A stretch of 64,000 nucleotides of DNA from Acidobacteriota bacterium. GTDB taxonomy: Bacteria > Acidobacteriota > UBA890 > WLXD01. Of this stretch, positions 1 through 64,000 are shown piece by piece. Under the pieces are notes generated by a model that was not told the DNA's origin, did no database searches, and saw only the letters and a list, made by a program, of their open reading frames with translations. Position numbers and translations under genes: made by a program. Positions within the stretch are counted from its first letter, which is position 1; the number at the start of each line of letters is the position of its first letter. Where the stretch lies: NCBI GenBank assembly GCA_965205505.1, contig CBDBHB010000008.1, positions 768,001-832,000 of the forward strand. The letters are read 5' to 3'.

Positions 1-17
1 TCGATGACCGCGGCAAC

Positions 18-1532
18 TTGAAACTGCTGCGCAACGGACGGACTCGAGTAGTGGCAACTGTCGACGCGGTCAGCACGACATTGCCAATCACGGTAGAGCC
101 CAACCCAGTCGCTTCCGTAACCCTCAACGCCGAGACGACCGGCGCGAGGACCGGCGACGTGATCCGATTCGAGGCCACCCCGCGGGACGCCAGCGGGAAC
201 CGGGTGCCCGAGGCACCGGTTCTCTATACGTTCCGCGCCGACACCGTAGAGCAAGACAAGGGCGAACCGCCGTCGGGAATGATCGCCCAAGACGGCCGCT
301 TCGTCGCAGATCTGCCTGGCGACTACACCGTCGTGGCCGTCTCCGCTGGGCACTCCGCCGTGCGCACCGTGCACATCGAGCCGCGCCGAGCCCGCCGGGA
401 TATCGAGCTCGTCGGACAGGGTCCAGTGCGTGACCGGTTCGGCTCCGACCTGTGGGTCTGGGAGGCAGCGGACGGCCGCGACTACGCGGTCACTGGGACC
501 TGGGGTGCCGAGGGTCACGCGTACTTCTGGGACGTCACCGACCCGGCGAACATGAAGATCGTCGACGTCGTCTTGGTCGACGCGCGCACCGTCAACGACG
601 TCAAGATCTCGGCGGACGGGCGCATCGGCGTGATCAGCCGCGAGGGGGCCTCGGACCGATGTAACGGGCTGGTGATCCTGGACGTTTCGAGCCCGGCGGA
701 AGGTGTGCGGGTGCTGTCCCGCTTCGACGACCAGCTCACCGGTGGTGTCCACAACGTGTTCATGTACGAAGACCACGTGTACGCGCTTTCGGGCGGCCAG
801 CGATACGACATCATCAACATCGAAGATCCTGCCAATCCGCATCGCGTCGGTAGGTTCGAGCTCGACACGCTGGGCCACGCCATCCACGACGTCTGGGTCG
901 AAGACGGCGTCGCGTACTCGTCCAACTGGGCCGACGGCATCGTCGCCGTCGATGTCGGTGGCGGCGGCGAGGGCGGCTCACCGCGCAACCCGGTGATGTT
1001 GGGGAGCTATACCTATCCGAGCGGCTGGAACCACGCCGCGGTCCCTTACCGCAGCAAATCGACCGGCAAACGGTACGTGTTTGCGGGCGACGAGGCAGCG
1101 CGAGGCCGTCCTGGACGTCCGGAGTTCAGTGAGGGGACGCCCGGCTACGACAACGAGCCCGAGCGCTTCAAGGGCTGGATCCACATCATCGAGTGGGACG
1201 ACTGGGACAACCCGAAGGAGGTAGCCCGCTACGAGGTGCCAGAAGCGGGGACCCACAACATCTGGGTCGAAGACGACATTCTCTATGTCGGCTACTATGC
1301 GGGCGGTCTGCGCGTCGTGGACGTTTCTGGCGAGCTCATGGGCGACCTGTACCGTCAGGGGCGCGAGATCGCCTACTTCAAGTCGCTCGACCCGGAGGGC
1401 TTCGTGCCAAACGCTCCGCTAGTGTGGGGCGCTCAGCCGTACAAGGGCAACATCTTTTTTGTCGACGGCCACTCTGGTCTCTGGGCCGTCCGACTTGTCG
1501 ACTCCGAGGCCGGAACAGCATCCGACGAATAG
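18..1532 (+). CDS. LVIVD-repeat beta-propeller protein with N-terminal Ig-like domains (probably 5'-truncated by the window edge)
   Basis: Repeated xxDV(T/S)xP / GLRVVDVS motifs and HNVF/HDVW/HNIW His motifs typical of LVIVD proteins. The N-terminus (TLPITVEPNPVASVTL) is Ig-like. No signal peptide is visible, so the start probably lies upstream. Confidence 0.75.
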   Translation: MKLLRNGRTRVVATVDAVSTTLPITVEPNPVASVTLNAETTGARTGDVIRFEATPRDASGNRVPEAPVLYTFRADTVEQDKGEPPSGMIAQDGRFVADLPGDYTVVAVSAGHSAVRTVHIEPRRARRDIELVGQGPVRDRFGSDLWVWEAADGRDYAVTGTWGAEGHAYFWDVTDPANMKIVDVVLVDARTVNDVKISADGRIGVISREGASDRCNGLVILDVSSPAEGVRVLSRFDDQLTGGVHNVFMYEDHVYALSGGQRYDIINIEDPANPHRVGRFELDTLGHAIHDVWVEDGVAYSSNWADGIVAVDVGGGGEGGSPRNPVMLGSYTYPSGWNHAAVPYRSKSTGKRYVFAGDEAARGRPGRPEFSEGTPGYDNEPERFKGWIHIIEWDDWDNPKEVARYEVPEAGTHNIWVEDDILYVGYYAGGLRVVDVSGELMGDLYRQGREIAYFKSLDPEGFVPNAPLVWGAQPYKGNIFFVDGHSGLWAVRLVDSEAGTASDE

Positions 1533-1588
1533 CCTCACACTGATCTCATCTGCCTCCGGAACGCTCCCCAGTGCGGAACACCTGTGGG

Positions 1589-4270
1589 TCAGTGAGCCGG
1601 GCCGAAGAACACGGCGTTCAGGAACAACAGGTTCAGTCCATCGGTGTAGGCGCGGAAGTTAGGCTCTTCCGCGAATGCGACCACGTGGCCGCTGCCATGG
1701 GGCTGGTGCATCAGATAGGCGGTGTCGGCAAATGTGGCGGCGGAATCAGGCCAAACGAAACCGCTCAACACGAGATCATCATCGCCAGAGTAGAGCGCGA
1801 CGTTGGTGCCGTCGGTGATCTCGAGCGGGCGGAACACGTTACCGGTGTCGACCATGACGTTGGCGGCGCCGTCATAGCCTGCCGACAGCCAATGGTCGGG
1901 ATCGAGCTGCACGCGGAAGATCGCCCCCGGCACGCGGTACGGCAGTCGCGTCTCCTGCCCCTCGGTGCCTTCCGGCCGGCCGTCGCGTAGCTGGCGAGCT
2001 GTAGACAGCAGCCCGACGCCCTCGGTAGTGAGCCATGACGTGGCGTCGCGGAAGGTGATCAGGGTGCCGCCGGCACGCACCCAACGGCGGATGCGCTCGG
2101 CTCCCGATCGCCCTAGCGCCTCGTCGTAGCCACCGCGCCGCGGATGGGGCAGCACCAACACGTTGAAGTCATCGAGCCCGTCAGCTCCCAGTCGTCGCGT
2201 CGGGATGACCGTCACCGGATAGTCGTAGGATTGCTCGAGCAAATAGCGCGTCCACCCGGCTGACGAGGGATCGGTGGGTATGTCGTAGGCGATCGCCACC
2301 TTGATCGGCGGAATGAACCGCACGTCCGGGCTGCCAAAGTTGACGCCCTCTTCGACCCACGATGAATCGACGGCGTAGATCTGAGCACCGGTATCAGCCG
2401 CAACGCGCTCGAGCGTCGCGTGCAGAGTCTCGGGATTCTCCCTCACGTCGACGATCAGTGAGCCACGCGGAAAACGTACGCCGTCCGCCTGCATCGTCGC
2501 ATTGGCTGTCCGCACCCGTAGTCCCTCGCGCAACATGCGCGCCAACGCCCGAGCGGTGTCGTTGTGCCCCCACGGCAGCAGGTAGGCAAGCTGCGCGACG
2601 CCACCGTGCACGCGGCCCATCGGAGCGGGAGGCTCGCTGAGGAGGAGAAACTCGCCTGTCGACGGCGTCTCCGCCTGATAGGCGTCGAGATCGTGGACCA
2701 GGGGGAGCGACCAGGCGCTGATGTCGTAGATCTGATGGTCGAGTCCGGCAGCGTATCGACGCAGTTGCTCGTCGACGAACGGCTGGTCCATCGGCAGATC
2801 CTCGACCATCAACATCTTTATGAGGTGCTTTGTCGGTTGCGCCAGCGAGACTACGTACGTTCCGGTCTCGAACTGCCGTGGGCCGACGGGCCCTCCGTAG
2901 TAGTCGCGCACCTGTGGGTTGGTGAACGGTGCTGTCGCCAGCCTCACCTCGATGCCCTGCGCCATGAGCAACGCCGCCGTACGACGGGTGCGGCCGGGGT
3001 CACGACCCGGAGGCAGGATGTACTCCTTGACGGTCTCCGCGGCCCCCTCGGCGATGGCGTCGCGACGGAAGTTGTAGAAGCCTCGCAGCACCGCCTCACG
3101 ATTCGTCGCCGTCGTCTCCGCCGTTGCCAGGGAGGCGGTGAAGTGGCGCTGCACGCTGTCACGGTAACGCCACACACTGTCGTCGTTCCGCTGCACGACC
3201 AAGCCCCCGACCCCGGCGACCTCGTAGGTCATGCCTATGGAGCCCTGTGCCAGCGGCCAGCCATCCCCATAGCCTGGATAGAACGAGTCGAATACCTGCC
3301 GCGAGTAATAGGCGAATCCCATGCGATCGAACCAGCGGGCATTGTTCTCACCGTACAGAGCGAGTCCATCGAGTTGTGCCGGTGTCCACTCCGGGTTGAT
3401 GGGCGGCGCCGGCGGCGCGAAGTAGTACGACCCGTTCGTTCCCATCTCGTGCAGGTCCGGATGCACCTGCGGGAACCAATCGAGGAACGCCTTCGTGCGG
3501 CCGCGCGACTCGATCTGCGTCTGCGCGAACCAGTCGCGATTGATGTCGAACAGGTAGTGGCTGTACCGACCGCCCGGCCACGCCTGAACGCGCTCGTTGG
3601 CCAACGGGTGCGCATCAGGCGTTCGGCCGCGAGTCTGCCGATAGTGCTGAACCACGCGGGCGCGGCCGTCGGGGTTCTGCATCGCATCGATAATCACGAT
3701 GCTGTTGTCGAGCACCGTTCGCGCCACCGGGTCATCGACCACTGCCACCAGGTGGTAAGCAGTGAGCATCGCGGCGACGCTGCTCGAAATCTCGTCGCCA
3801 TGCACGCCGTAAGCGAGCCAGGTGATCGAGGGCAGCGATGCAATCAGCTCCTCGGCAGCCGCATCACCGAGCGACCGCGGATCAGCCAGCTGCTGCATGC
3901 CGGCCTGAACCTCATCCAGGCGAGCCATGTTCGCCTCGGAGGCCACGACCATATAGTGCAAAGGGCGGCCCTCCCAACTGCTTCCGTACTGGACGAGCTT
4001 GGTGCGTGGTGAGGCCGTGTCGAGGGCGCGGAGATACTGGGTGACTTCCTCGGGCGAGGTAATGCGCTCGGCCCAGGCATGTCCGACGATCTCCTCGAGT
4101 GTCGGCACCGAAGGCTCATACTCGGCGCCCGGATAGAGCGGCAACGAAACGGCAGAGTCTCCGCTATCGGTGATCGGCGCGAGTTGCTGCCCGGTGGGCG
4201 ACGCCAGCGCGCTTGCATGCAGCGCTGCGACCAGGAAGACCAACCCATATCTGTTTGCTGCACGGTGCAT
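1589..4270 (-). CDS. Secreted M14 zinc carboxypeptidase with C-terminal glutamine-amidotransferase-like domain
   Basis: Signal peptide; GVHGDE (HxxE), NPDGR, DINRD and DLHEMG motifs of M14 peptidases; C-terminal WVRAGGTLI segment. Confidence 0.85.
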   Translation of the reverse strand: MHRAANRYGLVFLVAALHASALASPTGQQLAPITDSGDSAVSLPLYPGAEYEPSVPTLEEIVGHAWAERITSPEEVTQYLRALDTASPRTKLVQYGSSWEGRPLHYMVVASEANMARLDEVQAGMQQLADPRSLGDAAAEELIASLPSITWLAYGVHGDEISSSVAAMLTAYHLVAVVDDPVARTVLDNSIVIIDAMQNPDGRARVVQHYRQTRGRTPDAHPLANERVQAWPGGRYSHYLFDINRDWFAQTQIESRGRTKAFLDWFPQVHPDLHEMGTNGSYYFAPPAPPINPEWTPAQLDGLALYGENNARWFDRMGFAYYSRQVFDSFYPGYGDGWPLAQGSIGMTYEVAGVGGLVVQRNDDSVWRYRDSVQRHFTASLATAETTATNREAVLRGFYNFRRDAIAEGAAETVKEYILPPGRDPGRTRRTAALLMAQGIEVRLATAPFTNPQVRDYYGGPVGPRQFETGTYVVSLAQPTKHLIKMLMVEDLPMDQPFVDEQLRRYAAGLDHQIYDISAWSLPLVHDLDAYQAETPSTGEFLLLSEPPAPMGRVHGGVAQLAYLLPWGHNDTARALARMLREGLRVRTANATMQADGVRFPRGSLIVDVRENPETLHATLERVAADTGAQIYAVDSSWVEEGVNFGSPDVRFIPPIKVAIAYDIPTDPSSAGWTRYLLEQSYDYPVTVIPTRRLGADGLDDFNVLVLPHPRRGGYDEALGRSGAERIRRWVRAGGTLITFRDATSWLTTEGVGLLSTARQLRDGRPEGTEGQETRLPYRVPGAIFRVQLDPDHWLSAGYDGAANVMVDTGNVFRPLEITDGTNVALYSGDDDLVLSGFVWPDSAATFADTAYLMHQPHGSGHVVAFAEEPNFRAYTDGLNLLFLNAVFFGPAH

Positions 4271-4499
4271 GATGCCTCCGGAGTCGTCTCTCATGTTCGG
4301 GCTAGTGCTACGCCCCAGAAATAGTGGTACGCCTGTAGCGAGCGCCGTGCCGCCGCTACCCTACGGGCAGAGGGTATTGCGGGCGTACCACTATTTCTGG
4401 GGCGCAGCACTAGTATCTCGTTGCCCGGCGCCGCTTCTCAAGCAAGCGCGTGGTAACAGTGGGCGCAGCTGGCTACCTGCATTCCTCCTGGAGGTATCG

Positions 4500-6776
4500 A
4501 TGCGACTCGGTCGTGTTCTCGTATTCGCAGGATTGAGTGTCGCCATATTGGCTTTGACGGCGGCAGCCCAGGATCGAAATCCACACGGAATGCCCATTGT
4601 CGGCTACGCCGATCGAATGACCGTGCAGCCGGGCGAGACCATCCGGTTCATGGTGAGCAGCCTCGCGTCACAGTATCGCGCCGAAATCGTGCGGCTGATC
4701 CACAGCGACCCTAATCCCAACGGCCCGGGGATCAAGGAGGAGCCCGTCGAATCCACCGTCAGCGGGCCATACCCGGGACAGTTTCAGCCGCTCCCGAACG
4801 GCTCCTACGTCACAGTGCCCGACGATCCGAGGCTGCGACCGAGCGCCAGCTTCACCATCCAGGCATGGATCTACGCCACCACACCGGACAAAGGACAGCA
4901 GGGGATCGTCACCAAATGGTCGGCGGCGGACGGCGCCGGCTACGGTCTCGGGCTCGACGATTCCGGGCAACTGGCGCTTTGGATGAGCGACGGAGCCGGT
5001 CGGCTGGCCGCAGTGAACAGCGGAGCGCCGCTGGCACAGTCGTATCCGCGCTCCGATCCCCCCGGCTACAACCTCACCACGCTGCCGCCGCGCGCCACCA
5101 CCTGGTACTTCGTCGCCGCCTCGTTCGACGCTGATGCCGGCAAGATCACGCTCTACCAAGAGCCGGCCAGCAGGTGGCCTGGCGACGCCTCGCGGAAAGT
5201 CGTGGAGCACGACACGGACGTTCGATCCGTTCATCACACGGAGGCTCCCCTGCTCATCGCCGCGGGGTGGAATCGCTGGACCGCGGAGGACCCCACACCA
5301 GGCGGGTTCTTCAACGGCAAGATCGACAGCCCACGTCTGTTCGACCGCGCCTTGAGCGCTGATGAGATTGCGGCGCTCAGGCAGGGATCGGCTCCCGTAC
5401 GGCCGACTGCCGCGTGGAATTTCGCCGCCGACATGTCGTCACGCCGGATTGCCGACGGCTCGTCCAACGGCGTCCATGGCACGACCGTGAACATGCCCAC
5501 ACGAGCTGTTACCGGCCACAACTGGAGCGGCGACGAGGTCGACTTCAAGCGTGCTCCCGAGCAATACGCCGCCATCCACTTCCATGATGACGACATGGAC
5601 GACGCCAAGTGGGACGTCGCCTTCGAATACACCGTGCCCGAGGGACTACGCAGCGGCGTCTATGCGGCCCGGCTACGCGCCGGCGACGCCGAGGACTCGG
5701 TGCCGTTCTTCGTGCGACCCAAGAAGGGTACCCACAACGCCGCGATCGCGCTGCTGATTCCGACCTTCAGCTACCTGGCGTATGCGAACAGCTTTGACCG
5801 CACAACGCCGGAGCTACGCGGCCAATACGACCACCACTCCGACGGCAGCGGCGTGGCCTACTCCTCGGTGCTTCGACCGAAGCTCGACATTCGCCCGAAC
5901 GTCCCTTCGAACAACCCGTGGGAGTTCATCGCCGACATGCATCTGGTTGACTGGCTCGAGGCGAAGGAATTCGCATACGACGTCATTACCGACCATGCGC
6001 TGCACGCCGAAGGTCGCGAGCTGTTAGACCCGTATCGGGTGGTGGTCACCGGAACGCACCCGGAGTACTACTCGCTGCAGATGCTCGACGCCGTGGACGA
6101 GTATCTGCAGGCCGGCGGACGCGTCATGTACATGGGCGGCAACGGCTTCTACTGGATCACCAGCCTGGACCCTGGATATCCGCATACCACAGAGCTGCGC
6201 CGCTCGGGCGGAACGCAGTATTGGGAGGCGCAGCCGGGCGAGTATTACCACAGCACCACCGGCGAGATGGGTGGCCTCTGGCGCAACCGTGGGCGCGCCC
6301 CACAACGGCTCGTTGGGGTCGGCTTCACCGCTCAGGGCTTCGACGTCAACTCGCCCTATCGACGGCTGCCGGACAGCTTCGACCCGCGGGCCGCATTCAT
6401 CTTCGAGGGCATCGGCCCCGAGGAGATGATCGGCAACTTCCCTTCCCTGGTGCTCAGCTTCGGCGCCGCCGGCTCGGAGCTCGATCGCGCCGACCATTTC
6501 CTCGGCACGCCGTCGCACGCGCTGCTGCTGGCGACCTCAGCGGGCAGGCACTCCGATGAGTACCAACACGTCGTGGAGGAGGTGCAAACGTCGAACCAGG
6601 GTCCATGGGACGAGATGGTGCGTGCCGACATGGTCTATTTCGAGTATCCGAACAACGGCGCGGTGTGGACTTCGGCTTCGATCGCCTGGTCCGGCAGCCT
6701 CTCCTATGACAACTACGACAACAACGTCTCGCGCATCACCGAGAACGTGTTGCGGAGGTTCGCCTCGGAGTGGTAG
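4500..6776 (+). CDS. dmfA2: N,N-dimethylformamidase large (beta) subunit family protein with LamG-like domain and signal peptide
   Basis: GGAGG RBS before ATG 4500. Motifs GYADRMTVQPGETIRFMVS, FNGKIDSP, YAAIHFHDDD, PTFSYLAYAN, YDHHSDGSG, TGTHPEY, YMGGNGFYW and GSELDR are characteristic of the DMFase beta subunit. Confidence 0.8.
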   Translation: MRLGRVLVFAGLSVAILALTAAAQDRNPHGMPIVGYADRMTVQPGETIRFMVSSLASQYRAEIVRLIHSDPNPNGPGIKEEPVESTVSGPYPGQFQPLPNGSYVTVPDDPRLRPSASFTIQAWIYATTPDKGQQGIVTKWSAADGAGYGLGLDDSGQLALWMSDGAGRLAAVNSGAPLAQSYPRSDPPGYNLTTLPPRATTWYFVAASFDADAGKITLYQEPASRWPGDASRKVVEHDTDVRSVHHTEAPLLIAAGWNRWTAEDPTPGGFFNGKIDSPRLFDRALSADEIAALRQGSAPVRPTAAWNFAADMSSRRIADGSSNGVHGTTVNMPTRAVTGHNWSGDEVDFKRAPEQYAAIHFHDDDMDDAKWDVAFEYTVPEGLRSGVYAARLRAGDAEDSVPFFVRPKKGTHNAAIALLIPTFSYLAYANSFDRTTPELRGQYDHHSDGSGVAYSSVLRPKLDIRPNVPSNNPWEFIADMHLVDWLEAKEFAYDVITDHALHAEGRELLDPYRVVVTGTHPEYYSLQMLDAVDEYLQAGGRVMYMGGNGFYWITSLDPGYPHTTELRRSGGTQYWEAQPGEYYHSTTGEMGGLWRNRGRAPQRLVGVGFTAQGFDVNSPYRRLPDSFDPRAAFIFEGIGPEEMIGNFPSLVLSFGAAGSELDRADHFLGTPSHALLLATSAGRHSDEYQHVVEEVQTSNQGPWDEMVRADMVYFEYPNNGAVWTSASIAWSGSLSYDNYDNNVSRITENVLRRFASEW

Positions 6777-7632
6777 CCGGCTGATTCGCATCGGCTCGGG
6801 ACGGCAGCTCGCGGACCCAGATGTTGCGGAAGCTCACCGGATTACGGTGATCCTGGAGCTGTATCGGTTCCCGCGCCGAATGCGGCTCGTAGGCCGGCTC
6901 GCCGACGAACACGCTCGATCCCCGCAAGGTGACGTGATGTTGCACCAGCACACCGTTGTGCAGAACGGTCATGGTGGCGGGGCTCTCTACCTCTCCTGCG
7001 GCGCCAAACCGCGGCGCCTCGAAGAGGATGTCATACGTCTGCCACTGTCCCGGAGCACGCGAGGCGTTCACCTGCGGGATGTGCTGCTTGTAGATGCTCG
7101 CGGCTTGGCCGTTCGAGTAGGTGCGGTTGTTGAATGAGTCGAGCACCTGCACTTCGTAGCGATTCATCAGAAACACGCCGCTGTTGCCGCGACCCTGGCC
7201 CTCGCCCTCGATGACGTCCGGCGTGCGCCATTCGACATGTAGCTGAACGTCGCCGAAGCCCTGCCGTGTGTACAGGTTCCCGGCGCCGGGAGCCACGGTC
7301 ATCACCCCGTCGTGAACCTCCCAAGCCGCGTCGCCGTCGGCATGGCGCCAAGCATCCAGGCCGGTCCCGTCGAACAGCACTATGGCGTCGGCGGGCGGCG
7401 CGCCCGCCCCGCCCGGATCGACCATTCGCGGCTCCGGGTCCCACACCTCGGTAAGTGTCGGATCGCCCTCTTGTTGCGCTGCCGACGACGCCATGATCCC
7501 GGTGCCGATGGCGAACGTCAAAACGATCGCCGCCCGCAAACCAACCTTCCCGGCGACTGCCCAGCCGCTACTCGGCTCGCGCTCGTACCTCATCCAGCTC
7601 CCTCCTTCCGCTCCGACCTTCCGGGCCTCCAT
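6736..7632 (-). CDS. DUF1080 (3-keto-disaccharide hydrolase family) secreted protein
   Basis: [39 protein letters not shown], [14 protein letters not shown] motifs. True start is uncertain. Confidence 0.85.
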
Positions 7633-7897
7633 GGTACGCGGAAGTCAGGCACTCGCGGTAACCGGGCAGTTGACTGTTGGCCAGATCTTCTCGAAGCGCG
7701 GCGTATTGTGGTTCCTGGTCGAGCAGCGTTTTCGTGACGGCGCCGATCGCACGACCCTGGCGCTCAACGGAGTATTCTGACCTCGCTGGTCTTTGTGTCG
7801 CAGGCGGCGTCGCTCAGCGCATGCGCGGCTACTGCCCACCGCTCACTGCTGCGATAGGCTCCGATTAGTCGCCGGCGTCGTGAACCGGGTCCGCGGC

Positions 7898-9586
7898 TCA
7901 CTCCCGCGGCAGGCGTATCTCGGCTACCATCTCCTGCACCCGAGCCGAGGGCGGCGGGGTCAGCTGGCTGACCACCAGCGTGACGATGAAGTTGATCATC
8001 ATGCCGACCGCGCCGATCCCTTCGGGACTGATTCCGAGCCACCACTCATCGGCCCCGGCGCCCGGATTGATGGAGCGGAAGTAGATGATGTAGCTAGCGG
8101 TGAACAACACGCCGCTGAGCATGCCGGCGATCGCGCCCTGCTTGTTGACCCGTTTATTGAAGATCCCCAGAACGAGAATAGGGAAAAAGCTGGCGGCCGC
8201 GAGCCCGAAGGCGAACGCCACTACCTGAGCCACGAAACCGAGCGGATAGATCCCGAAGAAACCGGCGACCACAACAGCAGCGCCGGCAGCCACACGCGCC
8301 AACCGGAGCTCATCGCGCTCGCTGAGATCGGGCTTGAAGATCGATTTGACCAGGTCGTGGGAAAGCGACGAGGAGATCACCAGCAGCAAGCCGGCGGCGG
8401 TAGAAAGGGCAGCTGCCAGGGCGCCGGCCACCACGAACGCCACGACCCAGTTAGGCAACCGCGCGATCTCCGGATTGGCGAGTACTATGATGTCGCGATC
8501 TACCGTCAGCTCGTTAGCCGCCGGGTCACCCGAATAGAGAATCCGGCCGTCGCCGTTCTTGTCGTCGAACTCGAGCAGCCCAGTAGCCTCCCAGTTGGTG
8601 AACCACACGGGCGCCTCGGCGTATCGGGTGCCGTTGAGCGTGTCGATCATGTTGAAGCGCGCGAACGCGGCGACTGCCGGGGCGGTCGTATACAGGACCG
8701 CGATGAAGACGAGGGCCCACATCGCGCTCCAGCGCGCCGCACGGGCGCTTCGCACCGTATAGAACCGAATCAGCACATGCGGCAGCCCCGCCGTGCCGAC
8801 CATCAACGCAAGCGTGATCGCGGTGACGTCGATCATCGTCTTCTTACCGCCGACCCAGGCCGCGGTGTACTCGGGCAAGCCAAGGTCGCGGTGGATCGCG
8901 TCGAGCGCCTCGAGCAGATAGCGGCCGGCATTGTTGCCCTCGACCAGAACGCCGCCCAACCCCAGCTGTGGAATCGGGTTGCCGGTCATCTTCCACGAGA
9001 TCGCGATCGCCGGGATCAGGTAGGCAACGATCAGCACGACGTACTGCGCCACCTGGGTGTAGGTGATGCCGCGCATACCGCCCAGGGTGGCGTAGATGAA
9101 GACCAGCGCCATACCCATCACCACGCCTTGCTCGATCGGCACTTCGAGAAAGCGTGAGAAGACGATCCCCACGCCGCGCATCTGCCCAGCCACGTATGTG
9201 AACGAGATGAAGACGGCGCAGAACACCGCGATCACTCGTGCCACCTGTGAGTCGTATCGCTCGCCGACGAACTCCGGCACAGTGAACTTGCCGAACTTGC
9301 GTAGGTAGGGCGCCAGCAACAACGCCAGCAGCACGTAGCCGCCGGTCCATCCCATCAGGTACACAGCGCCGGTGTAGCCCATGAACGAGATCAGCCCCGC
9401 CATCGAGATGAACGACGCGGCGCTCATCCAGTCGGCGCCGGTAGCCATGCCGTTGGCGAGCGCCGGCACACCCTGGCCGGCGATGTAGAAGCCCTTGGTG
9501 GTTTGCGCGCGGCTCCAGATCGCGATGCCGATGTAGAGCGTGAACGTCAGCCCGACGATGATGTAGGTCCAGGCGAGCACGCTCAT
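7898..9586 (-). CDS. Sodium:solute symporter, ActP/VC_2705-like
   Basis: NGMATGADWMSAASFIS and GTAGLPHVLIRFYTV motifs; about 13 TM segments; preceded by a DUF4212 gene. Confidence 0.9.
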   Translation of the reverse strand: MSVLAWTYIIVGLTFTLYIGIAIWSRAQTTKGFYIAGQGVPALANGMATGADWMSAASFISMAGLISFMGYTGAVYLMGWTGGYVLLALLLAPYLRKFGKFTVPEFVGERYDSQVARVIAVFCAVFISFTYVAGQMRGVGIVFSRFLEVPIEQGVVMGMALVFIYATLGGMRGITYTQVAQYVVLIVAYLIPAIAISWKMTGNPIPQLGLGGVLVEGNNAGRYLLEALDAIHRDLGLPEYTAAWVGGKKTMIDVTAITLALMVGTAGLPHVLIRFYTVRSARAARWSAMWALVFIAVLYTTAPAVAAFARFNMIDTLNGTRYAEAPVWFTNWEATGLLEFDDKNGDGRILYSGDPAANELTVDRDIIVLANPEIARLPNWVVAFVVAGALAAALSTAAGLLLVISSSLSHDLVKSIFKPDLSERDELRLARVAAGAAVVVAGFFGIYPLGFVAQVVAFAFGLAAASFFPILVLGIFNKRVNKQGAIAGMLSGVLFTASYIIYFRSINPGAGADEWWLGISPEGIGAVGMMINFIVTLVVSQLTPPPSARVQEMVAEIRLPRE

Positions 9587-9593
9587 GGGCAGT

Positions 9594-9851
9594 TCAATCG
9601 ACGCCGTAGCGCTCTGCCAAGCGATCCGCGAGGCGAGCGTACGTCCAGATCAGGATGATGAAGACGTATATGGAGCCCTGATGGGCAAACCAGAAGCCGA
9701 GCGGGAATCCCCCGAGCTGGAACGCGTTCAACGGCTCGACAAAGAAGATACCCAGCCCGTAGGAGACCAGCGCCCACACACACAACAGGCGGGCTACGAG
9801 CCGCAGATTCGCCCGCCAGTAACCCTCAGGATCCGCCTTGGAGGAAGACAT
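9594..9851 (-). CDS. DUF4212 small subunit of SSS transporter
   Basis: YWRANLRL...GGFPLGFWFAHQGSIYVF; 2 TM; directly upstream of the symporter. Confidence 0.9.
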   Translation of the reverse strand: MSSSKADPEGYWRANLRLVARLLCVWALVSYGLGIFFVEPLNAFQLGGFPLGFWFAHQGSIYVFIILIWTYARLADRLAERYGVD

Positions 9852-9888
9852 GCCGACGCATGGGACAACACTTCCCGCGGCGAGTCAA

Positions 9889-10348
9889 TCAGCGCTCCGG
9901 CAGAAACGTGCCGTTGCTCAGCGACCAGACATAGGCGGCCAGGGCATCGTAGTCCTCCCACTCCGGGTCCATTCCGCCACCGGGGTTCATCTGGAACCTA
10001 CGACTCGGGTCGGCAAAATCACGCCGCCGCACGCCCCAGAAGATCGTGTCTCGAATGCCCTCCAGATCGCCCTCCGATTGTAGCCAAGCTTGGTCGGCGA
10101 GATCCGGTGCCCAGCGGCCGCCACTGCCACCATCACCGTGGCAACGAGCGCAGGACCCTTCGCTGAACAGCTTCTCGCCGCTCTCGAGCAGTGCGGCCCA
10201 GCGGCGCACCTGATCGCGCTCCATCCATGCCCGCACAGTGTCCGGCAGCTCCGCCTGTTCCTGCGCATCAACCACACGGCCGGGGGTATGGCGACCCGAG
10301 CACCAGCGTCACTAGCAAGACCACCCGGAAACTACACGCCACTCTCAT
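9889..10348 (-). CDS. Monoheme c-type cytochrome (signal peptide separated by an apparent frameshift near 10290)
   Basis: CARCH heme motif, APDL motif and distal Met (FQMNP). A hydrophobic leader MRVACSFRVVLLVTLVLG begins at ATG 10348 in another frame. Confidence 0.7.
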
Positions 10349-10452
10349 GGCACCCCCTCTGAGTCCGTTTGTCGAAAACCTGACGGTACCGGCTTCGGGC
10401 GCTCCAAGGGTGGCGCTCGAGCAAGACATCTGTGCGCTTGCGGTGAGGCAAC

Positions 10453-10469
10453 TGTCAGGAAGATGTCAG
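10453..10469. promoter_or_regulatory. Putative OmpR/PhoB-type operator (TGTCAG direct repeat, 11-bp period)
   Basis: TGTCAG at 10453 and 10464, between the divergent cytochrome c and kinase genes, next to an OmpR-family regulator. Confidence 0.4.
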
Positions 10470-10530
10470 AACGCGGCGAGCGTCCTCGCCGGTCGTTGTC
10501 GCGTTGCGCAAGTACGCATACCGTGGATGG

Positions 10531-11804
10531 ATGGCACCGACTATTCGACCCAACTCGACAACGACTTTGACTGTGGTCTGTCTGGGCACAGCGGTGGCTC
10601 TCATCGCCGCCCTGGGCTACGAGGCAGTGACCGCCGCAAGGGCTCAGAGGGAAACCGTCGAGAGCGTGCTGCGACTACGCCGAACTGGCCGCCGAGCAGT
10701 ACGCGAGCAGCGTGTCGATGGCCCTGGATTACGAGTGGTTCTATCCTGTGTTCCGCGTTCTCAGCGTCGATGCGGACGGACTCCACGCTCCGGGCGCGCA
10801 CGAAATGATCGAGGCGCAGACGGGTCGACAGCGGCTGGGTGACCTGGCGGCAGGGCTATTCCTGGTGGAACTGAAGAGCGGCGCAATCGTGCAACCGAAC
10901 AACTGGCCGTCGGCCGCCCTGGATCAGAGACTCGAGGACGCGGCTCAGCACCATGCCCTGGTGGCCAGCGATCGCGGCTGGCCGGTAACGATGGGGGTCG
11001 TCGGGGGCAGTCAAGCGCAGGTGTTTTTAGTGCTCCGGACCCTTGGCGAGCCGAGCGCGATCTCTGGATTCACCGCACCGCTCTCCGCACTGGGCCACGT
11101 ACTCGGCTCGACACTACGAGCCGACCGGGTTCTTCCCAGCAGCCTCACCGACAAGGTCCCCGCTGAGGAGCTCGTAGCGATTCGGATCTCCACGCCTGAC
11201 GGCAACCTGCTGTTCGAAACCGGTCCGGCGTTCGATCCGACTTTCGCGGCAACGACAACGCTGGGCCCACGGCTCGCCGATCTGCGGCTGGAGGCCGCCA
11301 TCCCGCCCGATGCAGCGCCTCGGTTGGTGATCGGTGGATTGCCGCGATCGCGACTTCCCACGGTGGTTGCCATGTTGACCATCGCAGTTGGGCTCCTCGG
11401 GGCGAGCGTGTTGCTGTCGCGGCGCCAGCGTCGCGCTCGAGGCACCGTCACCGGTGATTGCGCACGCCGATCGGGACATGGTGCGCCAGGTCCTGCTGAA
11501 CCTGCTGGACAACGCCACGAAGTACGGGCCCTCGGGCCAGCGCGTGACCGTCTCTGCCCACGAGGACGGCGGCTCGAGCGCTTTTCTGACAGTCGACGAC
11601 GAGGGCCCGGGTGTGGCGGCCTCGCACCGACCGCTCGTCTGGGGTCGGTTCTGGCGCGGCCCTGACACCGGCAACACCACCGGGACGGGTATCGGCCTGG
11701 CCCTGGTAAAGGAGCTCGTGATGTTGAACAAGGGTGACGTCGACGTACAGGAGGCGCCGGGCGGCGGGGCTCGGTTCAGAGTCACGCTGCCAGGAGTCGA
11801 CTAG
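10531..11804 (+). pseudogene. Sensor histidine kinase, frameshifted (~10672) and lacking the HisKA/H-box region (internal deletion at ~11425)
   Basis: Three frames give TM1 (10531-), the sensor domain plus TM2 (10712-), and HATPase_c (QVLLNLLDNATKY, DEGPG, GTGIGL). No SHELRTP-type motif lies between TM2 and the ATPase domain. Confidence 0.75.
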
Positions 11805-12496
11805 TGCTGCGCGTGCTCGTGGTCGAGGACAACGCCGACCTGGCGTACGGACTACGAAACAACCTCGAGATCGAGGGCTACGTGGTGGACGTTGCCAGGG
11901 ATGGCGAGGCCGGACTGCGCCTGGCGCGTCGAGCTGGTTTCGACGCGCCCGATCTGATCATTCTGGATGTGATGCTCCCCAAGCTCGACGGGTTCCGCGT
12001 GCTGCGCACGCTCCGCAACGAGAACAACTCGGTCCCAACCCTGCTGCTTACGGCGCGTGGTGAAGAGTCCGATGTAGTCCGGGGACTACGACTCAGGGCA
12101 GATGACTACGTCACCAAGCCCTTTGGGATTCTCGAGCTGCTGGCGCGGGTGGAAGCGTTACTGCGACGCGCCGAAACAGCCGCGGAGCCGGCTCGGATCC
12201 AGGGCTACGGTGAGGTTCGCATCGACCTGGCGGCGAGGACCGTCGAGCGCGACGGCCGAAAAATATCGCTGACACCGAAGGAATTCGACTTGCTGGTCGC
12301 GTTGCTGCGCCGGAAGGGGGCGGCGGCATCGAGAGCCGAGCTGATCCGGGAGGTGTGGGGCTACCCGGCGTCGGTCGTCACACGTACCGTCGATACGCAT
12401 ATCGCCGAGCTCCGAGCCAAGCTCGAGGCCGACGCCTCGGCACCACGGCACATCCTCACCGTCCCGAGGATCGGCTATCGGCTGGCACCCGAGTAG
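11804..12496 (+). CDS. OmpR/PhoB-family response regulator
   Basis: VLVVED, LDVMLP, ADDYVTKPF, LTPKEFDLL, RTVDTHI, GYRL. Confidence 0.95.
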   Translation: MLRVLVVEDNADLAYGLRNNLEIEGYVVDVARDGEAGLRLARRAGFDAPDLIILDVMLPKLDGFRVLRTLRNENNSVPTLLLTARGEESDVVRGLRLRADDYVTKPFGILELLARVEALLRRAETAAEPARIQGYGEVRIDLAARTVERDGRKISLTPKEFDLLVALLRRKGAAASRAELIREVWGYPASVVTRTVDTHIAELRAKLEADASAPRHILTVPRIGYRLAPE

Positions 12497-12537
12497 CTCC
12501 TCGAAGGCCGGCGTTTGCAGCGCAGCGCATGCAGGAG

Positions 12538-13533
12538 TTAGGAAGGCTTTCTGGCGAGCTCCCTGAGCACCGCGATCGCCACAGCCGCAGCATTGCGCGC
12601 CGCCATCCGGCCGAAGCTTGCGTAGCGGTTCGGGCCGTGGCGGCCGCCGGCCAGATCCGACAGACTGCGCACGGCGATATAGGGCAGCTCACTGGAATAC
12701 GCTACGTGCGCCACTGCGGCGGTCTCCATGTCGAGCACGTCGGGCTGGAAAGCCTCCCAGATGAAATCTCGGTACGCCTCGTGATCGACGAAGGTCGGAC
12801 CGCTCACGCCGCTGCCGTCGATCACCGTCCGCGGCTCGCTATCGACGCACTGATCCTGTTCATTGCACCGCTCCAGCGGTGGCGCGCCGCCGAGCGCGCG
12901 GCGAGCAGCGAGGAGCAACTTCTCGTCGGCCGGGAACCACAGCATCAACTCGGCATCATCGGGCTGGCCGCTATGCCGGGTCACCCGCACCTTCCCGGGG
13001 TACATCATCCCGAAGTTGCCGAGACCACGACGACGACCCCGCTCGCGGTCGTCGGTAAAAGCGTGCTCCTGATACTGGGCCCACTGCGCCGGAATCGTAA
13101 CCGAACCGATTCCGATATCTGGCCTCACCCCACCTGCTATGCCGACCATGACGATCCCCTCGAGGGTGTAGTGGTGGATCGCTTCCTGCGTGCTCATGGT
13201 GGCGTTCACCATGCTCACCCCTCCGGCCAGCAGCACTACGTCGGCGCCAGCAAGGCGTCCAGAACGGTAGGTGCGGCCGCTGATGGCACGCTCGTGCTCG
13301 ATCTCGGCGACGGCCAGCAGCGGATCGAGCTCGACCTGCATCGCCGTGATCACCAGCCACCGGGGAGTGTCGTCCACCCGCGTGTGGTGAAGACTCACCC
13401 CTGCCGCGCCCGGGGTCCGCGCCGCCCGGCCCGCACCGACGCTATCCAGTGCCTGTTGCCCTCCCGAGCAGCCGAAGATCGCCAGAGCCAGCGCGCCAAT
13501 CAGCGGCGTGCCAAGCGTCCCGGTTCCAAGCAC
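12538..13533 (-). CDS. MTA/SAH nucleosidase (PNP_UDP_1) family lipoprotein
   Basis: ITAMQVE, GVSMVNA, GIAGG, DMETAAVA and RSLSDLAG motifs; lipobox-like LAIFGC. Confidence 0.8.
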   Translation of the reverse strand: MLGTGTLGTPLIGALALAIFGCSGGQQALDSVGAGRAARTPGAAGVSLHHTRVDDTPRWLVITAMQVELDPLLAVAEIEHERAISGRTYRSGRLAGADVVLLAGGVSMVNATMSTQEAIHHYTLEGIVMVGIAGGVRPDIGIGSVTIPAQWAQYQEHAFTDDRERGRRRGLGNFGMMYPGKVRVTRHSGQPDDAELMLWFPADEKLLLAARRALGGAPPLERCNEQDQCVDSEPRTVIDGSGVSGPTFVDHEAYRDFIWEAFQPDVLDMETAAVAHVAYSSELPYIAVRSLSDLAGGRHGPNRYASFGRMAARNAAAVAIAVLRELARKPS

Positions 13534-13564
13534 GCTGTACCTCCGCGGGTGCCAGTGTCCCTAG

Positions 13565-13835
13565 CAGGCCGTGGTGAAAGTGTGGTGGGTCTGGTTACGG
13601 CGAGTTGGGGCCAGATGCAAGGCGGCCTGACACTGGCGATGCCCTAGCCATCGTCGAGGAAGGCCAACGCCGCAAATGGCCCCAAATCGCCGTACCCCTT
13701 CGGGCGACAGGGGGTTGCGCGCGTTTGCTGCGTCGTTCCTCGTCAACGATGGGGTAACCATCGCCTACTCCTCTCTCCTTGCCTGCACTTCGCAAGTCCC
13801 TGTCGCCAGACCCACCACACTTTCACCACGGCCTG
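13565..13835. mobile_element. 271-bp MITE with perfect 30-bp terminal inverted repeats and CTAG target duplication
   Basis: CAGGCCGTGGTGAAAGTGTGGTGGGTCTGG at 13565-13594 and its exact reverse complement at 13806-13835. CTAG flanks both sides (13561-13564, 13836-13839). No transposase ORF inside. Confidence 0.85.
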
Positions 13836-14366
13836 CTAGTGGGCGATACCGCCTCGATTGCCCAGACTCGCTTCCTTGACCTCTTGGACCAAGGCCTGGA
13901 AGAGAATGCCGATGTCCTTACTGGCCTGGCGAAGCCGCTCCGACACGATCTTGCCGAGACGACGATAAACGACGACGGCGTGCTCAGGGAACGCATTGGC
14001 GAACCGTTCGAACGCCTCTCGATCGAGCTCGAGCAACTGGCAATCGGTATCGGCGATCGCGGTTGCCGAGCGCAGCTGCGAGTCAAACAGCGCCAACTCT
14101 CCGAAACACGACTGTTCCTCGCTCAGCGTCGCGACGGTGTATTGCTCGCCCGCCGGTGTCTTGGTATCGATTCGCACGGTGCCGCTCAACATCATCAGCA
14201 TCGAATCTCCCTCGTCGCCCTCTCGAAGGATGACGCTGCCCGATTGGAAGCTGACGGCCCGAAAACACTCGGAAAGGAACGTCACGGCGCGCTCGTCGGC
14301 ACTCAGAAAGCCGAAGAGCTCCGACGATCGAATGCAGTCGGCGACCTCGGCTGGTCGGGTAGTCAT
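13836..14366 (-). CDS. Stand-alone cyclic nucleotide-binding domain protein
   Basis: LFGFLS, ILREGDEGDSM, FGELALFDSQLRSATAIA phosphate-binding cassette; no Crp HTH. Confidence 0.9.
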   Translation of the reverse strand: MTTRPAEVADCIRSSELFGFLSADERAVTFLSECFRAVSFQSGSVILREGDEGDSMLMMLSGTVRIDTKTPAGEQYTVATLSEEQSCFGELALFDSQLRSATAIADTDCQLLELDREAFERFANAFPEHAVVVYRRLGKIVSERLRQASKDIGILFQALVQEVKEASLGNRGGIAH

Positions 14367-15520
14367 GCGCCCTCGGCTCTCGAGTCCGGCTCGACGATAG
14401 AGCGCCTCTGGATGAGGATCGCCAGGCTGTGGAGGGGGATAACGTAGTCGTCGGCAGGATTGAGCATGGGCACATGGGGTTCCACATGCTTTACGCGACG
14501 CAGGTTCTCCACCAGCTGGGAGATATCGGGCGTGCGCTGAGCCTCGCGCAAGGCCTCGCGTTTGCGCTGCTGTACGTTGCCGGTGTTCTCGACCAGCCCG
14601 ACCAGGAGCGATCCGTCGGCGTCGAGATAGTGCTTCCGCAGCTCGCAGAACGGGCGGCCGACGAACTCTGGCGAAAAGGATGCAGTGATCAGCCCACCGC
14701 CTGATTCTCCAGTCATCAGAGCGTAGAAGATGCCGGAGATCCCCGTGCCCACAGCCGCGTTGGCCAGCAGCACGCGTGAGTTGTGCTGCGTCAAGATCAT
14801 CTCGTCGGCGCCGGCCGCCTCGAGCTGCTTCTGGTACTTGGGATCGAGCAGCTCGGCGCAGACGTAGGCCTCCGGCGCCAGCTCGGCAACGGTAATCACG
14901 GTCATCACCGTGCGCGCGTCGGTCTCAGCGGGAGACTGTGTCCCGGTGTCGTCGGCAAGAACCAGAATGCGGCGCGCTTGGCGGACGTTGGCGCGCGCCA
15001 ACACCGCCTCCTCCAGCGGATCACCGCTCACGAAGTGCAGCTCTCGAAGGTCGGCCTGACCGCGAACGGCCTCCACCTTGTCGGGGTCTACCGAAGCGAT
15101 GATCACGAACGGCTCGGACCGGAGTGACGGGTCGATCGCCACCAGGTCGCGCAGCAGCGCGTCCAAGGCCCCCTTCCATCCGCAGATCACGAAATGGTCC
15201 TTCAGCTGCGATAGATCCGTCATTCCCCGTCCTTCCCTCAAACTGCGCTCCACCCATGCTGACGCGATCCGACCGGTCAGCAATGCCGCGAGCACTACGC
15301 CGGCGAAGGCCAGGCCGACACCGATGACGCGTCCGGCGAGGGTGGTCGGCACGCGATCACCATACCCGACCGTCGTCAGGGTAACGAACGCCCACCAGAC
15401 GGCATCCGAAATCGTTCGCAGGTCAGCATTCTCGCTGCGCTCTACGAGCATCGTCGCCGTTCCGCCGACCAGGGCGGTGACAACGATCGCCACGGCGATT
15501 CGAAGGATTCCGGATTGCAA
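14363..15520 (-). CDS. Two-TM potassium channel with TrkA-N/RCK domain
   Basis: WWAFVTLTTVGYGD selectivity filter followed by HFVICGW Rossmann RCK domain. A GTG near 15569 may be the true start if the G-run at ~15541 has one extra base. Confidence 0.9.
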   Translation of the reverse strand: MQSGILRIAVAIVVTALVGGTATMLVERSENADLRTISDAVWWAFVTLTTVGYGDRVPTTLAGRVIGVGLAFAGVVLAALLTGRIASAWVERSLREGRGMTDLSQLKDHFVICGWKGALDALLRDLVAIDPSLRSEPFVIIASVDPDKVEAVRGQADLRELHFVSGDPLEEAVLARANVRQARRILVLADDTGTQSPAETDARTVMTVITVAELAPEAYVCAELLDPKYQKQLEAAGADEMILTQHNSRVLLANAAVGTGISGIFYALMTGESGGGLITASFSPEFVGRPFCELRKHYLDADGSLLVGLVENTGNVQQRKREALREAQRTPDISQLVENLRRVKHVEPHVPMLNPADDYVIPLHSLAILIQRRSIVEPDSRAEGA

Positions 15521-15900
15521 CAGATAGGTGATGAGAACCGCCCCTCCGACCTTTCGTGAACGCGCTCACCACCTGCGATCGTCCTGGCGGCGAAAGCTGT
15601 CTGATTGTGCCCGCTTTCGGCCCGCACCGACAACCCGGCCACTGCCCGTCAACGCCACGGGCTAGCCCTTGCTGGATAGGCCTCTGAGGATCGGCAGCCG
15701 GCGCATCCGTGTCGACTTGACGTCGTTTTATCGCCAGGGTCGAAACACATCGGCGTTTGACTGGTAATCTATACGCACACGTCGAAGCTGATGGACGGCG
15801 AGTGATTCTCTGCTCGCTTGCTCAAGGTTGAGCGAACAGTGCCGATGGTCGGCGCCACACCCGTACCCAACAGCATTCGCAATTGCAAGGAAGAGCAGTA

Positions 15901-16101
15901 ATGGCCGAAGGCACCGTAAAGTGGTTCAACGACACCAAAGGCTTCGGATTCATCGCGCAGGAGGGTGGCGAGGACGTCTTCGTCCACCAGACCGCGATCG
16001 CGATGGAAGGACACCGGACTCTGATGGAGAACCAGAAGGTCCAGTTCGATATCCAGCAAGGCCCCAAGGGTCTGCAGGCTGCGAACGTTCGTCTTCTGTA
16101 G
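15901..16101 (+). CDS. cspA: Cold-shock protein
   Basis: [30 protein letters not shown]; 66 aa. Confidence 0.95.
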
Positions 16102-16155
16102 ATAGCCTTACCGCTGCCGCAAACCGTTAACGTGGCGGGCGGTGGCAGGTATTGC

Positions 16156-16196
16156 GGCGCCGTCCCGCTCCCGTGCGGGACGGCGCCTTTCGTTTT
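16156..16196 (+). terminator. Intrinsic terminator of cspA
   Basis: 13-bp stem GGCGCCGTCCCGC / GCGGGACGGCGCC followed by TTTCGTTTT. Confidence 0.85.
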
Positions 16197-16213
16197 GGGG
16201 CCTCCGCTCGCGG

Positions 16214-16747
16214 CTAGCCGGCGCTGCTACTGAGCCCAGGATTCGCCTTCGAGTGATCCTGAACTCCCCTCACCAGCAAGTAGGCGCCCACGGCGAGCGG
16301 GAACACCGGCCACCAGCTCTCGATCCAGTGAAGCGAGAAGCCGAACAGCGTGTTCGACAACGCCACGAGGCCGAACAGCACCAGCATTGCCCCACCGACG
16401 ATCGAGCCACCCGTTGCCGGCATCTGGAAGTCCTCTGGCAACTCGATGATCTCGGTGCCGGTGGCTGCGTGGTTGTAGAGGGCCGCGAGGCGACCGGCAT
16501 CGATGACGTTGAACAGCCAGAAGAAGAACGTTGCCATGCCGGGGATCGGCTCGAGGCCCCTGGGCGCGTTGTTGGCCACCACCAAGAGCATCAAGAACAC
16601 GGCGGCCATCAGGAAGCCACGCGTGTAGTAGCCGATGTAGATCTGACCGAGGCCAGGGGCAGCAGAGAGGATTGCGGCCATGCGTGGCGATTTCTGCCGT
16701 GGGTCGAATAGCTGCCGTTGCTCAAAGGAAGGTGTGGATTGTTCCAT
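16214..16747 (-). CDS. Membrane protein (TM2-like N-terminus, LiaF/DUF5668-like C-terminus) in ECF operon
   Basis: KSPRMAAILSAAPGLGQIYIG and WWPVFPLAVGAYLL; overlaps the anti-sigma gene. Confidence 0.65.
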   Translation of the reverse strand: MEQSTPSFEQRQLFDPRQKSPRMAAILSAAPGLGQIYIGYYTRGFLMAAVFLMLLVVANNAPRGLEPIPGMATFFFWLFNVIDAGRLAALYNHAATGTEIIELPEDFQMPATGGSIVGGAMLVLFGLVALSNTLFGFSLHWIESWWPVFPLAVGAYLLVRGVQDHSKANPGLSSSAG

Positions 16748-17627
16748 CGTTATGCTCTCTTGTCGGGTCACCGCCGTCGATAAGCGCTAGCACCCAGCGG
16801 CGCAGGCTATCGATCGATTCGATGACGGGTTCCACGTGATCTCGCCATGACCTGACGATCCGTTCTTCGCCGGCTCGGCGCCAGCACTGCATGATGTCGC
16901 TCCAGCTATCGTGGCCTCTTGGCCGCGGCTCACAAATGTCGACGGAGGCAGCAATGTCGACGGAGGCAGCTAGCCGCTGTGCAGAATCGGTCCATGCACG
17001 ACGGCCCTCAGTGACCAGCTGAGACGCACCCGCAACCACGGCTTCCTGCGCTTCCGTACGCTGCGCGAGCCCGGTCAGCAGTCGCGCTGGCACCTCGGCG
17101 AGCGGAGCGCCGGGAAATCCGACCACCAAGAACAGCGCCAACGTCCCGGCGTAGGCCCCCTCCAGCGCAAGCCGCGGGCGCCGCGCCACGCGCTCCCATG
17201 GCGAGCGTCGTTGTCGCAGGCGCGTCGTAAGGCCCATCACCTCGTCGACGAAGTCGTCGTCTGGCTCGAGCTCCGCCATCAGCGGCAGCTCGTGCCGCAG
17301 GAGCTCGAGCACCAGACCCAGAGTGCGGCATTCCGCGCAGCTCTCCAGGTGCAGCTCCAGCGCCTCGTCCGCCTCGTGCAAGGCGGCGACGGCGCGTTCG
17401 CTGCTGAGAAACTGGGCGCGCCTGCAGGAGCTTCCGGAGGTTGCTGCCAGGATCGACGAGGTCAAGTCGGCCGGCTCAACGACGGACGCACGGCCCTGCG
17501 CCGCCGCCTGCAATTCTCGACAAGCTCGACAGCTGGCCGCGTGGGCGCGCATCGGCTCCCCGTCAGCAGCGTCGAGGGTCCCCTCGAGTTGCTTGATCAA
17601 CGCCAGTTCGAACCGCACGCAGTCCAT
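16722..17627 (-). CDS. Zinc-finger (zf-HC2/ZAS) anti-sigma factor with two HxxxCxxC motifs and one TM helix
   Basis: MDC...HAASCRAC and SC...HLESCAEC; immediately downstream of the ECF sigma gene. Confidence 0.8.
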   Translation of the reverse strand: MDCVRFELALIKQLEGTLDAADGEPMRAHAASCRACRELQAAAQGRASVVEPADLTSSILAATSGSSCRRAQFLSSERAVAALHEADEALELHLESCAECRTLGLVLELLRHELPLMAELEPDDDFVDEVMGLTTRLRQRRSPWERVARRPRLALEGAYAGTLALFLVVGFPGAPLAEVPARLLTGLAQRTEAQEAVVAGASQLVTEGRRAWTDSAQRLAASVDIAASVDICEPRPRGHDSWSDIMQCWRRAGEERIVRSWRDHVEPVIESIDSLRRWVLALIDGGDPTREHNDGTIHTFL

Positions 17628-17630
17628 CGA

Positions 17631-18190
17631 TCAGACTCCGAACGACGGGTCGAGCTCGAGCATGCGTCGTGCGAGCTCGAACCGGGCCCGATTGGCACGC
17701 GCCTTGACGGTGCCGAGCGGAATCGATAGCAGGTCGCATATCTCGCGCTGCTTGAGTCCCTGGATCTCCTACAGCAGGATCATCTCTCGATTGATCGAGC
17801 TCATCTGGTCGATCGCTCGGTGCATCACTTCGCGCTGCTCGCCAGCGATGCTGCTGGCCTCGGGCCCCGGCGACGGATCCGGCCCGGCGAGCCGATCGTC
17901 GACCGGCGCACCCGACAGAGCTGGTCGCGCCTGCAGGTGTCGCAGCCGATCGATGCTGGCATTGCGCGCGATCCTCACCGCCCAGGCAAGGAAGCTGCCA
18001 CTGCGGTCGAAGCTCGCGAGGCCTCTGTAGATGTGCACGAAGGTCTCCTGCGCCACGTCGCGTGCCTCCTCCCGGTCGCGAGATAATGATAGGCCACCGC
18101 GAACACTCGTCCCTGGTGGCGACGCACCAGAGCCTCCCAGGCGATCTCATCGCCGTCACGACACCGCGCCAACAGAGTCTGGAGTTCCAC
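17631..18190 (-). pseudogene. ECF RNA polymerase sigma factor interrupted by a frameshift (~18080) and an in-frame TAG (17769-17771)
   Basis: GDEIAWEALVRRHQGRV / DVAQETF / FLAWAVRIARNASIDRLR / LL*EIQGLKQREICDLLSIPLGTVKARANRAR. May be intact in vivo if the lesions are sequencing errors. Confidence 0.8.
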
Positions 18191-18435
18191 CAAATCCCTT
18201 TTCGTCTTCGCCGGTGGCAAAGTCACATGGACGCTGCGGGGCACCCCCCCCCCCCGCAGTTGTCACCAGCACTAACGTACCGGCAGGCAAAAGGTTCGGT
18301 CGATAACGCCGTCGCGCAGCACTGCCTTGACGGCGGAGCAAGATCCCCCGTCAATCGCCGGATGGCGATCTAATGCTATCGTTGCTCGCTGCTGTACCCT
18401 CGTGATCAGGTGAATCGACACTGCAGGAGGATTCG

Positions 18436-18930
18436 ATGTTGTCGAAGACAGACTCTTTCGTATGCGCCGGACGAATTGGTCGCATAGCGGTTTTGCCACT
18501 ACTGACTCTGGCCCTGGCCGCCTGCGGCGGCGCCGGTGACAACGCGCCGGAAGCTGACGAACCTCCGCCGATCGAAGACACCAACGCCGCACCGCGCGCA
18601 TTTTTCGCGGAACCCGCCAATGGCGCCACCGTGCAGGCACCGGTCCACCTGGTATTCGGCGCCGAGAACTTCACCATCGAGCCCGCCGGTGACGAAACCG
18701 TCCACCAGGGCGCCGGCCACATGCACATCGGCATCGACACCGTGTGCCTGCCTGCGGGTACGGTAATTCCAAAGGCCAGCCCGTGGGTCCACTTCGGCGA
18801 TGGTTCCATGGAGATCGACGTCGATCTGACCCCTGGCGAGCACACCATCGCGCTACAGATCGGCGACGGCGAGCACCGCACCCTCGACGAGCCCGGGCTC
18901 TGCAACTTGATCACATTCACCGTCGAGTAA
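18436..18930 (+). CDS. DUF4399 domain lipoprotein
   Basis: GGAGG RBS, lipobox LAAC, FFAEPANGATV, GHMHIGID, HFGDG, LTPGEHTIALQIGDGEH. Confidence 0.85.
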   Translation: MLSKTDSFVCAGRIGRIAVLPLLTLALAACGGAGDNAPEADEPPPIEDTNAAPRAFFAEPANGATVQAPVHLVFGAENFTIEPAGDETVHQGAGHMHIGIDTVCLPAGTVIPKASPWVHFGDGSMEIDVDLTPGEHTIALQIGDGEHRTLDEPGLCNLITFTVE

Positions 18931-19198
18931 CGCGAAACCAGGCGACGTCCGGCCGCTTCACGACCCGACGCTGGAAGTCGCCCACGGCTTGAAACCATCA
19001 GCACCACCGCGGAAAACCGACGCCCGCCGGAACAAACCTGTGGCATTGGCCTGGTGTTTCGGTCGTGATCCTGTTACTTGATACAGGCTGAAGGTACTAG
19101 GAGACGGCTGCGAACGAACCACATACGGATGCGCCGTTGCGCGAGGTCTCGTCGCAACGGAGATGCGGACGTGTTTGGCTGCAACGAGGTGACTTTCT

Positions 19199-19846
19199 AT
19201 GTCTGAGGTGGAGATCATCACCGACGCTGATCCGGCCGTTTCGCGGCGGAACTTCATCAAGGGGGTAATCGCCAGCGGCGCTGCCGTGTCCTCTGCGGCG
19301 TATCTGTTTCGCGGCGCCGGGACCGCCACGGCCCAGGGGACCGCGGGCGCCGTGGAGCGCCTCATCACGCTGACCGTCAACGGCCAGCAGCGCAGGGTCG
19401 ACATCCTGCCGCAGGAAACCCTCGCCATGACCCTACGCTACAAGCTCGGGCTTACGGGCACCAAGCTGGGCTGCGACCGGGCGGAGTGCGGCGCCTGCAC
19501 ACTGCTGATCGACGGTGTGCCCCACTACTCGTGTTCGGTGCTCACCCACAGCGTGCGCGGGCGCGAGGTGGTTTCGATCGAGGGTCTTGCGAGCGCCACG
19601 GGTGAGCTTCACCCGGTACAGCAGGCGGTCGTCGATGGCGGCGGCTTCCAGTGCGCGTTCTGCGCCCCCGGGTTCATCATGAGCATGGTGGCGCTGGTCG
19701 ACCAGAATCCCGATCCCACCCGCGAGGAGGCCGCTCACGCGCTGTCTGGCAACCTCTGTCGGTGCTGCGACTACCACAAGATTCTCGACTGCACCATGGA
19801 GGCCGCGCGATACACGCGTGAAGGCGTGCCAGCGGAGGCGAACTGA
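19199..19846 (+). CDS. Xanthine dehydrogenase family (2Fe-2S) subunit with Tat signal (PaoA/YagT-like)
   Basis: SRRNFIKG twin-arginine motif; GCDRAECGACT...C and QCAFC...NLCRC. Confidence 0.9.
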   Translation: MSEVEIITDADPAVSRRNFIKGVIASGAAVSSAAYLFRGAGTATAQGTAGAVERLITLTVNGQQRRVDILPQETLAMTLRYKLGLTGTKLGCDRAECGACTLLIDGVPHYSCSVLTHSVRGREVVSIEGLASATGELHPVQQAVVDGGGFQCAFCAPGFIMSMVALVDQNPDPTREEAAHALSGNLCRCCDYHKILDCTMEAARYTREGVPAEAN

Positions 19847-22260
19847 TGGCCGGTAAGTGGAAGCTCATCGGCGAAGACATCGCACCGCCCGACCTGGTGG
19901 CGAAGATCACTGGCAAGGCGAAGTACGCGGAAGACTTCCGCGCCGAAGGCATGCTGTTCGCGAAGGTCTTGGCGAGCCCGATGCCGCACGCTCGTGTGAC
20001 ACGTATCGACGTCGCCGCCGCGCTGCGGATGCCCGGTGTGGAAGGCGTGATCACCACCGAGGATCTGCCGCCCAACGACAATCCCTACGCTGAGCGCGCG
20101 CTCACCATGGAGCCGCTCTACGAGGGCGAGGCGATCCTGGCCGTCGCAGCTGTCGATGAGACCACCGCCGCCGAGGCCATCGAACGCATCGAGGTCGATT
20201 TGGAGCCGCTGCCGTTCGTCGTCGATCCGCTCGACAGCCTTCGTCCGGACGGCCCCGACGCCCGGGTCGGCGGCAACAGCTTTGTGCGCGAGGAAGGTGA
20301 GACCCACCTGCGCTCGGTCAAGTGGAGCGCCGAGACGTTCGACAACAACGGCGACGGCCTGGCGATGGGTGAGGTCAACGCCGAGTGGGAGGTAGGTGAT
20401 ATCGAGGAGGGCTTCGCGGAAGCCGACTTCGTGATCGACGAGACCATCGTCCACCAGTCGTTGACGCACCATCCGCTAGAGCCGCGCAGCTGCATGGCCT
20501 ACTGGCAGAACGGCAAGCTCTACTTGCACGCATCGACTCAGAGCGCCATGCGCACCGTCGGTGCGGTGGCGCGTGGCGTCGGTATCGATGCCGACGACCT
20601 GGTATTCGTGGCCGAGTACTGTGGCGGGGGCTTCGGCAGCAAGATCGCCGGCACCGTCAACATGCCGATCCCGGCGCTGCTCGCGCGCAAGACCGGCAAG
20701 CCCGTCATGTATCGGGTGACCCGCGCCGAAGAAAACTACTTCGGCCGCGCCCGGCCCGGTTTCCAGGCACGCGTGAAGATGGGTTGGCGGGCCGATGGTC
20801 GACTGACCGCCCTCGACCTGTTCATCGTCCAGGACAACGGACCGTACGGCCGTCAGGGCGACATGTTTACCGCCGGCACGATCGGCTCGCTCGCCTACAC
20901 GCCTCTGACCATGCGCTTTCGCGGCGTCACGGTGCTCACCAACACCCCGCCTCGCTCGGCCCAGCGCGGGCCAGGTGGTGTGCAGGTGGTAACGATGCTC
21001 GAGCCGCTGATGGATCGCGCCGCCCGCCAGCTCGGCGTCGACCGGGTGGCGATGCGCCGCATCAACGCTGCCGACCACAACACCAAGTTCGGGTCCGGCC
21101 AGGCGGCGCTGACCAGCGCCTTCGTTCGTGAGGCGATCGATCTGGGCGCCGAGCTCTTCGACTGGGAAGCAAAGAGCCAGATGAGCGGTCAGCGCAATGG
21201 CACCAAGGTGACCGGGGTCGGGGTGGCGGTAAGCCCGTTCGTCGGAGGCAGCATCGGCTTCGACGGCCTCGCGATCCTCAAGGAGGACGGCAAGCTCTAC
21301 GTGCACCAGGGTATCGGTAACCTCGGCACCCACTCGGTCGCGGATACCGCTCGCGCGGCTGCTGAAGTGCTGGATCTGCCGTGGGAGCAGGTGGAGATCG
21401 TCTGGGGGAGCACCGCTCGCCATCTCCCATACAGCAGTATTCAGGCCGGGAGCCAGACCACGTACGCCCACACCCGGGCCAACTACGCGGCGGGTCTGGA
21501 CGCCAAACGCAAGCTGCAGGAGATCGCTTCCGGCGATCTCGGAGGCTTACCGGACGACTATGAGGTCGGCGGCGGTAGAGTGTACAATCGCCGAGCCAAT
21601 TCCCGGGCGATGACCTTCGCCGCCGCGGCACGCCGGGCGGTGGTCCTGGGAGGCAAGTACGACGGCCACGAGCTGCCGGAAGATATCAACGATGCGACCG
21701 TCCAATCGGCCACCGCGCTGGCCGGGCAGGGCTTGATGGGTGTGGCCACGGATGCCTTCCCGCGCGAGGGCTCGACGTTCACCTGGGTGATCGGCTTTGC
21801 CCGCGTCGAGATCGACGTCGAGACCGGTCACGCGGCGATCGTCGAGTACGTCGCGACTACCGACTGTGGAACCATGCTCCATCCACGTAGCCTGGGGGCA
21901 CAGATCTACGGCGGCAGCATTCAGGGATTCGGCGTCGCCATGAGCCAGAAGTGGGTCTACGACCCGCAGTGGGGCGTGCCGTTCACCAAAGGCTTCCATA
22001 TGGCGAAGCCACCGACAATGTTGGATGTGCCGCTCGATGTGCGATGGGCGGCGGTCAACGAACCCGATCCCTACAACCCTGTCGGGTGCAAGGGCATCGG
22101 TGAACCGCCGGTCGGAGCTGGCGCGGGCGCGGTCGCCTGCGCTATCCAAGATGCGCTCGGGGCGGCCGCGTTCAACCGAACGCCGATTACTACCGAGATG
22201 ATCATGGCTGAGCTCGAAGACATTCCGGCACCATTCCGCCAACCCACCGCTCACCTGTAG
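19846..22260 (+). CDS. Xanthine dehydrogenase family molybdopterin-binding subunit
   Basis: KITGKAKYAED, SPMPHAR, GGGFGSK, AQRGPG, QIYGGSIQG, KGIGEP. Confidence 0.95.
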   Translation: MAGKWKLIGEDIAPPDLVAKITGKAKYAEDFRAEGMLFAKVLASPMPHARVTRIDVAAALRMPGVEGVITTEDLPPNDNPYAERALTMEPLYEGEAILAVAAVDETTAAEAIERIEVDLEPLPFVVDPLDSLRPDGPDARVGGNSFVREEGETHLRSVKWSAETFDNNGDGLAMGEVNAEWEVGDIEEGFAEADFVIDETIVHQSLTHHPLEPRSCMAYWQNGKLYLHASTQSAMRTVGAVARGVGIDADDLVFVAEYCGGGFGSKIAGTVNMPIPALLARKTGKPVMYRVTRAEENYFGRARPGFQARVKMGWRADGRLTALDLFIVQDNGPYGRQGDMFTAGTIGSLAYTPLTMRFRGVTVLTNTPPRSAQRGPGGVQVVTMLEPLMDRAARQLGVDRVAMRRINAADHNTKFGSGQAALTSAFVREAIDLGAELFDWEAKSQMSGQRNGTKVTGVGVAVSPFVGGSIGFDGLAILKEDGKLYVHQGIGNLGTHSVADTARAAAEVLDLPWEQVEIVWGSTARHLPYSSIQAGSQTTYAHTRANYAAGLDAKRKLQEIASGDLGGLPDDYEVGGGRVYNRRANSRAMTFAAAARRAVVLGGKYDGHELPEDINDATVQSATALAGQGLMGVATDAFPREGSTFTWVIGFARVEIDVETGHAAIVEYVATTDCGTMLHPRSLGAQIYGGSIQGFGVAMSQKWVYDPQWGVPFTKGFHMAKPPTMLDVPLDVRWAAVNEPDPYNPVGCKGIGEPPVGAGAGAVACAIQDALGAAAFNRTPITTEMIMAELEDIPAPFRQPTAHL

Positions 22261-22276
22261 GACGGAGGAAGAGACG

Positions 22277-23278
22277 ATGGCGATAATTCGCGACATGATG
22301 CCGACTTTCGACCTCTTTCAGCCAGGCTCTGTCGGCGACGCAGTCGCCTTGCTGGACCGATACGGTTCCGATGCCTGGACCCTGGGCGGCGGCCTCGACA
22401 GCTTCGAGTGGCTCAAGGAGCGCATTCTACGCCCGGCGGTCGTAGTCGACCTCGGATCGATCTCGGAGCTTCGCGGCGTTCGCACCACCGACGACGGCAT
22501 CGAGATCGGCGCGATGACGACGCTCACCGAGCTTATCGGCGACGACGCCGTCAACGCCGGGTTCGACCTGCTGTCCACCGCGGCAGTCGCGGTGGCGACG
22601 CCGCAAATTCGCAATCAGGGAACGCTGGGCGGCAACGTGGCGCAAGATGCGCGGTGCTGGTACTACCGCGGCGGCTGGCCGTGCTACCGGGCCGGCGGCA
22701 ACATCTGTTACGCCGACACACCGACATCGATCAACCGCGAGCACGCGCTGTTCGGAGCTGACCGTTGCGTGGCGGTGAACCCATCCGATACCGCCCCGGC
22801 GCTGGTCGCCCTCGACGCCAAGATGGTGATTAACAACGCGTCGGGCGAGCGCGTCGTCGATGCCGAGGACTTCTTCATGGGCCCGGGCGCCGACATCACT
22901 CGGATGACCGTGTTGGAGCCGAACGATCTGTTGACCAGTATCCGTATCCCGGCTACCTGGGCCGGTACACGGTTCTACTTCGAGAAGGCCCGCGACCGGC
23001 AGGCGTGGGATTTTCCGCTGGTCAACATCGCCTCGGCGATGGAGGTCAGCGACGGGGTCATCCAGCGCGCTCGCATCGTAGTGAACGCGGTGTCGTGTGT
23101 GCCCATGAGGCTCGCTAGCGTCGAGCAGCAGATCCGCGGCGAGCGGGTTAGCGAGGAGCTCGCCGAGGCGGCAGGTGAGGTCGCCGTCCAAGGCGCGCGT
23201 CCGCTGACGCACAATCGCTACAAGATCCCGCTGATGAGGAACCTCGTGAAGCGCGCTATTCGCGACGCGCAGGCCTGA
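22277..23278 (+). CDS. Xanthine dehydrogenase family FAD subunit with 4Fe-4S insert (PaoB/YagS-like)
   Basis: QIRNQGTLGGN followed by RCWYYR...C...GGNIC...C motif; NRYKIPL. Confidence 0.9.
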   Translation: MAIIRDMMPTFDLFQPGSVGDAVALLDRYGSDAWTLGGGLDSFEWLKERILRPAVVVDLGSISELRGVRTTDDGIEIGAMTTLTELIGDDAVNAGFDLLSTAAVAVATPQIRNQGTLGGNVAQDARCWYYRGGWPCYRAGGNICYADTPTSINREHALFGADRCVAVNPSDTAPALVALDAKMVINNASGERVVDAEDFFMGPGADITRMTVLEPNDLLTSIRIPATWAGTRFYFEKARDRQAWDFPLVNIASAMEVSDGVIQRARIVVNAVSCVPMRLASVEQQIRGERVSEELAEAAGEVAVQGARPLTHNRYKIPLMRNLVKRAIRDAQA

Positions 23279-23289
23279 GGGCGGCGCCG

Positions 23290-24147
23290 ATGGATTTCCT
23301 GCAGTGGGAGCAGAGCCCGTGGGGCCAGGAGATTCTCGTTCGTATCTCCTGGAGCTTATTCTGGATCGCCCTGGTCGCCGGTGTGCTGTTCGTGGTCGCA
23401 CACTTGATCTTCCGCTGGACCCTCGTACCGAAGATCAAGGCCTCGGCCGCCGCGGCGGAAGGCGCGGCCACGAGCGCCACGGCCGACATACCGGAGCAGG
23501 TGGCACGCCACTCGTCGGCGTCGCGGGGCTTCCACTGGCTGATGGCAGTGGCGATGTTCGTGCTGCTCATCACCGGGTTTGCGCCCGTTGTCGGCATTCA
23601 GTTCGCTTGGGTGACGATCCACTGGATCGCCGGCTTGGCGCTCATCGGCTGCGTGCTGTTTCACGTCGTGCACGCCACTGCACGCGGCAACTGGCGAGCG
23701 GTGTGGTTCGAGAGCACCGACATCCAGGACGTGCGGCGTAGAATCCGCCGCGCCATGGGGCGCCCGACGGAACAACCTGCCAAGGATCCGAAGTACGCAC
23801 TTCCCAACCGGCTCTACCACCACGCCGTGGTGGTCACTTCGGTCATGGCGATCGGAACAGGCCTGCTGATGATGGTGCGGGTCGAAACGCCTTTCTTGGC
23901 ACGTAACCCGTACATGTTCGCCGAACAGACCTGGGGCTGGGTGTACGTCCTTCATGGTCTTGGCGCGGTCGGCCTGGTGACCCTGGTTATCACGCACGTA
24001 TACTTCGCCGTGCTGCCCGAGAAGCGCTGGATCACGAGGGCGATGGTGCGCGGCTGGATCCACCGCGATGAGTATCTCGAGCACCACGATCCGGCGCGCT
24101 GGAGCATCGCGGGATCGAAACCCGGTGGCGATATCGACGCTGCGTAA
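23290..24147 (+). CDS. Di-heme cytochrome b, formate dehydrogenase gamma-subunit-like
   Basis: RHSSASRGFHW, IHWIAG, KYA...RLYH, LHGLG...THVYFA, AMVRGWI...EHH; several TM helices. Confidence 0.8.
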   Translation: MDFLQWEQSPWGQEILVRISWSLFWIALVAGVLFVVAHLIFRWTLVPKIKASAAAAEGAATSATADIPEQVARHSSASRGFHWLMAVAMFVLLITGFAPVVGIQFAWVTIHWIAGLALIGCVLFHVVHATARGNWRAVWFESTDIQDVRRRIRRAMGRPTEQPAKDPKYALPNRLYHHAVVVTSVMAIGTGLLMMVRVETPFLARNPYMFAEQTWGWVYVLHGLGAVGLVTLVITHVYFAVLPEKRWITRAMVRGWIHRDEYLEHHDPARWSIAGSKPGGDIDAA

Positions 24148-24253
24148 GCTCGTCGGGTAGCCGGGTACGCATGCGACGTTTCGGTTGTATCGTTCTGCTT
24201 GCCGATACTCCATTGCTTCACCAATCTGAACCGCCAGCCTCCGACCTCGGCCG

Positions 24254-24652
24254 ATGAACGAGCTTCAGCAACACATCGATACGCTCGAAGAAAGCTACGA
24301 GTTCATGCTCGCCTACGCGGCGCAGGGACTCGAGGGCGATAGCGGAAGCAAGTCCGGAGGCCAGCTGCGTGAGTTCCTGCAGCGCTCGGTGACCGCCCTC
24401 ACCGAGCTACCTGGGGTCGCGGCCGCATACGCACCAAACGGGGACGACGCGGCAACAGCAGCCTACGCCGACTTCATGACTGTGCTCGAGGGCGATACAC
24501 GCAGTAGCCGCGCCGCCATTCAACTGGTGCTGTCGCAGCGTTCCATCAGCTCGCAACTGGTCGACAACCTCAACGCGTCGATCCATCTACGCGCTCTGCT
24601 CACCGATCTGTTTCTCCTCGACGAGCTACTGAAGCTGAGCGCGGGATACTAG
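24254..24652 (+). CDS. Conserved-looking alpha-helical hypothetical protein
   Basis: 132-aa ORF with coding-like composition (YEFMLAYAAQG...ISSQLVDNLNASIHLRALLTDLFL). Confidence 0.65.
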   Translation: MNELQQHIDTLEESYEFMLAYAAQGLEGDSGSKSGGQLREFLQRSVTALTELPGVAAAYAPNGDDAATAAYADFMTVLEGDTRSSRAAIQLVLSQRSISSQLVDNLNASIHLRALLTDLFLLDELLKLSAGY

Positions 24653-24810
24653 TGCTCCTGATCATAAGTACGGTGACGTTTGTGGCGCGCGCGACCGGGG
24701 CAAATTGTAGGAGCCGCGACGAGGGCGATGCTGGGAGTATCGTCGAGGCGTCGCGACGCCCAAGGTGGCCGGTCCCGCGGCCACCCGGAGGGCAGGAGCA
24801 CTAGTGGCCG

Positions 24811-26381
24811 ATGGCTCGCCGGGAGCTGCCCGTACCGCGGTTGGACCTGCCTGAGGAGGAGCTCCAGAAGCGCTTCGACACCCTTCAAGAAGCGCTCATT
24901 CCGCTCTGGAAGTCGATCTCACAGCTGAATCAGGACGAGCAGACGATTGTCGTCGTGCCGTCTGTGTCACTCGACTTCGCGCTGCGTCCCTCCGAGATGC
25001 AGGCGTACGAAGAGCGGCTGCTCTTTCTGCTGTTGCTGTTGCGACAGCCGCGGGCGCGCATGGTTTATGTCACCGGCCAACCGGTCTCTGAGACGGTGAT
25101 CGACTACTATCTTGCCTTGCTACCGGGATTGATACCTAGCCATGCGCGCGCTCGTCTGTTCATGCTGTCGGTAGGCGACGCTGATCCGATCCCGCTCACC
25201 CACAAGATGCTACAGCGTCCACGGTTGATCGAGCGCATCAAGCATCTCGTGATCGATCCCGGTCGCGCTCACTTGGTGCCGTTCAACACCACTTGGGCCG
25301 AGCGCGACTTGGCGTTGCGACTCGGCATTCCGATGTACGGCAACGACCCTCGCCACGAGCACCTTGGATCCAAGAGCGGTAGCCGGCAGCTGTTCAAGCA
25401 GGCCGGGTCCCCTGCCCCACCGGGTTCGAGAACCTTCGATCGCTCGACGACATCGTCGGAGCGATCGTCGAGCTCAAGAAGACCCGGCCCGAGTGTTCGG
25501 CGGCCATCGTCAAGCTCGAGGCGTCGGTATCCGGCGAGGGCAATGCCCAGGTCGACCTTTCAGGCCTCGATGCCGACCCGGTGGCCATCGAGCAACGGGT
25601 CCTGGAGATGACCACCGAGGCGGTGGGGCTGTCGGCAGATGACTACCTTGCCAAGTTCGCTCGAATAGGCGGGATCGTCGAAGAGCGCATCGTGGCAGAT
25701 GGCGTGCGGAGCCCTAGCGTGCAGCTGCGCATCACCCCACTCCGCGACGTGCAGCTGCTCTCGACGCACGATCAGCTGCTCGGGGGTCCCACCGGGCTGA
25801 GCTTCCTCGGTGCGCGGTTCCCGGCCGATGGCGCCTATGCGTCGATGATCGCTCAGGAGGCGCTGAAGATCGGCCAGCTGGTTGCTAATGAGGGTGTCAT
25901 CGGACGCTTCGCGGTGGATTTCCTCACCGCCAAACAGGACGGCACCTGGAAAGCATGGGCCATCGAGGTAAACCTGCATAAGGGCGGCACAACCCATCCA
26001 TTCCTGACGCTGCAGTTCCTCACGGACGGCGACTACGACTGGGAGTCCAACGCGTTCCGTACTCTCAGCGGCCAACCCAAGTTCCTCGTTGCTAGCGACC
26101 ACATCGAGTCGGACGACTACAGGGTGCTCGAGATTGACAACCTCTTCGACGCCATGGTGGCGCACCGCATCCACTTCGATCACACGCGGCAACGCGGCAT
26201 TGTGCTGCACATGATGGCCTGCCTGGGTGACTGTGGACGCTTCGGCCTGACGGCGGTCGGCGACTCGGCGGACGACGCCGAGGCACTGTACAACCAGGCG
26301 GAAGAGGTGCTACTCGAGACAGCGCGAAAGGCGCGTGTCGATCAAGGGCTTCCCTGCCGTACCGAAGAGACTTTTGACTAG
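24811..26381 (+). CDS. Peptide ligase PGM1-related ATP-grasp protein (apparent frameshift near 25405)
   Basis: VVVPS, YEERLLFLL, GSKSGSRQLF, then in the second frame SGEGNA, SPSVQLRI, STHDQLLGG, VDF, IEVNLHKGGTTHP. Confidence 0.8.
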
Positions 26382-26524
26382 TGTCCTGAGTCAGGGCACC
26401 AACACGCCGCGGTGGAAGTGTGGCGGATCAGGGCAGCCGTTTGCGACCGCTCAGTCGAGCCGCTCGCCCAACGCTGCGGTGCTAGAATTTGCCGCGAAAG
26501 TGTCCCGACCTCGTGGAGCCCGAG

Positions 26525-27223
26525 ATGTCCCCCGAACAAGAAAACGACGACCTGGTTCTGAGCGAGCTCGACACCGGCGAGCTCGTCGACCAGATGCACG
26601 ACGATCTCTACGATGGACTGGCCGAGGAGATCGGCGAGGGTACTACCATCCTGCTCGATCGCGGCTGGGAAGCGAAGAAGGTGCTCGACGATGCGCTGGT
26701 CAGCGCCATGAACGTCGTCGGCGAGGACTTCCGCGACGGAATTCTCTTCGTTCCCGAGGTGTTGATGTCCGCCAATGCCATGAAGGCTGGCATGGCCATT
26801 CTGCAGCCGATTCTTACCGAAACCGGCGCGGAACCGGTCGGCAAGATGGTCATCGGCACCGTCAAGGGTGACATCCACGACATCGGCAAGAATCTCGTCG
26901 GCATGATGCTGGAGGGTGCGGGGTTCGAGGTCATCGATCTGGGCATCAACACCGACGCCGACTCATACATCGGGGCGTTGAAGGAACACCGTCCGGACAT
27001 CCTCGGCATGTCCGCATTGCTCACCACGACGATGCCGTACATGAAGGTCGTCATCGACACGCTCAAGGAGCAAGGCATGCGCGACCAGTTCATAGTCATG
27101 GTGGGCGGCGCACCGCTCAACGAGGAGTTCGGGCGAGCCATCGGTGCCGACGCGTACTGCCGTGACGCCGCCACCGCGGTCGAAGTTGCCAAGCGTCTCG
27201 TAGCTGAGCGACGCGCCTCCTAA
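26525..27223 (+). CDS. Corrinoid (B12-binding) protein of a methyltransferase system
   Basis: FVPEVLMSANAMKAG cap domain; GTVKGDIHDIGKNLV (DxHxxG), SALLTTT and VGGAP. Confidence 0.95.
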   Translation: MSPEQENDDLVLSELDTGELVDQMHDDLYDGLAEEIGEGTTILLDRGWEAKKVLDDALVSAMNVVGEDFRDGILFVPEVLMSANAMKAGMAILQPILTETGAEPVGKMVIGTVKGDIHDIGKNLVGMMLEGAGFEVIDLGINTDADSYIGALKEHRPDILGMSALLTTTMPYMKVVIDTLKEQGMRDQFIVMVGGAPLNEEFGRAIGADAYCRDAATAVEVAKRLVAERRAS

Positions 27224-27240
27224 CCGGGGCAACGACAGCC

Positions 27241-27402
27241 GTGCCAGCACTCGTACTCATACTCGCCTGCGGAGCTCTCGCCGACGCCAAGGGATACGCG
27301 GCACGCCTCGACCTGGAGTTCCACCACCGATACGGCGGCCTCGACGGGTTGGCTGCTCCACTCAGCCTGGCAGCCGAAGGAGAGGTCGCGTGGCGCAGTT
27401 GA
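27241..27402 (+). pseudogene. DUF1638-family protein remnant with a large in-frame internal deletion
   Basis: 53-aa ORF VPALVLILACGALA|DAKGYAARLDLEFHHRYGGL... joins the typical DUF1638 N-terminus (IxACGALA) to a typical C-terminus. It sits at the expected position between the corrinoid and Virulence_fact genes. Confidence 0.65.
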
Positions 27403-27700
27403 TCACCATCTACTGGCGCGACATTCCAGCGCAGGTCATCGGCCGCAGCGGCCGTTCCCGCGTCAAGGTCGAGCTGCCGCCGCGGTTTGCGCGAGCGATC
27501 GACAGCGCGGCGATGCGCGCCGGCCGCGGTGGTAGCGACGAGTACCTCGCCGATTGGCGACGCGATCGCCAACCGTGCTCCGGGAATCTCGAGGAGGAGG
27601 TGGCCGCGCAGGTCGCACAACTCGAAAGCGAGTTCTCCGAAAGCACGCTACGAGCCATAGTCCAGGCCAACGGCCTGGCGCAAACTCGTGAGCCAACCCA

Positions 27701-27704
<4 letters not shown>
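27390..27704 (+). CDS. 'Virulence factor' family (PF13769-like) small protein of corrinoid methyltransferase clusters
   Basis: IYWRDIPAQV...LPPRFARAIDSAAMRAG...DEYLADWRR. Confidence 0.85.
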
Positions 27705-28600
<896 letters not shown>

Positions 28601-28607
28601 ACGGACA

Positions 28608-30629
28608 GTGGCACAGCCCGACGCGCTGATCGTTTTCACCCCCTCGGGAAAGCGTGGGCGATTCGCCCTCGACACGCCGATCCTCGACGCTGCTCGGCAG
28701 CTCGGGGTCGATGTCGATTCGGTGTGCGGCGGGCGCGGCATCTGCGGCCGCTGCCAGGTGACGCTGAGCGAGGGCGAATTCGCCAAGCACGGAATTACCT
28801 CGCAGGCAGACCACCTGACACCGCTGTCTGAGCCTGAACACCGCTACGCGGACAAGAGTGGGCTCGGGAAGGACCGCAGGTTGAGCTGCCACACACGGCT
28901 GCGCGGCGACGTGGTCATCGACGTGCCGGCGAGCAGCCAGGTACACCGCCAGGTCGTGCGCAAAGAGCTCGACGCACGTGACATCGAGCTCGATCCGGTG
29001 GTCCGATTGCACTTCGTCGAGGTGGCAGAGCCCGACATGGACGATCCGAGGGCGGACCTCGAACGGCTTTGCGACGCGCTGGAACGCGAGTGGGGGGTAA
29101 CCGACCTGACTTGCGATCCGACCGCGCTCCGCCGACTCCAACCGGCACTCCGCGACGGCAAGTGGTCGGTGACGGTGGCGGTGCGCGAGGGCAGCGAGAT
29201 CATCGCCGTCTGGCCAGGTTTTCTCGACACCATCTACGGCATGGCGGTGGATGTCGGCTCGACCACCATTGCGGCACATCTTTGCGATCTTTTCACCGGG
29301 GTGGTCGCAGCCAGCGCCGGGCTCATGAATCCCCAGATCCGGTTCGGCGAGGACCTCATGAGCCGGGTCTCCTACGTGATGATGAACCCCGGCGGTGAGG
29401 AACAGCTGACCAAGGTTGTCCGCGAGGCCATCGCCACGCTGGTGGCAGAGGTGAGCGCGGCCGCTGGTGTGTCACCGAGCGACATACTCGAAATCACCCT
29501 CGTCGGCAATCCGGTGATGCACCATCTGTTGCTCGGCATCGATCCGACGCCGCTGGGAACCGCGCCGTTCGCGCTGGCCACCGAACGCGCCACGACGCTG
29601 CCTGCCAGGCAACTCAAGCTCGGAGTTCACCCCGGAGCTCGAGCCTACCTTCTACCCTGTATCGCCGGCCACGTCGGTGCCGATACCGCCGGCATGCTGC
29701 TGGCGGAAGCACCGTACCGCGACGATGTGATCACGCTGCTGGTCGACGTGGGGACGAATGCCGAGCTCGTGCTCGGAAACCGCAAGAGCTTGGTGGCGGC
29801 CTCGAGCCCCACCGGGCCCGCCTTCGAGGGAGCACAGATCAGCTGCGGCCAGCGCGCCGCGCCAGGCGCGATCGAAAGAGTGCGTATCGATCGCGACACA
29901 CTGGAGCCGCGGTTCAAGGTCATCGGCTGCGAGCTCTGGTCGGACGACCCCGAGTTCGCCGGACAGACGAGCTCAACGGGCGTCACTGGTGTCTGCGGCT
30001 CCGGTATCATCGAGGTGGTTGCCGAGATGTACCTGACCGGCATCATCGACGAGGACGGCGCGCTCGACGGGCGGCTTGCTGAGCGTAGCCCCCGGATCGT
30101 AGCGGACGGCCGTACGCATGCCTACGTATTGCACGAAGGCGAGCCCTGCGTGCGCATCGTCCAGAACGATGTTCGTGCGATTCAGCTGGCCAAAGGCGCC
30201 CTATACGCAGGTGCCCGCCTGTTGATGGAGCGCTTGGGCGTCGAGAAAGTGGATCGCATCCGGCTGGCGGGCGCCTTCGGCAGCCATATCGACGTGAAAT
30301 ACGCCATGGTGCTGGGCATGATCCCCGACTGCGACTTGAGCCACGTCTCCTCGGCTGGCAACGCTGCCGGTGCCGGCGCGCGCATCGCGCTGCTCGACGC
30401 TAGCGCCCGCGCCGAGATCGAAATCTGGGTGCGCCGCATCGAGAAGGTGGAGACGGCGGTGGCCGACAGCTTTCAGCATCACTTCGTCAACGCGATGGCC
30501 ATACCGAACAAAGAGGCGCCGTTCCCTGAGCTAGCCAAGGTCGTATCACTGCCTACGCCGAAGCAGGCTACCGACACCGATCGGCGCGGTCGGCGCGGTC
30601 GGCGGCGGCGCGGCCCACCGACGAGCTGA
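28608..30629 (+). CDS. ATP-dependent reductive activator of corrinoid proteins (RACo/ASKHA, DUF4445) with N-terminal 2Fe-2S domain
   Basis: CGGRGICGRC...RLSC, DVGSTT, GEDLMSR, DVGTNAE, TGPAFEG, GVCGSG, LAGAFG, GNAA. Confidence 0.92.
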   Translation: MAQPDALIVFTPSGKRGRFALDTPILDAARQLGVDVDSVCGGRGICGRCQVTLSEGEFAKHGITSQADHLTPLSEPEHRYADKSGLGKDRRLSCHTRLRGDVVIDVPASSQVHRQVVRKELDARDIELDPVVRLHFVEVAEPDMDDPRADLERLCDALEREWGVTDLTCDPTALRRLQPALRDGKWSVTVAVREGSEIIAVWPGFLDTIYGMAVDVGSTTIAAHLCDLFTGVVAASAGLMNPQIRFGEDLMSRVSYVMMNPGGEEQLTKVVREAIATLVAEVSAAAGVSPSDILEITLVGNPVMHHLLLGIDPTPLGTAPFALATERATTLPARQLKLGVHPGARAYLLPCIAGHVGADTAGMLLAEAPYRDDVITLLVDVGTNAELVLGNRKSLVAASSPTGPAFEGAQISCGQRAAPGAIERVRIDRDTLEPRFKVIGCELWSDDPEFAGQTSSTGVTGVCGSGIIEVVAEMYLTGIIDEDGALDGRLAERSPRIVADGRTHAYVLHEGEPCVRIVQNDVRAIQLAKGALYAGARLLMERLGVEKVDRIRLAGAFGSHIDVKYAMVLGMIPDCDLSHVSSAGNAAGAGARIALLDASARAEIEIWVRRIEKVETAVADSFQHHFVNAMAIPNKEAPFPELAKVVSLPTPKQATDTDRRGRRGRRRRGPPTS

Positions 30630-30635
30630 GCGTCG

Positions 30636-32174
30636 TCAGGCCTGCCGCGCCTTTCGGCGGCGCTTTCTCTTGCGCGGCACCGGACCCGCAGCGTTCCCGC
30701 CAGTCCCTCGCGTCACCGGGGTAGGCACGTACGGTAGCTCTTCCTGCGACTCGAAGCCCGACGTGATCAGGCGCTCCAGCTCGGCTACGATCGCGGCATC
30801 GGTGTCGAGTGGCTCGTACTTGGCGAGTCGTTCCTCGACCTCGTCGGCAGCCCGCTCAGGAAGCTCCTTGCCGCCCTGCTTGATCCAGGCCTCGCGGTTC
30901 TCGCGGTCCACGACGGGGCTGGTGAGATAGAGTTCCTGCGGCCAATGCTCGAGCGTGTGCTCAGCGGTGATCAGGTGGTTTTCCGCCATCAGCTCGGTCG
31001 CCAGGTGGGCAACCGGCAGGTCGTCCAGTGTGCGGATCTCACGCACGAAGTGGAGCGCCTGCCCACACATCTCATCGTCGAACACGAGCTTCGCGAGGCT
31101 GAAGACGAGCACGAAATCGAGCATCCCGGGACCCGATACCGAGTTGACACCGGCCAACGCCGCCAGCAACGCCGACCCGAACGTCTCGGCGCCCGCCTGT
31201 GCATCGAGAAGCTTGCCATCGCTGAGCGCCATGTACGCTTGAGTGGGCAAGTCGAGTGACTTGGCAACGGCAACATAGGCAGTATCCAGCTGCAGCGCTT
31301 CGATCGCCGCCATCGGCGCGCTCGCCGCTTTCATGTGGAAGGTCGCCGGTGCCCCTCCGAAGATTACCGGTGTCCCCTGCCGAACGATCTGGGCCATCGT
31401 AAGCCCCGCGAGCACGTCGATGGTGTGAAACACCGTCGCCCCTACCAGCGTCACCGGTGCGATAAGCCCCATCAGGGTGACCGGGACGATCTCAACCGGA
31501 ATTCCCCGCTCGGCACAGTCGATGATGTTCTGGCACGAGTCCTCGCCATAGCGGAAGTTTCCCGTCGCGGTGATCGTGAAGATCGACATCGGGCGTGCCA
31601 TCAGATCGGCCGCGTCGTCGCGGAACAGCCGCATCATGTCCGCCATCCGAGGCACACCGTGTTCCGTGAAAGCTCCCGACACCACCGGCTTGCGGCTATT
31701 GGTCAGACAAATATAGAGCCGCCACGCATCGGAAACCTGCGCCTCGATGTCGTCGTTGGTGGAGAACGCAGTGGCAAGATAGGCAATGTTCGTGAGCCCG
31801 TCGCACAACCGGACGTACTCGGTGAAGTCGGTGGAGTTGGCTAACCGCGTCTCGCCGGTGCGATGGTCCAGGACTTTTAGTCCGCTCGAGCCCGGAACAA
31901 AGTGCACGTTGTTGCCGCCAATCTCCGTGTAGGCAGAACCGTGCCGATCAAACAAGGTGAACGACTTGGGAATGCTGGCGATCGCCGCCTCCACCACGTC
32001 CGCCGGGAACAGCACCCGCTCACCGGAGGCATCGAGCGGCAGGCCATGATCGAGCAAACGCTGCCGCATCGCCAAGCCCCGAATCTCCATGCCGGTCTCG
32101 GCCAGAAACCGCTTGGCCTCGTCGAGGATCTGCGCGATGAGATCATCGCTCAAGATGTTCAGCGTGGGACGCAT
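30636..32174 (-). CDS. Trimethylamine methyltransferase (MttB) superfamily protein, non-pyrrolysine member
   Basis: [50 protein letters not shown]. No internal TAG; Leu precedes SDGK. Confidence 0.9.
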
Positions 32175-32225
32175 TGATCTATCTCCCGGCACTTCACCGA
32201 CGGTGGGCCGCCGCTAAGCCTACCG

Positions 32226-33566
32226 GTGCCCACGCGTGACGGCAACGTCGGCTCTGCTAAGCTGTTGCGGTTGAGATCTTCTGCCGAACCGAACTCGAAT
32301 CGAACCCTGCTGGCGCGCGCCACGCTGCTCCCGGCGCTGCTGCTCGCATCGCTGGTGGCAGCGGCCGCGACGCACGCTGTACAGCAGGATGCCGACGCCT
32401 GGCCGCAGCTCCTCGGGCCCCGGCGCGACGGAACCGCCCCCGCAACCCGGGTCGCCGTGTGGCCGGAGGGCGGGCCGCAGGTGCTCTGGAGGCGCGACGT
32501 AGGCGAGGGCTTCGCGGGTCCGTCGGTGGCGGCTGAACAGCTGTTCCTGTTTCACCGCGTCGCAGATGAGGAATTGCTGGAATCTCTCGATCTGGCTACA
32601 GGCGCAACCAACTGGAGAACTTCATACGCCACCGACTATCGGGACGACTTCGGCTTCGACGAAGGGCCCCGGGCGACACCCACCGTGGCGCAGGGGCGAG
32701 TGTTCACACTGGGCGCCCAAGGCGAGCTTCAGGCGGTCGATCTGACCACCGGCCGGCGGCTGTGGTCAGTCGGTACGCACGCACGCTTCGGAGTTCGCAA
32801 AGGGTTCTTCGGCGCCGCGTCGGCGCCGTTGGTCGACGGCGATCACGTCATGGTCAACGTAGGTGGCCCCGGCGCCGGAATCGTCGCGTTCGATGCTGCC
32901 AGCGGCGAGGTCCTCTGGGCAGCTACGGATCACGAAGCCAGCTACTCGGCGCCCGTGACTGCGGATCTCGGGGGGCGCCACAGCGCGCTGTTCTTCACCC
33001 GCAACGGCCTCGTCGAGATCGACCCGGCGAGCGGCCAGGTGCGCGCCGACTACCCATGGCGCTCACGCTCGCGATCATCGGTGAATGCCGCGAGTCCCCT
33101 CGTAATCGGTGATCGCGTGTACCTCTCTGCTAGCTACGGCACCGGTGCTGTGCTCCTCGAGCGTAGCGCTGTGGGTTTCATGCCGGTGTGGTCGTCAGAC
33201 GACGTCCTGACGAATCACTATGCCACCAGCATCCATCACCGCGGCTACCTCTATGGCTTCCACGGTCGCCAGGAGTACGGGCAGTCGCTACGTGCCGTCG
33301 AGTTGAGCACCGGAAAGGTAGCCTGGGAGGTCGAGCGCTTCGGTGCCGGCACCCTGCTGCTTGTCGGCGACCGGCTGCTCATCCTGCGTGAACGTGGCGA
33401 GCTGGTGCTGGCCGAGGCTACGCCGGAAGCGTTTCGGCCCTTGGCTAGCGCTCGCATCCTCGATGGAACGACACGGGCCTATCCGGCACTGGCGAACAAC
33501 CTGCTGTTCGCCCGAAACGGGAGTGAGCTCATCGCAGTCGAGCTTCCCTCTCCCCCTTCGAGCTAG
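32226..33566 (+). CDS. Secreted PQQ-like beta-propeller repeat protein
   Basis: WPQLLGPRRDG, GPRATPTV, repeated D/ExxTGxxxW; start codon uncertain. Confidence 0.85.
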   Translation: MPTRDGNVGSAKLLRLRSSAEPNSNRTLLARATLLPALLLASLVAAAATHAVQQDADAWPQLLGPRRDGTAPATRVAVWPEGGPQVLWRRDVGEGFAGPSVAAEQLFLFHRVADEELLESLDLATGATNWRTSYATDYRDDFGFDEGPRATPTVAQGRVFTLGAQGELQAVDLTTGRRLWSVGTHARFGVRKGFFGAASAPLVDGDHVMVNVGGPGAGIVAFDAASGEVLWAATDHEASYSAPVTADLGGRHSALFFTRNGLVEIDPASGQVRADYPWRSRSRSSVNAASPLVIGDRVYLSASYGTGAVLLERSAVGFMPVWSSDDVLTNHYATSIHHRGYLYGFHGRQEYGQSLRAVELSTGKVAWEVERFGAGTLLLVGDRLLILRERGELVLAEATPEAFRPLASARILDGTTRAYPALANNLLFARNGSELIAVELPSPPSS

Positions 33567-33629
33567 CAGGACACAACAAAGCTGCGCACCAGCCGGAGCC
33601 GGACGGCTCCTTCCGGTACACGGGCAACG

Positions 33630-34334
33630 TTACTCACCTAGTGGCCTGCGGAACTTCAGCGCGAAACGGTCGATTGTCCAGCGGCTGCCCCGGAAGCTCT
33701 GGTCGAAGTCGTCGTCAGGATTGGCGTACATCTCCGAGCGCTCTACCAGCTCGAACCCGGCCGCGGTCAGAACGTCGACCACATGCTGCTCGTTGATACG
33801 GTGGGTGCTGTCGTCGAAGCCTTCCTTCGGTGTTCGCGCATCGACAACGCCGAAGATCCCGCCCGGCTTGAGCGCGGCGAGATACGACGCATAGACCGGA
33901 CCGGTGTCGCCACGGTTCTCGATGTCGTGGATGTTCCGAACCGTGATCATCACGTCCACGCTCCCCGCCATTACGTCGGCGAAGTCCGTGAACACCTCCA
34001 CGTTTGACAGGCCAGCGGCCTCGACGCGCTCCGCAGTGCTGCCGCGACGGTCGGGACCAGCCAGTACCTGCCCGTGCTCCACTATCAGCGACAGCACATG
34101 GGTGTTGTAGCCACCTCCTGGCATCAGATCGACGACCGTCATGTCGGGCTCGACGCCAAAGAACTCGTAGAGCTCCAGAGGCTTGCTGCCGGAATCACGC
34201 TCGCGGTCTGCGTCGCTTCGCAGCGGGTCATCGAGAGCGCTCTGGCCTTGCGCCAGCCCGAGCGTCGCAGCGACGGCAAGTGCCACTACAGCGACCGTCG
34301 GCGAATGAAACTGTATACGGCTCTTCCAGAACAT
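33630..34334 (-). CDS. Secreted class I SAM-dependent methyltransferase-like protein (COG4798-type)
   Basis: Signal peptide, DRERDxxxKP, FFGV...VVDLMPGGGY, RNIHD, LKPGG, ANPDD, DRFALKFRRP. Confidence 0.8.
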   Translation of the reverse strand: MFWKSRIQFHSPTVAVVALAVAATLGLAQGQSALDDPLRSDADRERDSGSKPLELYEFFGVEPDMTVVDLMPGGGYNTHVLSLIVEHGQVLAGPDRRGSTAERVEAAGLSNVEVFTDFADVMAGSVDVMITVRNIHDIENRGDTGPVYASYLAALKPGGIFGVVDARTPKEGFDDSTHRINEQHVVDVLTAAGFELVERSEMYANPDDDFDQSFRGSRWTIDRFALKFRRPLGE

Positions 34335-34518
34335 TGCATCTGCTCCACTACGATGGGGATCGATCGAACGAGCCTATCTATCCCACACATGACATACAAC
34401 GCCAAGCGAGACCATGTGGCGGGCGACGGCGCATCGTTCACGGCGTGGCGCTGAGGCGGGCATCCAGACGCCGGAGGCGGCCGGCATCGCGCGCTCATCC
34501 AGCACGGTGGGTTTGCGC

Positions 34519-36687
34519 CTACTCGCCGATACCCCAGACGTGCCCGAGCGTGCGCACGATGAGCATCCCTTCGGTGATCGCGGGTGTGGCCCAGATCACT
34601 TCGTTCATCTCGTTGCTCGCCAGCAGCTCGTACTCCGCCCCCGCACGCACCACGTGTACGGTGCCGTCCTCGCTTGAGAAGTACAGTAGCCCGTCTGCAG
34701 CCACCGGCGAAGCGACGTAGGAACTGCCCACGCCCGCGATACGGCTGCGGTAAAGCATCTCGCCGGTGACCGCATCGTAGGCACTGAGACGACCGTTGTT
34801 GGCGTTGGTGTAGAGGATGCCGCGGTACAGCATCGGCGAGGGTATGTAGGTGCCACCGCGATTCTTGCTCCAGGCAATGTTCTCGTTGGTGTCGGAGTCG
34901 CCGCGGAGCGAGATGTCACCGCTGCCGCCGGGTCGAATGGCGTAGATCGGGCGCACCGGGGGATACCCGGCGGTGACGTATACGAGGCCGGGTCCGGTGA
35001 TCGGGGTGGCGACCACGATCTCGGAATTGGGCCCTAGCGACCACAGCTCTTCGCCGTTCCGCGGGTCGTATCCGCGAATTGTGGTGCCGTTGGTGATGAG
35101 CTCGTCGCGAGGTTGGCCGCGGTAGAGCGCCGGCGAGCCCCATGTCGAGATCTCGTCGCGCTGGGTTCTCCAGACCTCCTCGCCGGTAACGATGTCGAAC
35201 GCCGCCAGGAAGGACTACTGCTGCACGTCTGCTTGCACGATCACGGTGCCCTCGTACAGCACCGGTGAGCTGGCGTGACCCCACTGGTAGTCCGGGTCGT
35301 AGAACCAGCCGGAGTCGAGCGCGCCGAGGTCTCGCTCCCAGTCGCGGTTGCCGTCCATGCTGTAGGCGACGAGCTTGCCGACGCTACCGAACAGCACCAC
35401 CACGTGCTCGCCGTCGGTAACCGGTGTGCTGTTGGCCTGGCTGGCCTTGGGGTGACGCTTGACGCTGGGTAGGCCTTCGTGCGTGAGGTCTTCCCACAGG
35501 ACGCGACCGCTGAGCCTGTCGAGGCAGTAGGTCTTGAACTCGTGCGCTGACAGATCGTCGACCGGCGTCACGTCACCGTACAGACCGGTGCGCACGGTGT
35601 CGTCGCCGCTGCTGCTGACCGCGGTGGTAACGAACACGCGGTCGCCCCAGACGATCGGGCTGGAGTTGGCGACACCAGGAACCGGCGTCTTCCAGCGCAC
35701 GTTCGCCCCCCTCGCGACGTCCCACCTCAGCGGGGGGCCGTGGCCGTCGCCGATCCCCGATGCTCCGGGGCCGCGAAACGACGGCCACTGTCCACTGGAA
35801 GTTACTCCCGGATCCCCGCCGATGTCGGCTACGACCGGCGGCGCTGCGGCGGGCCGCCGGCCGCCTCGCATCAAGTCCGCCTCGTCCGGGTCCACGGGCT
35901 GCATCCCGAGGTCGCGCTCGCCAACCTGGAGCCGCGCGAACTCCACCACGCCGGCGCGTCCTCCGAAGCTCAGGGTGGTGGAGCCGTCGGCGCTGTCGAA
36001 CCTATCCGGCCCAGTAGCGGCGACCACGATCTCGCTGCCGTCGCTCGAGTTGACAGCAAGTCCTGAGCCACGCACCGCCACTTCAACGATGACGCCGGCG
36101 TCTTCGTCGCGGTACATCCCCACGTAGCGCTCGAGCTTCTCGGCGATGATCTCGAAGTCGCTGTCGGGCTGTGGATCGAACACCGCCGCGGCGCGTAGTG
36201 CCGCGACCGTCTCGGTGCGCTCCAGCTGCACCGCCAGCTCGACGGCGCGATCGCGTTCGGTGCGCGGCAACGGGCCGGCCGCGATCGCCACCGCCTCGAG
36301 TACCGCATCGTCGTTCTGGATGGCATTCAAGAGGGCTTCGACAGCGCCGTCGGCGCTGTGTTTGAGTAGCAATTCGGCGACGTCGGCGTGACCGTTCGAC
36401 AGCGCCCATCCCAGCGGGCTCGCACCGTAGAAGCTGTCACTACGATCGGGATCCGCGCCTCGTGCCAGCAGCAGGCGCACGATCTCGACGTTGCCGCGAT
36501 CGGCAGCGAAGAACAGCGCCGTCGATCCGTACTCGTTCACCGCGTCGACCGGCACGCCGGCCTCGAGCAGCTCGAGAACGCGCTCGATGGCGCCGTCACG
36601 CGCGGCGGCGTGCAGCGCCTCGACATCCTGGGGCGCTGTCAGCCACCCCGGGACCAGGGCGAGCAACAGCAAGGTGCGAGCCAGCAT
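34519..36687 (-). CDS. Secreted ankyrin-repeat plus PQQ-like beta-propeller fusion, interrupted by one in-frame TAG (35215-35217)
   Basis: Ankyrin repeats (GSTALFFAADRG, GASPLGWA), then WPSFRGP and SSPIVWGDRVFVT. The frame continues past the TAG as SFLAAFDIVTGEEVW to the stop at 34519. Confidence 0.8.
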
Positions 36688-36915
36688 TCCGTACTCCCCG
36701 CAAATCGACATTGGGTGGTCGGCTTCCGATCGTTCCGCGAACTTGTGACGGCATCAGGCCAGGCGGATCTCCTCCTACTCCTCCAGGCTTAACGGCCAGT
36801 CCTTCTTGACTGGGATTTCCCGAATGACCTTTGTCGAGTCACGTTCTTGGGTTTTTGTCGGTGCCAGCAGGCCAGGATTCACACACATGTCCACAGTCTT
36901 GTCGAGAGGTCCTCG

Positions 36916-36968
36916 TCTCGCGTGGTGAGAGCCGATCTATTCCGCTAGGCTGAGCAGCCTTTGCGGAG
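36916..36968. repeat. Repeat R1 copy 1 (double hairpin)
   Basis: TCTCGCGTGGTGAGAGCCGATCTATTCCGCTAGGCTGAGCAGCCTTTGCGGAG; near-identical to 41995-42049 and 48541-48586. Confidence 0.95.
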
Positions 36969-37028
36969 GTAGCAACATGGACATCATGCCGATGGCTGCG
37001 ATGGGACGTTCCCTTTGTTGTTAGTGCG

Positions 37029-37532
37029 TTGAGTCGAATCCTAGCAACCGTAACGTGCTGCTTCGCGGCAATCTGCGGCGCCCCAGCCGAAGAGTTCGAC
37101 CCTGTACGCATCGACCGCTTCGAGCACGAGATTAGGCAGTGGTGTCCTGACGGCGAGAATGTAGATATCGTCGACCAACTGTACTTTTTCGCCTGGTGCG
37201 ACGACGGATGGCCAGCCGACCTTTTCACTATCTACCTGAGGAACGACACCCTCAGCGACTTCCACGGATCGATCGCGCTGGAGTACTACGACGAGGAGGG
37301 CTACCGCGTCGACGGAGATACTCTCTCGTCCGTCATCAATAGTCATGACGATCCGAGGTTCATGTCCGGATTTCCGTGGGAGTGGGTAGAGGTAGTGGTG
37401 CCGGCACGCGAAAGAAACATCATTCAGATAATGACAATCACTGACGAAGAGACCGGAGAGACCGCGGACGAGTACATGGCGCGCAAGGGCTACGCATCCT
37501 GGGGCCTCCGGTTGAGATCGGACGAACTATGA
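37029..37532 (+). CDS. Hypothetical acidic protein (start uncertain, possibly ATG 36977 with frameshift)
   Basis: 167-aa ORF with coding-like composition. GGAGGT-n6-ATG at 36977 lies in another frame. The stop overlaps repeat R3. Confidence 0.55.
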   Translation: MSRILATVTCCFAAICGAPAEEFDPVRIDRFEHEIRQWCPDGENVDIVDQLYFFAWCDDGWPADLFTIYLRNDTLSDFHGSIALEYYDEEGYRVDGDTLSSVINSHDDPRFMSGFPWEWVEVVVPARERNIIQIMTITDEETGETADEYMARKGYASWGLRLRSDEL

Positions 37533-37567
37533 CCCCGACCACCTACCGAGCCCTCTGCCCGGGAGCC
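37529..37567 (+). repeat. Repeat R3 copy 1 (copy of the first codons of the XRE gene at 42197)
   Basis: ATGACCCCGACCACCTACC identical to 42197-42215; variants at 46081 and 47179. Confidence 0.85.
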
Positions 37568-37730
37568 ACGTGACCGACGACGAAGCAGGCCAGAAGCCCG
37601 AGCGCCTTCTGAACACGAACGACCATGGCTCCAGTTCTACTCGCGGAGGTCGTGCATCTGGGCGCTCGCCGCCCCATTGGCGTCGGTGTGTGGCTATCAA
37701 CGAGCGACGCAATCTACGATATTTAGTCTT

Positions 37731-37838
37731 TGACTATCTATTAAGAGATTGTGCTATCTATTAAGATCTTGTACTATCTATCTATAGTTTATAATATATG
37801 TTTCGCGATTTTTAGATAGTCAGATAATCTCTTAATAG
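37731..37838. repeat. AT-rich tract with three tandem 20-bp repeats and inverted partial copies
   Basis: TGACTATCTATTAAGAGATT / GTGCTATCTATTAAGATCTT / GTACTATCTATCTATAGTTT at 37731, 37751, 37771. TATAAT at 37790. TAGATAGTCA (37813) and AATCTCTTAATAG (37826) are reverse complements of parts of unit 1. Confidence 0.85.
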
Positions 37839-37844
37839 GATCTA

Positions 37845-38954
37845 ATGAGCCAAGCTATCTCTCATGCAGTCCTGATCGTCGATGACGATGCAGCTATCTG
37901 CAAGATCGTGAGCCGGACGCTCGAGGCGAACGGCTACCGCTGCGTGGTTGCCGACTCCGCCGAAGGCGCGCTCGAGTTGTTGGATCACGACGGGTTCTCG
38001 CTCGTGATCTGTGACGTCCTCATGCCGGGCTTGTCGGGGCTGGAGTTCCTGGAGCGGATTCGCTACCGCTTCCGCGAGGCGCTTCCCGTGATCATGATGA
38101 CGGGGATGGCCGACAAAAAGACCGTCGACGAGATCATCGAGAGGGGCGCGTACAACTATCTGCACAAGCCTCTGGACCTGCACGCCCTCGCGGTCAACGT
38201 GAAGCTTGCCCTCAAGCAGCGGCAGTTCAGCTTGCAGGCCGTGCGCTCCCAGAGTGCCCTCGCCGAGAAAGTTCAGGTGGCGCAGGAGGAGATCGGCTGG
38301 CGGCTGCTGCGGGCGGCGGAGTGGCGCGACGAGGCGACGGGCGCGCACGTTCAACGCGTGGGATTGGGCTCGCAGATGATGGCGCAGAAGCTCGGATGGG
38401 AGCCCCGCGCCGTCTCGGACATGAAGCTCGCGGCTGCCATGCACGACATCGGCAAGATCGGGGTTCCAGACCGGATCCTGCTGAAGCCGGGGCGGCTGAC
38501 GCGAGAGGAGTTCGAGGTCGTCAAGAGCCACACCGAGATCGGGCACAGTATTCTCGGCGGTGCCAGCTCCTCGCTGCTGATGCTAGCTGCCGAGATTGCC
38601 CTGTCGCACCATGAGAAGTGGGACGGCTCGGGGTATCCGAGGGGACTGGTGGGCGAGGAGATTCCGGAGTCCGGCCGGATCGTCGCGATCATCGATGTTT
38701 ACGACGCCCTCATTTCCGACCGTTCCTACCGCAAGGCGTTCGCTGAGGAGAAGGCCATCGAGAGTATGAGCGGATACTCAGGACAGTACTTCGACCCGTC
38801 GCTATTCGGCGTGTTTCTGGGGATCCTGCCGGAGTTTCGGGCACACAGGGCCAACGGCCGGCTGTTTTTGACGTCTCCGAGCCTAGCGCGCCCCGAGCCG
38901 AGCCCACCGCCCGAGGAACACGATGTGGCCGCAGGGCTGGGCCGGGTCGCCTGA
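37845..38954 (+). CDS. Response regulator with HD-GYP phosphodiesterase domain (RpfG-like)
   Basis: REC domain (VLIVDDD, DVLMP, KP); RDEATGAH, HDIGKIG, HHEKWDGSGYP, DVYDAL, FDP. Confidence 0.95.
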   Translation: MSQAISHAVLIVDDDAAICKIVSRTLEANGYRCVVADSAEGALELLDHDGFSLVICDVLMPGLSGLEFLERIRYRFREALPVIMMTGMADKKTVDEIIERGAYNYLHKPLDLHALAVNVKLALKQRQFSLQAVRSQSALAEKVQVAQEEIGWRLLRAAEWRDEATGAHVQRVGLGSQMMAQKLGWEPRAVSDMKLAAAMHDIGKIGVPDRILLKPGRLTREEFEVVKSHTEIGHSILGGASSSLLMLAAEIALSHHEKWDGSGYPRGLVGEEIPESGRIVAIIDVYDALISDRSYRKAFAEEKAIESMSGYSGQYFDPSLFGVFLGILPEFRAHRANGRLFLTSPSLARPEPSPPPEEHDVAAGLGRVA

Positions 38955-39047
38955 ACCCTGCGGTTGGGTGATCGGGATCGGCAGAAAAGACTGATCGTTT
39001 TCAGCCGAAGGGCGCGATCGGAATCAGCCGCGACATACGCAGGGCTG

Positions 39048-41647
39048 TCACGCTGCCTCGAGCGCCTGCCTGACGGTCTGGGCCAGCTTCTCAGGCGTGA
39101 AAGGCTTCTCGAGAAGGGGCACATCGAGATTCAGGGCGCCGTATCCGCTGATGGCCCGCTCGGAGTACCCAGTCATCAACACGACTTTCAATCTAGGCAT
39201 CGCTTGCACCATCTCCTGGTACATCGCGATGCCATCCTGGCCCGGCATGACGATGTCGGTCACGAGAAGGTCCAACTCGGGATGAACGGCCTGTAATTCG
39301 TGCGCCTCCGCCGGGCTGGAGGCCACATGTACCGAATACCCCTTTTCGATCAACACTCGCTCCGCGACGTTGCGCACTATCTCGTCATCCTCGACGAGCA
39401 GGACCGTCTCAGATCCGGCCGGCGCCAATCCTTCTTCGGGATCAACATTCGCGTTGACTGCTTGGTCGGCGCGCGGCAGGTAGATCGTGAAGGTAGAGCC
39501 TTTGCCGGGGGCAGATGTGACCGTGATGTTTCCCCCATGCTGTTTGACTATGCCGTAAGCCGTCGACAGCCCAAGCCCCGTCCCTTCGCCAACTGCCTTG
39601 GTGGTGAAGAACGGATCGAAGATTCGTTCCTTTACATGGCGGTCCATCCCGCAACCTGTGTCGGTGACCTTGATTATGGTGTAATGGTCGGAACTCAGCT
39701 CGCAGGCAACGGACGTTCCTTCGTCGAGGGCCACGCTCTCCGTCTCGATCCGCAGCTTTCCGCCGCTCGGCATGGCATCGCGGGCATTGACAACTAGGTT
39801 CAACAGCACCTGCTCGAGTTGGCCACAGTCAGCTAGAACGGTTCCAACATCTCCGCTTACAGTGATTTCCAGTTCGATGTTTCGGGGATCACTCGCCGCA
39901 GCAGGCTCGTGAGTTCTTCGATCACGACGCCCACGCGCACCGGAACCGGCTGCATGACTTGTTGGCGAGTAAACGCCAGAAGTTGCCGCGTCAGCGCCGC
40001 AGCCCGGTCAGCACCCGCACTGGCCTTGCGAAGATCTTGGGCGATCGTACTGTCTTCCGGGAGATCGGAAATCGCGAATTGTACAAAGCCAGTGATGCCG
40101 GTCAGCAGATTGTTGAAGTCATGAGCGACTCCGGCCGCGAGCTGCCCCACGGCTTCCATTTTCTGGGACTGGCGGTAGCGTGCTTCCATCCGCTTGCGAT
40201 CGGTGATGTCGCGGAATATCCCGTGGTACGCGAAAACTCGGCCGTCTGCGTCGTTCAACATCGTCGCCGTCTCCAAGCAGTCGAGTTCAGCTCCATCTTT
40301 CGTGCGCAGCTTGATCTCGAACTCCCTGACGGATCCTCGTTCCGCAATCGCATCGAGGAACCGGGTGCGTCTGAGCGGGTCGACGTACAGGTCGGATCCG
40401 GTCATCAGCATGATCTCGTCGCGCCGGTAGCCGGTCATCTCGAGCATGGCATCGTTGAGGTGGGCGAACTCGTCGCTGTCGTTGGTGACGTAGATCGCGT
40501 CCCGGCACTGGTCGAAGAGAGTCCGGTATCTCCGGTCGCTTCTCCCTTGCGCGACCTGGGCGTGCCGGCGCTCGGTCTCGAGCAGTTTCTGTTGAACTTG
40601 CGCCAAGGCGCTGAGGATGATCAGGAACACAACAACGCACGCCGCGCGCAGCGGCTCGAAAGAGACATCCAGAAAGCCCGCCAGGTAGACACTGAGGTGA
40701 ACGGCGGGCAAGGCGGTTGCGTAAAGCACCAAGGGGGCCTTGAACTGAGGTTGCTGAGGCGACGGGCTCAGCTCACCGCCTCGCACATGGTCTTGCCCAT
40801 TCCCCGGCAGCGCGTATCGGCTTATCCGTGCCGCCAGGACTATCGGCACGTAGGCGGCAAGACCGATCGGCACGTCCAACCTCAGGTCGATAAACCCCGC
40901 TGACGCGAGAAGCTGTACGAGATCGATCCCGGACCACATGCCGCAATAGGCTGCCAGCAGGCCATAAAGCAGCCTCCAGCGTGGCCTCCCACAGACGTTG
41001 CGAAGATGGAGAAGACTCGCCAGCAGTAGGATATCGAAGATCGTGTACATCATGGACGGCGATACCCAGGTGTCATACTCGTGGGCGTTCTGCGCGCTGG
41101 GAATGATGACGAAGTACATGAACAGGCCCAACGAGAAACTCAGGGTGCCGAGGATTTCGACCCGTTGACGAGAGGGGGCCGCACTCAACCGCGCCGGCAG
41201 GTGCGGGCTCCTGGAGATCGCCAGGAAGAACGCGGCGTAGAAGACCATCAGCAGACAGTCGGCAGCGATATCCCTGTGTATCGGCGATACGTCGAACAGG
41301 AGCAGTGGCACGAGTACGTAGATGATCTCGACCGCGCACCAGCAGCCGAAAGCCACGCCGAGCAACCTCCAGAACTGTCGCTCCCGCCGATGAGCGATCT
41401 TCCCCGACCGATAGACCAAGGCCACGACGCACAGGAGGCTCAGGCCAATATCTGCGTAATAGTCTGAGAAGTTCGCGAGCTGATCGCTGCCGACGATCGG
41501 CGTGAAGAACGGCACGGCGAGCAGGGCAAACACGACGACGGAGATTCGGATCCCCCAGTCGGCAACGAGCATGGCGCGCAGCCCGCGAGGCATGGTGCTC
41601 AGCCGACCTCCTTGCTCAGACGTCGGGCTTCCTTGCGTGGTTGGCAC
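39048..41647 (-). CDS. Membrane-bound PAS hybrid sensor histidine kinase (apparent single-base frameshift near 39880)
   Basis: Multi-TM N-terminus, PAS/PAC (RDITDRK), QKMEAVGQLAAGVAHDFNNLL. The next frame gives QLEQVLLNLVVNARDAM, FDPFFTTK, GTGLGL and a C-terminal REC. Adding one A to GAAAC restores PENIEL. Confidence 0.9.
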
Positions 41648-41694
41648 TGAATTCGCCTGCCAGTTGGGAATTCGCCATAGCTTGAAGTCACACA

Positions 41695-41790
41695 GTATTG
41701 TTAATACATACTATAGACTCAATATAGATTGCTATACTTGTTATTACATATTAATAATTATCAAAAGTTACTTATGATCACTTTCAATCG
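41695..41790. promoter_or_regulatory. AT-rich tract upstream of the hybrid kinase with 13-bp direct repeat
   Basis: TTGTTAATACATA (41698) and TTGTTATTACATA (41738), 40 bp apart, in strongly AT-rich sequence. Confidence 0.6.
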
Positions 41791-41970
41791 AGATCGACTA
41801 CTCCATGGGCGGTGGCATCATCCCCATCGCCTTGACCGCTGGGAGCTCACCGGCAACGACGATGAGATCCGCCAGCTGAGAGCAGTGATGTCCGCGTGCT
41901 GCCAGATACAAGCGAAGATCTTCTTCGCGGTGCTCCAACCATCCCGGGTGTGCCCCGTTGCGAAACCGCT

Positions 41971-42049
41971 GACCCCCTCGCAAATCGCCCGGCTGCTCTC
42001 ACGTGGTGAGAGCCGATCTATTCCGCTAGGCTGAGCAGCCTTTGCGGAG
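41971..42049. repeat. Repeat R2 + R1 copy 2
   Basis: GACCCCCTCGCAAATCGCCCGGCTG (R2) directly followed by CTCTCACGTGGTGAGAGCCGATCTATTCCGCTAGGCTGAGCAGCCTTTGCGGAG (R1). Confidence 0.95.
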
Positions 42050-42196
42050 ATCCGCCCCTTCCCGTTTGGTACCATCGTTCTAGCCCTCGTAGGGGTTAGA
42101 GCTCGCCGCGGTTTACGTCCCATGGCGCCCGCGGCGGGCTCGTCTATTTATGGGGAACCCGTGACCGGCGATCTGTACACCCGAGATTGAGCGACC

Positions 42197-42562
42197 ATGA
42201 CCCCGACCACCTACCAGATCCTCTACCCCGAGCGCCGTGCAGCCCAGTACATCGAGCAGCTAGTCAGGGCGAAGATGGACGAGACCGGCCTATCCCAGGC
42301 GTCACTGGCGCGCTCCTCTGGGATGGAGAACCCGCACCTCACGATGTACCAGAAAGGAGTCACCCACCCAGGCAAGACCAACCGTGCGCGGCTCGCCCGC
42401 CACTTCGGCGCCGACCTGGAGCTCCTCGAGGAGCTGATCACCGACGACAGGCTCGTGCGCTGGATGGCCAAGCATGGTAAATCGATACAGGAGACGGCGG
42501 CTTCGGTGTCGAGGTTGCGGAGGCTCCGGCGCGTCCCCGCGGGAAAGCGGAAGGTCGGGTAG
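42197..42562 (+). CDS. XRE-family helix-turn-helix regulator
   Basis: GLSQASLARSSGMENPHLTMYQKGVTHP...RLARHFG pattern. Confidence 0.75.
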   Translation: MTPTTYQILYPERRAAQYIEQLVRAKMDETGLSQASLARSSGMENPHLTMYQKGVTHPGKTNRARLARHFGADLELLEELITDDRLVRWMAKHGKSIQETAASVSRLRRLRRVPAGKRKVG

Positions 42563-42566
42563 CGGG

Positions 42567-42790
42567 ATGCTGCCTGAAGGCGTCGACTGGGTCGCGACCG
42601 CGGCGTTCTGGAAGGAGATCGTGGTTGCCGGCGCCGCAGTCGCCGCTGCCTGCATCGCATACCTTGGGCTCGCGGCGTGGAAGAAACAGCTGCATGGCCG
42701 CAGTGGCTACGAGCTAGCCAGGCGGTTGCTGCGCGCTGTCTATTCGGTTCGCGACAGGATCGTCAGAGTACGAACCCCTCTAGAAGGAGA
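42567..42790 (+). pseudogene. Truncated N-terminal-TM hypothetical protein of mobile-element type
   Basis: TM helix followed by GLAAWKKQLHGRSGYELARRLLRAVYSVRDRI. Coding character ends where the next gene's RBS (AAGGAG) begins. Confidence 0.45.
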
Positions 42791-42795
42791 TCCCG

Positions 42796-43197
42796 ATGAA
42801 AGCATTCATCACGTTCAATCGCGGCATCATGCAAATGCCCCCCCACTGGCGACTGTGGCTCGCGCTGTTGATAACCGCCAACCTGATCGTGCCGCTCTTC
42901 TTTATCGGTCGCGGGGAGGCCCAGGTTGTCATCGCGGCGCTTCTGGGAAGCATGATCCTCATGACGATCTTGACCGGGCTCACCGGCTTCACCCGCCTTT
43001 TGGGCCTCGGCCACATCTTTTGGATCCCGCTCCTCTACTTCCTTTGGACGCGGCTCGATCAGATTCCGGCCGACAGTGCGTTCGGCGTCTGGATTCGGGT
43101 TCTGATGACGCTGAACGCAGTGTCCTTGATCATCGACGCCATCGATGTCACTCGCTACATCGCTGGCGACCGAGAGGAGACGGTCGCAGGACTGTGA
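42796..43197 (+). CDS. Small integral membrane protein
   Basis: AAGGAG RBS; four hydrophobic helices; GFTRLLGLGHIFWIPL. Confidence 0.75.
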   Translation: MKAFITFNRGIMQMPPHWRLWLALLITANLIVPLFFIGRGEAQVVIAALLGSMILMTILTGLTGFTRLLGLGHIFWIPLLYFLWTRLDQIPADSAFGVWIRVLMTLNAVSLIIDAIDVTRYIAGDREETVAGL

Positions 43198-43225
43198 CCG
43201 ATCCAGTGGCCTTGATTACCGGCAC

Positions 43226-43606
43226 ATGATGAAGAAGGGATGCCTGATCGTCTTGATCCTCTTCGTGATTGCCCTCGCCGCCTTGGTCCTCTTTGTGAGT
43301 TCGGCGGCAGACCGCGGCGATCGCACCGCTGCCGGAGGCCCAGGCGAGCCTTTCGAAGCGATCACTATCATCCGTGCCAACGAGGCATCTGCCCTCGACA
43401 TTGAGGTCAACGCTTGGGAGGCGCCCTTCGGCGTCGGTCCGCTCGGACGCGGCCGCGTGCGCTTTCAATTGGTGCAGGGGACTCCAGTGCAGGTAACGCG
43501 ACGCGCCTGGCACGAGGAAGAAGAGCGCTACTACTACTTAGTCCAGCATGATGGGAGTTCCGGGTGGATACCGGCGCCGTTCGTGCAACTCCAGCAGACC
43601 CCATGA
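43226..43606 (+). CDS. Membrane-anchored protein with SH3-like C-terminus
   Basis: MMKKGCLIV + TM; GTPVQV...YYLVQHDGSSGWIP resembles bacterial SH3. Confidence 0.6.
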   Translation: MMKKGCLIVLILFVIALAALVLFVSSAADRGDRTAAGGPGEPFEAITIIRANEASALDIEVNAWEAPFGVGPLGRGRVRFQLVQGTPVQVTRRAWHEEEERYYYLVQHDGSSGWIPAPFVQLQQTP

Positions 43607-43968
43607 GAGGCTGCCGCGGCACCTTCGTTCGCCCCCTCGCCTACCCGCTCCGCCAGTTCGGCTCCTACCTCGGCGAGCTCATCGACGATCACCCCGCCTC
43701 CATGCGCACAATCGCCACCGAGCTCGGCATCACGCAGGGCACCATGAGCGGCTACCGCTGCGGTCAGTATCTCCCTCCGGATCGCGCTTCGCTAGATGCT
43801 ATCGCAGAGATCCTGGCGCCGACGAAGACCAAGGCGAAGGTCGTGCGACGAGAGCTGCTGCGGCGCTGGATCCCGGACCTGATGGATGCGCATCTGCGGG
43901 GGGCTGATGTCACGCCGGCGGAGGGGCAGCGGGCTATCGAGGATACGGCGGCGGCGCGGCGAGGGTAG
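43603..43968 (+). CDS. XRE-like helix-turn-helix protein
   Basis: FGSYLGEL...SMRTIATELGITQGTMSGYRCGQYLPP...LDAIAEIL; ATGA overlap with the upstream gene. Confidence 0.7.
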   Translation: MRGCRGTFVRPLAYPLRQFGSYLGELIDDHPASMRTIATELGITQGTMSGYRCGQYLPPDRASLDAIAEILAPTKTKAKVVRRELLRRWIPDLMDAHLRGADVTPAEGQRAIEDTAAARRG

Positions 43969-44149
43969 ATCGGCCAACAGCGCGCCAGCCCCCAGCCCCG
44001 GGCCGCTCCCCTTTACGTCCAATGGGACCAAGGCCAGCGCGCTCTTGGCCGCTCCATCTGAATAGACGTCCGGACCTTGTCGAAGGTTCCGTCACCAACG
44101 GACGACGTGTGATGCAGCTGACAGGCGCGCCGCGGGCTGGAACCTATCT

Positions 44150-44236
44150 GCGCGCCCACTTGTCGGTGCTGACGTCACGCCAGAGGAGGCTCGGCGGGCG
44201 ATTCGCGATACGGCGGTGGCGCGGCGGCGTGGGTAG
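44150..44236 (+). pseudogene. Degenerate copy of the 3' end of the 43603-43968 gene
   Basis: GCTGACGTCACGCCAGAGGAGGCTCGGCGGGCGATTCGCGATACGGCG...GGGTAG encodes ADVTPEEARRAIRDTAVARRRG*, versus ADVTPAEGQRAIEDTAAARRG*. Confidence 0.7.
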
Positions 44237-44537
44237 AGGAACAGGCAACAGCGCGTCGGAGCCCCAGGAACATCGCAGCGACGTCGAAGTCCGCTAGCCA
44301 CTACCTAGAGGTGTGCTGGGGAGTCTAAAATGTCGGGTTACCCCTTGGCGCGGGACGAGAGTAGCCGACACCGTCGCTGCCGGGCAGCCACGGTCGCGTC
44401 GATGCCTGGCCTGAGATCACAGCGGCGAAGCGCGTCCCGCGCTGGGGGGCTTCGCTTGTTCGTGGGGTCTTTGGACGACTCTCACGGGCGACGGGATCCG
44501 CCGGCTGTTAATCAACCATCCAAGGGAGGTGCTTCGG

Positions 44538-45143
44538 ATGAACGCAGACAGCATCAAGAAGGGCATCTACGGCGGCCTGGCCGGAGGCGTGGTGTTCGGA
44601 GCCATGATGGGAATGATGGGGATGCTACCGATGATCGGCAGCATGGTGGGGTCTCCATCGGCTTTCGCAGGCTTTCTCCTCCACATGGTCAACAGTGCCA
44701 TCATCGGAGCCGCGTTTGGCATCGTCTTGGGCTCGATGGTGAGCGGGATGGGAAACGGCTTGGGGTATGGACTCGGCTACGGCGTGATCTGGTGGTTGTT
44801 GGGCCCGCTCACGCTCATGCCCTTGTTCATGGGAATGGGCATGGGTGTCAACTGGAACCTAGAGGCCGCCGGAAACATGATGCCCAGCCTCATGGGTCAT
44901 CTGGTCTACGGCGCAATCCTGGGCGCTGTCTACGCCTGGATGGGCACAGGACAACGTGCCGATGGGAGTTCTGATTCCGCTGACTTCGAGCCCCTGGATA
45001 GCGGGGGTCCGATTCCGTTGGAGAACGAAGATCAAGCAGCGCCGGAGGAGGCCGCCTCGAGGGACGGCGAGGGCACGGAAACTGGCAATGGGGCCGAGCG
45101 ACCGAGCGGGCCTAGAACGGCGACGAATAACATCCTGGACTAG
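44538..45143 (+). CDS. Gly/Met-rich four-TM membrane protein with two conserved-looking His
   Basis: GGAGG RBS; GGLAGGVVFGAMM...LLHMVNS...SLMGHLVYG. Confidence 0.75.
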   Translation: MNADSIKKGIYGGLAGGVVFGAMMGMMGMLPMIGSMVGSPSAFAGFLLHMVNSAIIGAAFGIVLGSMVSGMGNGLGYGLGYGVIWWLLGPLTLMPLFMGMGMGVNWNLEAAGNMMPSLMGHLVYGAILGAVYAWMGTGQRADGSSDSADFEPLDSGGPIPLENEDQAAPEEAASRDGEGTETGNGAERPSGPRTATNNILD

Positions 45144-45256
45144 GTAGCCAGCGAGGCTTCGGCGGCTACGGCGCGTCCCCGCGGGAAAACGGAGGGTGGG
45201 ATGAGACTAGACCGGCTCCATTATCAAAGAGTGGAACCGGCGCCCTAACTGCTACG

Positions 45257-45544
45257 ATGTCGTCAGCCCCCCAGCAGCCCGACGGAGTGCCAGTGCCCCG
45301 CGCCCGTTTGAACCGCGTTCGTGCTGAGCAACGAGCCTTTGATTCGCAGATTGATGATCTGCTCGACAAGCACGCCGGCGAGTTCGTAGTCTTCCACGAC
45401 GAGCAGCCTGTAGCCTTCTATCCGACCCATGCGGAAGCCTACGCTGACGCGCTCAAAGTTTATGGCGCTGAGGGTGTCTTCCTCGTATCTCAGGTGAAGA
45501 AGCGCTCCCCGCGCTTGTCACAGCGGCTGCGCGCCCACACGTAG
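45257..45544 (+). CDS. DUF5678-like small protein
   Basis: EQRAF...LLDKHAGEFVVFHDEQPVAFYPTHAEAY...G...FLVSQV pattern. Confidence 0.55.
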   Translation: MSSAPQQPDGVPVPRARLNRVRAEQRAFDSQIDDLLDKHAGEFVVFHDEQPVAFYPTHAEAYADALKVYGAEGVFLVSQVKKRSPRLSQRLRAHT

Positions 45545-45615
45545 GCGCGCGGCGGACGCGGGTGGCGGTTCGGCAGATCCGCATAATGCTCGATGCTCGA
45601 TCTGATCTGCCTCCC

Positions 45616-45644
45616 GACCCCCCCCCTCGCAAATCGCCCGGCTG
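45616..45644. repeat. Repeat R2 copy (C9 tract), without R1
   Basis: GA-C9-TCGCAAATCGCCCGGCTG, matching 41971-41995. Confidence 0.85.
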
Positions 45645-45751
45645 TGAGCTTTGCTAGTGACATAGGAAATTTGTTCCGCTTTGGCCACGGCTGCACGCAA
45701 GCTCAAACGTGCCGCGAGTCGCGCCCTGCGCGCCAAAGGTAGGGCCCAACA

Positions 45752-46084
45752 ATGTACAACCCCGGCTTCGTCGATGGCCTGCACTACTCAACCTACATCC
45801 TGGAGTATCGCCGTCTGAAGCGAGAGGGCGAGCTTGATCGAGCAGAAAAGCTCCTGATCCGAATCGTCGGCGCAACGGAGGACGAGGCCAGGGCCAACGG
45901 CTGGGATGTATCGCCCACTTACTACGAGCAGCTGGCCATCATCTACCGGGAAAAGAAGCAGCCGTCCGACGAGCTCGCGATACTCGAGCGGTACGAGCAA
46001 CAAACACGAGCCCAACACACTCCTTCCGCGAGACTCGCCAAGCGCCTAGCAGGGCTGCGCGCCAAGATCCGTAAGAGCGAGTGA
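45752..46084 (+). CDS. Hypothetical TPR-like helical protein, paralog 1
   Basis: PGFVDGLHYSTY...YYEQLAIIYREKKQPSDELAILERYE; strongly similar to 47208-47555. Confidence 0.75.
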   Translation: MYNPGFVDGLHYSTYILEYRRLKREGELDRAEKLLIRIVGATEDEARANGWDVSPTYYEQLAIIYREKKQPSDELAILERYEQQTRAQHTPSARLAKRLAGLRAKIRKSE

Positions 46085-46116
46085 CCCCGACCACCAACCG
46101 AGTCCTCTGCCCCGGA
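46081..46116 (+). repeat. Repeat R3 copy 3
   Basis: GTGACCCCGACCACCAACCGAGTCCTCTGCCCCGG overlapping the upstream TGA. Confidence 0.8.
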
Positions 46117-46357
46117 GAGGAGGACAGGTGAGCGAACGCCGTGTGTGACGGTCTGAAGAATTGCCCCGACAGCTTTGTTCGCATGCTGGGCGTGGGCATC
46201 TATTTGCTCGAACGCCAGTGGGCTCGCGAGCCAAGAGCGGGCGGGGCCCGTGCCGCCGTGGAAACAAACCGCACGATACGGTATGTATATAGAATCGCTC
46301 TGTAGCGGTTCTTGGACTTCCAGTTCTGCCGCGAGGCCGCAACTACGGAGGTTCCCC

Positions 46358-47098
46358 ATGAAGTCCTGCCTCCTGCTCGTCATCGTCGCCTTCGCCCTCT
46401 CCGGCTGCGTGCCCGCAACCGACTCATCGGAATCCGAGCCGGACGTCATCGTCGACCCCGCTGGGACCATCGGCATCACGTACCCGAACCTCGACGTAGC
46501 GACGCCCGAGGTTGTGTTCGACAACGAGTACTTGCTCGTCCAGCAGCTGCGTAGCCAGCCCGGAGTCTGGAGCGGCGAGCACGGTCACGCCGGCAACCAG
46601 TTCGGCGTTTCCTTTGGTGCGGCAACGACGCAGCTAATCGTGGGCGATGAGCAGACGACGAACACGGCCGAAGCTGGTGACTTCTTTTGGGTCGACGCCG
46701 TGGAGTCACACAATCACCGGCAAATCAGCGAGGAACCACGCTACCTCTTCGTTGCGACCATCAAGCGATCCCCGAGCTACGCAATAGGTGTCGACCCAGC
46801 CACGGTCACCTTCGAGGGATATCCTAATGATCCGGGCGAGCTCGTACTCGATAACGACATGGCGATCGTCCGGCGCTTCGACATCGAGCCCGAGTACTGG
46901 GCCGGGTCGCACAGTCACGCCGGCAACGAGCTCACGATCATGATCACGGATGCCACCGCGAAAGTCGTTGTCGGCGAAGAAGAGAGCGACGTGAGCTTCG
47001 AGACGCGCGATATCATCTGGACGGACGCTGGCGTCCTGCACGACCACGGCAACACGGGCGACTCGACGACGAGCTTCTACGTGATCAAGCTACGGTAG
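46358..47098 (+). CDS. Bicupin lipoprotein
   Basis: GGAGG RBS, lipobox LSGC, two cupin repeats (HGHAGN...HNH and HSHAGN...HDH). Confidence 0.8.
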   Translation: MKSCLLLVIVAFALSGCVPATDSSESEPDVIVDPAGTIGITYPNLDVATPEVVFDNEYLLVQQLRSQPGVWSGEHGHAGNQFGVSFGAATTQLIVGDEQTTNTAEAGDFFWVDAVESHNHRQISEEPRYLFVATIKRSPSYAIGVDPATVTFEGYPNDPGELVLDNDMAIVRRFDIEPEYWAGSHSHAGNELTIMITDATAKVVVGEEESDVSFETRDIIWTDAGVLHDHGNTGDSTTSFYVIKLR

Positions 47099-47148
47099 CG
47101 TCATCTCCGGTGTTCTCGACGATCGGCGACAGCTCGACCGTAGCCACG

Positions 47149-47228
47149 ATGCCGCCGCGGCACCCGTTCGCCCCTGATATGACCCCCACGACCTACCAAG
47201 TCCTCCAGTGAGAGGCCGCCGAGGCGCG
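47149..47228 (+). repeat. Concatenated R4-R3-R4 gene-start fragments
   Basis: GCCGCGGCACCCGTTCGCCCC (cf. 43612-43635), ATGACCCCCACGACCTACCAAGTCCTC (47179), GTGAGAGGCCGCCGAGGC (47208). Confidence 0.7.
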
Positions 47229-47555
47229 AGCCCACCGGGCTTCGTCGACGGTCGGCACTACTCGGTCTACGTGGTGGAGGTTCGTCGCCTCAAGCGGGTG
47301 GGCGACCTCGATGGTGCGAAGGAGCTTCTCCTGCGCCTAGTGGACGCCACAGAGGCTGAGGCATCCGCCCGAGGCGAAGGCTGGGTTGCTCCGTGGTACT
47401 ACGAGCAGCTTGCGATCATCTACCGGAAGAAGAAGCAGCCAGCCGACGAGCTCGCGATCCTCGAGCGGTACGAACGACAAGCGGGGGCCCTTGGGATGAT
47501 TTCAGAGAGGCTGGCCAAGCGCCTGGCCGGCCTGCGAGCCAAGGCGGACCAATGA
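47208..47555 (+). CDS. Hypothetical TPR-like helical protein, paralog 2
   Basis: PGFVDGRHYSVY...WYYEQLAIIYRKKKQPADELAILERYE. Confidence 0.75.
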   Translation: MRGRRGASPPGFVDGRHYSVYVVEVRRLKRVGDLDGAKELLLRLVDATEAEASARGEGWVAPWYYEQLAIIYRKKKQPADELAILERYERQAGALGMISERLAKRLAGLRAKADQ

Positions 47556-47764
47556 GAGGCCGCCGCAGCACCCTAAAGATGGACCTTATGTCAGGACAGG
47601 TCAGCTATCGCTGCAAGTGCAGGCGTATCGTCCGGGTTCACGCCTCGGACCTAGCGGCCGGCTTGGTCGACTACTGCGGCTGCGGTCGGCTGCGAATCGA
47701 CCTCAGTGAGTCTGAGGTCAACGGTTACCGACAGATGGCCGGTCTCCCGAAGCTCGAGGAGTAG
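47552..47764 (+). CDS. Small Cys-containing (CxC...CxC) hypothetical protein
   Basis: ATGA coupling with the upstream gene; YRCKC...YCGCG; starts with the R4 motif (MRGRR). Confidence 0.5.
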   Translation: MRGRRSTLKMDLMSGQVSYRCKCRRIVRVHASDLAAGLVDYCGCGRLRIDLSESEVNGYRQMAGLPKLEE

Positions 47765-47954
47765 GCTGTGAAGACGCTCGAGATCATCGACGGCGACACC
47801 CTCGTCGTTCGAGACGAGGACGGGGCCGAGCTCGGCCGGGGGGAGGCGGGGGGCTAGGAGTCTCAAGCTGCGAGGTGATCATTGGGATTTTTCAAACACG
47901 TACAGAGCGTAGCGCCCTACGGCCCCAATTTGGAACGCAAGGTAGAGCGGAGGC

Positions 47955-48224
47955 ATGATGCCGTTCACCAAACAGCAATATGAAGCCGCCATCGAGAAAA
48001 TGGAAGTTACCATCGACCGCCTACGCGACGAGGCGCGGGAGGCAGTGAGCAAACTAGCCGACGCCTTGATGGCCCGCGACGTGGATATCGGCCTGCTGGA
48101 AGCATGCACCGAGAAGGCAGCGACGCTGGTGCGGGCGGTGCGGGCAAGCGAGGACACCCACGCCAGGCTCGAACATGCTATCGACCGCGGCCTCGCCGCC
48201 AGACAAGAGAGCGGTCCTAAGTGA
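47955..48224 (+). CDS. Small helical hypothetical protein
   Basis: GGAGG before ATG; 89-aa coiled-coil-like ORF. Confidence 0.55.
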   Translation: MMPFTKQQYEAAIEKMEVTIDRLRDEAREAVSKLADALMARDVDIGLLEACTEKAATLVRAVRASEDTHARLEHAIDRGLAARQESGPK

Positions 48225-48517
48225 CCGATCCGAAGAGCGAGCAACTGTGGACGGCCCAGGACGCAGGGAAATATCCGCGGCCGCCGCCTCCTCCTCTTCC
48301 TCCTCCACCTCCGCCGGCGCCGCCCGATCGGCGATGGCCCGCGACTACTCGAGCACTACCAGGAATAGTGGGACAAGCTACGGGTAGAACTTAGTTCCCC
48401 GACATCAGGTCGAGCGGCGCGTCGCCTCGGCCTCGAGCTTCAGCAGAGCCTCGTCTTCGGTCAACCGCATCCGCACGTCGACCGTGGCTTCCATCCGGCC
48501 GACTTCTCCTTGCGCGT

Positions 48518-48586
48518 CCCCCCTCGCAAACCGGCTGCGCGCTCTCGCGTGGTGAGAGCCGATCTATTCCGCTAGGCTGAGCAGCC
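48518..48586. repeat. Degenerate R2 + R1 copy 3 (3' end of R1 missing)
   Basis: C6-TCGCAAACCGGCTG then GCTCTCGCGTGGTGAGAGCCGATCTATTCCGCTAGGCTGAGCAGCC. Confidence 0.9.
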
Positions 48587-48678
48587 CACTGCCGTGCTTA
48601 GACACTCCCCGGATCGGGCGGTCGCAGCGCAGGGACTCAGCACGTCAGACTCGATCCTCAAAGAAGGGAGACATCAGC

Positions 48679-49182
48679 ATGAAGAGAGCCGCCCTGATCG
48701 CGCTCTTGAGCGCCTTTTCCAGCACCTCGCCGGCTCCAGAGGCAGGAACGCTCGCAGACGGCTTGGTCGGAAGCTGGCGTCTGATATCGGCCGAGGGGCA
48801 CGGCACCGACGGTAGCGTAACTTATCAATATGGGCCGGAGCCGCTCGGGCGCGTAATGTTCGACGATGGCGGCCGCATGTCCATCCACCTCGTGAACCCG
48901 AGCCGACGGCCCTTTGCATCAGCCGACTTCCTGCGCCCCACGCCTGAGGAACGCACGGAAGCCTCCGACGGTTATTTCGGCTACTTCGGCAGCTACACGG
49001 TGGATGAGAGTGCAGAGGTTGTGACGTTTCACGTGGAAGGCGCGGCGTACCCGAACTACATCGGTACAGCTCAGCGGCGGCTCTTCGTACTGGAGGGGGA
49101 CCGGCTGACTCTTCGCACGCCACCGGAACGCGCCGGGGGTGCGGACATCACCTATGTTGTGACTTGGGAACGGGAAGGCTGA
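48679..49182 (+). CDS. Secreted lipocalin-like domain protein (Lipocalin_5)
   Basis: LVGSWRLIS, YFGYFGSYTVD, VTFHVEGAAYPNYIGTAQRR, TWER. Confidence 0.85.
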   Translation: MKRAALIALLSAFSSTSPAPEAGTLADGLVGSWRLISAEGHGTDGSVTYQYGPEPLGRVMFDDGGRMSIHLVNPSRRPFASADFLRPTPEERTEASDGYFGYFGSYTVDESAEVVTFHVEGAAYPNYIGTAQRRLFVLEGDRLTLRTPPERAGGADITYVVTWEREG

Positions 49183-49299
49183 CTCGACAGCGACTGCCGG
49201 CGGTGAGCCGCGGGAGCTTCTTCGCGTGCCGCGGCCCAAGGGAGACGTCGAGTTCGACCGATCACGACCGCTTGACACTCGGGAGCGCAGTCGAAAAGC

Positions 49300-49403
49300 G
49301 GGGACCGCCTGACTCGTTCGCACTCCACCGAAACGCGCCGGCGGTGCGAACATCACCTATGCTGTGACTTGGGAGCGGGAAGGCTGACTCGGCAACGACC
49401 GCC
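49300..49403 (+). repeat. Diverged duplicate of the lipocalin gene 3' end
   Basis: Matches 49096-49198 with about 10 substitutions and a 1-nt insertion. Confidence 0.9.
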
Positions 49404-49432
49404 TGGCAATCTCTTCGGTAGACATTGGGAGG

Positions 49433-50821
49433 TTGGGACTGGGATCATCCCGTCCGAGAACCAGCCGACGGCGAAGAGAGGACGTCATCAGAGCCAGCGC
49501 AGCAACTACCGTCCTGTTGGTGGCGATTGCCGCCGTCGCGACCGGAGCCGTTTCGACCAACAGCCACGCTCTGACGGCAGCAATCCGTGAACCGCTCGAG
49601 CGCGGACTGCATCACCAGCTGGTCGCTGACCGGTCGGCATTCGAGGCGGTGCTCGCCAATCCCGCCGTCCGCGACATGCTCACCAGCGTACGTGAGGGTG
49701 AGGTGGCGACCATCGACGACCAGGTCGCCCTTTGTGAGATCCCGGCACCACCGTTCAACGAACAAGAGCGCGCAACAGACTTCGCTCGTCGCCTGCGCGA
49801 GGCCGGTATCCAGAGTGTTCGGGCCGATGCAGTCGGCAACGTGATCGGCGAATGGGTGGGCTCGGAACCGGGTCCCCTGGTCGTTCTGTCCGCGCACCTC
49901 GACACTGTGTTTCCGCCGGGCACGGACGTCGCCGTGACCCGCGACGACCATTTGCTGAAGGGACCCGGCATCGTCGACGACTGTCGCGGGCTGGCGGTAG
50001 TGCTCGCGGTCGCAAGAGCATGGGCGGGAAGCGGGCTGCGGCCGCGCGGACGGCTCATATTCGTCGCCACGGTCGGTGAGGAAGGTGCCGGAAACCTGCG
50101 GGGCGTGCGTCATCTTTTCGAGGTCGAGCTGCCGGACCAGATCGATGCGTTCATCTCCGTCGACGGCGCCGGCAGCGCCGTCACCCACGGGGCGGTTGGA
50201 AGCCATCGCTACAAGGTCACCTACCGCGGGCCGGGTGGGCACAGCTTCGGGGCTTTCGGCATGCCCAACCCGATGCACGCACTGGGGCGGGCAATTGCCA
50301 AGATCGCCGACTTCCAGGTTCCAACAGAGCCCAAGGTCACGTTCAGCGTCGGGATCCTGGAAGGTGGGACTTCGGTCAACTCGATCCCGTTCTCGGCCGC
50401 CATGTCCGTCGACATGCGCTCCCTCGACGTCAACGCGCTCGAGGAGATCGACTCTCAGTTCCGCGCCGCGCTGCAGCAGGCCCTCGACGAAGAGAACACT
50501 CGCTGGGACAGCGACGTCGACCTCTCCTACGACATCGAGGTCATCGGCATCCGCCCCGCTGGGCTGCAGCCGGAGAGCGCCCCGATCGTGTGGGCGGCCC
50601 TTGCGACGGCGCGGGCAGTGGGCATCGATGCGCGGCTCAACAGCGCCAGCACCGACTCCAACATCCCGATCAGCCTGGGAATTCCGGCAGTAACCATCGA
50701 TGGCGGAGGCCACGGGACCGGTGCCCACTCGCCATCCGTGGAGACCTTCGATACGACCGACAGCCATAGGGGGTCGCAATGGGCCCTCTTGCTGACGCTG
50801 ACACTTGCCGGTGTCGAGTAG
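49433..50821 (+). CDS. M20/M25/M40 family metallopeptidase, probably secreted
   Basis: SAHLDTVF, GIVDD, GEEG, GGHS, GGTSVN, STDSN, GAHS; start codon uncertain. Confidence 0.9.
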   Translation: MGLGSSRPRTSRRRREDVIRASAATTVLLVAIAAVATGAVSTNSHALTAAIREPLERGLHHQLVADRSAFEAVLANPAVRDMLTSVREGEVATIDDQVALCEIPAPPFNEQERATDFARRLREAGIQSVRADAVGNVIGEWVGSEPGPLVVLSAHLDTVFPPGTDVAVTRDDHLLKGPGIVDDCRGLAVVLAVARAWAGSGLRPRGRLIFVATVGEEGAGNLRGVRHLFEVELPDQIDAFISVDGAGSAVTHGAVGSHRYKVTYRGPGGHSFGAFGMPNPMHALGRAIAKIADFQVPTEPKVTFSVGILEGGTSVNSIPFSAAMSVDMRSLDVNALEEIDSQFRAALQQALDEENTRWDSDVDLSYDIEVIGIRPAGLQPESAPIVWAALATARAVGIDARLNSASTDSNIPISLGIPAVTIDGGGHGTGAHSPSVETFDTTDSHRGSQWALLLTLTLAGVE

Positions 50822-50828
50822 AGGCACA

Positions 50829-52241
50829 GTGAAGGCAGCGGACGACAAAGGCACCGGAAGGTGGCGGCTCGTGGCGGTGCTGGCCGTCGGCACGGTCATC
50901 TGGGCGAGTCCGGTACCGGCGGCAGTGGACCCCCGAGCATGGCATCTGTTGGCGATCTTTCTTGCCACCATCTTCGCGGTGCTGATCGACGCGATGCCCG
51001 TTTTCACGGCGTCGGTGCTGGCGATCGCGATCACCGTTCTCAGCGGAACGCTGACGGCGGCGGAAGCCTACTCTGGGTTCTCGCAGAGTTTCCTGCTGCT
51101 GTTGACCATTGCGTTCCTGGTGGCTCAGGCAGTGGTCAACTCGGGCCTCGGCCAGCGCATCGCCTACCTGATCATCATCCGGTTGGGTCGATCGACGCTC
51201 GGACTTGCCTACAGCCTCATCATCACCGATTTCTTTATCGCCCCGGCGTTTCCTTCCAACACGGCGCGGTCCGGTGTGCTCTACCCGATCCACTATGCGC
51301 TCGCTCGACAGAGCGGCTCGCGACCCGAGGACGGCACCCAAGGCCACATGGGGAGTTTCCTCATGATGGCCGGCATGACGGGACTAACGGTTTCGTCGGC
51401 GATGTGGATGACGGCGATGGCGGCCAACCCTGCGGGTGCCGCCATCGCCACGCTAAGTGGCATCCCCGTGAGCTTCGGGTCCTGGGCGCTGGCGGCGTCA
51501 CTGCCGTCGCTAGCGGCGTTACTGATCGTGCCCTATTTGCTGTATCGAATCTTCCCACCGGGAGTGAGACATACTCCCGAAGCGCCGGCGGCGGCAGCCG
51601 AAGCGCTGCGCGCCATGGGCCCAGTATCGCGCCAGGAATGGATCACTGCGATGACTTTCGCCGGCATGATCACCGGCTGGGCTCTGTCGGCCTCGCTCGG
51701 TATCAACACCGCGGCCATCGCTTTCCTCGGGCTCGGCGTGCTCATGCTGGCGAACTTGTTCACGCTCGACGACCTCAAAGGGCGCGGCGACGCCCTCGGA
51801 ATCTACTTTTGGTTCGCCATTCTCTACACGCTGTCGACGCAGCTCAACGAGCTTGGCTTCATGTCGTTTGCTGCCGGCGGCATGGCCAGCCAACTCGAGG
51901 GCCTGCCATGGCCCCTGGTATACGTCGCGCTGGTCGTCATTTACGTGCTGATCCATTACCTGTTCGTGTCGCAGACGGCGCACATGCTGGCGCTGTACGG
52001 AGTCTTCCTGAACGTCGGCCTGCAGGCAGGTGTGCCCGGCCCTTTGCTCGCGTATATGCTGCTGTTCGCCACCAACTTTTTCGCGGCGATAACACCACAG
52101 GGCTCAAGCGCCAACGCCATCTTTCTGAGCAGCGGCTACATCGAGCCGCGCCAAGTGTATCACTATGGTGGGCTGGTGACGCTCTTCAACCTGATCATCT
52201 ACCTGGTGATCGGCACACCCTGGATCCTGTTGGTCACCTAG
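50829..52241 (+). CDS. DASS family divalent anion:Na+ symporter/antiporter
   Basis: SGLGQRIAY, PSNTARSG, TAMAANP, HYLFVSQTAH. Confidence 0.9.
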   Translation: MKAADDKGTGRWRLVAVLAVGTVIWASPVPAAVDPRAWHLLAIFLATIFAVLIDAMPVFTASVLAIAITVLSGTLTAAEAYSGFSQSFLLLLTIAFLVAQAVVNSGLGQRIAYLIIIRLGRSTLGLAYSLIITDFFIAPAFPSNTARSGVLYPIHYALARQSGSRPEDGTQGHMGSFLMMAGMTGLTVSSAMWMTAMAANPAGAAIATLSGIPVSFGSWALAASLPSLAALLIVPYLLYRIFPPGVRHTPEAPAAAAEALRAMGPVSRQEWITAMTFAGMITGWALSASLGINTAAIAFLGLGVLMLANLFTLDDLKGRGDALGIYFWFAILYTLSTQLNELGFMSFAAGGMASQLEGLPWPLVYVALVVIYVLIHYLFVSQTAHMLALYGVFLNVGLQAGVPGPLLAYMLLFATNFFAAITPQGSSANAIFLSSGYIEPRQVYHYGGLVTLFNLIIYLVIGTPWILLVT

Positions 52242-52330
52242 AAGCGAGACACGGGCCGGCTTTCTTTCGACACGTCGCGCCATTACAGTCGATTTTCTCG
52301 TCGCAAATGAACCGGCAGGGATAGAACAAC

Positions 52331-52495
52331 ATGATCACCTCGAGCGCGTCAGGAAACGGCCCGCCGAGCGAGTCACCACGGCTGCACAACTTCAAGCACC
52401 TGCTGGAGAAGAACCTACAGATATCCTGTCGAGACGATTCGGGCGACGTGTTTCCGCCGCGACAGCGGCGTGCTTACGAGGCGAGACTACGATGA
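52331..52495 (+). pseudogene. Possible collapsed remnant of an aldehyde dehydrogenase (MmsA-like) gene
   Basis: 54-aa ORF with ATGA coupling to the aminotransferase. RLHNF joined to KHLLEKN recalls two separated segments of CoA-acylating semialdehyde dehydrogenases; weak. Confidence 0.25.
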
Positions 52496-53817
52496 GCGAA
52501 ACCGGGGCGGCAGTGATGGCAAGTACCTCCGCTGAGGCGCGCGATGCGCAGCACGACTACCTGTTCCCCTGCGTTTCGACCCTCTACACCGAGCCCCTGG
52601 TCATGGCCGAGGCGCAAGGCGTGTGGGTGAAGGATGTCGAAGGCGACGAGTACCTCGACATGTTCGCGGGCATCCTGACAACCTCGGTCGGGCACTGCCA
52701 TCCCGAGGTCACGGCCGCCACCAAGGCGCAGATCGACAAGCTCGGTCATACGTCGAGCCTCTACATCACCGAGCCGCAGATCGACGCCGCACGCCAGCTG
52801 GCGGAGATTGCGCCCGGCGCTCTCCGGAAGTCGTTCTTCACCAACAGCGGCACCGAGGCAATCGAGACCGCGATCATGCTGGCCTGCATGTACACCGGGC
52901 GCAGCGAGGTCATGGCGCTCCGGCTCGCCTACTCGGGCCGTAGCATTCTCGCCACCAACATCACCGGCCACGCGTCTTGGCGACCGCTGACCAGCTCGCT
53001 GCCGATCAAGCACGCGCTGGCGCCCTATCCGTACCGATGTCCGTTCAAGTCGCCCTGCGACGATAGCTGCGTCGATAAGTTCGCCAACGATCTCGAAGAG
53101 GCGATCGTCACCACGACCAGCGGCAAGCCGGCAGCGTTCATCGCCGAGACCATCCTCGGCCTTGGTGGCTACATCGTGCCACCGCCAGGCTACTTCCAGC
53201 GCGCGGCCGAGATTATCCGGTCGTACGGTGGGGTGTTTATCTGCGACGAGGTGCAAGCGGGATTCGGACGCACCGGCGACAAGTGGTTCGGGATCGAGCA
53301 CTGGGATGTCGAGCCCGACATCATGGTGATGGCCAAAGGCATCGCCAATGGACAGCCAGTCGGTGCCACGATCACGCGTGACGAGATCGCCGATGCCTGG
53401 ACCGCCAAGACCATCTCGACGTTCGGCGGCAACCCGGTGAGCATGGCCGCGATGGCGGCGACCCTCGATGTTCTGCGCCGCGAAGATGCGCCGGCGAACG
53501 CCGCGGCACGGGGACTCGAACTGCGCGCCGGCCTCGACGCGCTGGCCGAGCGCCATGAATGGATCGGCGAGGTTCGTGGCATGGGCCTGATGCAAGCACT
53601 CGAGCTAGTCGAGGACCGCGAGTCCAAGACCCCGAGTCCCGAAAAAGGCAAGGCACTGCTCGAGGCCGCCAGGGAGGAAGGACTGCTGATCGGGCTCGGC
53701 GGCCAGCACGGCCATGTCATCCGGTTCGGCCCCTCGTTGCTGCTCACCGAAGACGAGAACGCGGAAGCCCTACAACGGCTCGAGAAGGCCTGCAACCGCG
53801 TCAGCTCCGGGGTCTAG
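52492..53817 (+). CDS. Class III PLP aminotransferase (AGXT2/beta-alanine type)
   Basis: YLDMFAGI, NSGTEA, DEVQAGFGRTG, MAKGIANG, STFGGNP, VRGMGLM. Confidence 0.92.
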   Translation: MSETGAAVMASTSAEARDAQHDYLFPCVSTLYTEPLVMAEAQGVWVKDVEGDEYLDMFAGILTTSVGHCHPEVTAATKAQIDKLGHTSSLYITEPQIDAARQLAEIAPGALRKSFFTNSGTEAIETAIMLACMYTGRSEVMALRLAYSGRSILATNITGHASWRPLTSSLPIKHALAPYPYRCPFKSPCDDSCVDKFANDLEEAIVTTTSGKPAAFIAETILGLGGYIVPPPGYFQRAAEIIRSYGGVFICDEVQAGFGRTGDKWFGIEHWDVEPDIMVMAKGIANGQPVGATITRDEIADAWTAKTISTFGGNPVSMAAMAATLDVLRREDAPANAAARGLELRAGLDALAERHEWIGEVRGMGLMQALELVEDRESKTPSPEKGKALLEAAREEGLLIGLGGQHGHVIRFGPSLLLTEDENAEALQRLEKACNRVSSGV

Positions 53818-53833
53818 ATCGTTGATCGCGGGG

Positions 53834-53965
53834 ATGCCCTGGAGCGCCTGGGTGCTGCTGATCGCAGCTGTGAGCACCGGGCTGACGATCGAGCTGGTGC
53901 ACTACTGTCGCGGGCGACGCCGCCAAGGCGTGCGAGACAACGACCGTACCGACGGGGGCAGCTGA
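53834..53965 (+). CDS. Small single-TM protein preceding the symporter
   Basis: 43-aa ORF MPWSAWVLLIAAVSTGLTIELVHY..., ending 1 nt before the symporter start. Confidence 0.5.
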   Translation: MPWSAWVLLIAAVSTGLTIELVHYCRGRRRQGVRDNDRTDGGS

Positions 53966-53966
53966 G

Positions 53967-55439
53967 TTGGCCTCCGCCACGATTGTCGCGGTCCTCGGCG
54001 TTTATCTGGTCGTCCTGCTCGCTCTCGGCTGGTGGGCCGGGCGTGAATCCGGCAGCGTGGCCGGATACTACGTTGCCGGCAAGCAGCTGCCTTCGTGGGT
54101 CATCGCCTTCAGCTCCAACAGCACCGGCGAGAGCGCCTGGCTGCTGCTCGGCCTCACCGGCATGGGCTACACCATCGGCATCCACGCTTTGTGGATCGTT
54201 TTCGGCGAGGTCCTCGGGGTGGCGCTCGTCTGGACGCTAGTGGCACAACCGTTCAAGGCCTGGACGGACCGCTACGACTCGATCACCGTACCCGACTATC
54301 TGGAGGCGCGGTTTCGCGACTCCAGCCACGTGATCCGCTGGCTCAGCCTGCTGATCATCATGAGCATGGTCACCGCGTATACCGCCGCTCAGCTCACCGC
54401 GGCGGGTAAGGCATTCGCCTCCTTTCTCGACATCAGCTACGTCGCCGGCGCCCTCATCGGAGCGGCGGTCATCCTCTACTACACGACCGTCGGCGGCTTC
54501 AAAGCGGTCGCCTACAGCGACCTGCTGCAGGGGATTTTGATGCTCGGCGGGTTGTTCGCACTGCCGTTCGTAGCGATGTCGGCCGCCGGCGGTTGGACCG
54601 CGACGATGGCGCAGCTCAACGCCACCGATCCGGCACTGTTGCGGCCGATGGGCAGCTACGGAATGAGTGTCGAGGGCTTCGTGTCGGTGATCGGCTTCAT
54701 CGGCATCGGTCTCGCCTTCCTCGGCGCGCCGCAGCTGCTCAGCCGGTTCATCGCTGCGCGCAGCCGGCGCGACATCCACGAAGGCGGTCTGATCGCCGTG
54801 CCTTGCATCATCCTCTTCGACCTGGGAGCCGTGTTCGGGGGCATGGCCGGCCGGGTGATCTTCCCGGTGCTCGATGATCCCGAGACCATCCTGCCGGTGA
54901 TGACGTCGGAGTTGCTGCCGGCGGTGTTCACCGGCATCTATCTGGTGATCGTGCTGGCGGCCATCATGTCTACTGCCGACTCGCTGCTGATCATGGCCTC
55001 GGCCACCGTCGTCCGCGACATCGTGCAGCGCATCTACCGGCCCGATGAGTCCGAGCGGCGGCTGGCGTTGTACGGCAAGGCCACGACGGCAGTGATCGGC
55101 ATCGTCGCGTTGCTATTTGCGCTCGGCGAGGTGCGGGTCATCTTCTGGTTCGTGCTGTTCGCGTGGTCGGGGCTCGCCTGTGCCTTCACTCCGGCGGTGC
55201 TGTGCTCGTTGTACTGGAAACGGACGACCCGCGCCGGTGCGATCGCCGGCATGATCGGCGGCTTCCTTACGGCCATCGTCTGGGTGCTAGCGTTCAAGCC
55301 CTATACATACGATCTCTACGAGCTGATCCCGGGCTTCATCGTCGGCTTCGCGCTCACCATCGGGGTCAGCCTGGCTACCGAGCCACCTGAGGGAGCCGCA
55401 GAGGAGTTTGACGCGGTCTGGAAGGAAGTAAACCAGTGA
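53967..55439 (+). CDS. Sodium/proline symporter family (PutP-like SSS)
   Basis: ESAWLLLGL, GGFKAVAYSD, LGAPQ, AAIMSTADSLL, FAWSGL. Confidence 0.88.
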   Translation: MASATIVAVLGVYLVVLLALGWWAGRESGSVAGYYVAGKQLPSWVIAFSSNSTGESAWLLLGLTGMGYTIGIHALWIVFGEVLGVALVWTLVAQPFKAWTDRYDSITVPDYLEARFRDSSHVIRWLSLLIIMSMVTAYTAAQLTAAGKAFASFLDISYVAGALIGAAVILYYTTVGGFKAVAYSDLLQGILMLGGLFALPFVAMSAAGGWTATMAQLNATDPALLRPMGSYGMSVEGFVSVIGFIGIGLAFLGAPQLLSRFIAARSRRDIHEGGLIAVPCIILFDLGAVFGGMAGRVIFPVLDDPETILPVMTSELLPAVFTGIYLVIVLAAIMSTADSLLIMASATVVRDIVQRIYRPDESERRLALYGKATTAVIGIVALLFALGEVRVIFWFVLFAWSGLACAFTPAVLCSLYWKRTTRAGAIAGMIGGFLTAIVWVLAFKPYTYDLYELIPGFIVGFALTIGVSLATEPPEGAAEEFDAVWKEVNQ

Positions 55440-56659
55440 GCCCGCCTGCGTGCGCAGGCCGGGCCAGGTGCACCGTAATGATCATGGCGGTCGCCATCAG
55501 CGCGACGGCGACCACGCCTGACGTCGTCGCGTCGCCTCAGCAAGAGCCTCGCGCTCGAGATCTCGGCGTTCCGTTCTACGGCGAGCCGGGCCCGAGCAAC
55601 GCAATCACCGACGTCGGCGACGTCGAGGTGGGACACGTCACCCTGATCCGTGGTGACGGCCCCCTGTCGGTCGGCGAGGGACCGGTGCGGACGGGAGTCA
55701 CGGCAATCCGACCGCGTGGCCGACAGGGCGAGCCGGTGTTCGCCGGTTGGTACTCGCTCAATGGCAACGGCGAGATGACCGGAACGACTTGGATCGAGGA
55801 ATCCGGCGCCCTGGAAGGCCCGGTGATGATCACCAACACGCATAGCGTCGGCGTGGTGCGCGACGCGGTGATCGACTGGCTGGTACGCGCCGGCAACGGA
55901 CGCCAACCCTGGGCGCTGCCGGTAGTTGCCGAAACCTACGACGGCTTTCTCAACGACATCAACGGGTTTCATGTGCGCCGCGAGCACGTCTTTGAGGCGC
56001 TCGGCAACGCGCATGGTGGGGCCGTGTCCGAGGGCGCCGTGGGCGGCGGCACCGGAATGATCTGCCACGGCTTCAAGTGCGGCATCGGAACGTCCTCGCG
56101 CTCGGTGGAGATTCAAGGTCGGCGTTACATGCTCGGGGCGCTAGTGCAAGCAAACTACGGGGGCCGCGACGACCTGATGATCGCCGGCGCACCGATCGGC
56201 CGCGAGATCACCGACCTGCGACCGCGCGCCGGCGCCAGCAGCGCCGATGCCGAGGAGCTCGGCAACCCGGGCGACCGCGACTTCGGTTCGATCATCGTGG
56301 TGATCGCAACCGACGCACCGTTGCTTCCGTATCAGCTCAAGCGCATAGCGCGGCGAGTACCGCTCGGGATCGCCCGGATGGGCGGTATGGCGGGCAATGG
56401 CTCGGGAGACATCTTCGTCGCCTTCTCCACCGCCAACCGCAGCGCCGCCGGAAACAGCGACGCAAGTACTGTCGAGATGCTACCCAACGGGTGGCTGACG
56501 CCGTTGTTTCAGGCGACGGCCTACGCCGTGGAGGAAGCGATCACCAACGCACTCGTCGCCGGCACCACGATCGTCGGTCGCGACGGCAACACCGTCTACG
56601 CGCTTCCACACGATCGGCTGCGCGACGTGCTGCGGCGCTACAATCGCCTGCGCCGATAG
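55436..56659 (+). CDS. dmpA: P1/S58 family (DmpA-like) aminopeptidase
   Basis: RARDLG, NAITDV, NGNGEMTG, PVVAETYDG, GGGTGM, G|SIIVV autoproteolysis site, NGSGD. Confidence 0.88.
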   Translation: MSPPACAGRARCTVMIMAVAISATATTPDVVASPQQEPRARDLGVPFYGEPGPSNAITDVGDVEVGHVTLIRGDGPLSVGEGPVRTGVTAIRPRGRQGEPVFAGWYSLNGNGEMTGTTWIEESGALEGPVMITNTHSVGVVRDAVIDWLVRAGNGRQPWALPVVAETYDGFLNDINGFHVRREHVFEALGNAHGGAVSEGAVGGGTGMICHGFKCGIGTSSRSVEIQGRRYMLGALVQANYGGRDDLMIAGAPIGREITDLRPRAGASSADAEELGNPGDRDFGSIIVVIATDAPLLPYQLKRIARRVPLGIARMGGMAGNGSGDIFVAFSTANRSAAGNSDASTVEMLPNGWLTPLFQATAYAVEEAITNALVAGTTIVGRDGNTVYALPHDRLRDVLRRYNRLRR

Positions 56660-56717
56660 GCACACCTGATCGGGCTGATCGCGTCGACTGCTCGACTGGC
56701 TCAGAACGCTCGCAGAG

Positions 56718-57546
56718 TCAGGCCGCCCCGTGTGACTCGTGGAGCGTCTCGAGGGCCAACAGGGCGCCACGTTTGGCGCGCTTGACCATGTCGAGACTGG
56801 CCAACGCCAGCCGCCCGGCAGTGCTACAAGGAAGCAATACCTTGGCCACCGGGACCCGGTCGCGCCAGAGGAACCGATGAACGAGTTGGCGTTGGCGCCG
56901 CTGTCGGCAAACACTAGCTCGGGGTTCTCGAGGAAAAGCCGCACTTCCTGAACAGCGTTCAGCATTCCGGGCGAATACTCTTTGTAGGCAGGATCGAAGG
57001 CAACCTTGAAACCGAACAACGTCGCGCCCTCGACGAGGCTCGCGAGCACATGGCAGCGGCAACACCATCGAGCCGAACCTCGGTGTAGAAGAGGTCGGCG
57101 CGCTGGCCGAAGGCGCTCGTCAGCTCATCGAAGAACTTCACATCAGCGGCGCAGCAGGCGAGCGCCGAGCCACGCTCGCCCTTCCAGCCGGACGCCTCCA
57201 TCTGCATGAACCGCGACGCCCAATCGGACCCCGCGTCGAGAGATCGATGGTGCCGCACCTCGACCTCAGCGGCCCCGTTCAGTGCCCGCCATTGCCGCCG
57301 ATAGTTTTTGCGGCGTTTCGCCGACAACGACGCCAGATACTCATCGAACGACCCGCGCCGACGCAGCGCCGGACGCGAGAATCCATACCGAATCAGCGGC
57401 GTGACGCGGTGCGCCGATAGCACTCGACGCACGACATTCCAGATCGGCGAATCGACACCCATGAGCGGCAGCGCCACCAAGTCGATCGTCGGCGCCGCTT
57501 CTGCCATCCACTCCCAAATCGCGGTCATGGCCTCGGCAGCGGCCTG
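56718..57546 (-). pseudogene. CelD/BcsL-type GNAT acetyltransferase, 5'-truncated and frameshifted
   Basis: FDEYLASLSAKRRKNYRR, EASGWKG, FKVAFDPAYKEYSPG spread over several frames. No start or RBS; abuts the helicase stop. Confidence 0.7.
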
Positions 57547-59118
57547 CTAGCGTGACCGTCCACCTCGGCGCCGCGGCTTCCTCTTAGGACGCTCGCTACG
57601 ACGGGGTTCGTCGCCGGCCGTCGCGGGGTCCGGCGCGACCGGCTCACCGAGCGGTGCATGCAGACTCTCTTGGTAGTAGTCGTCCAGGAGCATAGCGATC
57701 ACCGAGACTTCATCGCGGCTTTCGCCCAGGCTACGGGCAAGCGGAACGAATCGCTGCATGCGCTCCGTTTGCAGGCTGCTGCGATCACGTAGCCGCGCCT
57801 CGAGCAAAGCGGTGACACGCTCGCCGACGATTCGCTCCACCTCTTCCTTGGTCGGTCCGGGTCGCTCCTGCAGGTCGATGCTGTAGGTACGCGCGATGTG
57901 GCGAAGATGGATTCCTTCGAGGCCGGACACCAACGTAAGCGCCTCCCCGGAGGCGCCCGCACGGCTCGTTCGTCCCACCCGGTGGATATAGCTCTCGGCG
58001 TCCCGGGGAGGGCCGTACTGGATCACGTGAGAGAGATCGTGGATATCGATTCCGCGCGCCGCAACATCGGTAGCAACGAGAAACCGCAACTTGCCGAGTC
58101 GAACGCGTTCGAGGACCTTTTCGCGTGCCGCCTGCGCCAGGTCCGAGCTGAGCTCGTCGGCATCGTACCCGAAGCGCTTCAGGACCAACGCCACATAGTG
58201 AACGTCGGCCTTCGTATTGCAAAATACGATCGCCGACGCAGGGTTCTCGATCTCGATGATCCGCATCAAGTAGCGGTCCTTGTCCATCGACGGCACGTCG
58301 TAGAACACGTGCTCGGTAGACGCCACATGCACGCGATCATGACTGAGGCTCAGGAACTCCGGGGTCTCGAGGAACTCGCTGGCGAGATTGCGTACATGCG
58401 GTGGGATCGTGGCAGAAAACATCGAGCCGCTTATGCGCCGTTTCGGCAGAAACGCCTGCAGCCGCTTCATGTCGGGATAGAACCCCATCGACAGCATGCG
58501 GTCGGCCTCGTCGAATACCAGGTTCTTCAGACCATCGAGCGACAGGTTGCGCTTGAGCAGGTGATCGAGCACCCGGCCGGGAGTGCCTACGACGAGGTGG
58601 GCGCCACGCTCGAAGGCCTCGAGCTGGGGTCCGTAGGCAACGCCGCCATATACCGCAGTCGGTAGCAGACCCGTCGAAGCACTGAGCTCCTGCGCGGCGG
58701 TCATCACCTGCTTGGCAAGCTCGCGCGTCGGCACGAGCACCAACGCCTGGCACCGCCGATCGTCGGGATCGAGGCGATCGATGATCGGCAGCAGAAAGGC
58801 ACCTGTCTTGCCGCTGCCGGTGCGCGACTGGATCATCAGGTCGCGTCCCGCCAGCATGTAAGGGATCGCCTTGGCCTGGACTGGCATGAGCGTGGACCAG
58901 CCGGCGCGCGCGGCGGCCTCCTGCAAGAGGCTCGGGAGATCGTCGAACATGATCTCAGGCAGCGCGTCGTCGGGTTCGACAACGTCCTCGTCCGGGTCGA
59001 CAACGCCGTCGGCTATCGCGGCGGTAGCATCGACCGCTCCGCCAGCCCGAGCCTTCAGCGCATCGTCCCGACGGCGACGCGACAGGCGTCGTGGGCTGGG
59101 ACGTTTCTGTCGTGCCAA
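57547..59118 (-). CDS. DEAD-box RNA helicase
   Basis: Q motif, TGSGKT, PTRELA, GTPGR, DEAD, SAT, ARGID, HRVGRTSR; GGGAGGGAG before TTG 59118. Confidence 0.95.
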   Translation of the reverse strand: MARQKRPSPRRLSRRRRDDALKARAGGAVDATAAIADGVVDPDEDVVEPDDALPEIMFDDLPSLLQEAAARAGWSTLMPVQAKAIPYMLAGRDLMIQSRTGSGKTGAFLLPIIDRLDPDDRRCQALVLVPTRELAKQVMTAAQELSASTGLLPTAVYGGVAYGPQLEAFERGAHLVVGTPGRVLDHLLKRNLSLDGLKNLVFDEADRMLSMGFYPDMKRLQAFLPKRRISGSMFSATIPPHVRNLASEFLETPEFLSLSHDRVHVASTEHVFYDVPSMDKDRYLMRIIEIENPASAIVFCNTKADVHYVALVLKRFGYDADELSSDLAQAAREKVLERVRLGKLRFLVATDVAARGIDIHDLSHVIQYGPPRDAESYIHRVGRTSRAGASGEALTLVSGLEGIHLRHIARTYSIDLQERPGPTKEEVERIVGERVTALLEARLRDRSSLQTERMQRFVPLARSLGESRDEVSVIAMLLDDYYQESLHAPLGEPVAPDPATAGDEPRRSERPKRKPRRRGGRSR

Positions 59119-59288
59119 ACTCCCTCCCTGTTCTCTCCGCCCGTGGCGCCACGGCAACGAACGTGCGTTGCCAAACCGCATGATGTCACGGATGCGCAGA
59201 GGCCGCCCGATAAGCCCGGCCGATCACGACCACTGCCAGGACGACGGCGATCCCTGCTCGAGGGTCGGGTCAGCTAGCAGGCCTGGCC

Positions 59289-60308
59289 TCAGGCTTGGGC
59301 TCGCTTGTACCCTCTGAGATAGCCGAATCCCACCATCTGGCGGCGCTCTTCATCCCACAAGCGAAACCCCAACGACCGCAAGCTGGAAAGCAGACTGATC
59401 GACGGAATCGACGCCAGGCTCGGGTTTTCTTCGTGGCATCTTTGCAGGAAGTAGTTCGGAATCCGCGGGCAAAGATGGTGGATATGGTGGTAGCCGATGT
59501 TCCCCGAGAACCACTGCAGGATGCGCGGCAGCTTGTAGTACGAGCTGCCATGAAGCGCCGCAGGGTAGTAGTCCCACTGCTCGTGCCTCTCCCAGTAGAC
59601 CGACTCGAACTGGTGCTGCACGTAAAACAGCCACACGCCGACGGCTCCAGCAACGAGGCTGATGGGGAGCTGGATCATCAGATAGGGCTTCAGACCCATG
59701 GCTGTCACGAGACTGCCAACCAGCACCACTACGCCGAGATTCGTCCACCAAACGCTGGCTCGCTCGCGCCTGTGCTCGCTCCGGTAAGAGATCCTCTGGG
59801 CGACGGCGAACAGAACCATCGGGCCAACAAGGAACATCACCAGCGGATGTCGGTAGATCCGATACCGCAAGCGCGTCAGCAGCGGCGCTGCCAAGTACTC
59901 CTCTACCGTGAGGGTCCAGATCTCGCCGCCCGAGTCGCGCCGATCGAGGTCACCCGAGGTGGCGTGGTGCTTGGCGTGATCGTAGCGCCAGCGATAGTAG
60001 GGCGTGAACGTCATGACCCCGGTGATGTAGCCGATAGTGTCGTTGAGCCGCTTGGATTTGAAGAACGCGCCGTGGCCACAGTCGTGGAAGATGATGAAGA
60101 TGCGGATCATGAAGCCCGCGGCCAACGGCGTAAGCGCCAGCGTCAGCCAGTAGGACACCGCCAAGCTGCGATACATCAAGTACCAGAGCGCCACGTACGG
60201 AACGAGCGAGTTCACCAGTTGCCACGTGCTGCGAAGCGGCTCCGGGTTCTGGTACTTCACCGTCAACTGCTGCCACGTTTTGGCATCGGCAGACGTCGCT
60301 GGCCCCAT
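59289..60308 (-). CDS. des: Membrane fatty acid desaturase (Bacillus Des-like)
   Basis: His boxes HDCGH, HAKHH, HHIHH; LFYVQHQFE; GGAGG RBS. Confidence 0.9.
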   Translation of the reverse strand: MGPATSADAKTWQQLTVKYQNPEPLRSTWQLVNSLVPYVALWYLMYRSLAVSYWLTLALTPLAAGFMIRIFIIFHDCGHGAFFKSKRLNDTIGYITGVMTFTPYYRWRYDHAKHHATSGDLDRRDSGGEIWTLTVEEYLAAPLLTRLRYRIYRHPLVMFLVGPMVLFAVAQRISYRSEHRRERASVWWTNLGVVVLVGSLVTAMGLKPYLMIQLPISLVAGAVGVWLFYVQHQFESVYWERHEQWDYYPAALHGSSYYKLPRILQWFSGNIGYHHIHHLCPRIPNYFLQRCHEENPSLASIPSISLLSSLRSLGFRLWDEERRQMVGFGYLRGYKRAQA

Positions 60309-60652
60309 CTATGCCCTCCATGCTGGTCAGAGACAACGCTCCCCCCAACGTCAACAACGGTTTGTAGCACTCTCGCTGCCCCGAGGGTAGCATTTGGCCC
60401 ACTCAGCAGCGCAGGCGCGTGGGTTCCCTGTTAGGCGCTGAGGGTGCCTGTGGGACCGGTTACTACAATCAGGCCGGCGGAGGCGCCCGCCGTGATGAGC
60501 AGTTGACGCAGCTCATTTAGCGCCGCGGTCAGCGCTTCGTATTGCGACGGGTCCACCGCCTTCCGCTCGTCCACTCACCTGACCCCGACTCGGCGATAGC
60601 GCGCGGCGCTCGAAAAACAACTCGCGGCCTGATAACCACGCCCCCGTCGGGG

Positions 60653-61216
60653 TCACGAATCAACCGCTTGCGGGTAGTCGATGCTGACGATCTCGAGGAC
60701 CGCATCGTCCCGCGGCAAGTGCGCCACCACCTCGTCTCCGGCGCGCGCCGAAAGCAGCGCCTTGGCCAGCGGCGATACCCAGCTGATACGACCTTCCGAC
60801 GGTTCAGCCTCGTCGACACCGACGATGGTGTACACACGCTCCTCGCCCTCCGAGTCCATCACGGTGACGGTGGCGCCGAAGCGCGCCCGGTCGCCATTCT
60901 GCTGCGCCGGATCGATCACCTCGAGGCCGGCTACCCGCTCGCCAAGCCAACGGATCTGTTCGTCGAGCTCGCGCAACCGATGCTGATCGGCGCGATGCTC
61001 GGCCTCCTCCTGTCGACCAGCCTCCACCCGACGCAACAACTCCGTAGCCAGCCGGGGGCGTTCCACGTCAGCCAGCATCGCGAGCTCCTGCCGTAGGCGA
61101 CGAGCACCCGATGGAGTGATGTAGTTCTTGACACCGGTGGGCAGCACGTTGCGAGGCCGAATCGAAACCTCGAGCCCAGGATCGAAGTCCGATTCCTTGG
61201 TGAACGCCTTGTTCAT
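60653..61216 (-). CDS. greB: GreA/GreB family transcription elongation factor
   Basis: MNKAFTKE, NYITPSG, RLRELDEQIRWL, FGATV, IVGVDE, ISWVSPLAKAL. Confidence 0.8.
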   Translation of the reverse strand: MNKAFTKESDFDPGLEVSIRPRNVLPTGVKNYITPSGARRLRQELAMLADVERPRLATELLRRVEAGRQEEAEHRADQHRLRELDEQIRWLGERVAGLEVIDPAQQNGDRARFGATVTVMDSEGEERVYTIVGVDEAEPSEGRISWVSPLAKALLSARAGDEVVAHLPRDDAVLEIVSIDYPQAVDS

Positions 61217-61248
61217 ATAGAAAGGATTGTAACCCACTGAAACGCTGT

Positions 61249-61334
61249 GACTTATGAATCCCAGGCAACCACAGGTTGCCAAGGAAAGCGCACCAGAGCG
61301 CGTTTTGGTTGCCCTGGGCAACCGAGGGGCAACC
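61249..61334. repeat. Five GGCAACC boxes in direct and inverted orientation; putative integrase att arm
   Basis: GGCAACC at 61264, 61317, 61328; GGTTGCC at 61274, 61307. Marks the change from housekeeping to accessory DNA. Confidence 0.6.
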
Positions 61335-61384
61335 AGACGGCGAGCACGCCCTAACCGGCTAGGAGACCACCATGCAGCTAGTCC

Positions 61385-61654
61385 ATGACGGACAGCCACC
61401 CACAGACACCGGAGCCATCCAAGCTCCACAACCAGCTTTCGAGCGAACTCAAAAGGAGCCTCGAGCAACTAACGGAGCCCGAAATCCAGCGGATCTGCAC
61501 AGCTATTGGTGACCTCGACGTCGAGTGGTTCGGGTCCACCTACAGGAACGGGATGCATAGGTTCATGACGACCTGGCACCTCATAGCGTTGCTCAGGGCG
61601 CTTCCCTCTCTGCCAACGTGGGTGAGACACGAGCACCCCATGGAATTACTGTAG
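61385..61654 (+). CDS. Hypothetical protein
   Basis: 89-aa ORF; no recognisable motif. Confidence 0.35.
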   Translation: MTDSHPQTPEPSKLHNQLSSELKRSLEQLTEPEIQRICTAIGDLDVEWFGSTYRNGMHRFMTTWHLIALLRALPSLPTWVRHEHPMELL

Positions 61655-61844
61655 GGCGGTGGAAGGTGAGAACCGTTGGATCTTGCGCGCTCTGACGATA
61701 GGCTTCACGGGCTCCCCACCCCGCAGCGGTAGCACCATGGAACCCGATACGCGAATAGGCCAGTCCGAGATCCTGTCCCGGTTCGGGTGCAGGCAGGATG
61801 GGGGTCGGGTGCCCCAGACACTGTCCTCCACTGGAGGTAACGAG

Positions 61845-62525
61845 ATGTCTAGCTCATTGGGACTCTGTCGCGGAACGATGCTCGTCGTCGCTACGCTCGC
61901 CTTCCTGATCTCCGCATCACCTTCTGTGCACGGCGGTACCGTCGAGAGGCAGCCTCTCTCGCAGGCGTTCGGCGGTTCCGACACCCAAGCCTTTGGCAAC
62001 TTTCGCCCTAAAGTTTCCATGAAGACACCCTTCAAGAGGCGCGGGCACATGCGCTGGGCCGATGGCTTTAGCTCGCCGCAGGGCGCTGGTGACTCACCGT
62101 GGGGGATTGAGCACGGCGGCATCGATTTCTTCACCAAGAAGGACAAAGCGCCGTTCATAGCGGTCTTTCCTGGCCGTGTGCTATTTGTCCACACGGCAGA
62201 ACAGCCGTTTGGCTGGGCCGTCAACGTCCTGCTCGAGTTCGACGAAGTCTTCATGGCAGAGTATGGCTTTGAGCCCCAGAGTCCGGGGGACGCTCCTCTG
62301 CAGACCCAGCTTGGATTGATGCGGGTTGCCGAGGGAGACCAAGTCAAGCGGGGACAGATTCTCGGATATCTGCATCGCCCGAATGAAGACTCCCATGTCC
62401 ATTTCGGCTTCATTGAGAACTTCACCCACATCTGCCCGGAGCCGTTCTTCAAGAAGAAGGCCGTCAAGAAGATCATGAAGATTCTACGGAAGACCTGGGA
62501 CAAGGATGTGAAAATGTGCTATTGA
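61845..62525 (+). CDS. Secreted M23 peptidase-like protein
   Basis: GGAGG RBS, signal peptide, HGGIDF (HxxxD), VAEGDQVKRGQILG, HVHF (HxH). Confidence 0.75.
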   Translation: MSSSLGLCRGTMLVVATLAFLISASPSVHGGTVERQPLSQAFGGSDTQAFGNFRPKVSMKTPFKRRGHMRWADGFSSPQGAGDSPWGIEHGGIDFFTKKDKAPFIAVFPGRVLFVHTAEQPFGWAVNVLLEFDEVFMAEYGFEPQSPGDAPLQTQLGLMRVAEGDQVKRGQILGYLHRPNEDSHVHFGFIENFTHICPEPFFKKKAVKKIMKILRKTWDKDVKMCY

Positions 62526-62597
62526 AGACTTCCTTGTTGCTGGCCAAACGGGACGCTCGGCTCTGATTTAATGACCTTGCCCCGCTTTCCCGGACAC

Positions 62598-63593
62598 TTA
62601 GTTAAGATCCATTGTCGTAGTCGTATTAGCGGCTGTGGGAGCTGTTGGCAACGCGGAGCGTTGTCCAAGCGACGGTGGAAATCGGGAGTCGATTTCCACG
62701 GGCGCGTCAGCTTCCACAGCTGATTGGCCGCTCTGGCCTGGCCGCCGCATTGCCGCCTCGAACTGAGCCGGACTCTGGTCTCCGATCGAGGTGTGCATGC
62801 GAGCCCGGTTGTAGAACACTTCGATGTAGTAGAACAACTCGGCTCGGGCCGCCGCCCGGGAACTGAAGCAGCCACCGAGTTGGAACTTCAGGGTAGAGAA
62901 GAAACTCTCCATCGGCGCGTTATCCCAGCAGTCTCCTTTCCTGCTCATGCTGATGGTGAAGCCACGGTCACGCAGCTTGTCTAGGTAATCGTCGCTGCTG
63001 TACTGGCTGCCGCGGTCGCTGTGATGGAGCACTCCGGAACCGGGACGGCGTTGCTCCAAGGCCTAATCCAGGACCGCCAGCGTCAAATCGTCCGTCATCG
63101 TCTCGCTCACCGCCCAGCCGATGATCCGTCGCGAGCACAGATCCATCACCACGGCCAGGTATAGCCATCCTTCCTGCGTCCACAGGTATGTCAGGTCGCC
63201 CACCCAGACGCTGTCCACGGCATCCACCGTGAAGCGCCGTGCCAGCACGTTGGGCGCCGCTGACCGGCCAGGTGTGGGCCGTGTTGTCACCCGGAACCGA
63301 CGGGGTTGGCGAGCTCGAAGTCCTTCCTGGCGCATCAGCCGAGCTACCCGCTTGCGAGAGCAGCGGATCCCTCGTTGCCGAAGTTGCTTGTGGATGCGCG
63401 GACTTCCGTAACGGTCGCGGCTCTCTCGGAATGCAGCTCTGATCTGCACACGTAGACGGCGATCTTCTCGCGCTCTCGGGCTCGGCCCCCTTCCTCGCCA
63501 CTCGTAGTAACCGCCGTGAGACACCTCGAGCATCTTGCACAACCGCCGCACCGGGAACTTGCCGGACAGTTGCTTGATGATCGGGTACTTCAT
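62598..63593 (-). CDS. IS3 transposase OrfB (DDE), interrupted by an in-frame TAG at 63063-63065
   Basis: YGSPR, WVGDLTY, YLAVVMDLCSRRIIGW, HHSDRGSQY, MSRKGDCWDNAPMESFF, FYNRARMH. Confidence 0.9.
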
Positions 63594-63883
63594 CGCGGGC
63601 GTTCCGAGAAGATCGCCAACGCTTTTTTTAGAATGTCGCGCTCCTGCCGTACTCGCCGCAGGTCCCGCCGTAGCTGTTGCCCGTCCAGGTCCTGGTCGGG
63701 CATCTTCCCCGCGCCCGGAAACGCCGTGACCCCCTGCTCCTGGAGCTGTTTGCGCCACTTGGTCAACATGCCGCGGCCAACACCCAGATCCCGGGCCACC
63801 TCAGACACCGGATGGCCCAGCTGCGTCACCATCCTCACTGCCTCAATCTTGAACTCGCGACTGTACCGCCGTCGTGACCCCAT
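63590..63883 (-). CDS. IS3 transposase OrfA (HTH) with A-AAA-AAG -1 frameshift site
   Basis: RRYSREFKIEAV...VARDLGV...ERDILKKA; CTAAAAAAAG on the minus strand near 63622-63631. Confidence 0.95.
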   Translation of the reverse strand: MGSRRRYSREFKIEAVRMVTQLGHPVSEVARDLGVGRGMLTKWRKQLQEQGVTAFPGAGKMPDQDLDGQQLRRDLRRVRQERDILKKALAIFSERPR

Positions 63884-64000
63884 GCTTCACCTCCGAGCCC
63901 ATTATCGGGCTTCCAAAGGTGTCCGGGAAATCGGGGGAGGCCCATAACGCCATCAATGGACCGATCTCTAAGGGAGGCGATTCAGATGTCTAGGAGAGAA

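Follow-up and report, generated by a model that had tools for sequence, protein, structure and literature searches.

We hold with moderate confidence that R1, a repeat of about 50 bp present three times in the stretch of Acidobacteriota DNA analysed here (64,000 nucleotides, hereafter the window), is a conserved non-coding linker common to small gene modules of two sister species, and one of several patches of homology used by general homologous recombination to swap modules within and between decayed islands. These islands were likely inserted by integrases. R1 copies stand among reassorted flanks and are accompanied by other linkers, and att-type ends lie away from R1 at two sites.

The first-pass annotation had placed three co-oriented copies at 36916, 41995 and 48541, and they were found there, 5081 and 6546 bp apart from start to start (Table 1), with identities of 43/44, 44/44 and 43/44 over the 44 bp common to copies 1, 2 and 3. 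The claim that R1 is conserved beyond the other repeats also holds, the long window repeats D3 and D5 reaching 86-90%. Of the double hairpin attributed to all of them, both parts are formed by copy 2 (54 nt), whereas copies 1 and 3 are incomplete, the former missing the first two stem bases and the latter the outer 3′ arm of hairpin 2; the DNA fold z-scores of the stretches folded are -5.1 for copy 2, -2.1 for copy 1 and -0.5 for the region of copy 3. The A/G variant, thought to preserve pairing, does not do so outside the window, the pair being open in 18 of the 26 copies recovered from all sources. In these 26 copies, 84.0% of the cells are paired against 82.8% after shuffling, two-sided changes affect three cells and, judging from the sequences, covariation in the hairpins is almost absent. 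The invariant core consists of the linker and the inner arms, not of the hairpins. Past copy 1, the reported GGAGGT ahead of an ATG is indeed present, but this ATG opens only a stub of 15 codons, the gene being complete elsewhere with 51-65 codons.

As had been stated, R1 is unlike a tRNA, and its being a tRNA remnant is ruled out, as 141 of 200 shuffled sequences reach its score. Rfam covariance models gave no match at E up to 5 over 34000-51000, and an intrinsic terminator was discarded after a terminator scan without match. The reported absence of a recombinase between the copies agrees with a Pfam scan of 17 island ORFs, none of which encodes one. Misassembly is unlikely as the source of the copies, because the best-matching run has contigs that connect every copy with its unique flanking sequence, the listed pieces agreeing base for base, and the same flanks occur in a run from another study; run contigs, which are k-mer based, break inside R1, and the order across copies is that of the genome assembly and of outer-flank synteny. 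The low cover of 38.5-43.5 kb in two further runs (X5 and X6) was left out of the evidence, unlike the contigs that depart at 38207; the joints of these runs returning to 45619 could be circles or other loci. The observation on which the first-pass annotation was built is partly confirmed.

R1 had been taken to mark the island edges, which is not so: the left edge is 2.4 kb away from copy 1 and the right edge about 0.9 kb from copy 3, both copies being internal. Four sister genomes align to the window until 34408-34473 and resume at 49449-49670, and the gene that stands in this place in three of them appears, from its translation alone, to be carboxylesterase-like. No direct repeat of at least 9 nt was found between the end zones of the accessory region. 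The ankyrin/PQQ-propeller gene carries an internal stop at 35215-35217 and has homologues of 76-77% DNA identity at other loci of the same three genomes (G001-G003). Furthermore, the left flank of copy 1 is also present in a sister species (G004, copy L051:10244), and a gene of XRE-type HTH (42197-42562) is opened by the leader and MTPT stretch downstream of copy 2.

Table 1. Features of the accessory region, in window coordinates (G000, window genome; Lmod, C-rich upstream module; MTPT, second linker family; units 1 and 2, intervals between R1 copies 1-2 and 2-3).
Feature	Position	Strand	Remarks
Accessory region, true extent	34474..49448	.	Replaces a ~555-aa minus-strand gene of G001-G003
Ankyrin/PQQ-propeller gene	34519..36711	-	Outside R1 copies, inside accessory region
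R1 copy 1	36916..36968	+	Lacks C-rich module upstream; hairpin 1 short of its first two bases
RBS and truncated start of small membrane-protein gene	36964..37022	+	Whole at other loci
MTPT motif, copy 1 of 4 in island	37529..37566	+	Repeat D7
Receiver + HD-domain gene	37845..38954	+	Unit 1 cargo
Hybrid histidine kinase	39048..41647	-	Unit 1 cargo; frameshift near 39.8 kb splits gene
Lmod joined to copy 2	41973..41994	+	Starts at variable-length C-run
R1 copy 2	41995..42049	+	Sole full double-hairpin copy in window
Leader module + MTPT linker	42154..42235	+	Downstream of R1 copy 2
Small HTH-like module	43603..43968	+	Recurs at several other R1 loci
Membrane-protein module	44434..45194	+	99.6% identity to G000 C9:464125-464885, different neighbours there
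Lmod, then diverged R1-like middle (R1')	45619..45679	+	Fourth family linker, overlooked in first-pass annotation
110-aa hypothetical protein, copy a	45752..46084	+	
MTPT linker	46081..46117	+	After first 110-aa gene
Cupin-domain protein	46358..47098	+	Unit 2 cargo
MTPT linker	47179..47218	+	Before second 110-aa gene
110-aa hypothetical protein, copy b	47208..47555	+	Repeats D2, D3
Variant Lmod joined to copy 3	48519..48540	+	
R1 copy 3	48541..48586	+	Stops past inner stem of hairpin 2
Lipocalin-like gene, 3′ end duplicated	48679..49403	+	Right of copy 3, within accessory region (D5)

Rather than being peculiar to the window island, R1 occupies 25 places in two sister genomes, with different neighbours each time. 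It is present in 2 of the 401 Acidobacteriota genomes searched and in none of the other 399: the window genome (G000) has 10 non-redundant copies at six loci and the sister species G004 has 15 at eight loci, the further sister genomes G001-G003 being devoid of it. A scan of genome contigs matched the sister species alone, and a scan of metagenomes matched one contig (L090), with one copy. The viral contigs searched contain neither R1 nor a relative of the 110-aa gene; an 18-mer match to Lmod in one of them, without R1, was judged to be due to chance. The 110-aa cargo family is found in 2 of 26 genomes, the same two as R1, and in none of the 24 other genomes of the class, with five matches in G000 and 11 in G004 (two of these being contig-overlap duplicates); an atlas search with the protein returned unnamed clusters only, with weak TPR-like neighbours. 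The central 30 nt of R1 show 95.8% identity between the two species, versus about 90% for the flanking host DNA. Copies are clustered by 2-4, co-oriented and spaced by 0.35-6.5 kb, and at 11 of the 13 independent loci the top strand of R1 is the C-rich (lagging) one.

The flanks of the 26 copies fall into 20 left and 19 right classes. None of the seven pairs with a common left module also shares the right one (0.28 expected if independent), and none of the 13 pairs with a common right flank shares the left. Elsewhere, same-side pairs keep the other side in 14 of 55 cases at the MTPT linker and in 3 of 8 across a coding gene, from which R1 does not differ (Fisher p 0.33 and 0.2, respectively, the pairs not being independent). 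The variable cargo expected at R1 is borne out by the orthologous site L001/L055, which bears different upstream cargo in the two species. Shared sequence around R1 ends raggedly: its left limits scatter over about 20 nt and its right limits fall at several points. In many different flanks, a C-run marks the fairly sharp start of Lmod, whose neighbour is not fixed. Modules known from other loci cover 38% of 36900-48600, and breakpoints also cluster away from R1; moreover, contigs of two other studies depart from the island at 38207, in the HD-domain gene, 1.2 kb from the nearest R1. The reassorted flanks support exchange at or near R1, but reassortment is also seen at other linkers and at a coding gene of these mosaics. 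As for the units of ~5.1 and ~6.5 kb described initially, the spacing is real but neither unit recurs, the longest match elsewhere being 213 bp for unit 1 and 939 bp for unit 2; the capture of R1-bounded multi-gene cassettes is thereby left unsupported.

These data lead us to propose the following course of events. A family of integrative elements or phage satellites would have inserted at several sites in the common ancestor of G000 and G004, and most of them would then have lost their integrase. Their accessory regions, in which R1, Lmod and MTPT linkers join small genes of one orientation, may have recombined with one another and also acquired host genes, the central ~30 bp of R1 being presumably kept by the binding of a protein or of RNA polymerase, or homogenised by frequent exchange. 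The window island would be such a mosaic, its own att ends having been lost.

Att-type ends, in the form of integrase-type duplications of 8-9 bp, are visible at two independent sites. L051, an array of about 7.2 kb in G004 with three internal R1 copies, is bounded by two copies of an 8-bp core situated where a glycosyltransferase-like gene, whole in G000, begins, and its right end provides a new gene start. For L001 and L055 the bounding core, again in two copies, has 9 bp and falls in the start of a GST gene that is uninterrupted in G003. Furthermore, two other G004 arrays have phage or satellite genes within about 2-5 kb, namely integrases, an excisionase and DnaB at L049, and a replication initiator, DnaC and a repressor at L052. 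Several points count against shared linkers in decayed islands as the explanation: empty-site comparisons at L005, L006, L054 and the window revealed no att duplication, att-type ends occur at only two sites, and no intact parent element with R1 beside its integrase was found. In addition, the sharp C-run start of Lmod could also be explained by a site-specific enzyme, and the strand bias of R1 is not predicted by plain homologous recombination. For RecA-type exchange, 44-80 bp is a short length.

The first-pass annotation had proposed a structured recombination or nicking site for an enzyme acting in trans, or a mobile promoter or leader RNA, an interpretation that is partly supported, in that R1 lies at junctions with variable cargo. 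A rival reading along these lines, which we regard as unlikely, is that R1 (with Lmod) is a dedicated site for a trans-acting recombinase and that the arrays are integron-like cassette arrays with a non-attC site. The complete reassortment of flanks, the co-oriented clusters and cargo, the conserved 30-bp core, the 35 tyrosine-recombinase matches of G000 and the lagging-strand bias all argue for it, although this bias falls to 11 of 15 once two module-only loci are included and other linkers reassort as well. The nearest tyrosine-recombinase match lies 16.7 kb beyond copy 3, and distances from R1 to a recombinase (15-395 kb) are no closer than those of random positions (random median 54.5 kb). 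A structured att, attC or HUH site is unsupported in view of the ragged ends, a core lying off the hairpins, the near absence of covariation, the absence of attC cores and of matches to the HUH families searched, and the position of the visible att-type ends away from R1. When attC was defined by an inverse core RYYYAAC and a core GTTRRRY around a palindrome of 57-141 bp, none of the 26 copies had such cores, while a similar scan found canonical attC sites beside the IntI of G000's own integron; this IntI, above cut-off at C8:1214363, is about 400 kb off. The best IntI match in G004 is partial and contains a stop, and G003 has a close IntI-like match yet no R1.

HUH elements (IS91/ISCR, IS200/605, REP-RAYT) have one sharp end and a fixed target tetranucleotide; such an end was found neither at R1, which is ragged, nor at Lmod, with its variable C-run. 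Y2 HUH enzymes gave no match in G000 and G004 (a match in G005 being the positive control), Y1 HUH transposases none in G000, the only genome searched for them, and the families TrwC and Relaxase (MOBP-type) none either. Other partners were rejected: serine recombinases also occur in G002 and G003, both without R1, and a reverse transcriptase has two matches in G000 and none in G004. The IS110 family parallels the distribution of R1 (30 matches in G000, one in G004, none in G001-G003), which fits G000 and G004 as closest kin; in G000, the copy examined adjoins a different repeat, and the single G004 copy has no R1 nearby. We are quite doubtful that R1/Lmod is the site of an undescribed non-integron cassette system, read in trans by a host or satellite recombinase that would shuffle and capture host genes in chromosomal arrays of a single Acidobacteriota lineage; given the strand bias, what it recognises might be single-stranded DNA at the replication fork.

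It is likewise improbable that R1 is a passive leftover, stemming from an arm or from a replication or packaging site of the parent element, and that the varied flanks were produced by deletions converging on it rather than by exchanges. In favour of this, several copies are cut off at differing points, many cargo genes are broken and L055 has a truncated R1 which runs, within about 30 bp, into a motif recurring near element ends; however, one and the same upstream module is found next to several downstream ones, themselves shared, and vice versa, which is hard to obtain by deletion alone, and the core is conserved above neighbouring DNA. Finally, a REP- or MITE-like repeat moved alone by an HUH or DDE transposase is very unlikely, for although R1 is short, hairpin-forming, intergenic and species-restricted, its only 10 copies in G000 all belong to module mosaics or remnants of islands, share one orientation within any cluster and lack sharp ends, whereas the genome's real MITEs show more than 30 copies and inverted ends; moreover, G000 gave no Y1 transposase, and the IS110 copies mentioned above do not lie beside R1.

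The gene after R1 is co-oriented with it in 24 of 26 cases and the gene before it in 20, and 53-nt matches at 96-98% precede unrelated genes. If the central ~30 bp is conserved because a protein or RNA polymerase binds it, it would probably be part of a promoter or leader. A regulatory role of R1 is unsupported, since a scan for the sigma-70 consensus promoter gave no match at the three window copies. A -10-like hexamer was noticed in R1, by eye only. Putative mobile promoters have been defined by at least 80% identity over at least 50 nt upstream of unrelated genes, in a window from -150 to -50 (PMC3575422); R1 resembles them as near-identical non-coding DNA before unrelated genes and differs in being bound to a family of island modules, with promoter activity that is only putative.

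Among known systems, the closest to our preferred reading are the PeSLs of T4-type phages, so that R1 would be a shared linker of PeSL type that homologous recombination reshuffles in decayed integrative islands. PeSLs are short intergenic stem-loop repeats that precede small genes without known function in plastic regions, at which modules are exchanged with no dedicated recombinase identified; they have a consensus sigma-70 promoter and tested promoter and terminator activity, number about 50 per lytic phage genome and give rise to mini-circles (PMC2839356, PMC4122927). R1 is similarly intergenic, ahead of small unknown genes in plastic regions and with module exchange at the repeat, but it lacks the consensus promoter, is one among several unrelated linkers and resides in bacterial chromosomal islands, the viral contigs being without it. 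CIMEs, for their part, are decayed integrative elements that keep att-type ends and have lost integration and transfer genes (PMC5704250). L051 and L001/L055 are alike, with integrase-less cargo between att-type ends; the island ORFs scanned include no recombinase. Unlike a CIME, the window island has no recognisable attL and attR, R1 is internal rather than an att site, and internal module shuffling falls outside the definition. Integron cassette clusters without an integrase are known as CALINs. With attC arrays (PMC3053210), R1 arrays have in common small co-oriented genes, a recurring structured repeat and no enzyme in cis, and they differ by the lack of RYYYAAC/GTTRRRY cores or of a single long palindrome, by several genes between copies and by ragged ends.

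If R1 is such a shared linker, it would represent a bacterial chromosomal case of the linker-mediated module shuffling described for T4-type phages, which the PeSL authors stated in 2010 to be unknown in cells (PMC2839356). The interest is modest, as it concerns two uncultured species with many broken genes and no phenotype; a dedicated recombinase, if found, would make this a second gene-cassette system beside integrons, of far greater weight. Under the shared-linker reading, decayed islands devoid of an integrase could still reassort small genes along with host genes.

R1, a non-coding double-hairpin repeat of ~44-50 bp, is present in three window copies, all in the same orientation as first annotated, which have 44 bp in common with 43-44 identities. 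The repeat is real, since contigs from the best-matching sequencing run and from another study join its copies to the same flanks, against a misassembly. The double hairpin attributed to all three holds for copy 2 (DNA fold z -5.1), is weaker in copy 1 (z -2.1) and is incomplete in copy 3, where the outer arm of hairpin 2 is missing. Rfam returned no match for R1; in agreement with the first-pass annotation, tRNA likeness is absent. The genome of the window (G000) carries 10 copies at 6 loci (11 including one contig-overlap duplicate), a sister species (G004) 15 non-redundant copies at 8 loci, and a metagenome contig (L090) one further copy; contig overlaps (G000 C9 end with C8 start, C9 start with C7; G004 C13 with C6) inflate such counts. 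R1 was found neither in the remaining 399 of the 401 phylum genomes searched nor in the viral contigs searched, and the family of a recurring 110-aa hypothetical cargo gene is confined to the same two genomes (26 class genomes searched).

Coordinates of R1, its associated modules and neighbouring features
Feature	Position	Remark
R1 copies 1, 2, 3	window 36916, 41995, 48541	
Lmod without R1	window 45619	
MTPT copies	window 37529, 42197, 46081, 47179	tRNA-Met likeness on minus strand
tRNA-Met	C8:354627-354701	
Recurring ~25-bp motif	L051:15123-15150, L055:7808-7835, L052:12191, L090:1698-1721, G000 C8:852817, C8:1197368, C9:1222037	
Ankyrin/PQQ gene	left of R1 copy 1, inside G000 island	closest homologues at other places in sisters
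Stop splitting ankyrin/PQQ gene	window 35215-35217	
Lipocalin-like gene	right of R1 copy 3, inside G000 island	
Duplicated 3' end of lipocalin-like gene	window 49096-49403	~100 bp, 89%, 205 bp apart, at accessory region's right edge
MITE	window 13561-13839	47-nt inverted ends
Integron	G000 C8:1206900-1215200	
IS110-family copy	C9:1830289-1831745	

R1 had been taken to mark both edges of the accessory region; the island is in fact wider, as the window aligns with four sister genomes (G001-G004) as far as 34408-34473 and then again from 49449-49670. At this site three of them (G001-G003) have a gene of ~555 aa, and G004 has a MITE plus a module which, at a different locus of G000, comes after R1. 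The end zones have no common repeat of at least 9 nt. Two runs belonging to other studies each have a contig that tracks the island to 38207, inside an HD-domain gene, and goes on with 70 nt of other sequence. The break in the ankyrin/PQQ gene looks strain-specific, because contigs of runs X4 and X6 read the stop as a sense codon. The window's MITE has dozens of genome copies and occupies several variable sites in G004.

The arrays whose ends are visible do not end in R1. The G004 array L051 is flanked by two copies of an 8-bp core within the first codons of a gene intact in G000, and its right end supplies a substitute gene start. For L001 (G000) and L055 (G004) the flanking core, again in two copies, has 9 bp and lies at the start of a GST gene which is uninterrupted in G003 and G002; upstream of R1 at this site, G000 has a TonB-receptor gene, located elsewhere in G004, and G004 an unrelated 536-aa ORF. 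Where a tyrosine integrase has inserted DNA, it typically leaves a short duplicated core and a restored target gene. Comparisons at L005, L006, L054 and the window island revealed no such ends. Close to their right ends, L051 and L055 share a motif that has five further occurrences; lying near the ends of gene-targeting islands, with short direct repeats after several copies, it is a candidate integrase arm site. Phage or satellite genes adjoin L049 and L052, and Ser/Thr-kinase-like gene-start stubs are frequent in and around the islands (L003, L008, L049, L051, L062, L065, L090).

That R1 is a dedicated recombination site, suggested at first as an att-, attC- or HUH-like site served in trans, is a reading that we consider unlikely. 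No recombinase is encoded among the island ORFs scanned, as already noticed, and the nearest tyrosine or serine recombinase match lies 15-395 kb from R1 (random positions, median 54.5 kb). attC cores occur in 0/26 R1 sites, and G000's own integron has canonical attC sites (at least five, with an IntI above the TIGR02249 cut-off). Searches for HUH enzymes came up empty for the Y2, TrwC and Relaxase families in both G000 and G004, and for Y1 in G000. IS110 as the mover of R1 and a link to reverse transcriptase were pursued and failed. The IS110 family itself has recently expanded in G000 (30 sites, copies 99% identical), and the copy examined, with several others, adjoins a second repeat family of ~260 bp.

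Conservation of R1 does not track structure: the invariant alignment columns start in the hairpin 1 loop, take in the linker and extend to the 5' arm of hairpin 2. The A/G variant, thought to preserve a pair, is left without one in 18 of the 26 copies; paired cells amount to 84.0% vs 82.8% in shuffles, and only three cells have two-sided changes, of which, with the alignment read by eye, one is truly compensatory (L056) and the other two trace to truncated copies. The central 30 nt reach 95.8% interspecies identity vs ~90% for host flanks. A promoter or leader role is plausible but unsupported, since, with a simple purpose-made gene caller, the previous gene is co-oriented with R1 (20/26) as well as the next one (24/26), orientation therefore reflecting arrays and not a promoter, since a consensus scan at R1 gave neither promoter nor terminator, and since only a -10-like hexamer was spotted by eye. 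Pointing away from such a role is one clue, a strand bias, the C-rich strand being the R1 top strand at 6/6 G000 and 6/8 G004 loci (11/13 with an orthologous pair merged), but with the opposite orientation at two module-only loci in G000. That R1 would be a passive remnant appears as unlikely as a dedicated recombination site.

The predicted variable cargo is borne out, 26 copies having 20 left and 19 right flank classes. A REP or MITE nature is very improbable. The 7 pairs that agree in the upstream module all differ in the downstream one (0.28 expected to share both under independence), and so, the other way round, do the 13 that agree in the downstream module; both flanks are common in 14/55 same-left pairs at MTPT, a second linker family, and in 3/8 across the 110-aa gene. 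Compared with R1, these proportions show no difference (p 0.33 and 0.2), with non-independent pairs and low power. Thus R1 is an exchange point, though not the sole one: breakpoints cluster at R1, at Lmod (a C-rich module upstream of R1), at MTPT and at gene ends, and shared sequence around R1 has ragged ends on both sides. The R1-bounded units do not travel as units, their longest matches in G000, 18 G004 loci and L090 being 213 bp (unit 1, between copies 1 and 2) and 939 bp (unit 2, between copies 2 and 3), and 38% of 36900-48600 consists of modules recurring elsewhere in other orders. MTPT resembles the 5' half of tRNA-Met up to the anticodon (0-1 of 300 shuffles equal the score for 5 of 6 copies tested); its possible origin as a decayed tRNA-type att site is only a lead, because a chance island 50-mer matched that score (of 500 windows, 1 exceeded it).

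Among known systems, R1 works like the PeSL stem-loop linkers of T4-type phages, but lacks the promoter and phage location that characterize them (PMC2839356, PMC4122927). It is not an integron attC site (PMC3053210). The sister loci fit the CIMEs, decayed integrative elements lacking an integrase (PMC5704250), whereas the window island is without its ends, which are lost. Altogether, we moderately favor R1 as a real linker that is confined to its lineage and joins modules: in decayed integrative islands, modules would have been reshuffled at this linker, most likely by general recombination.
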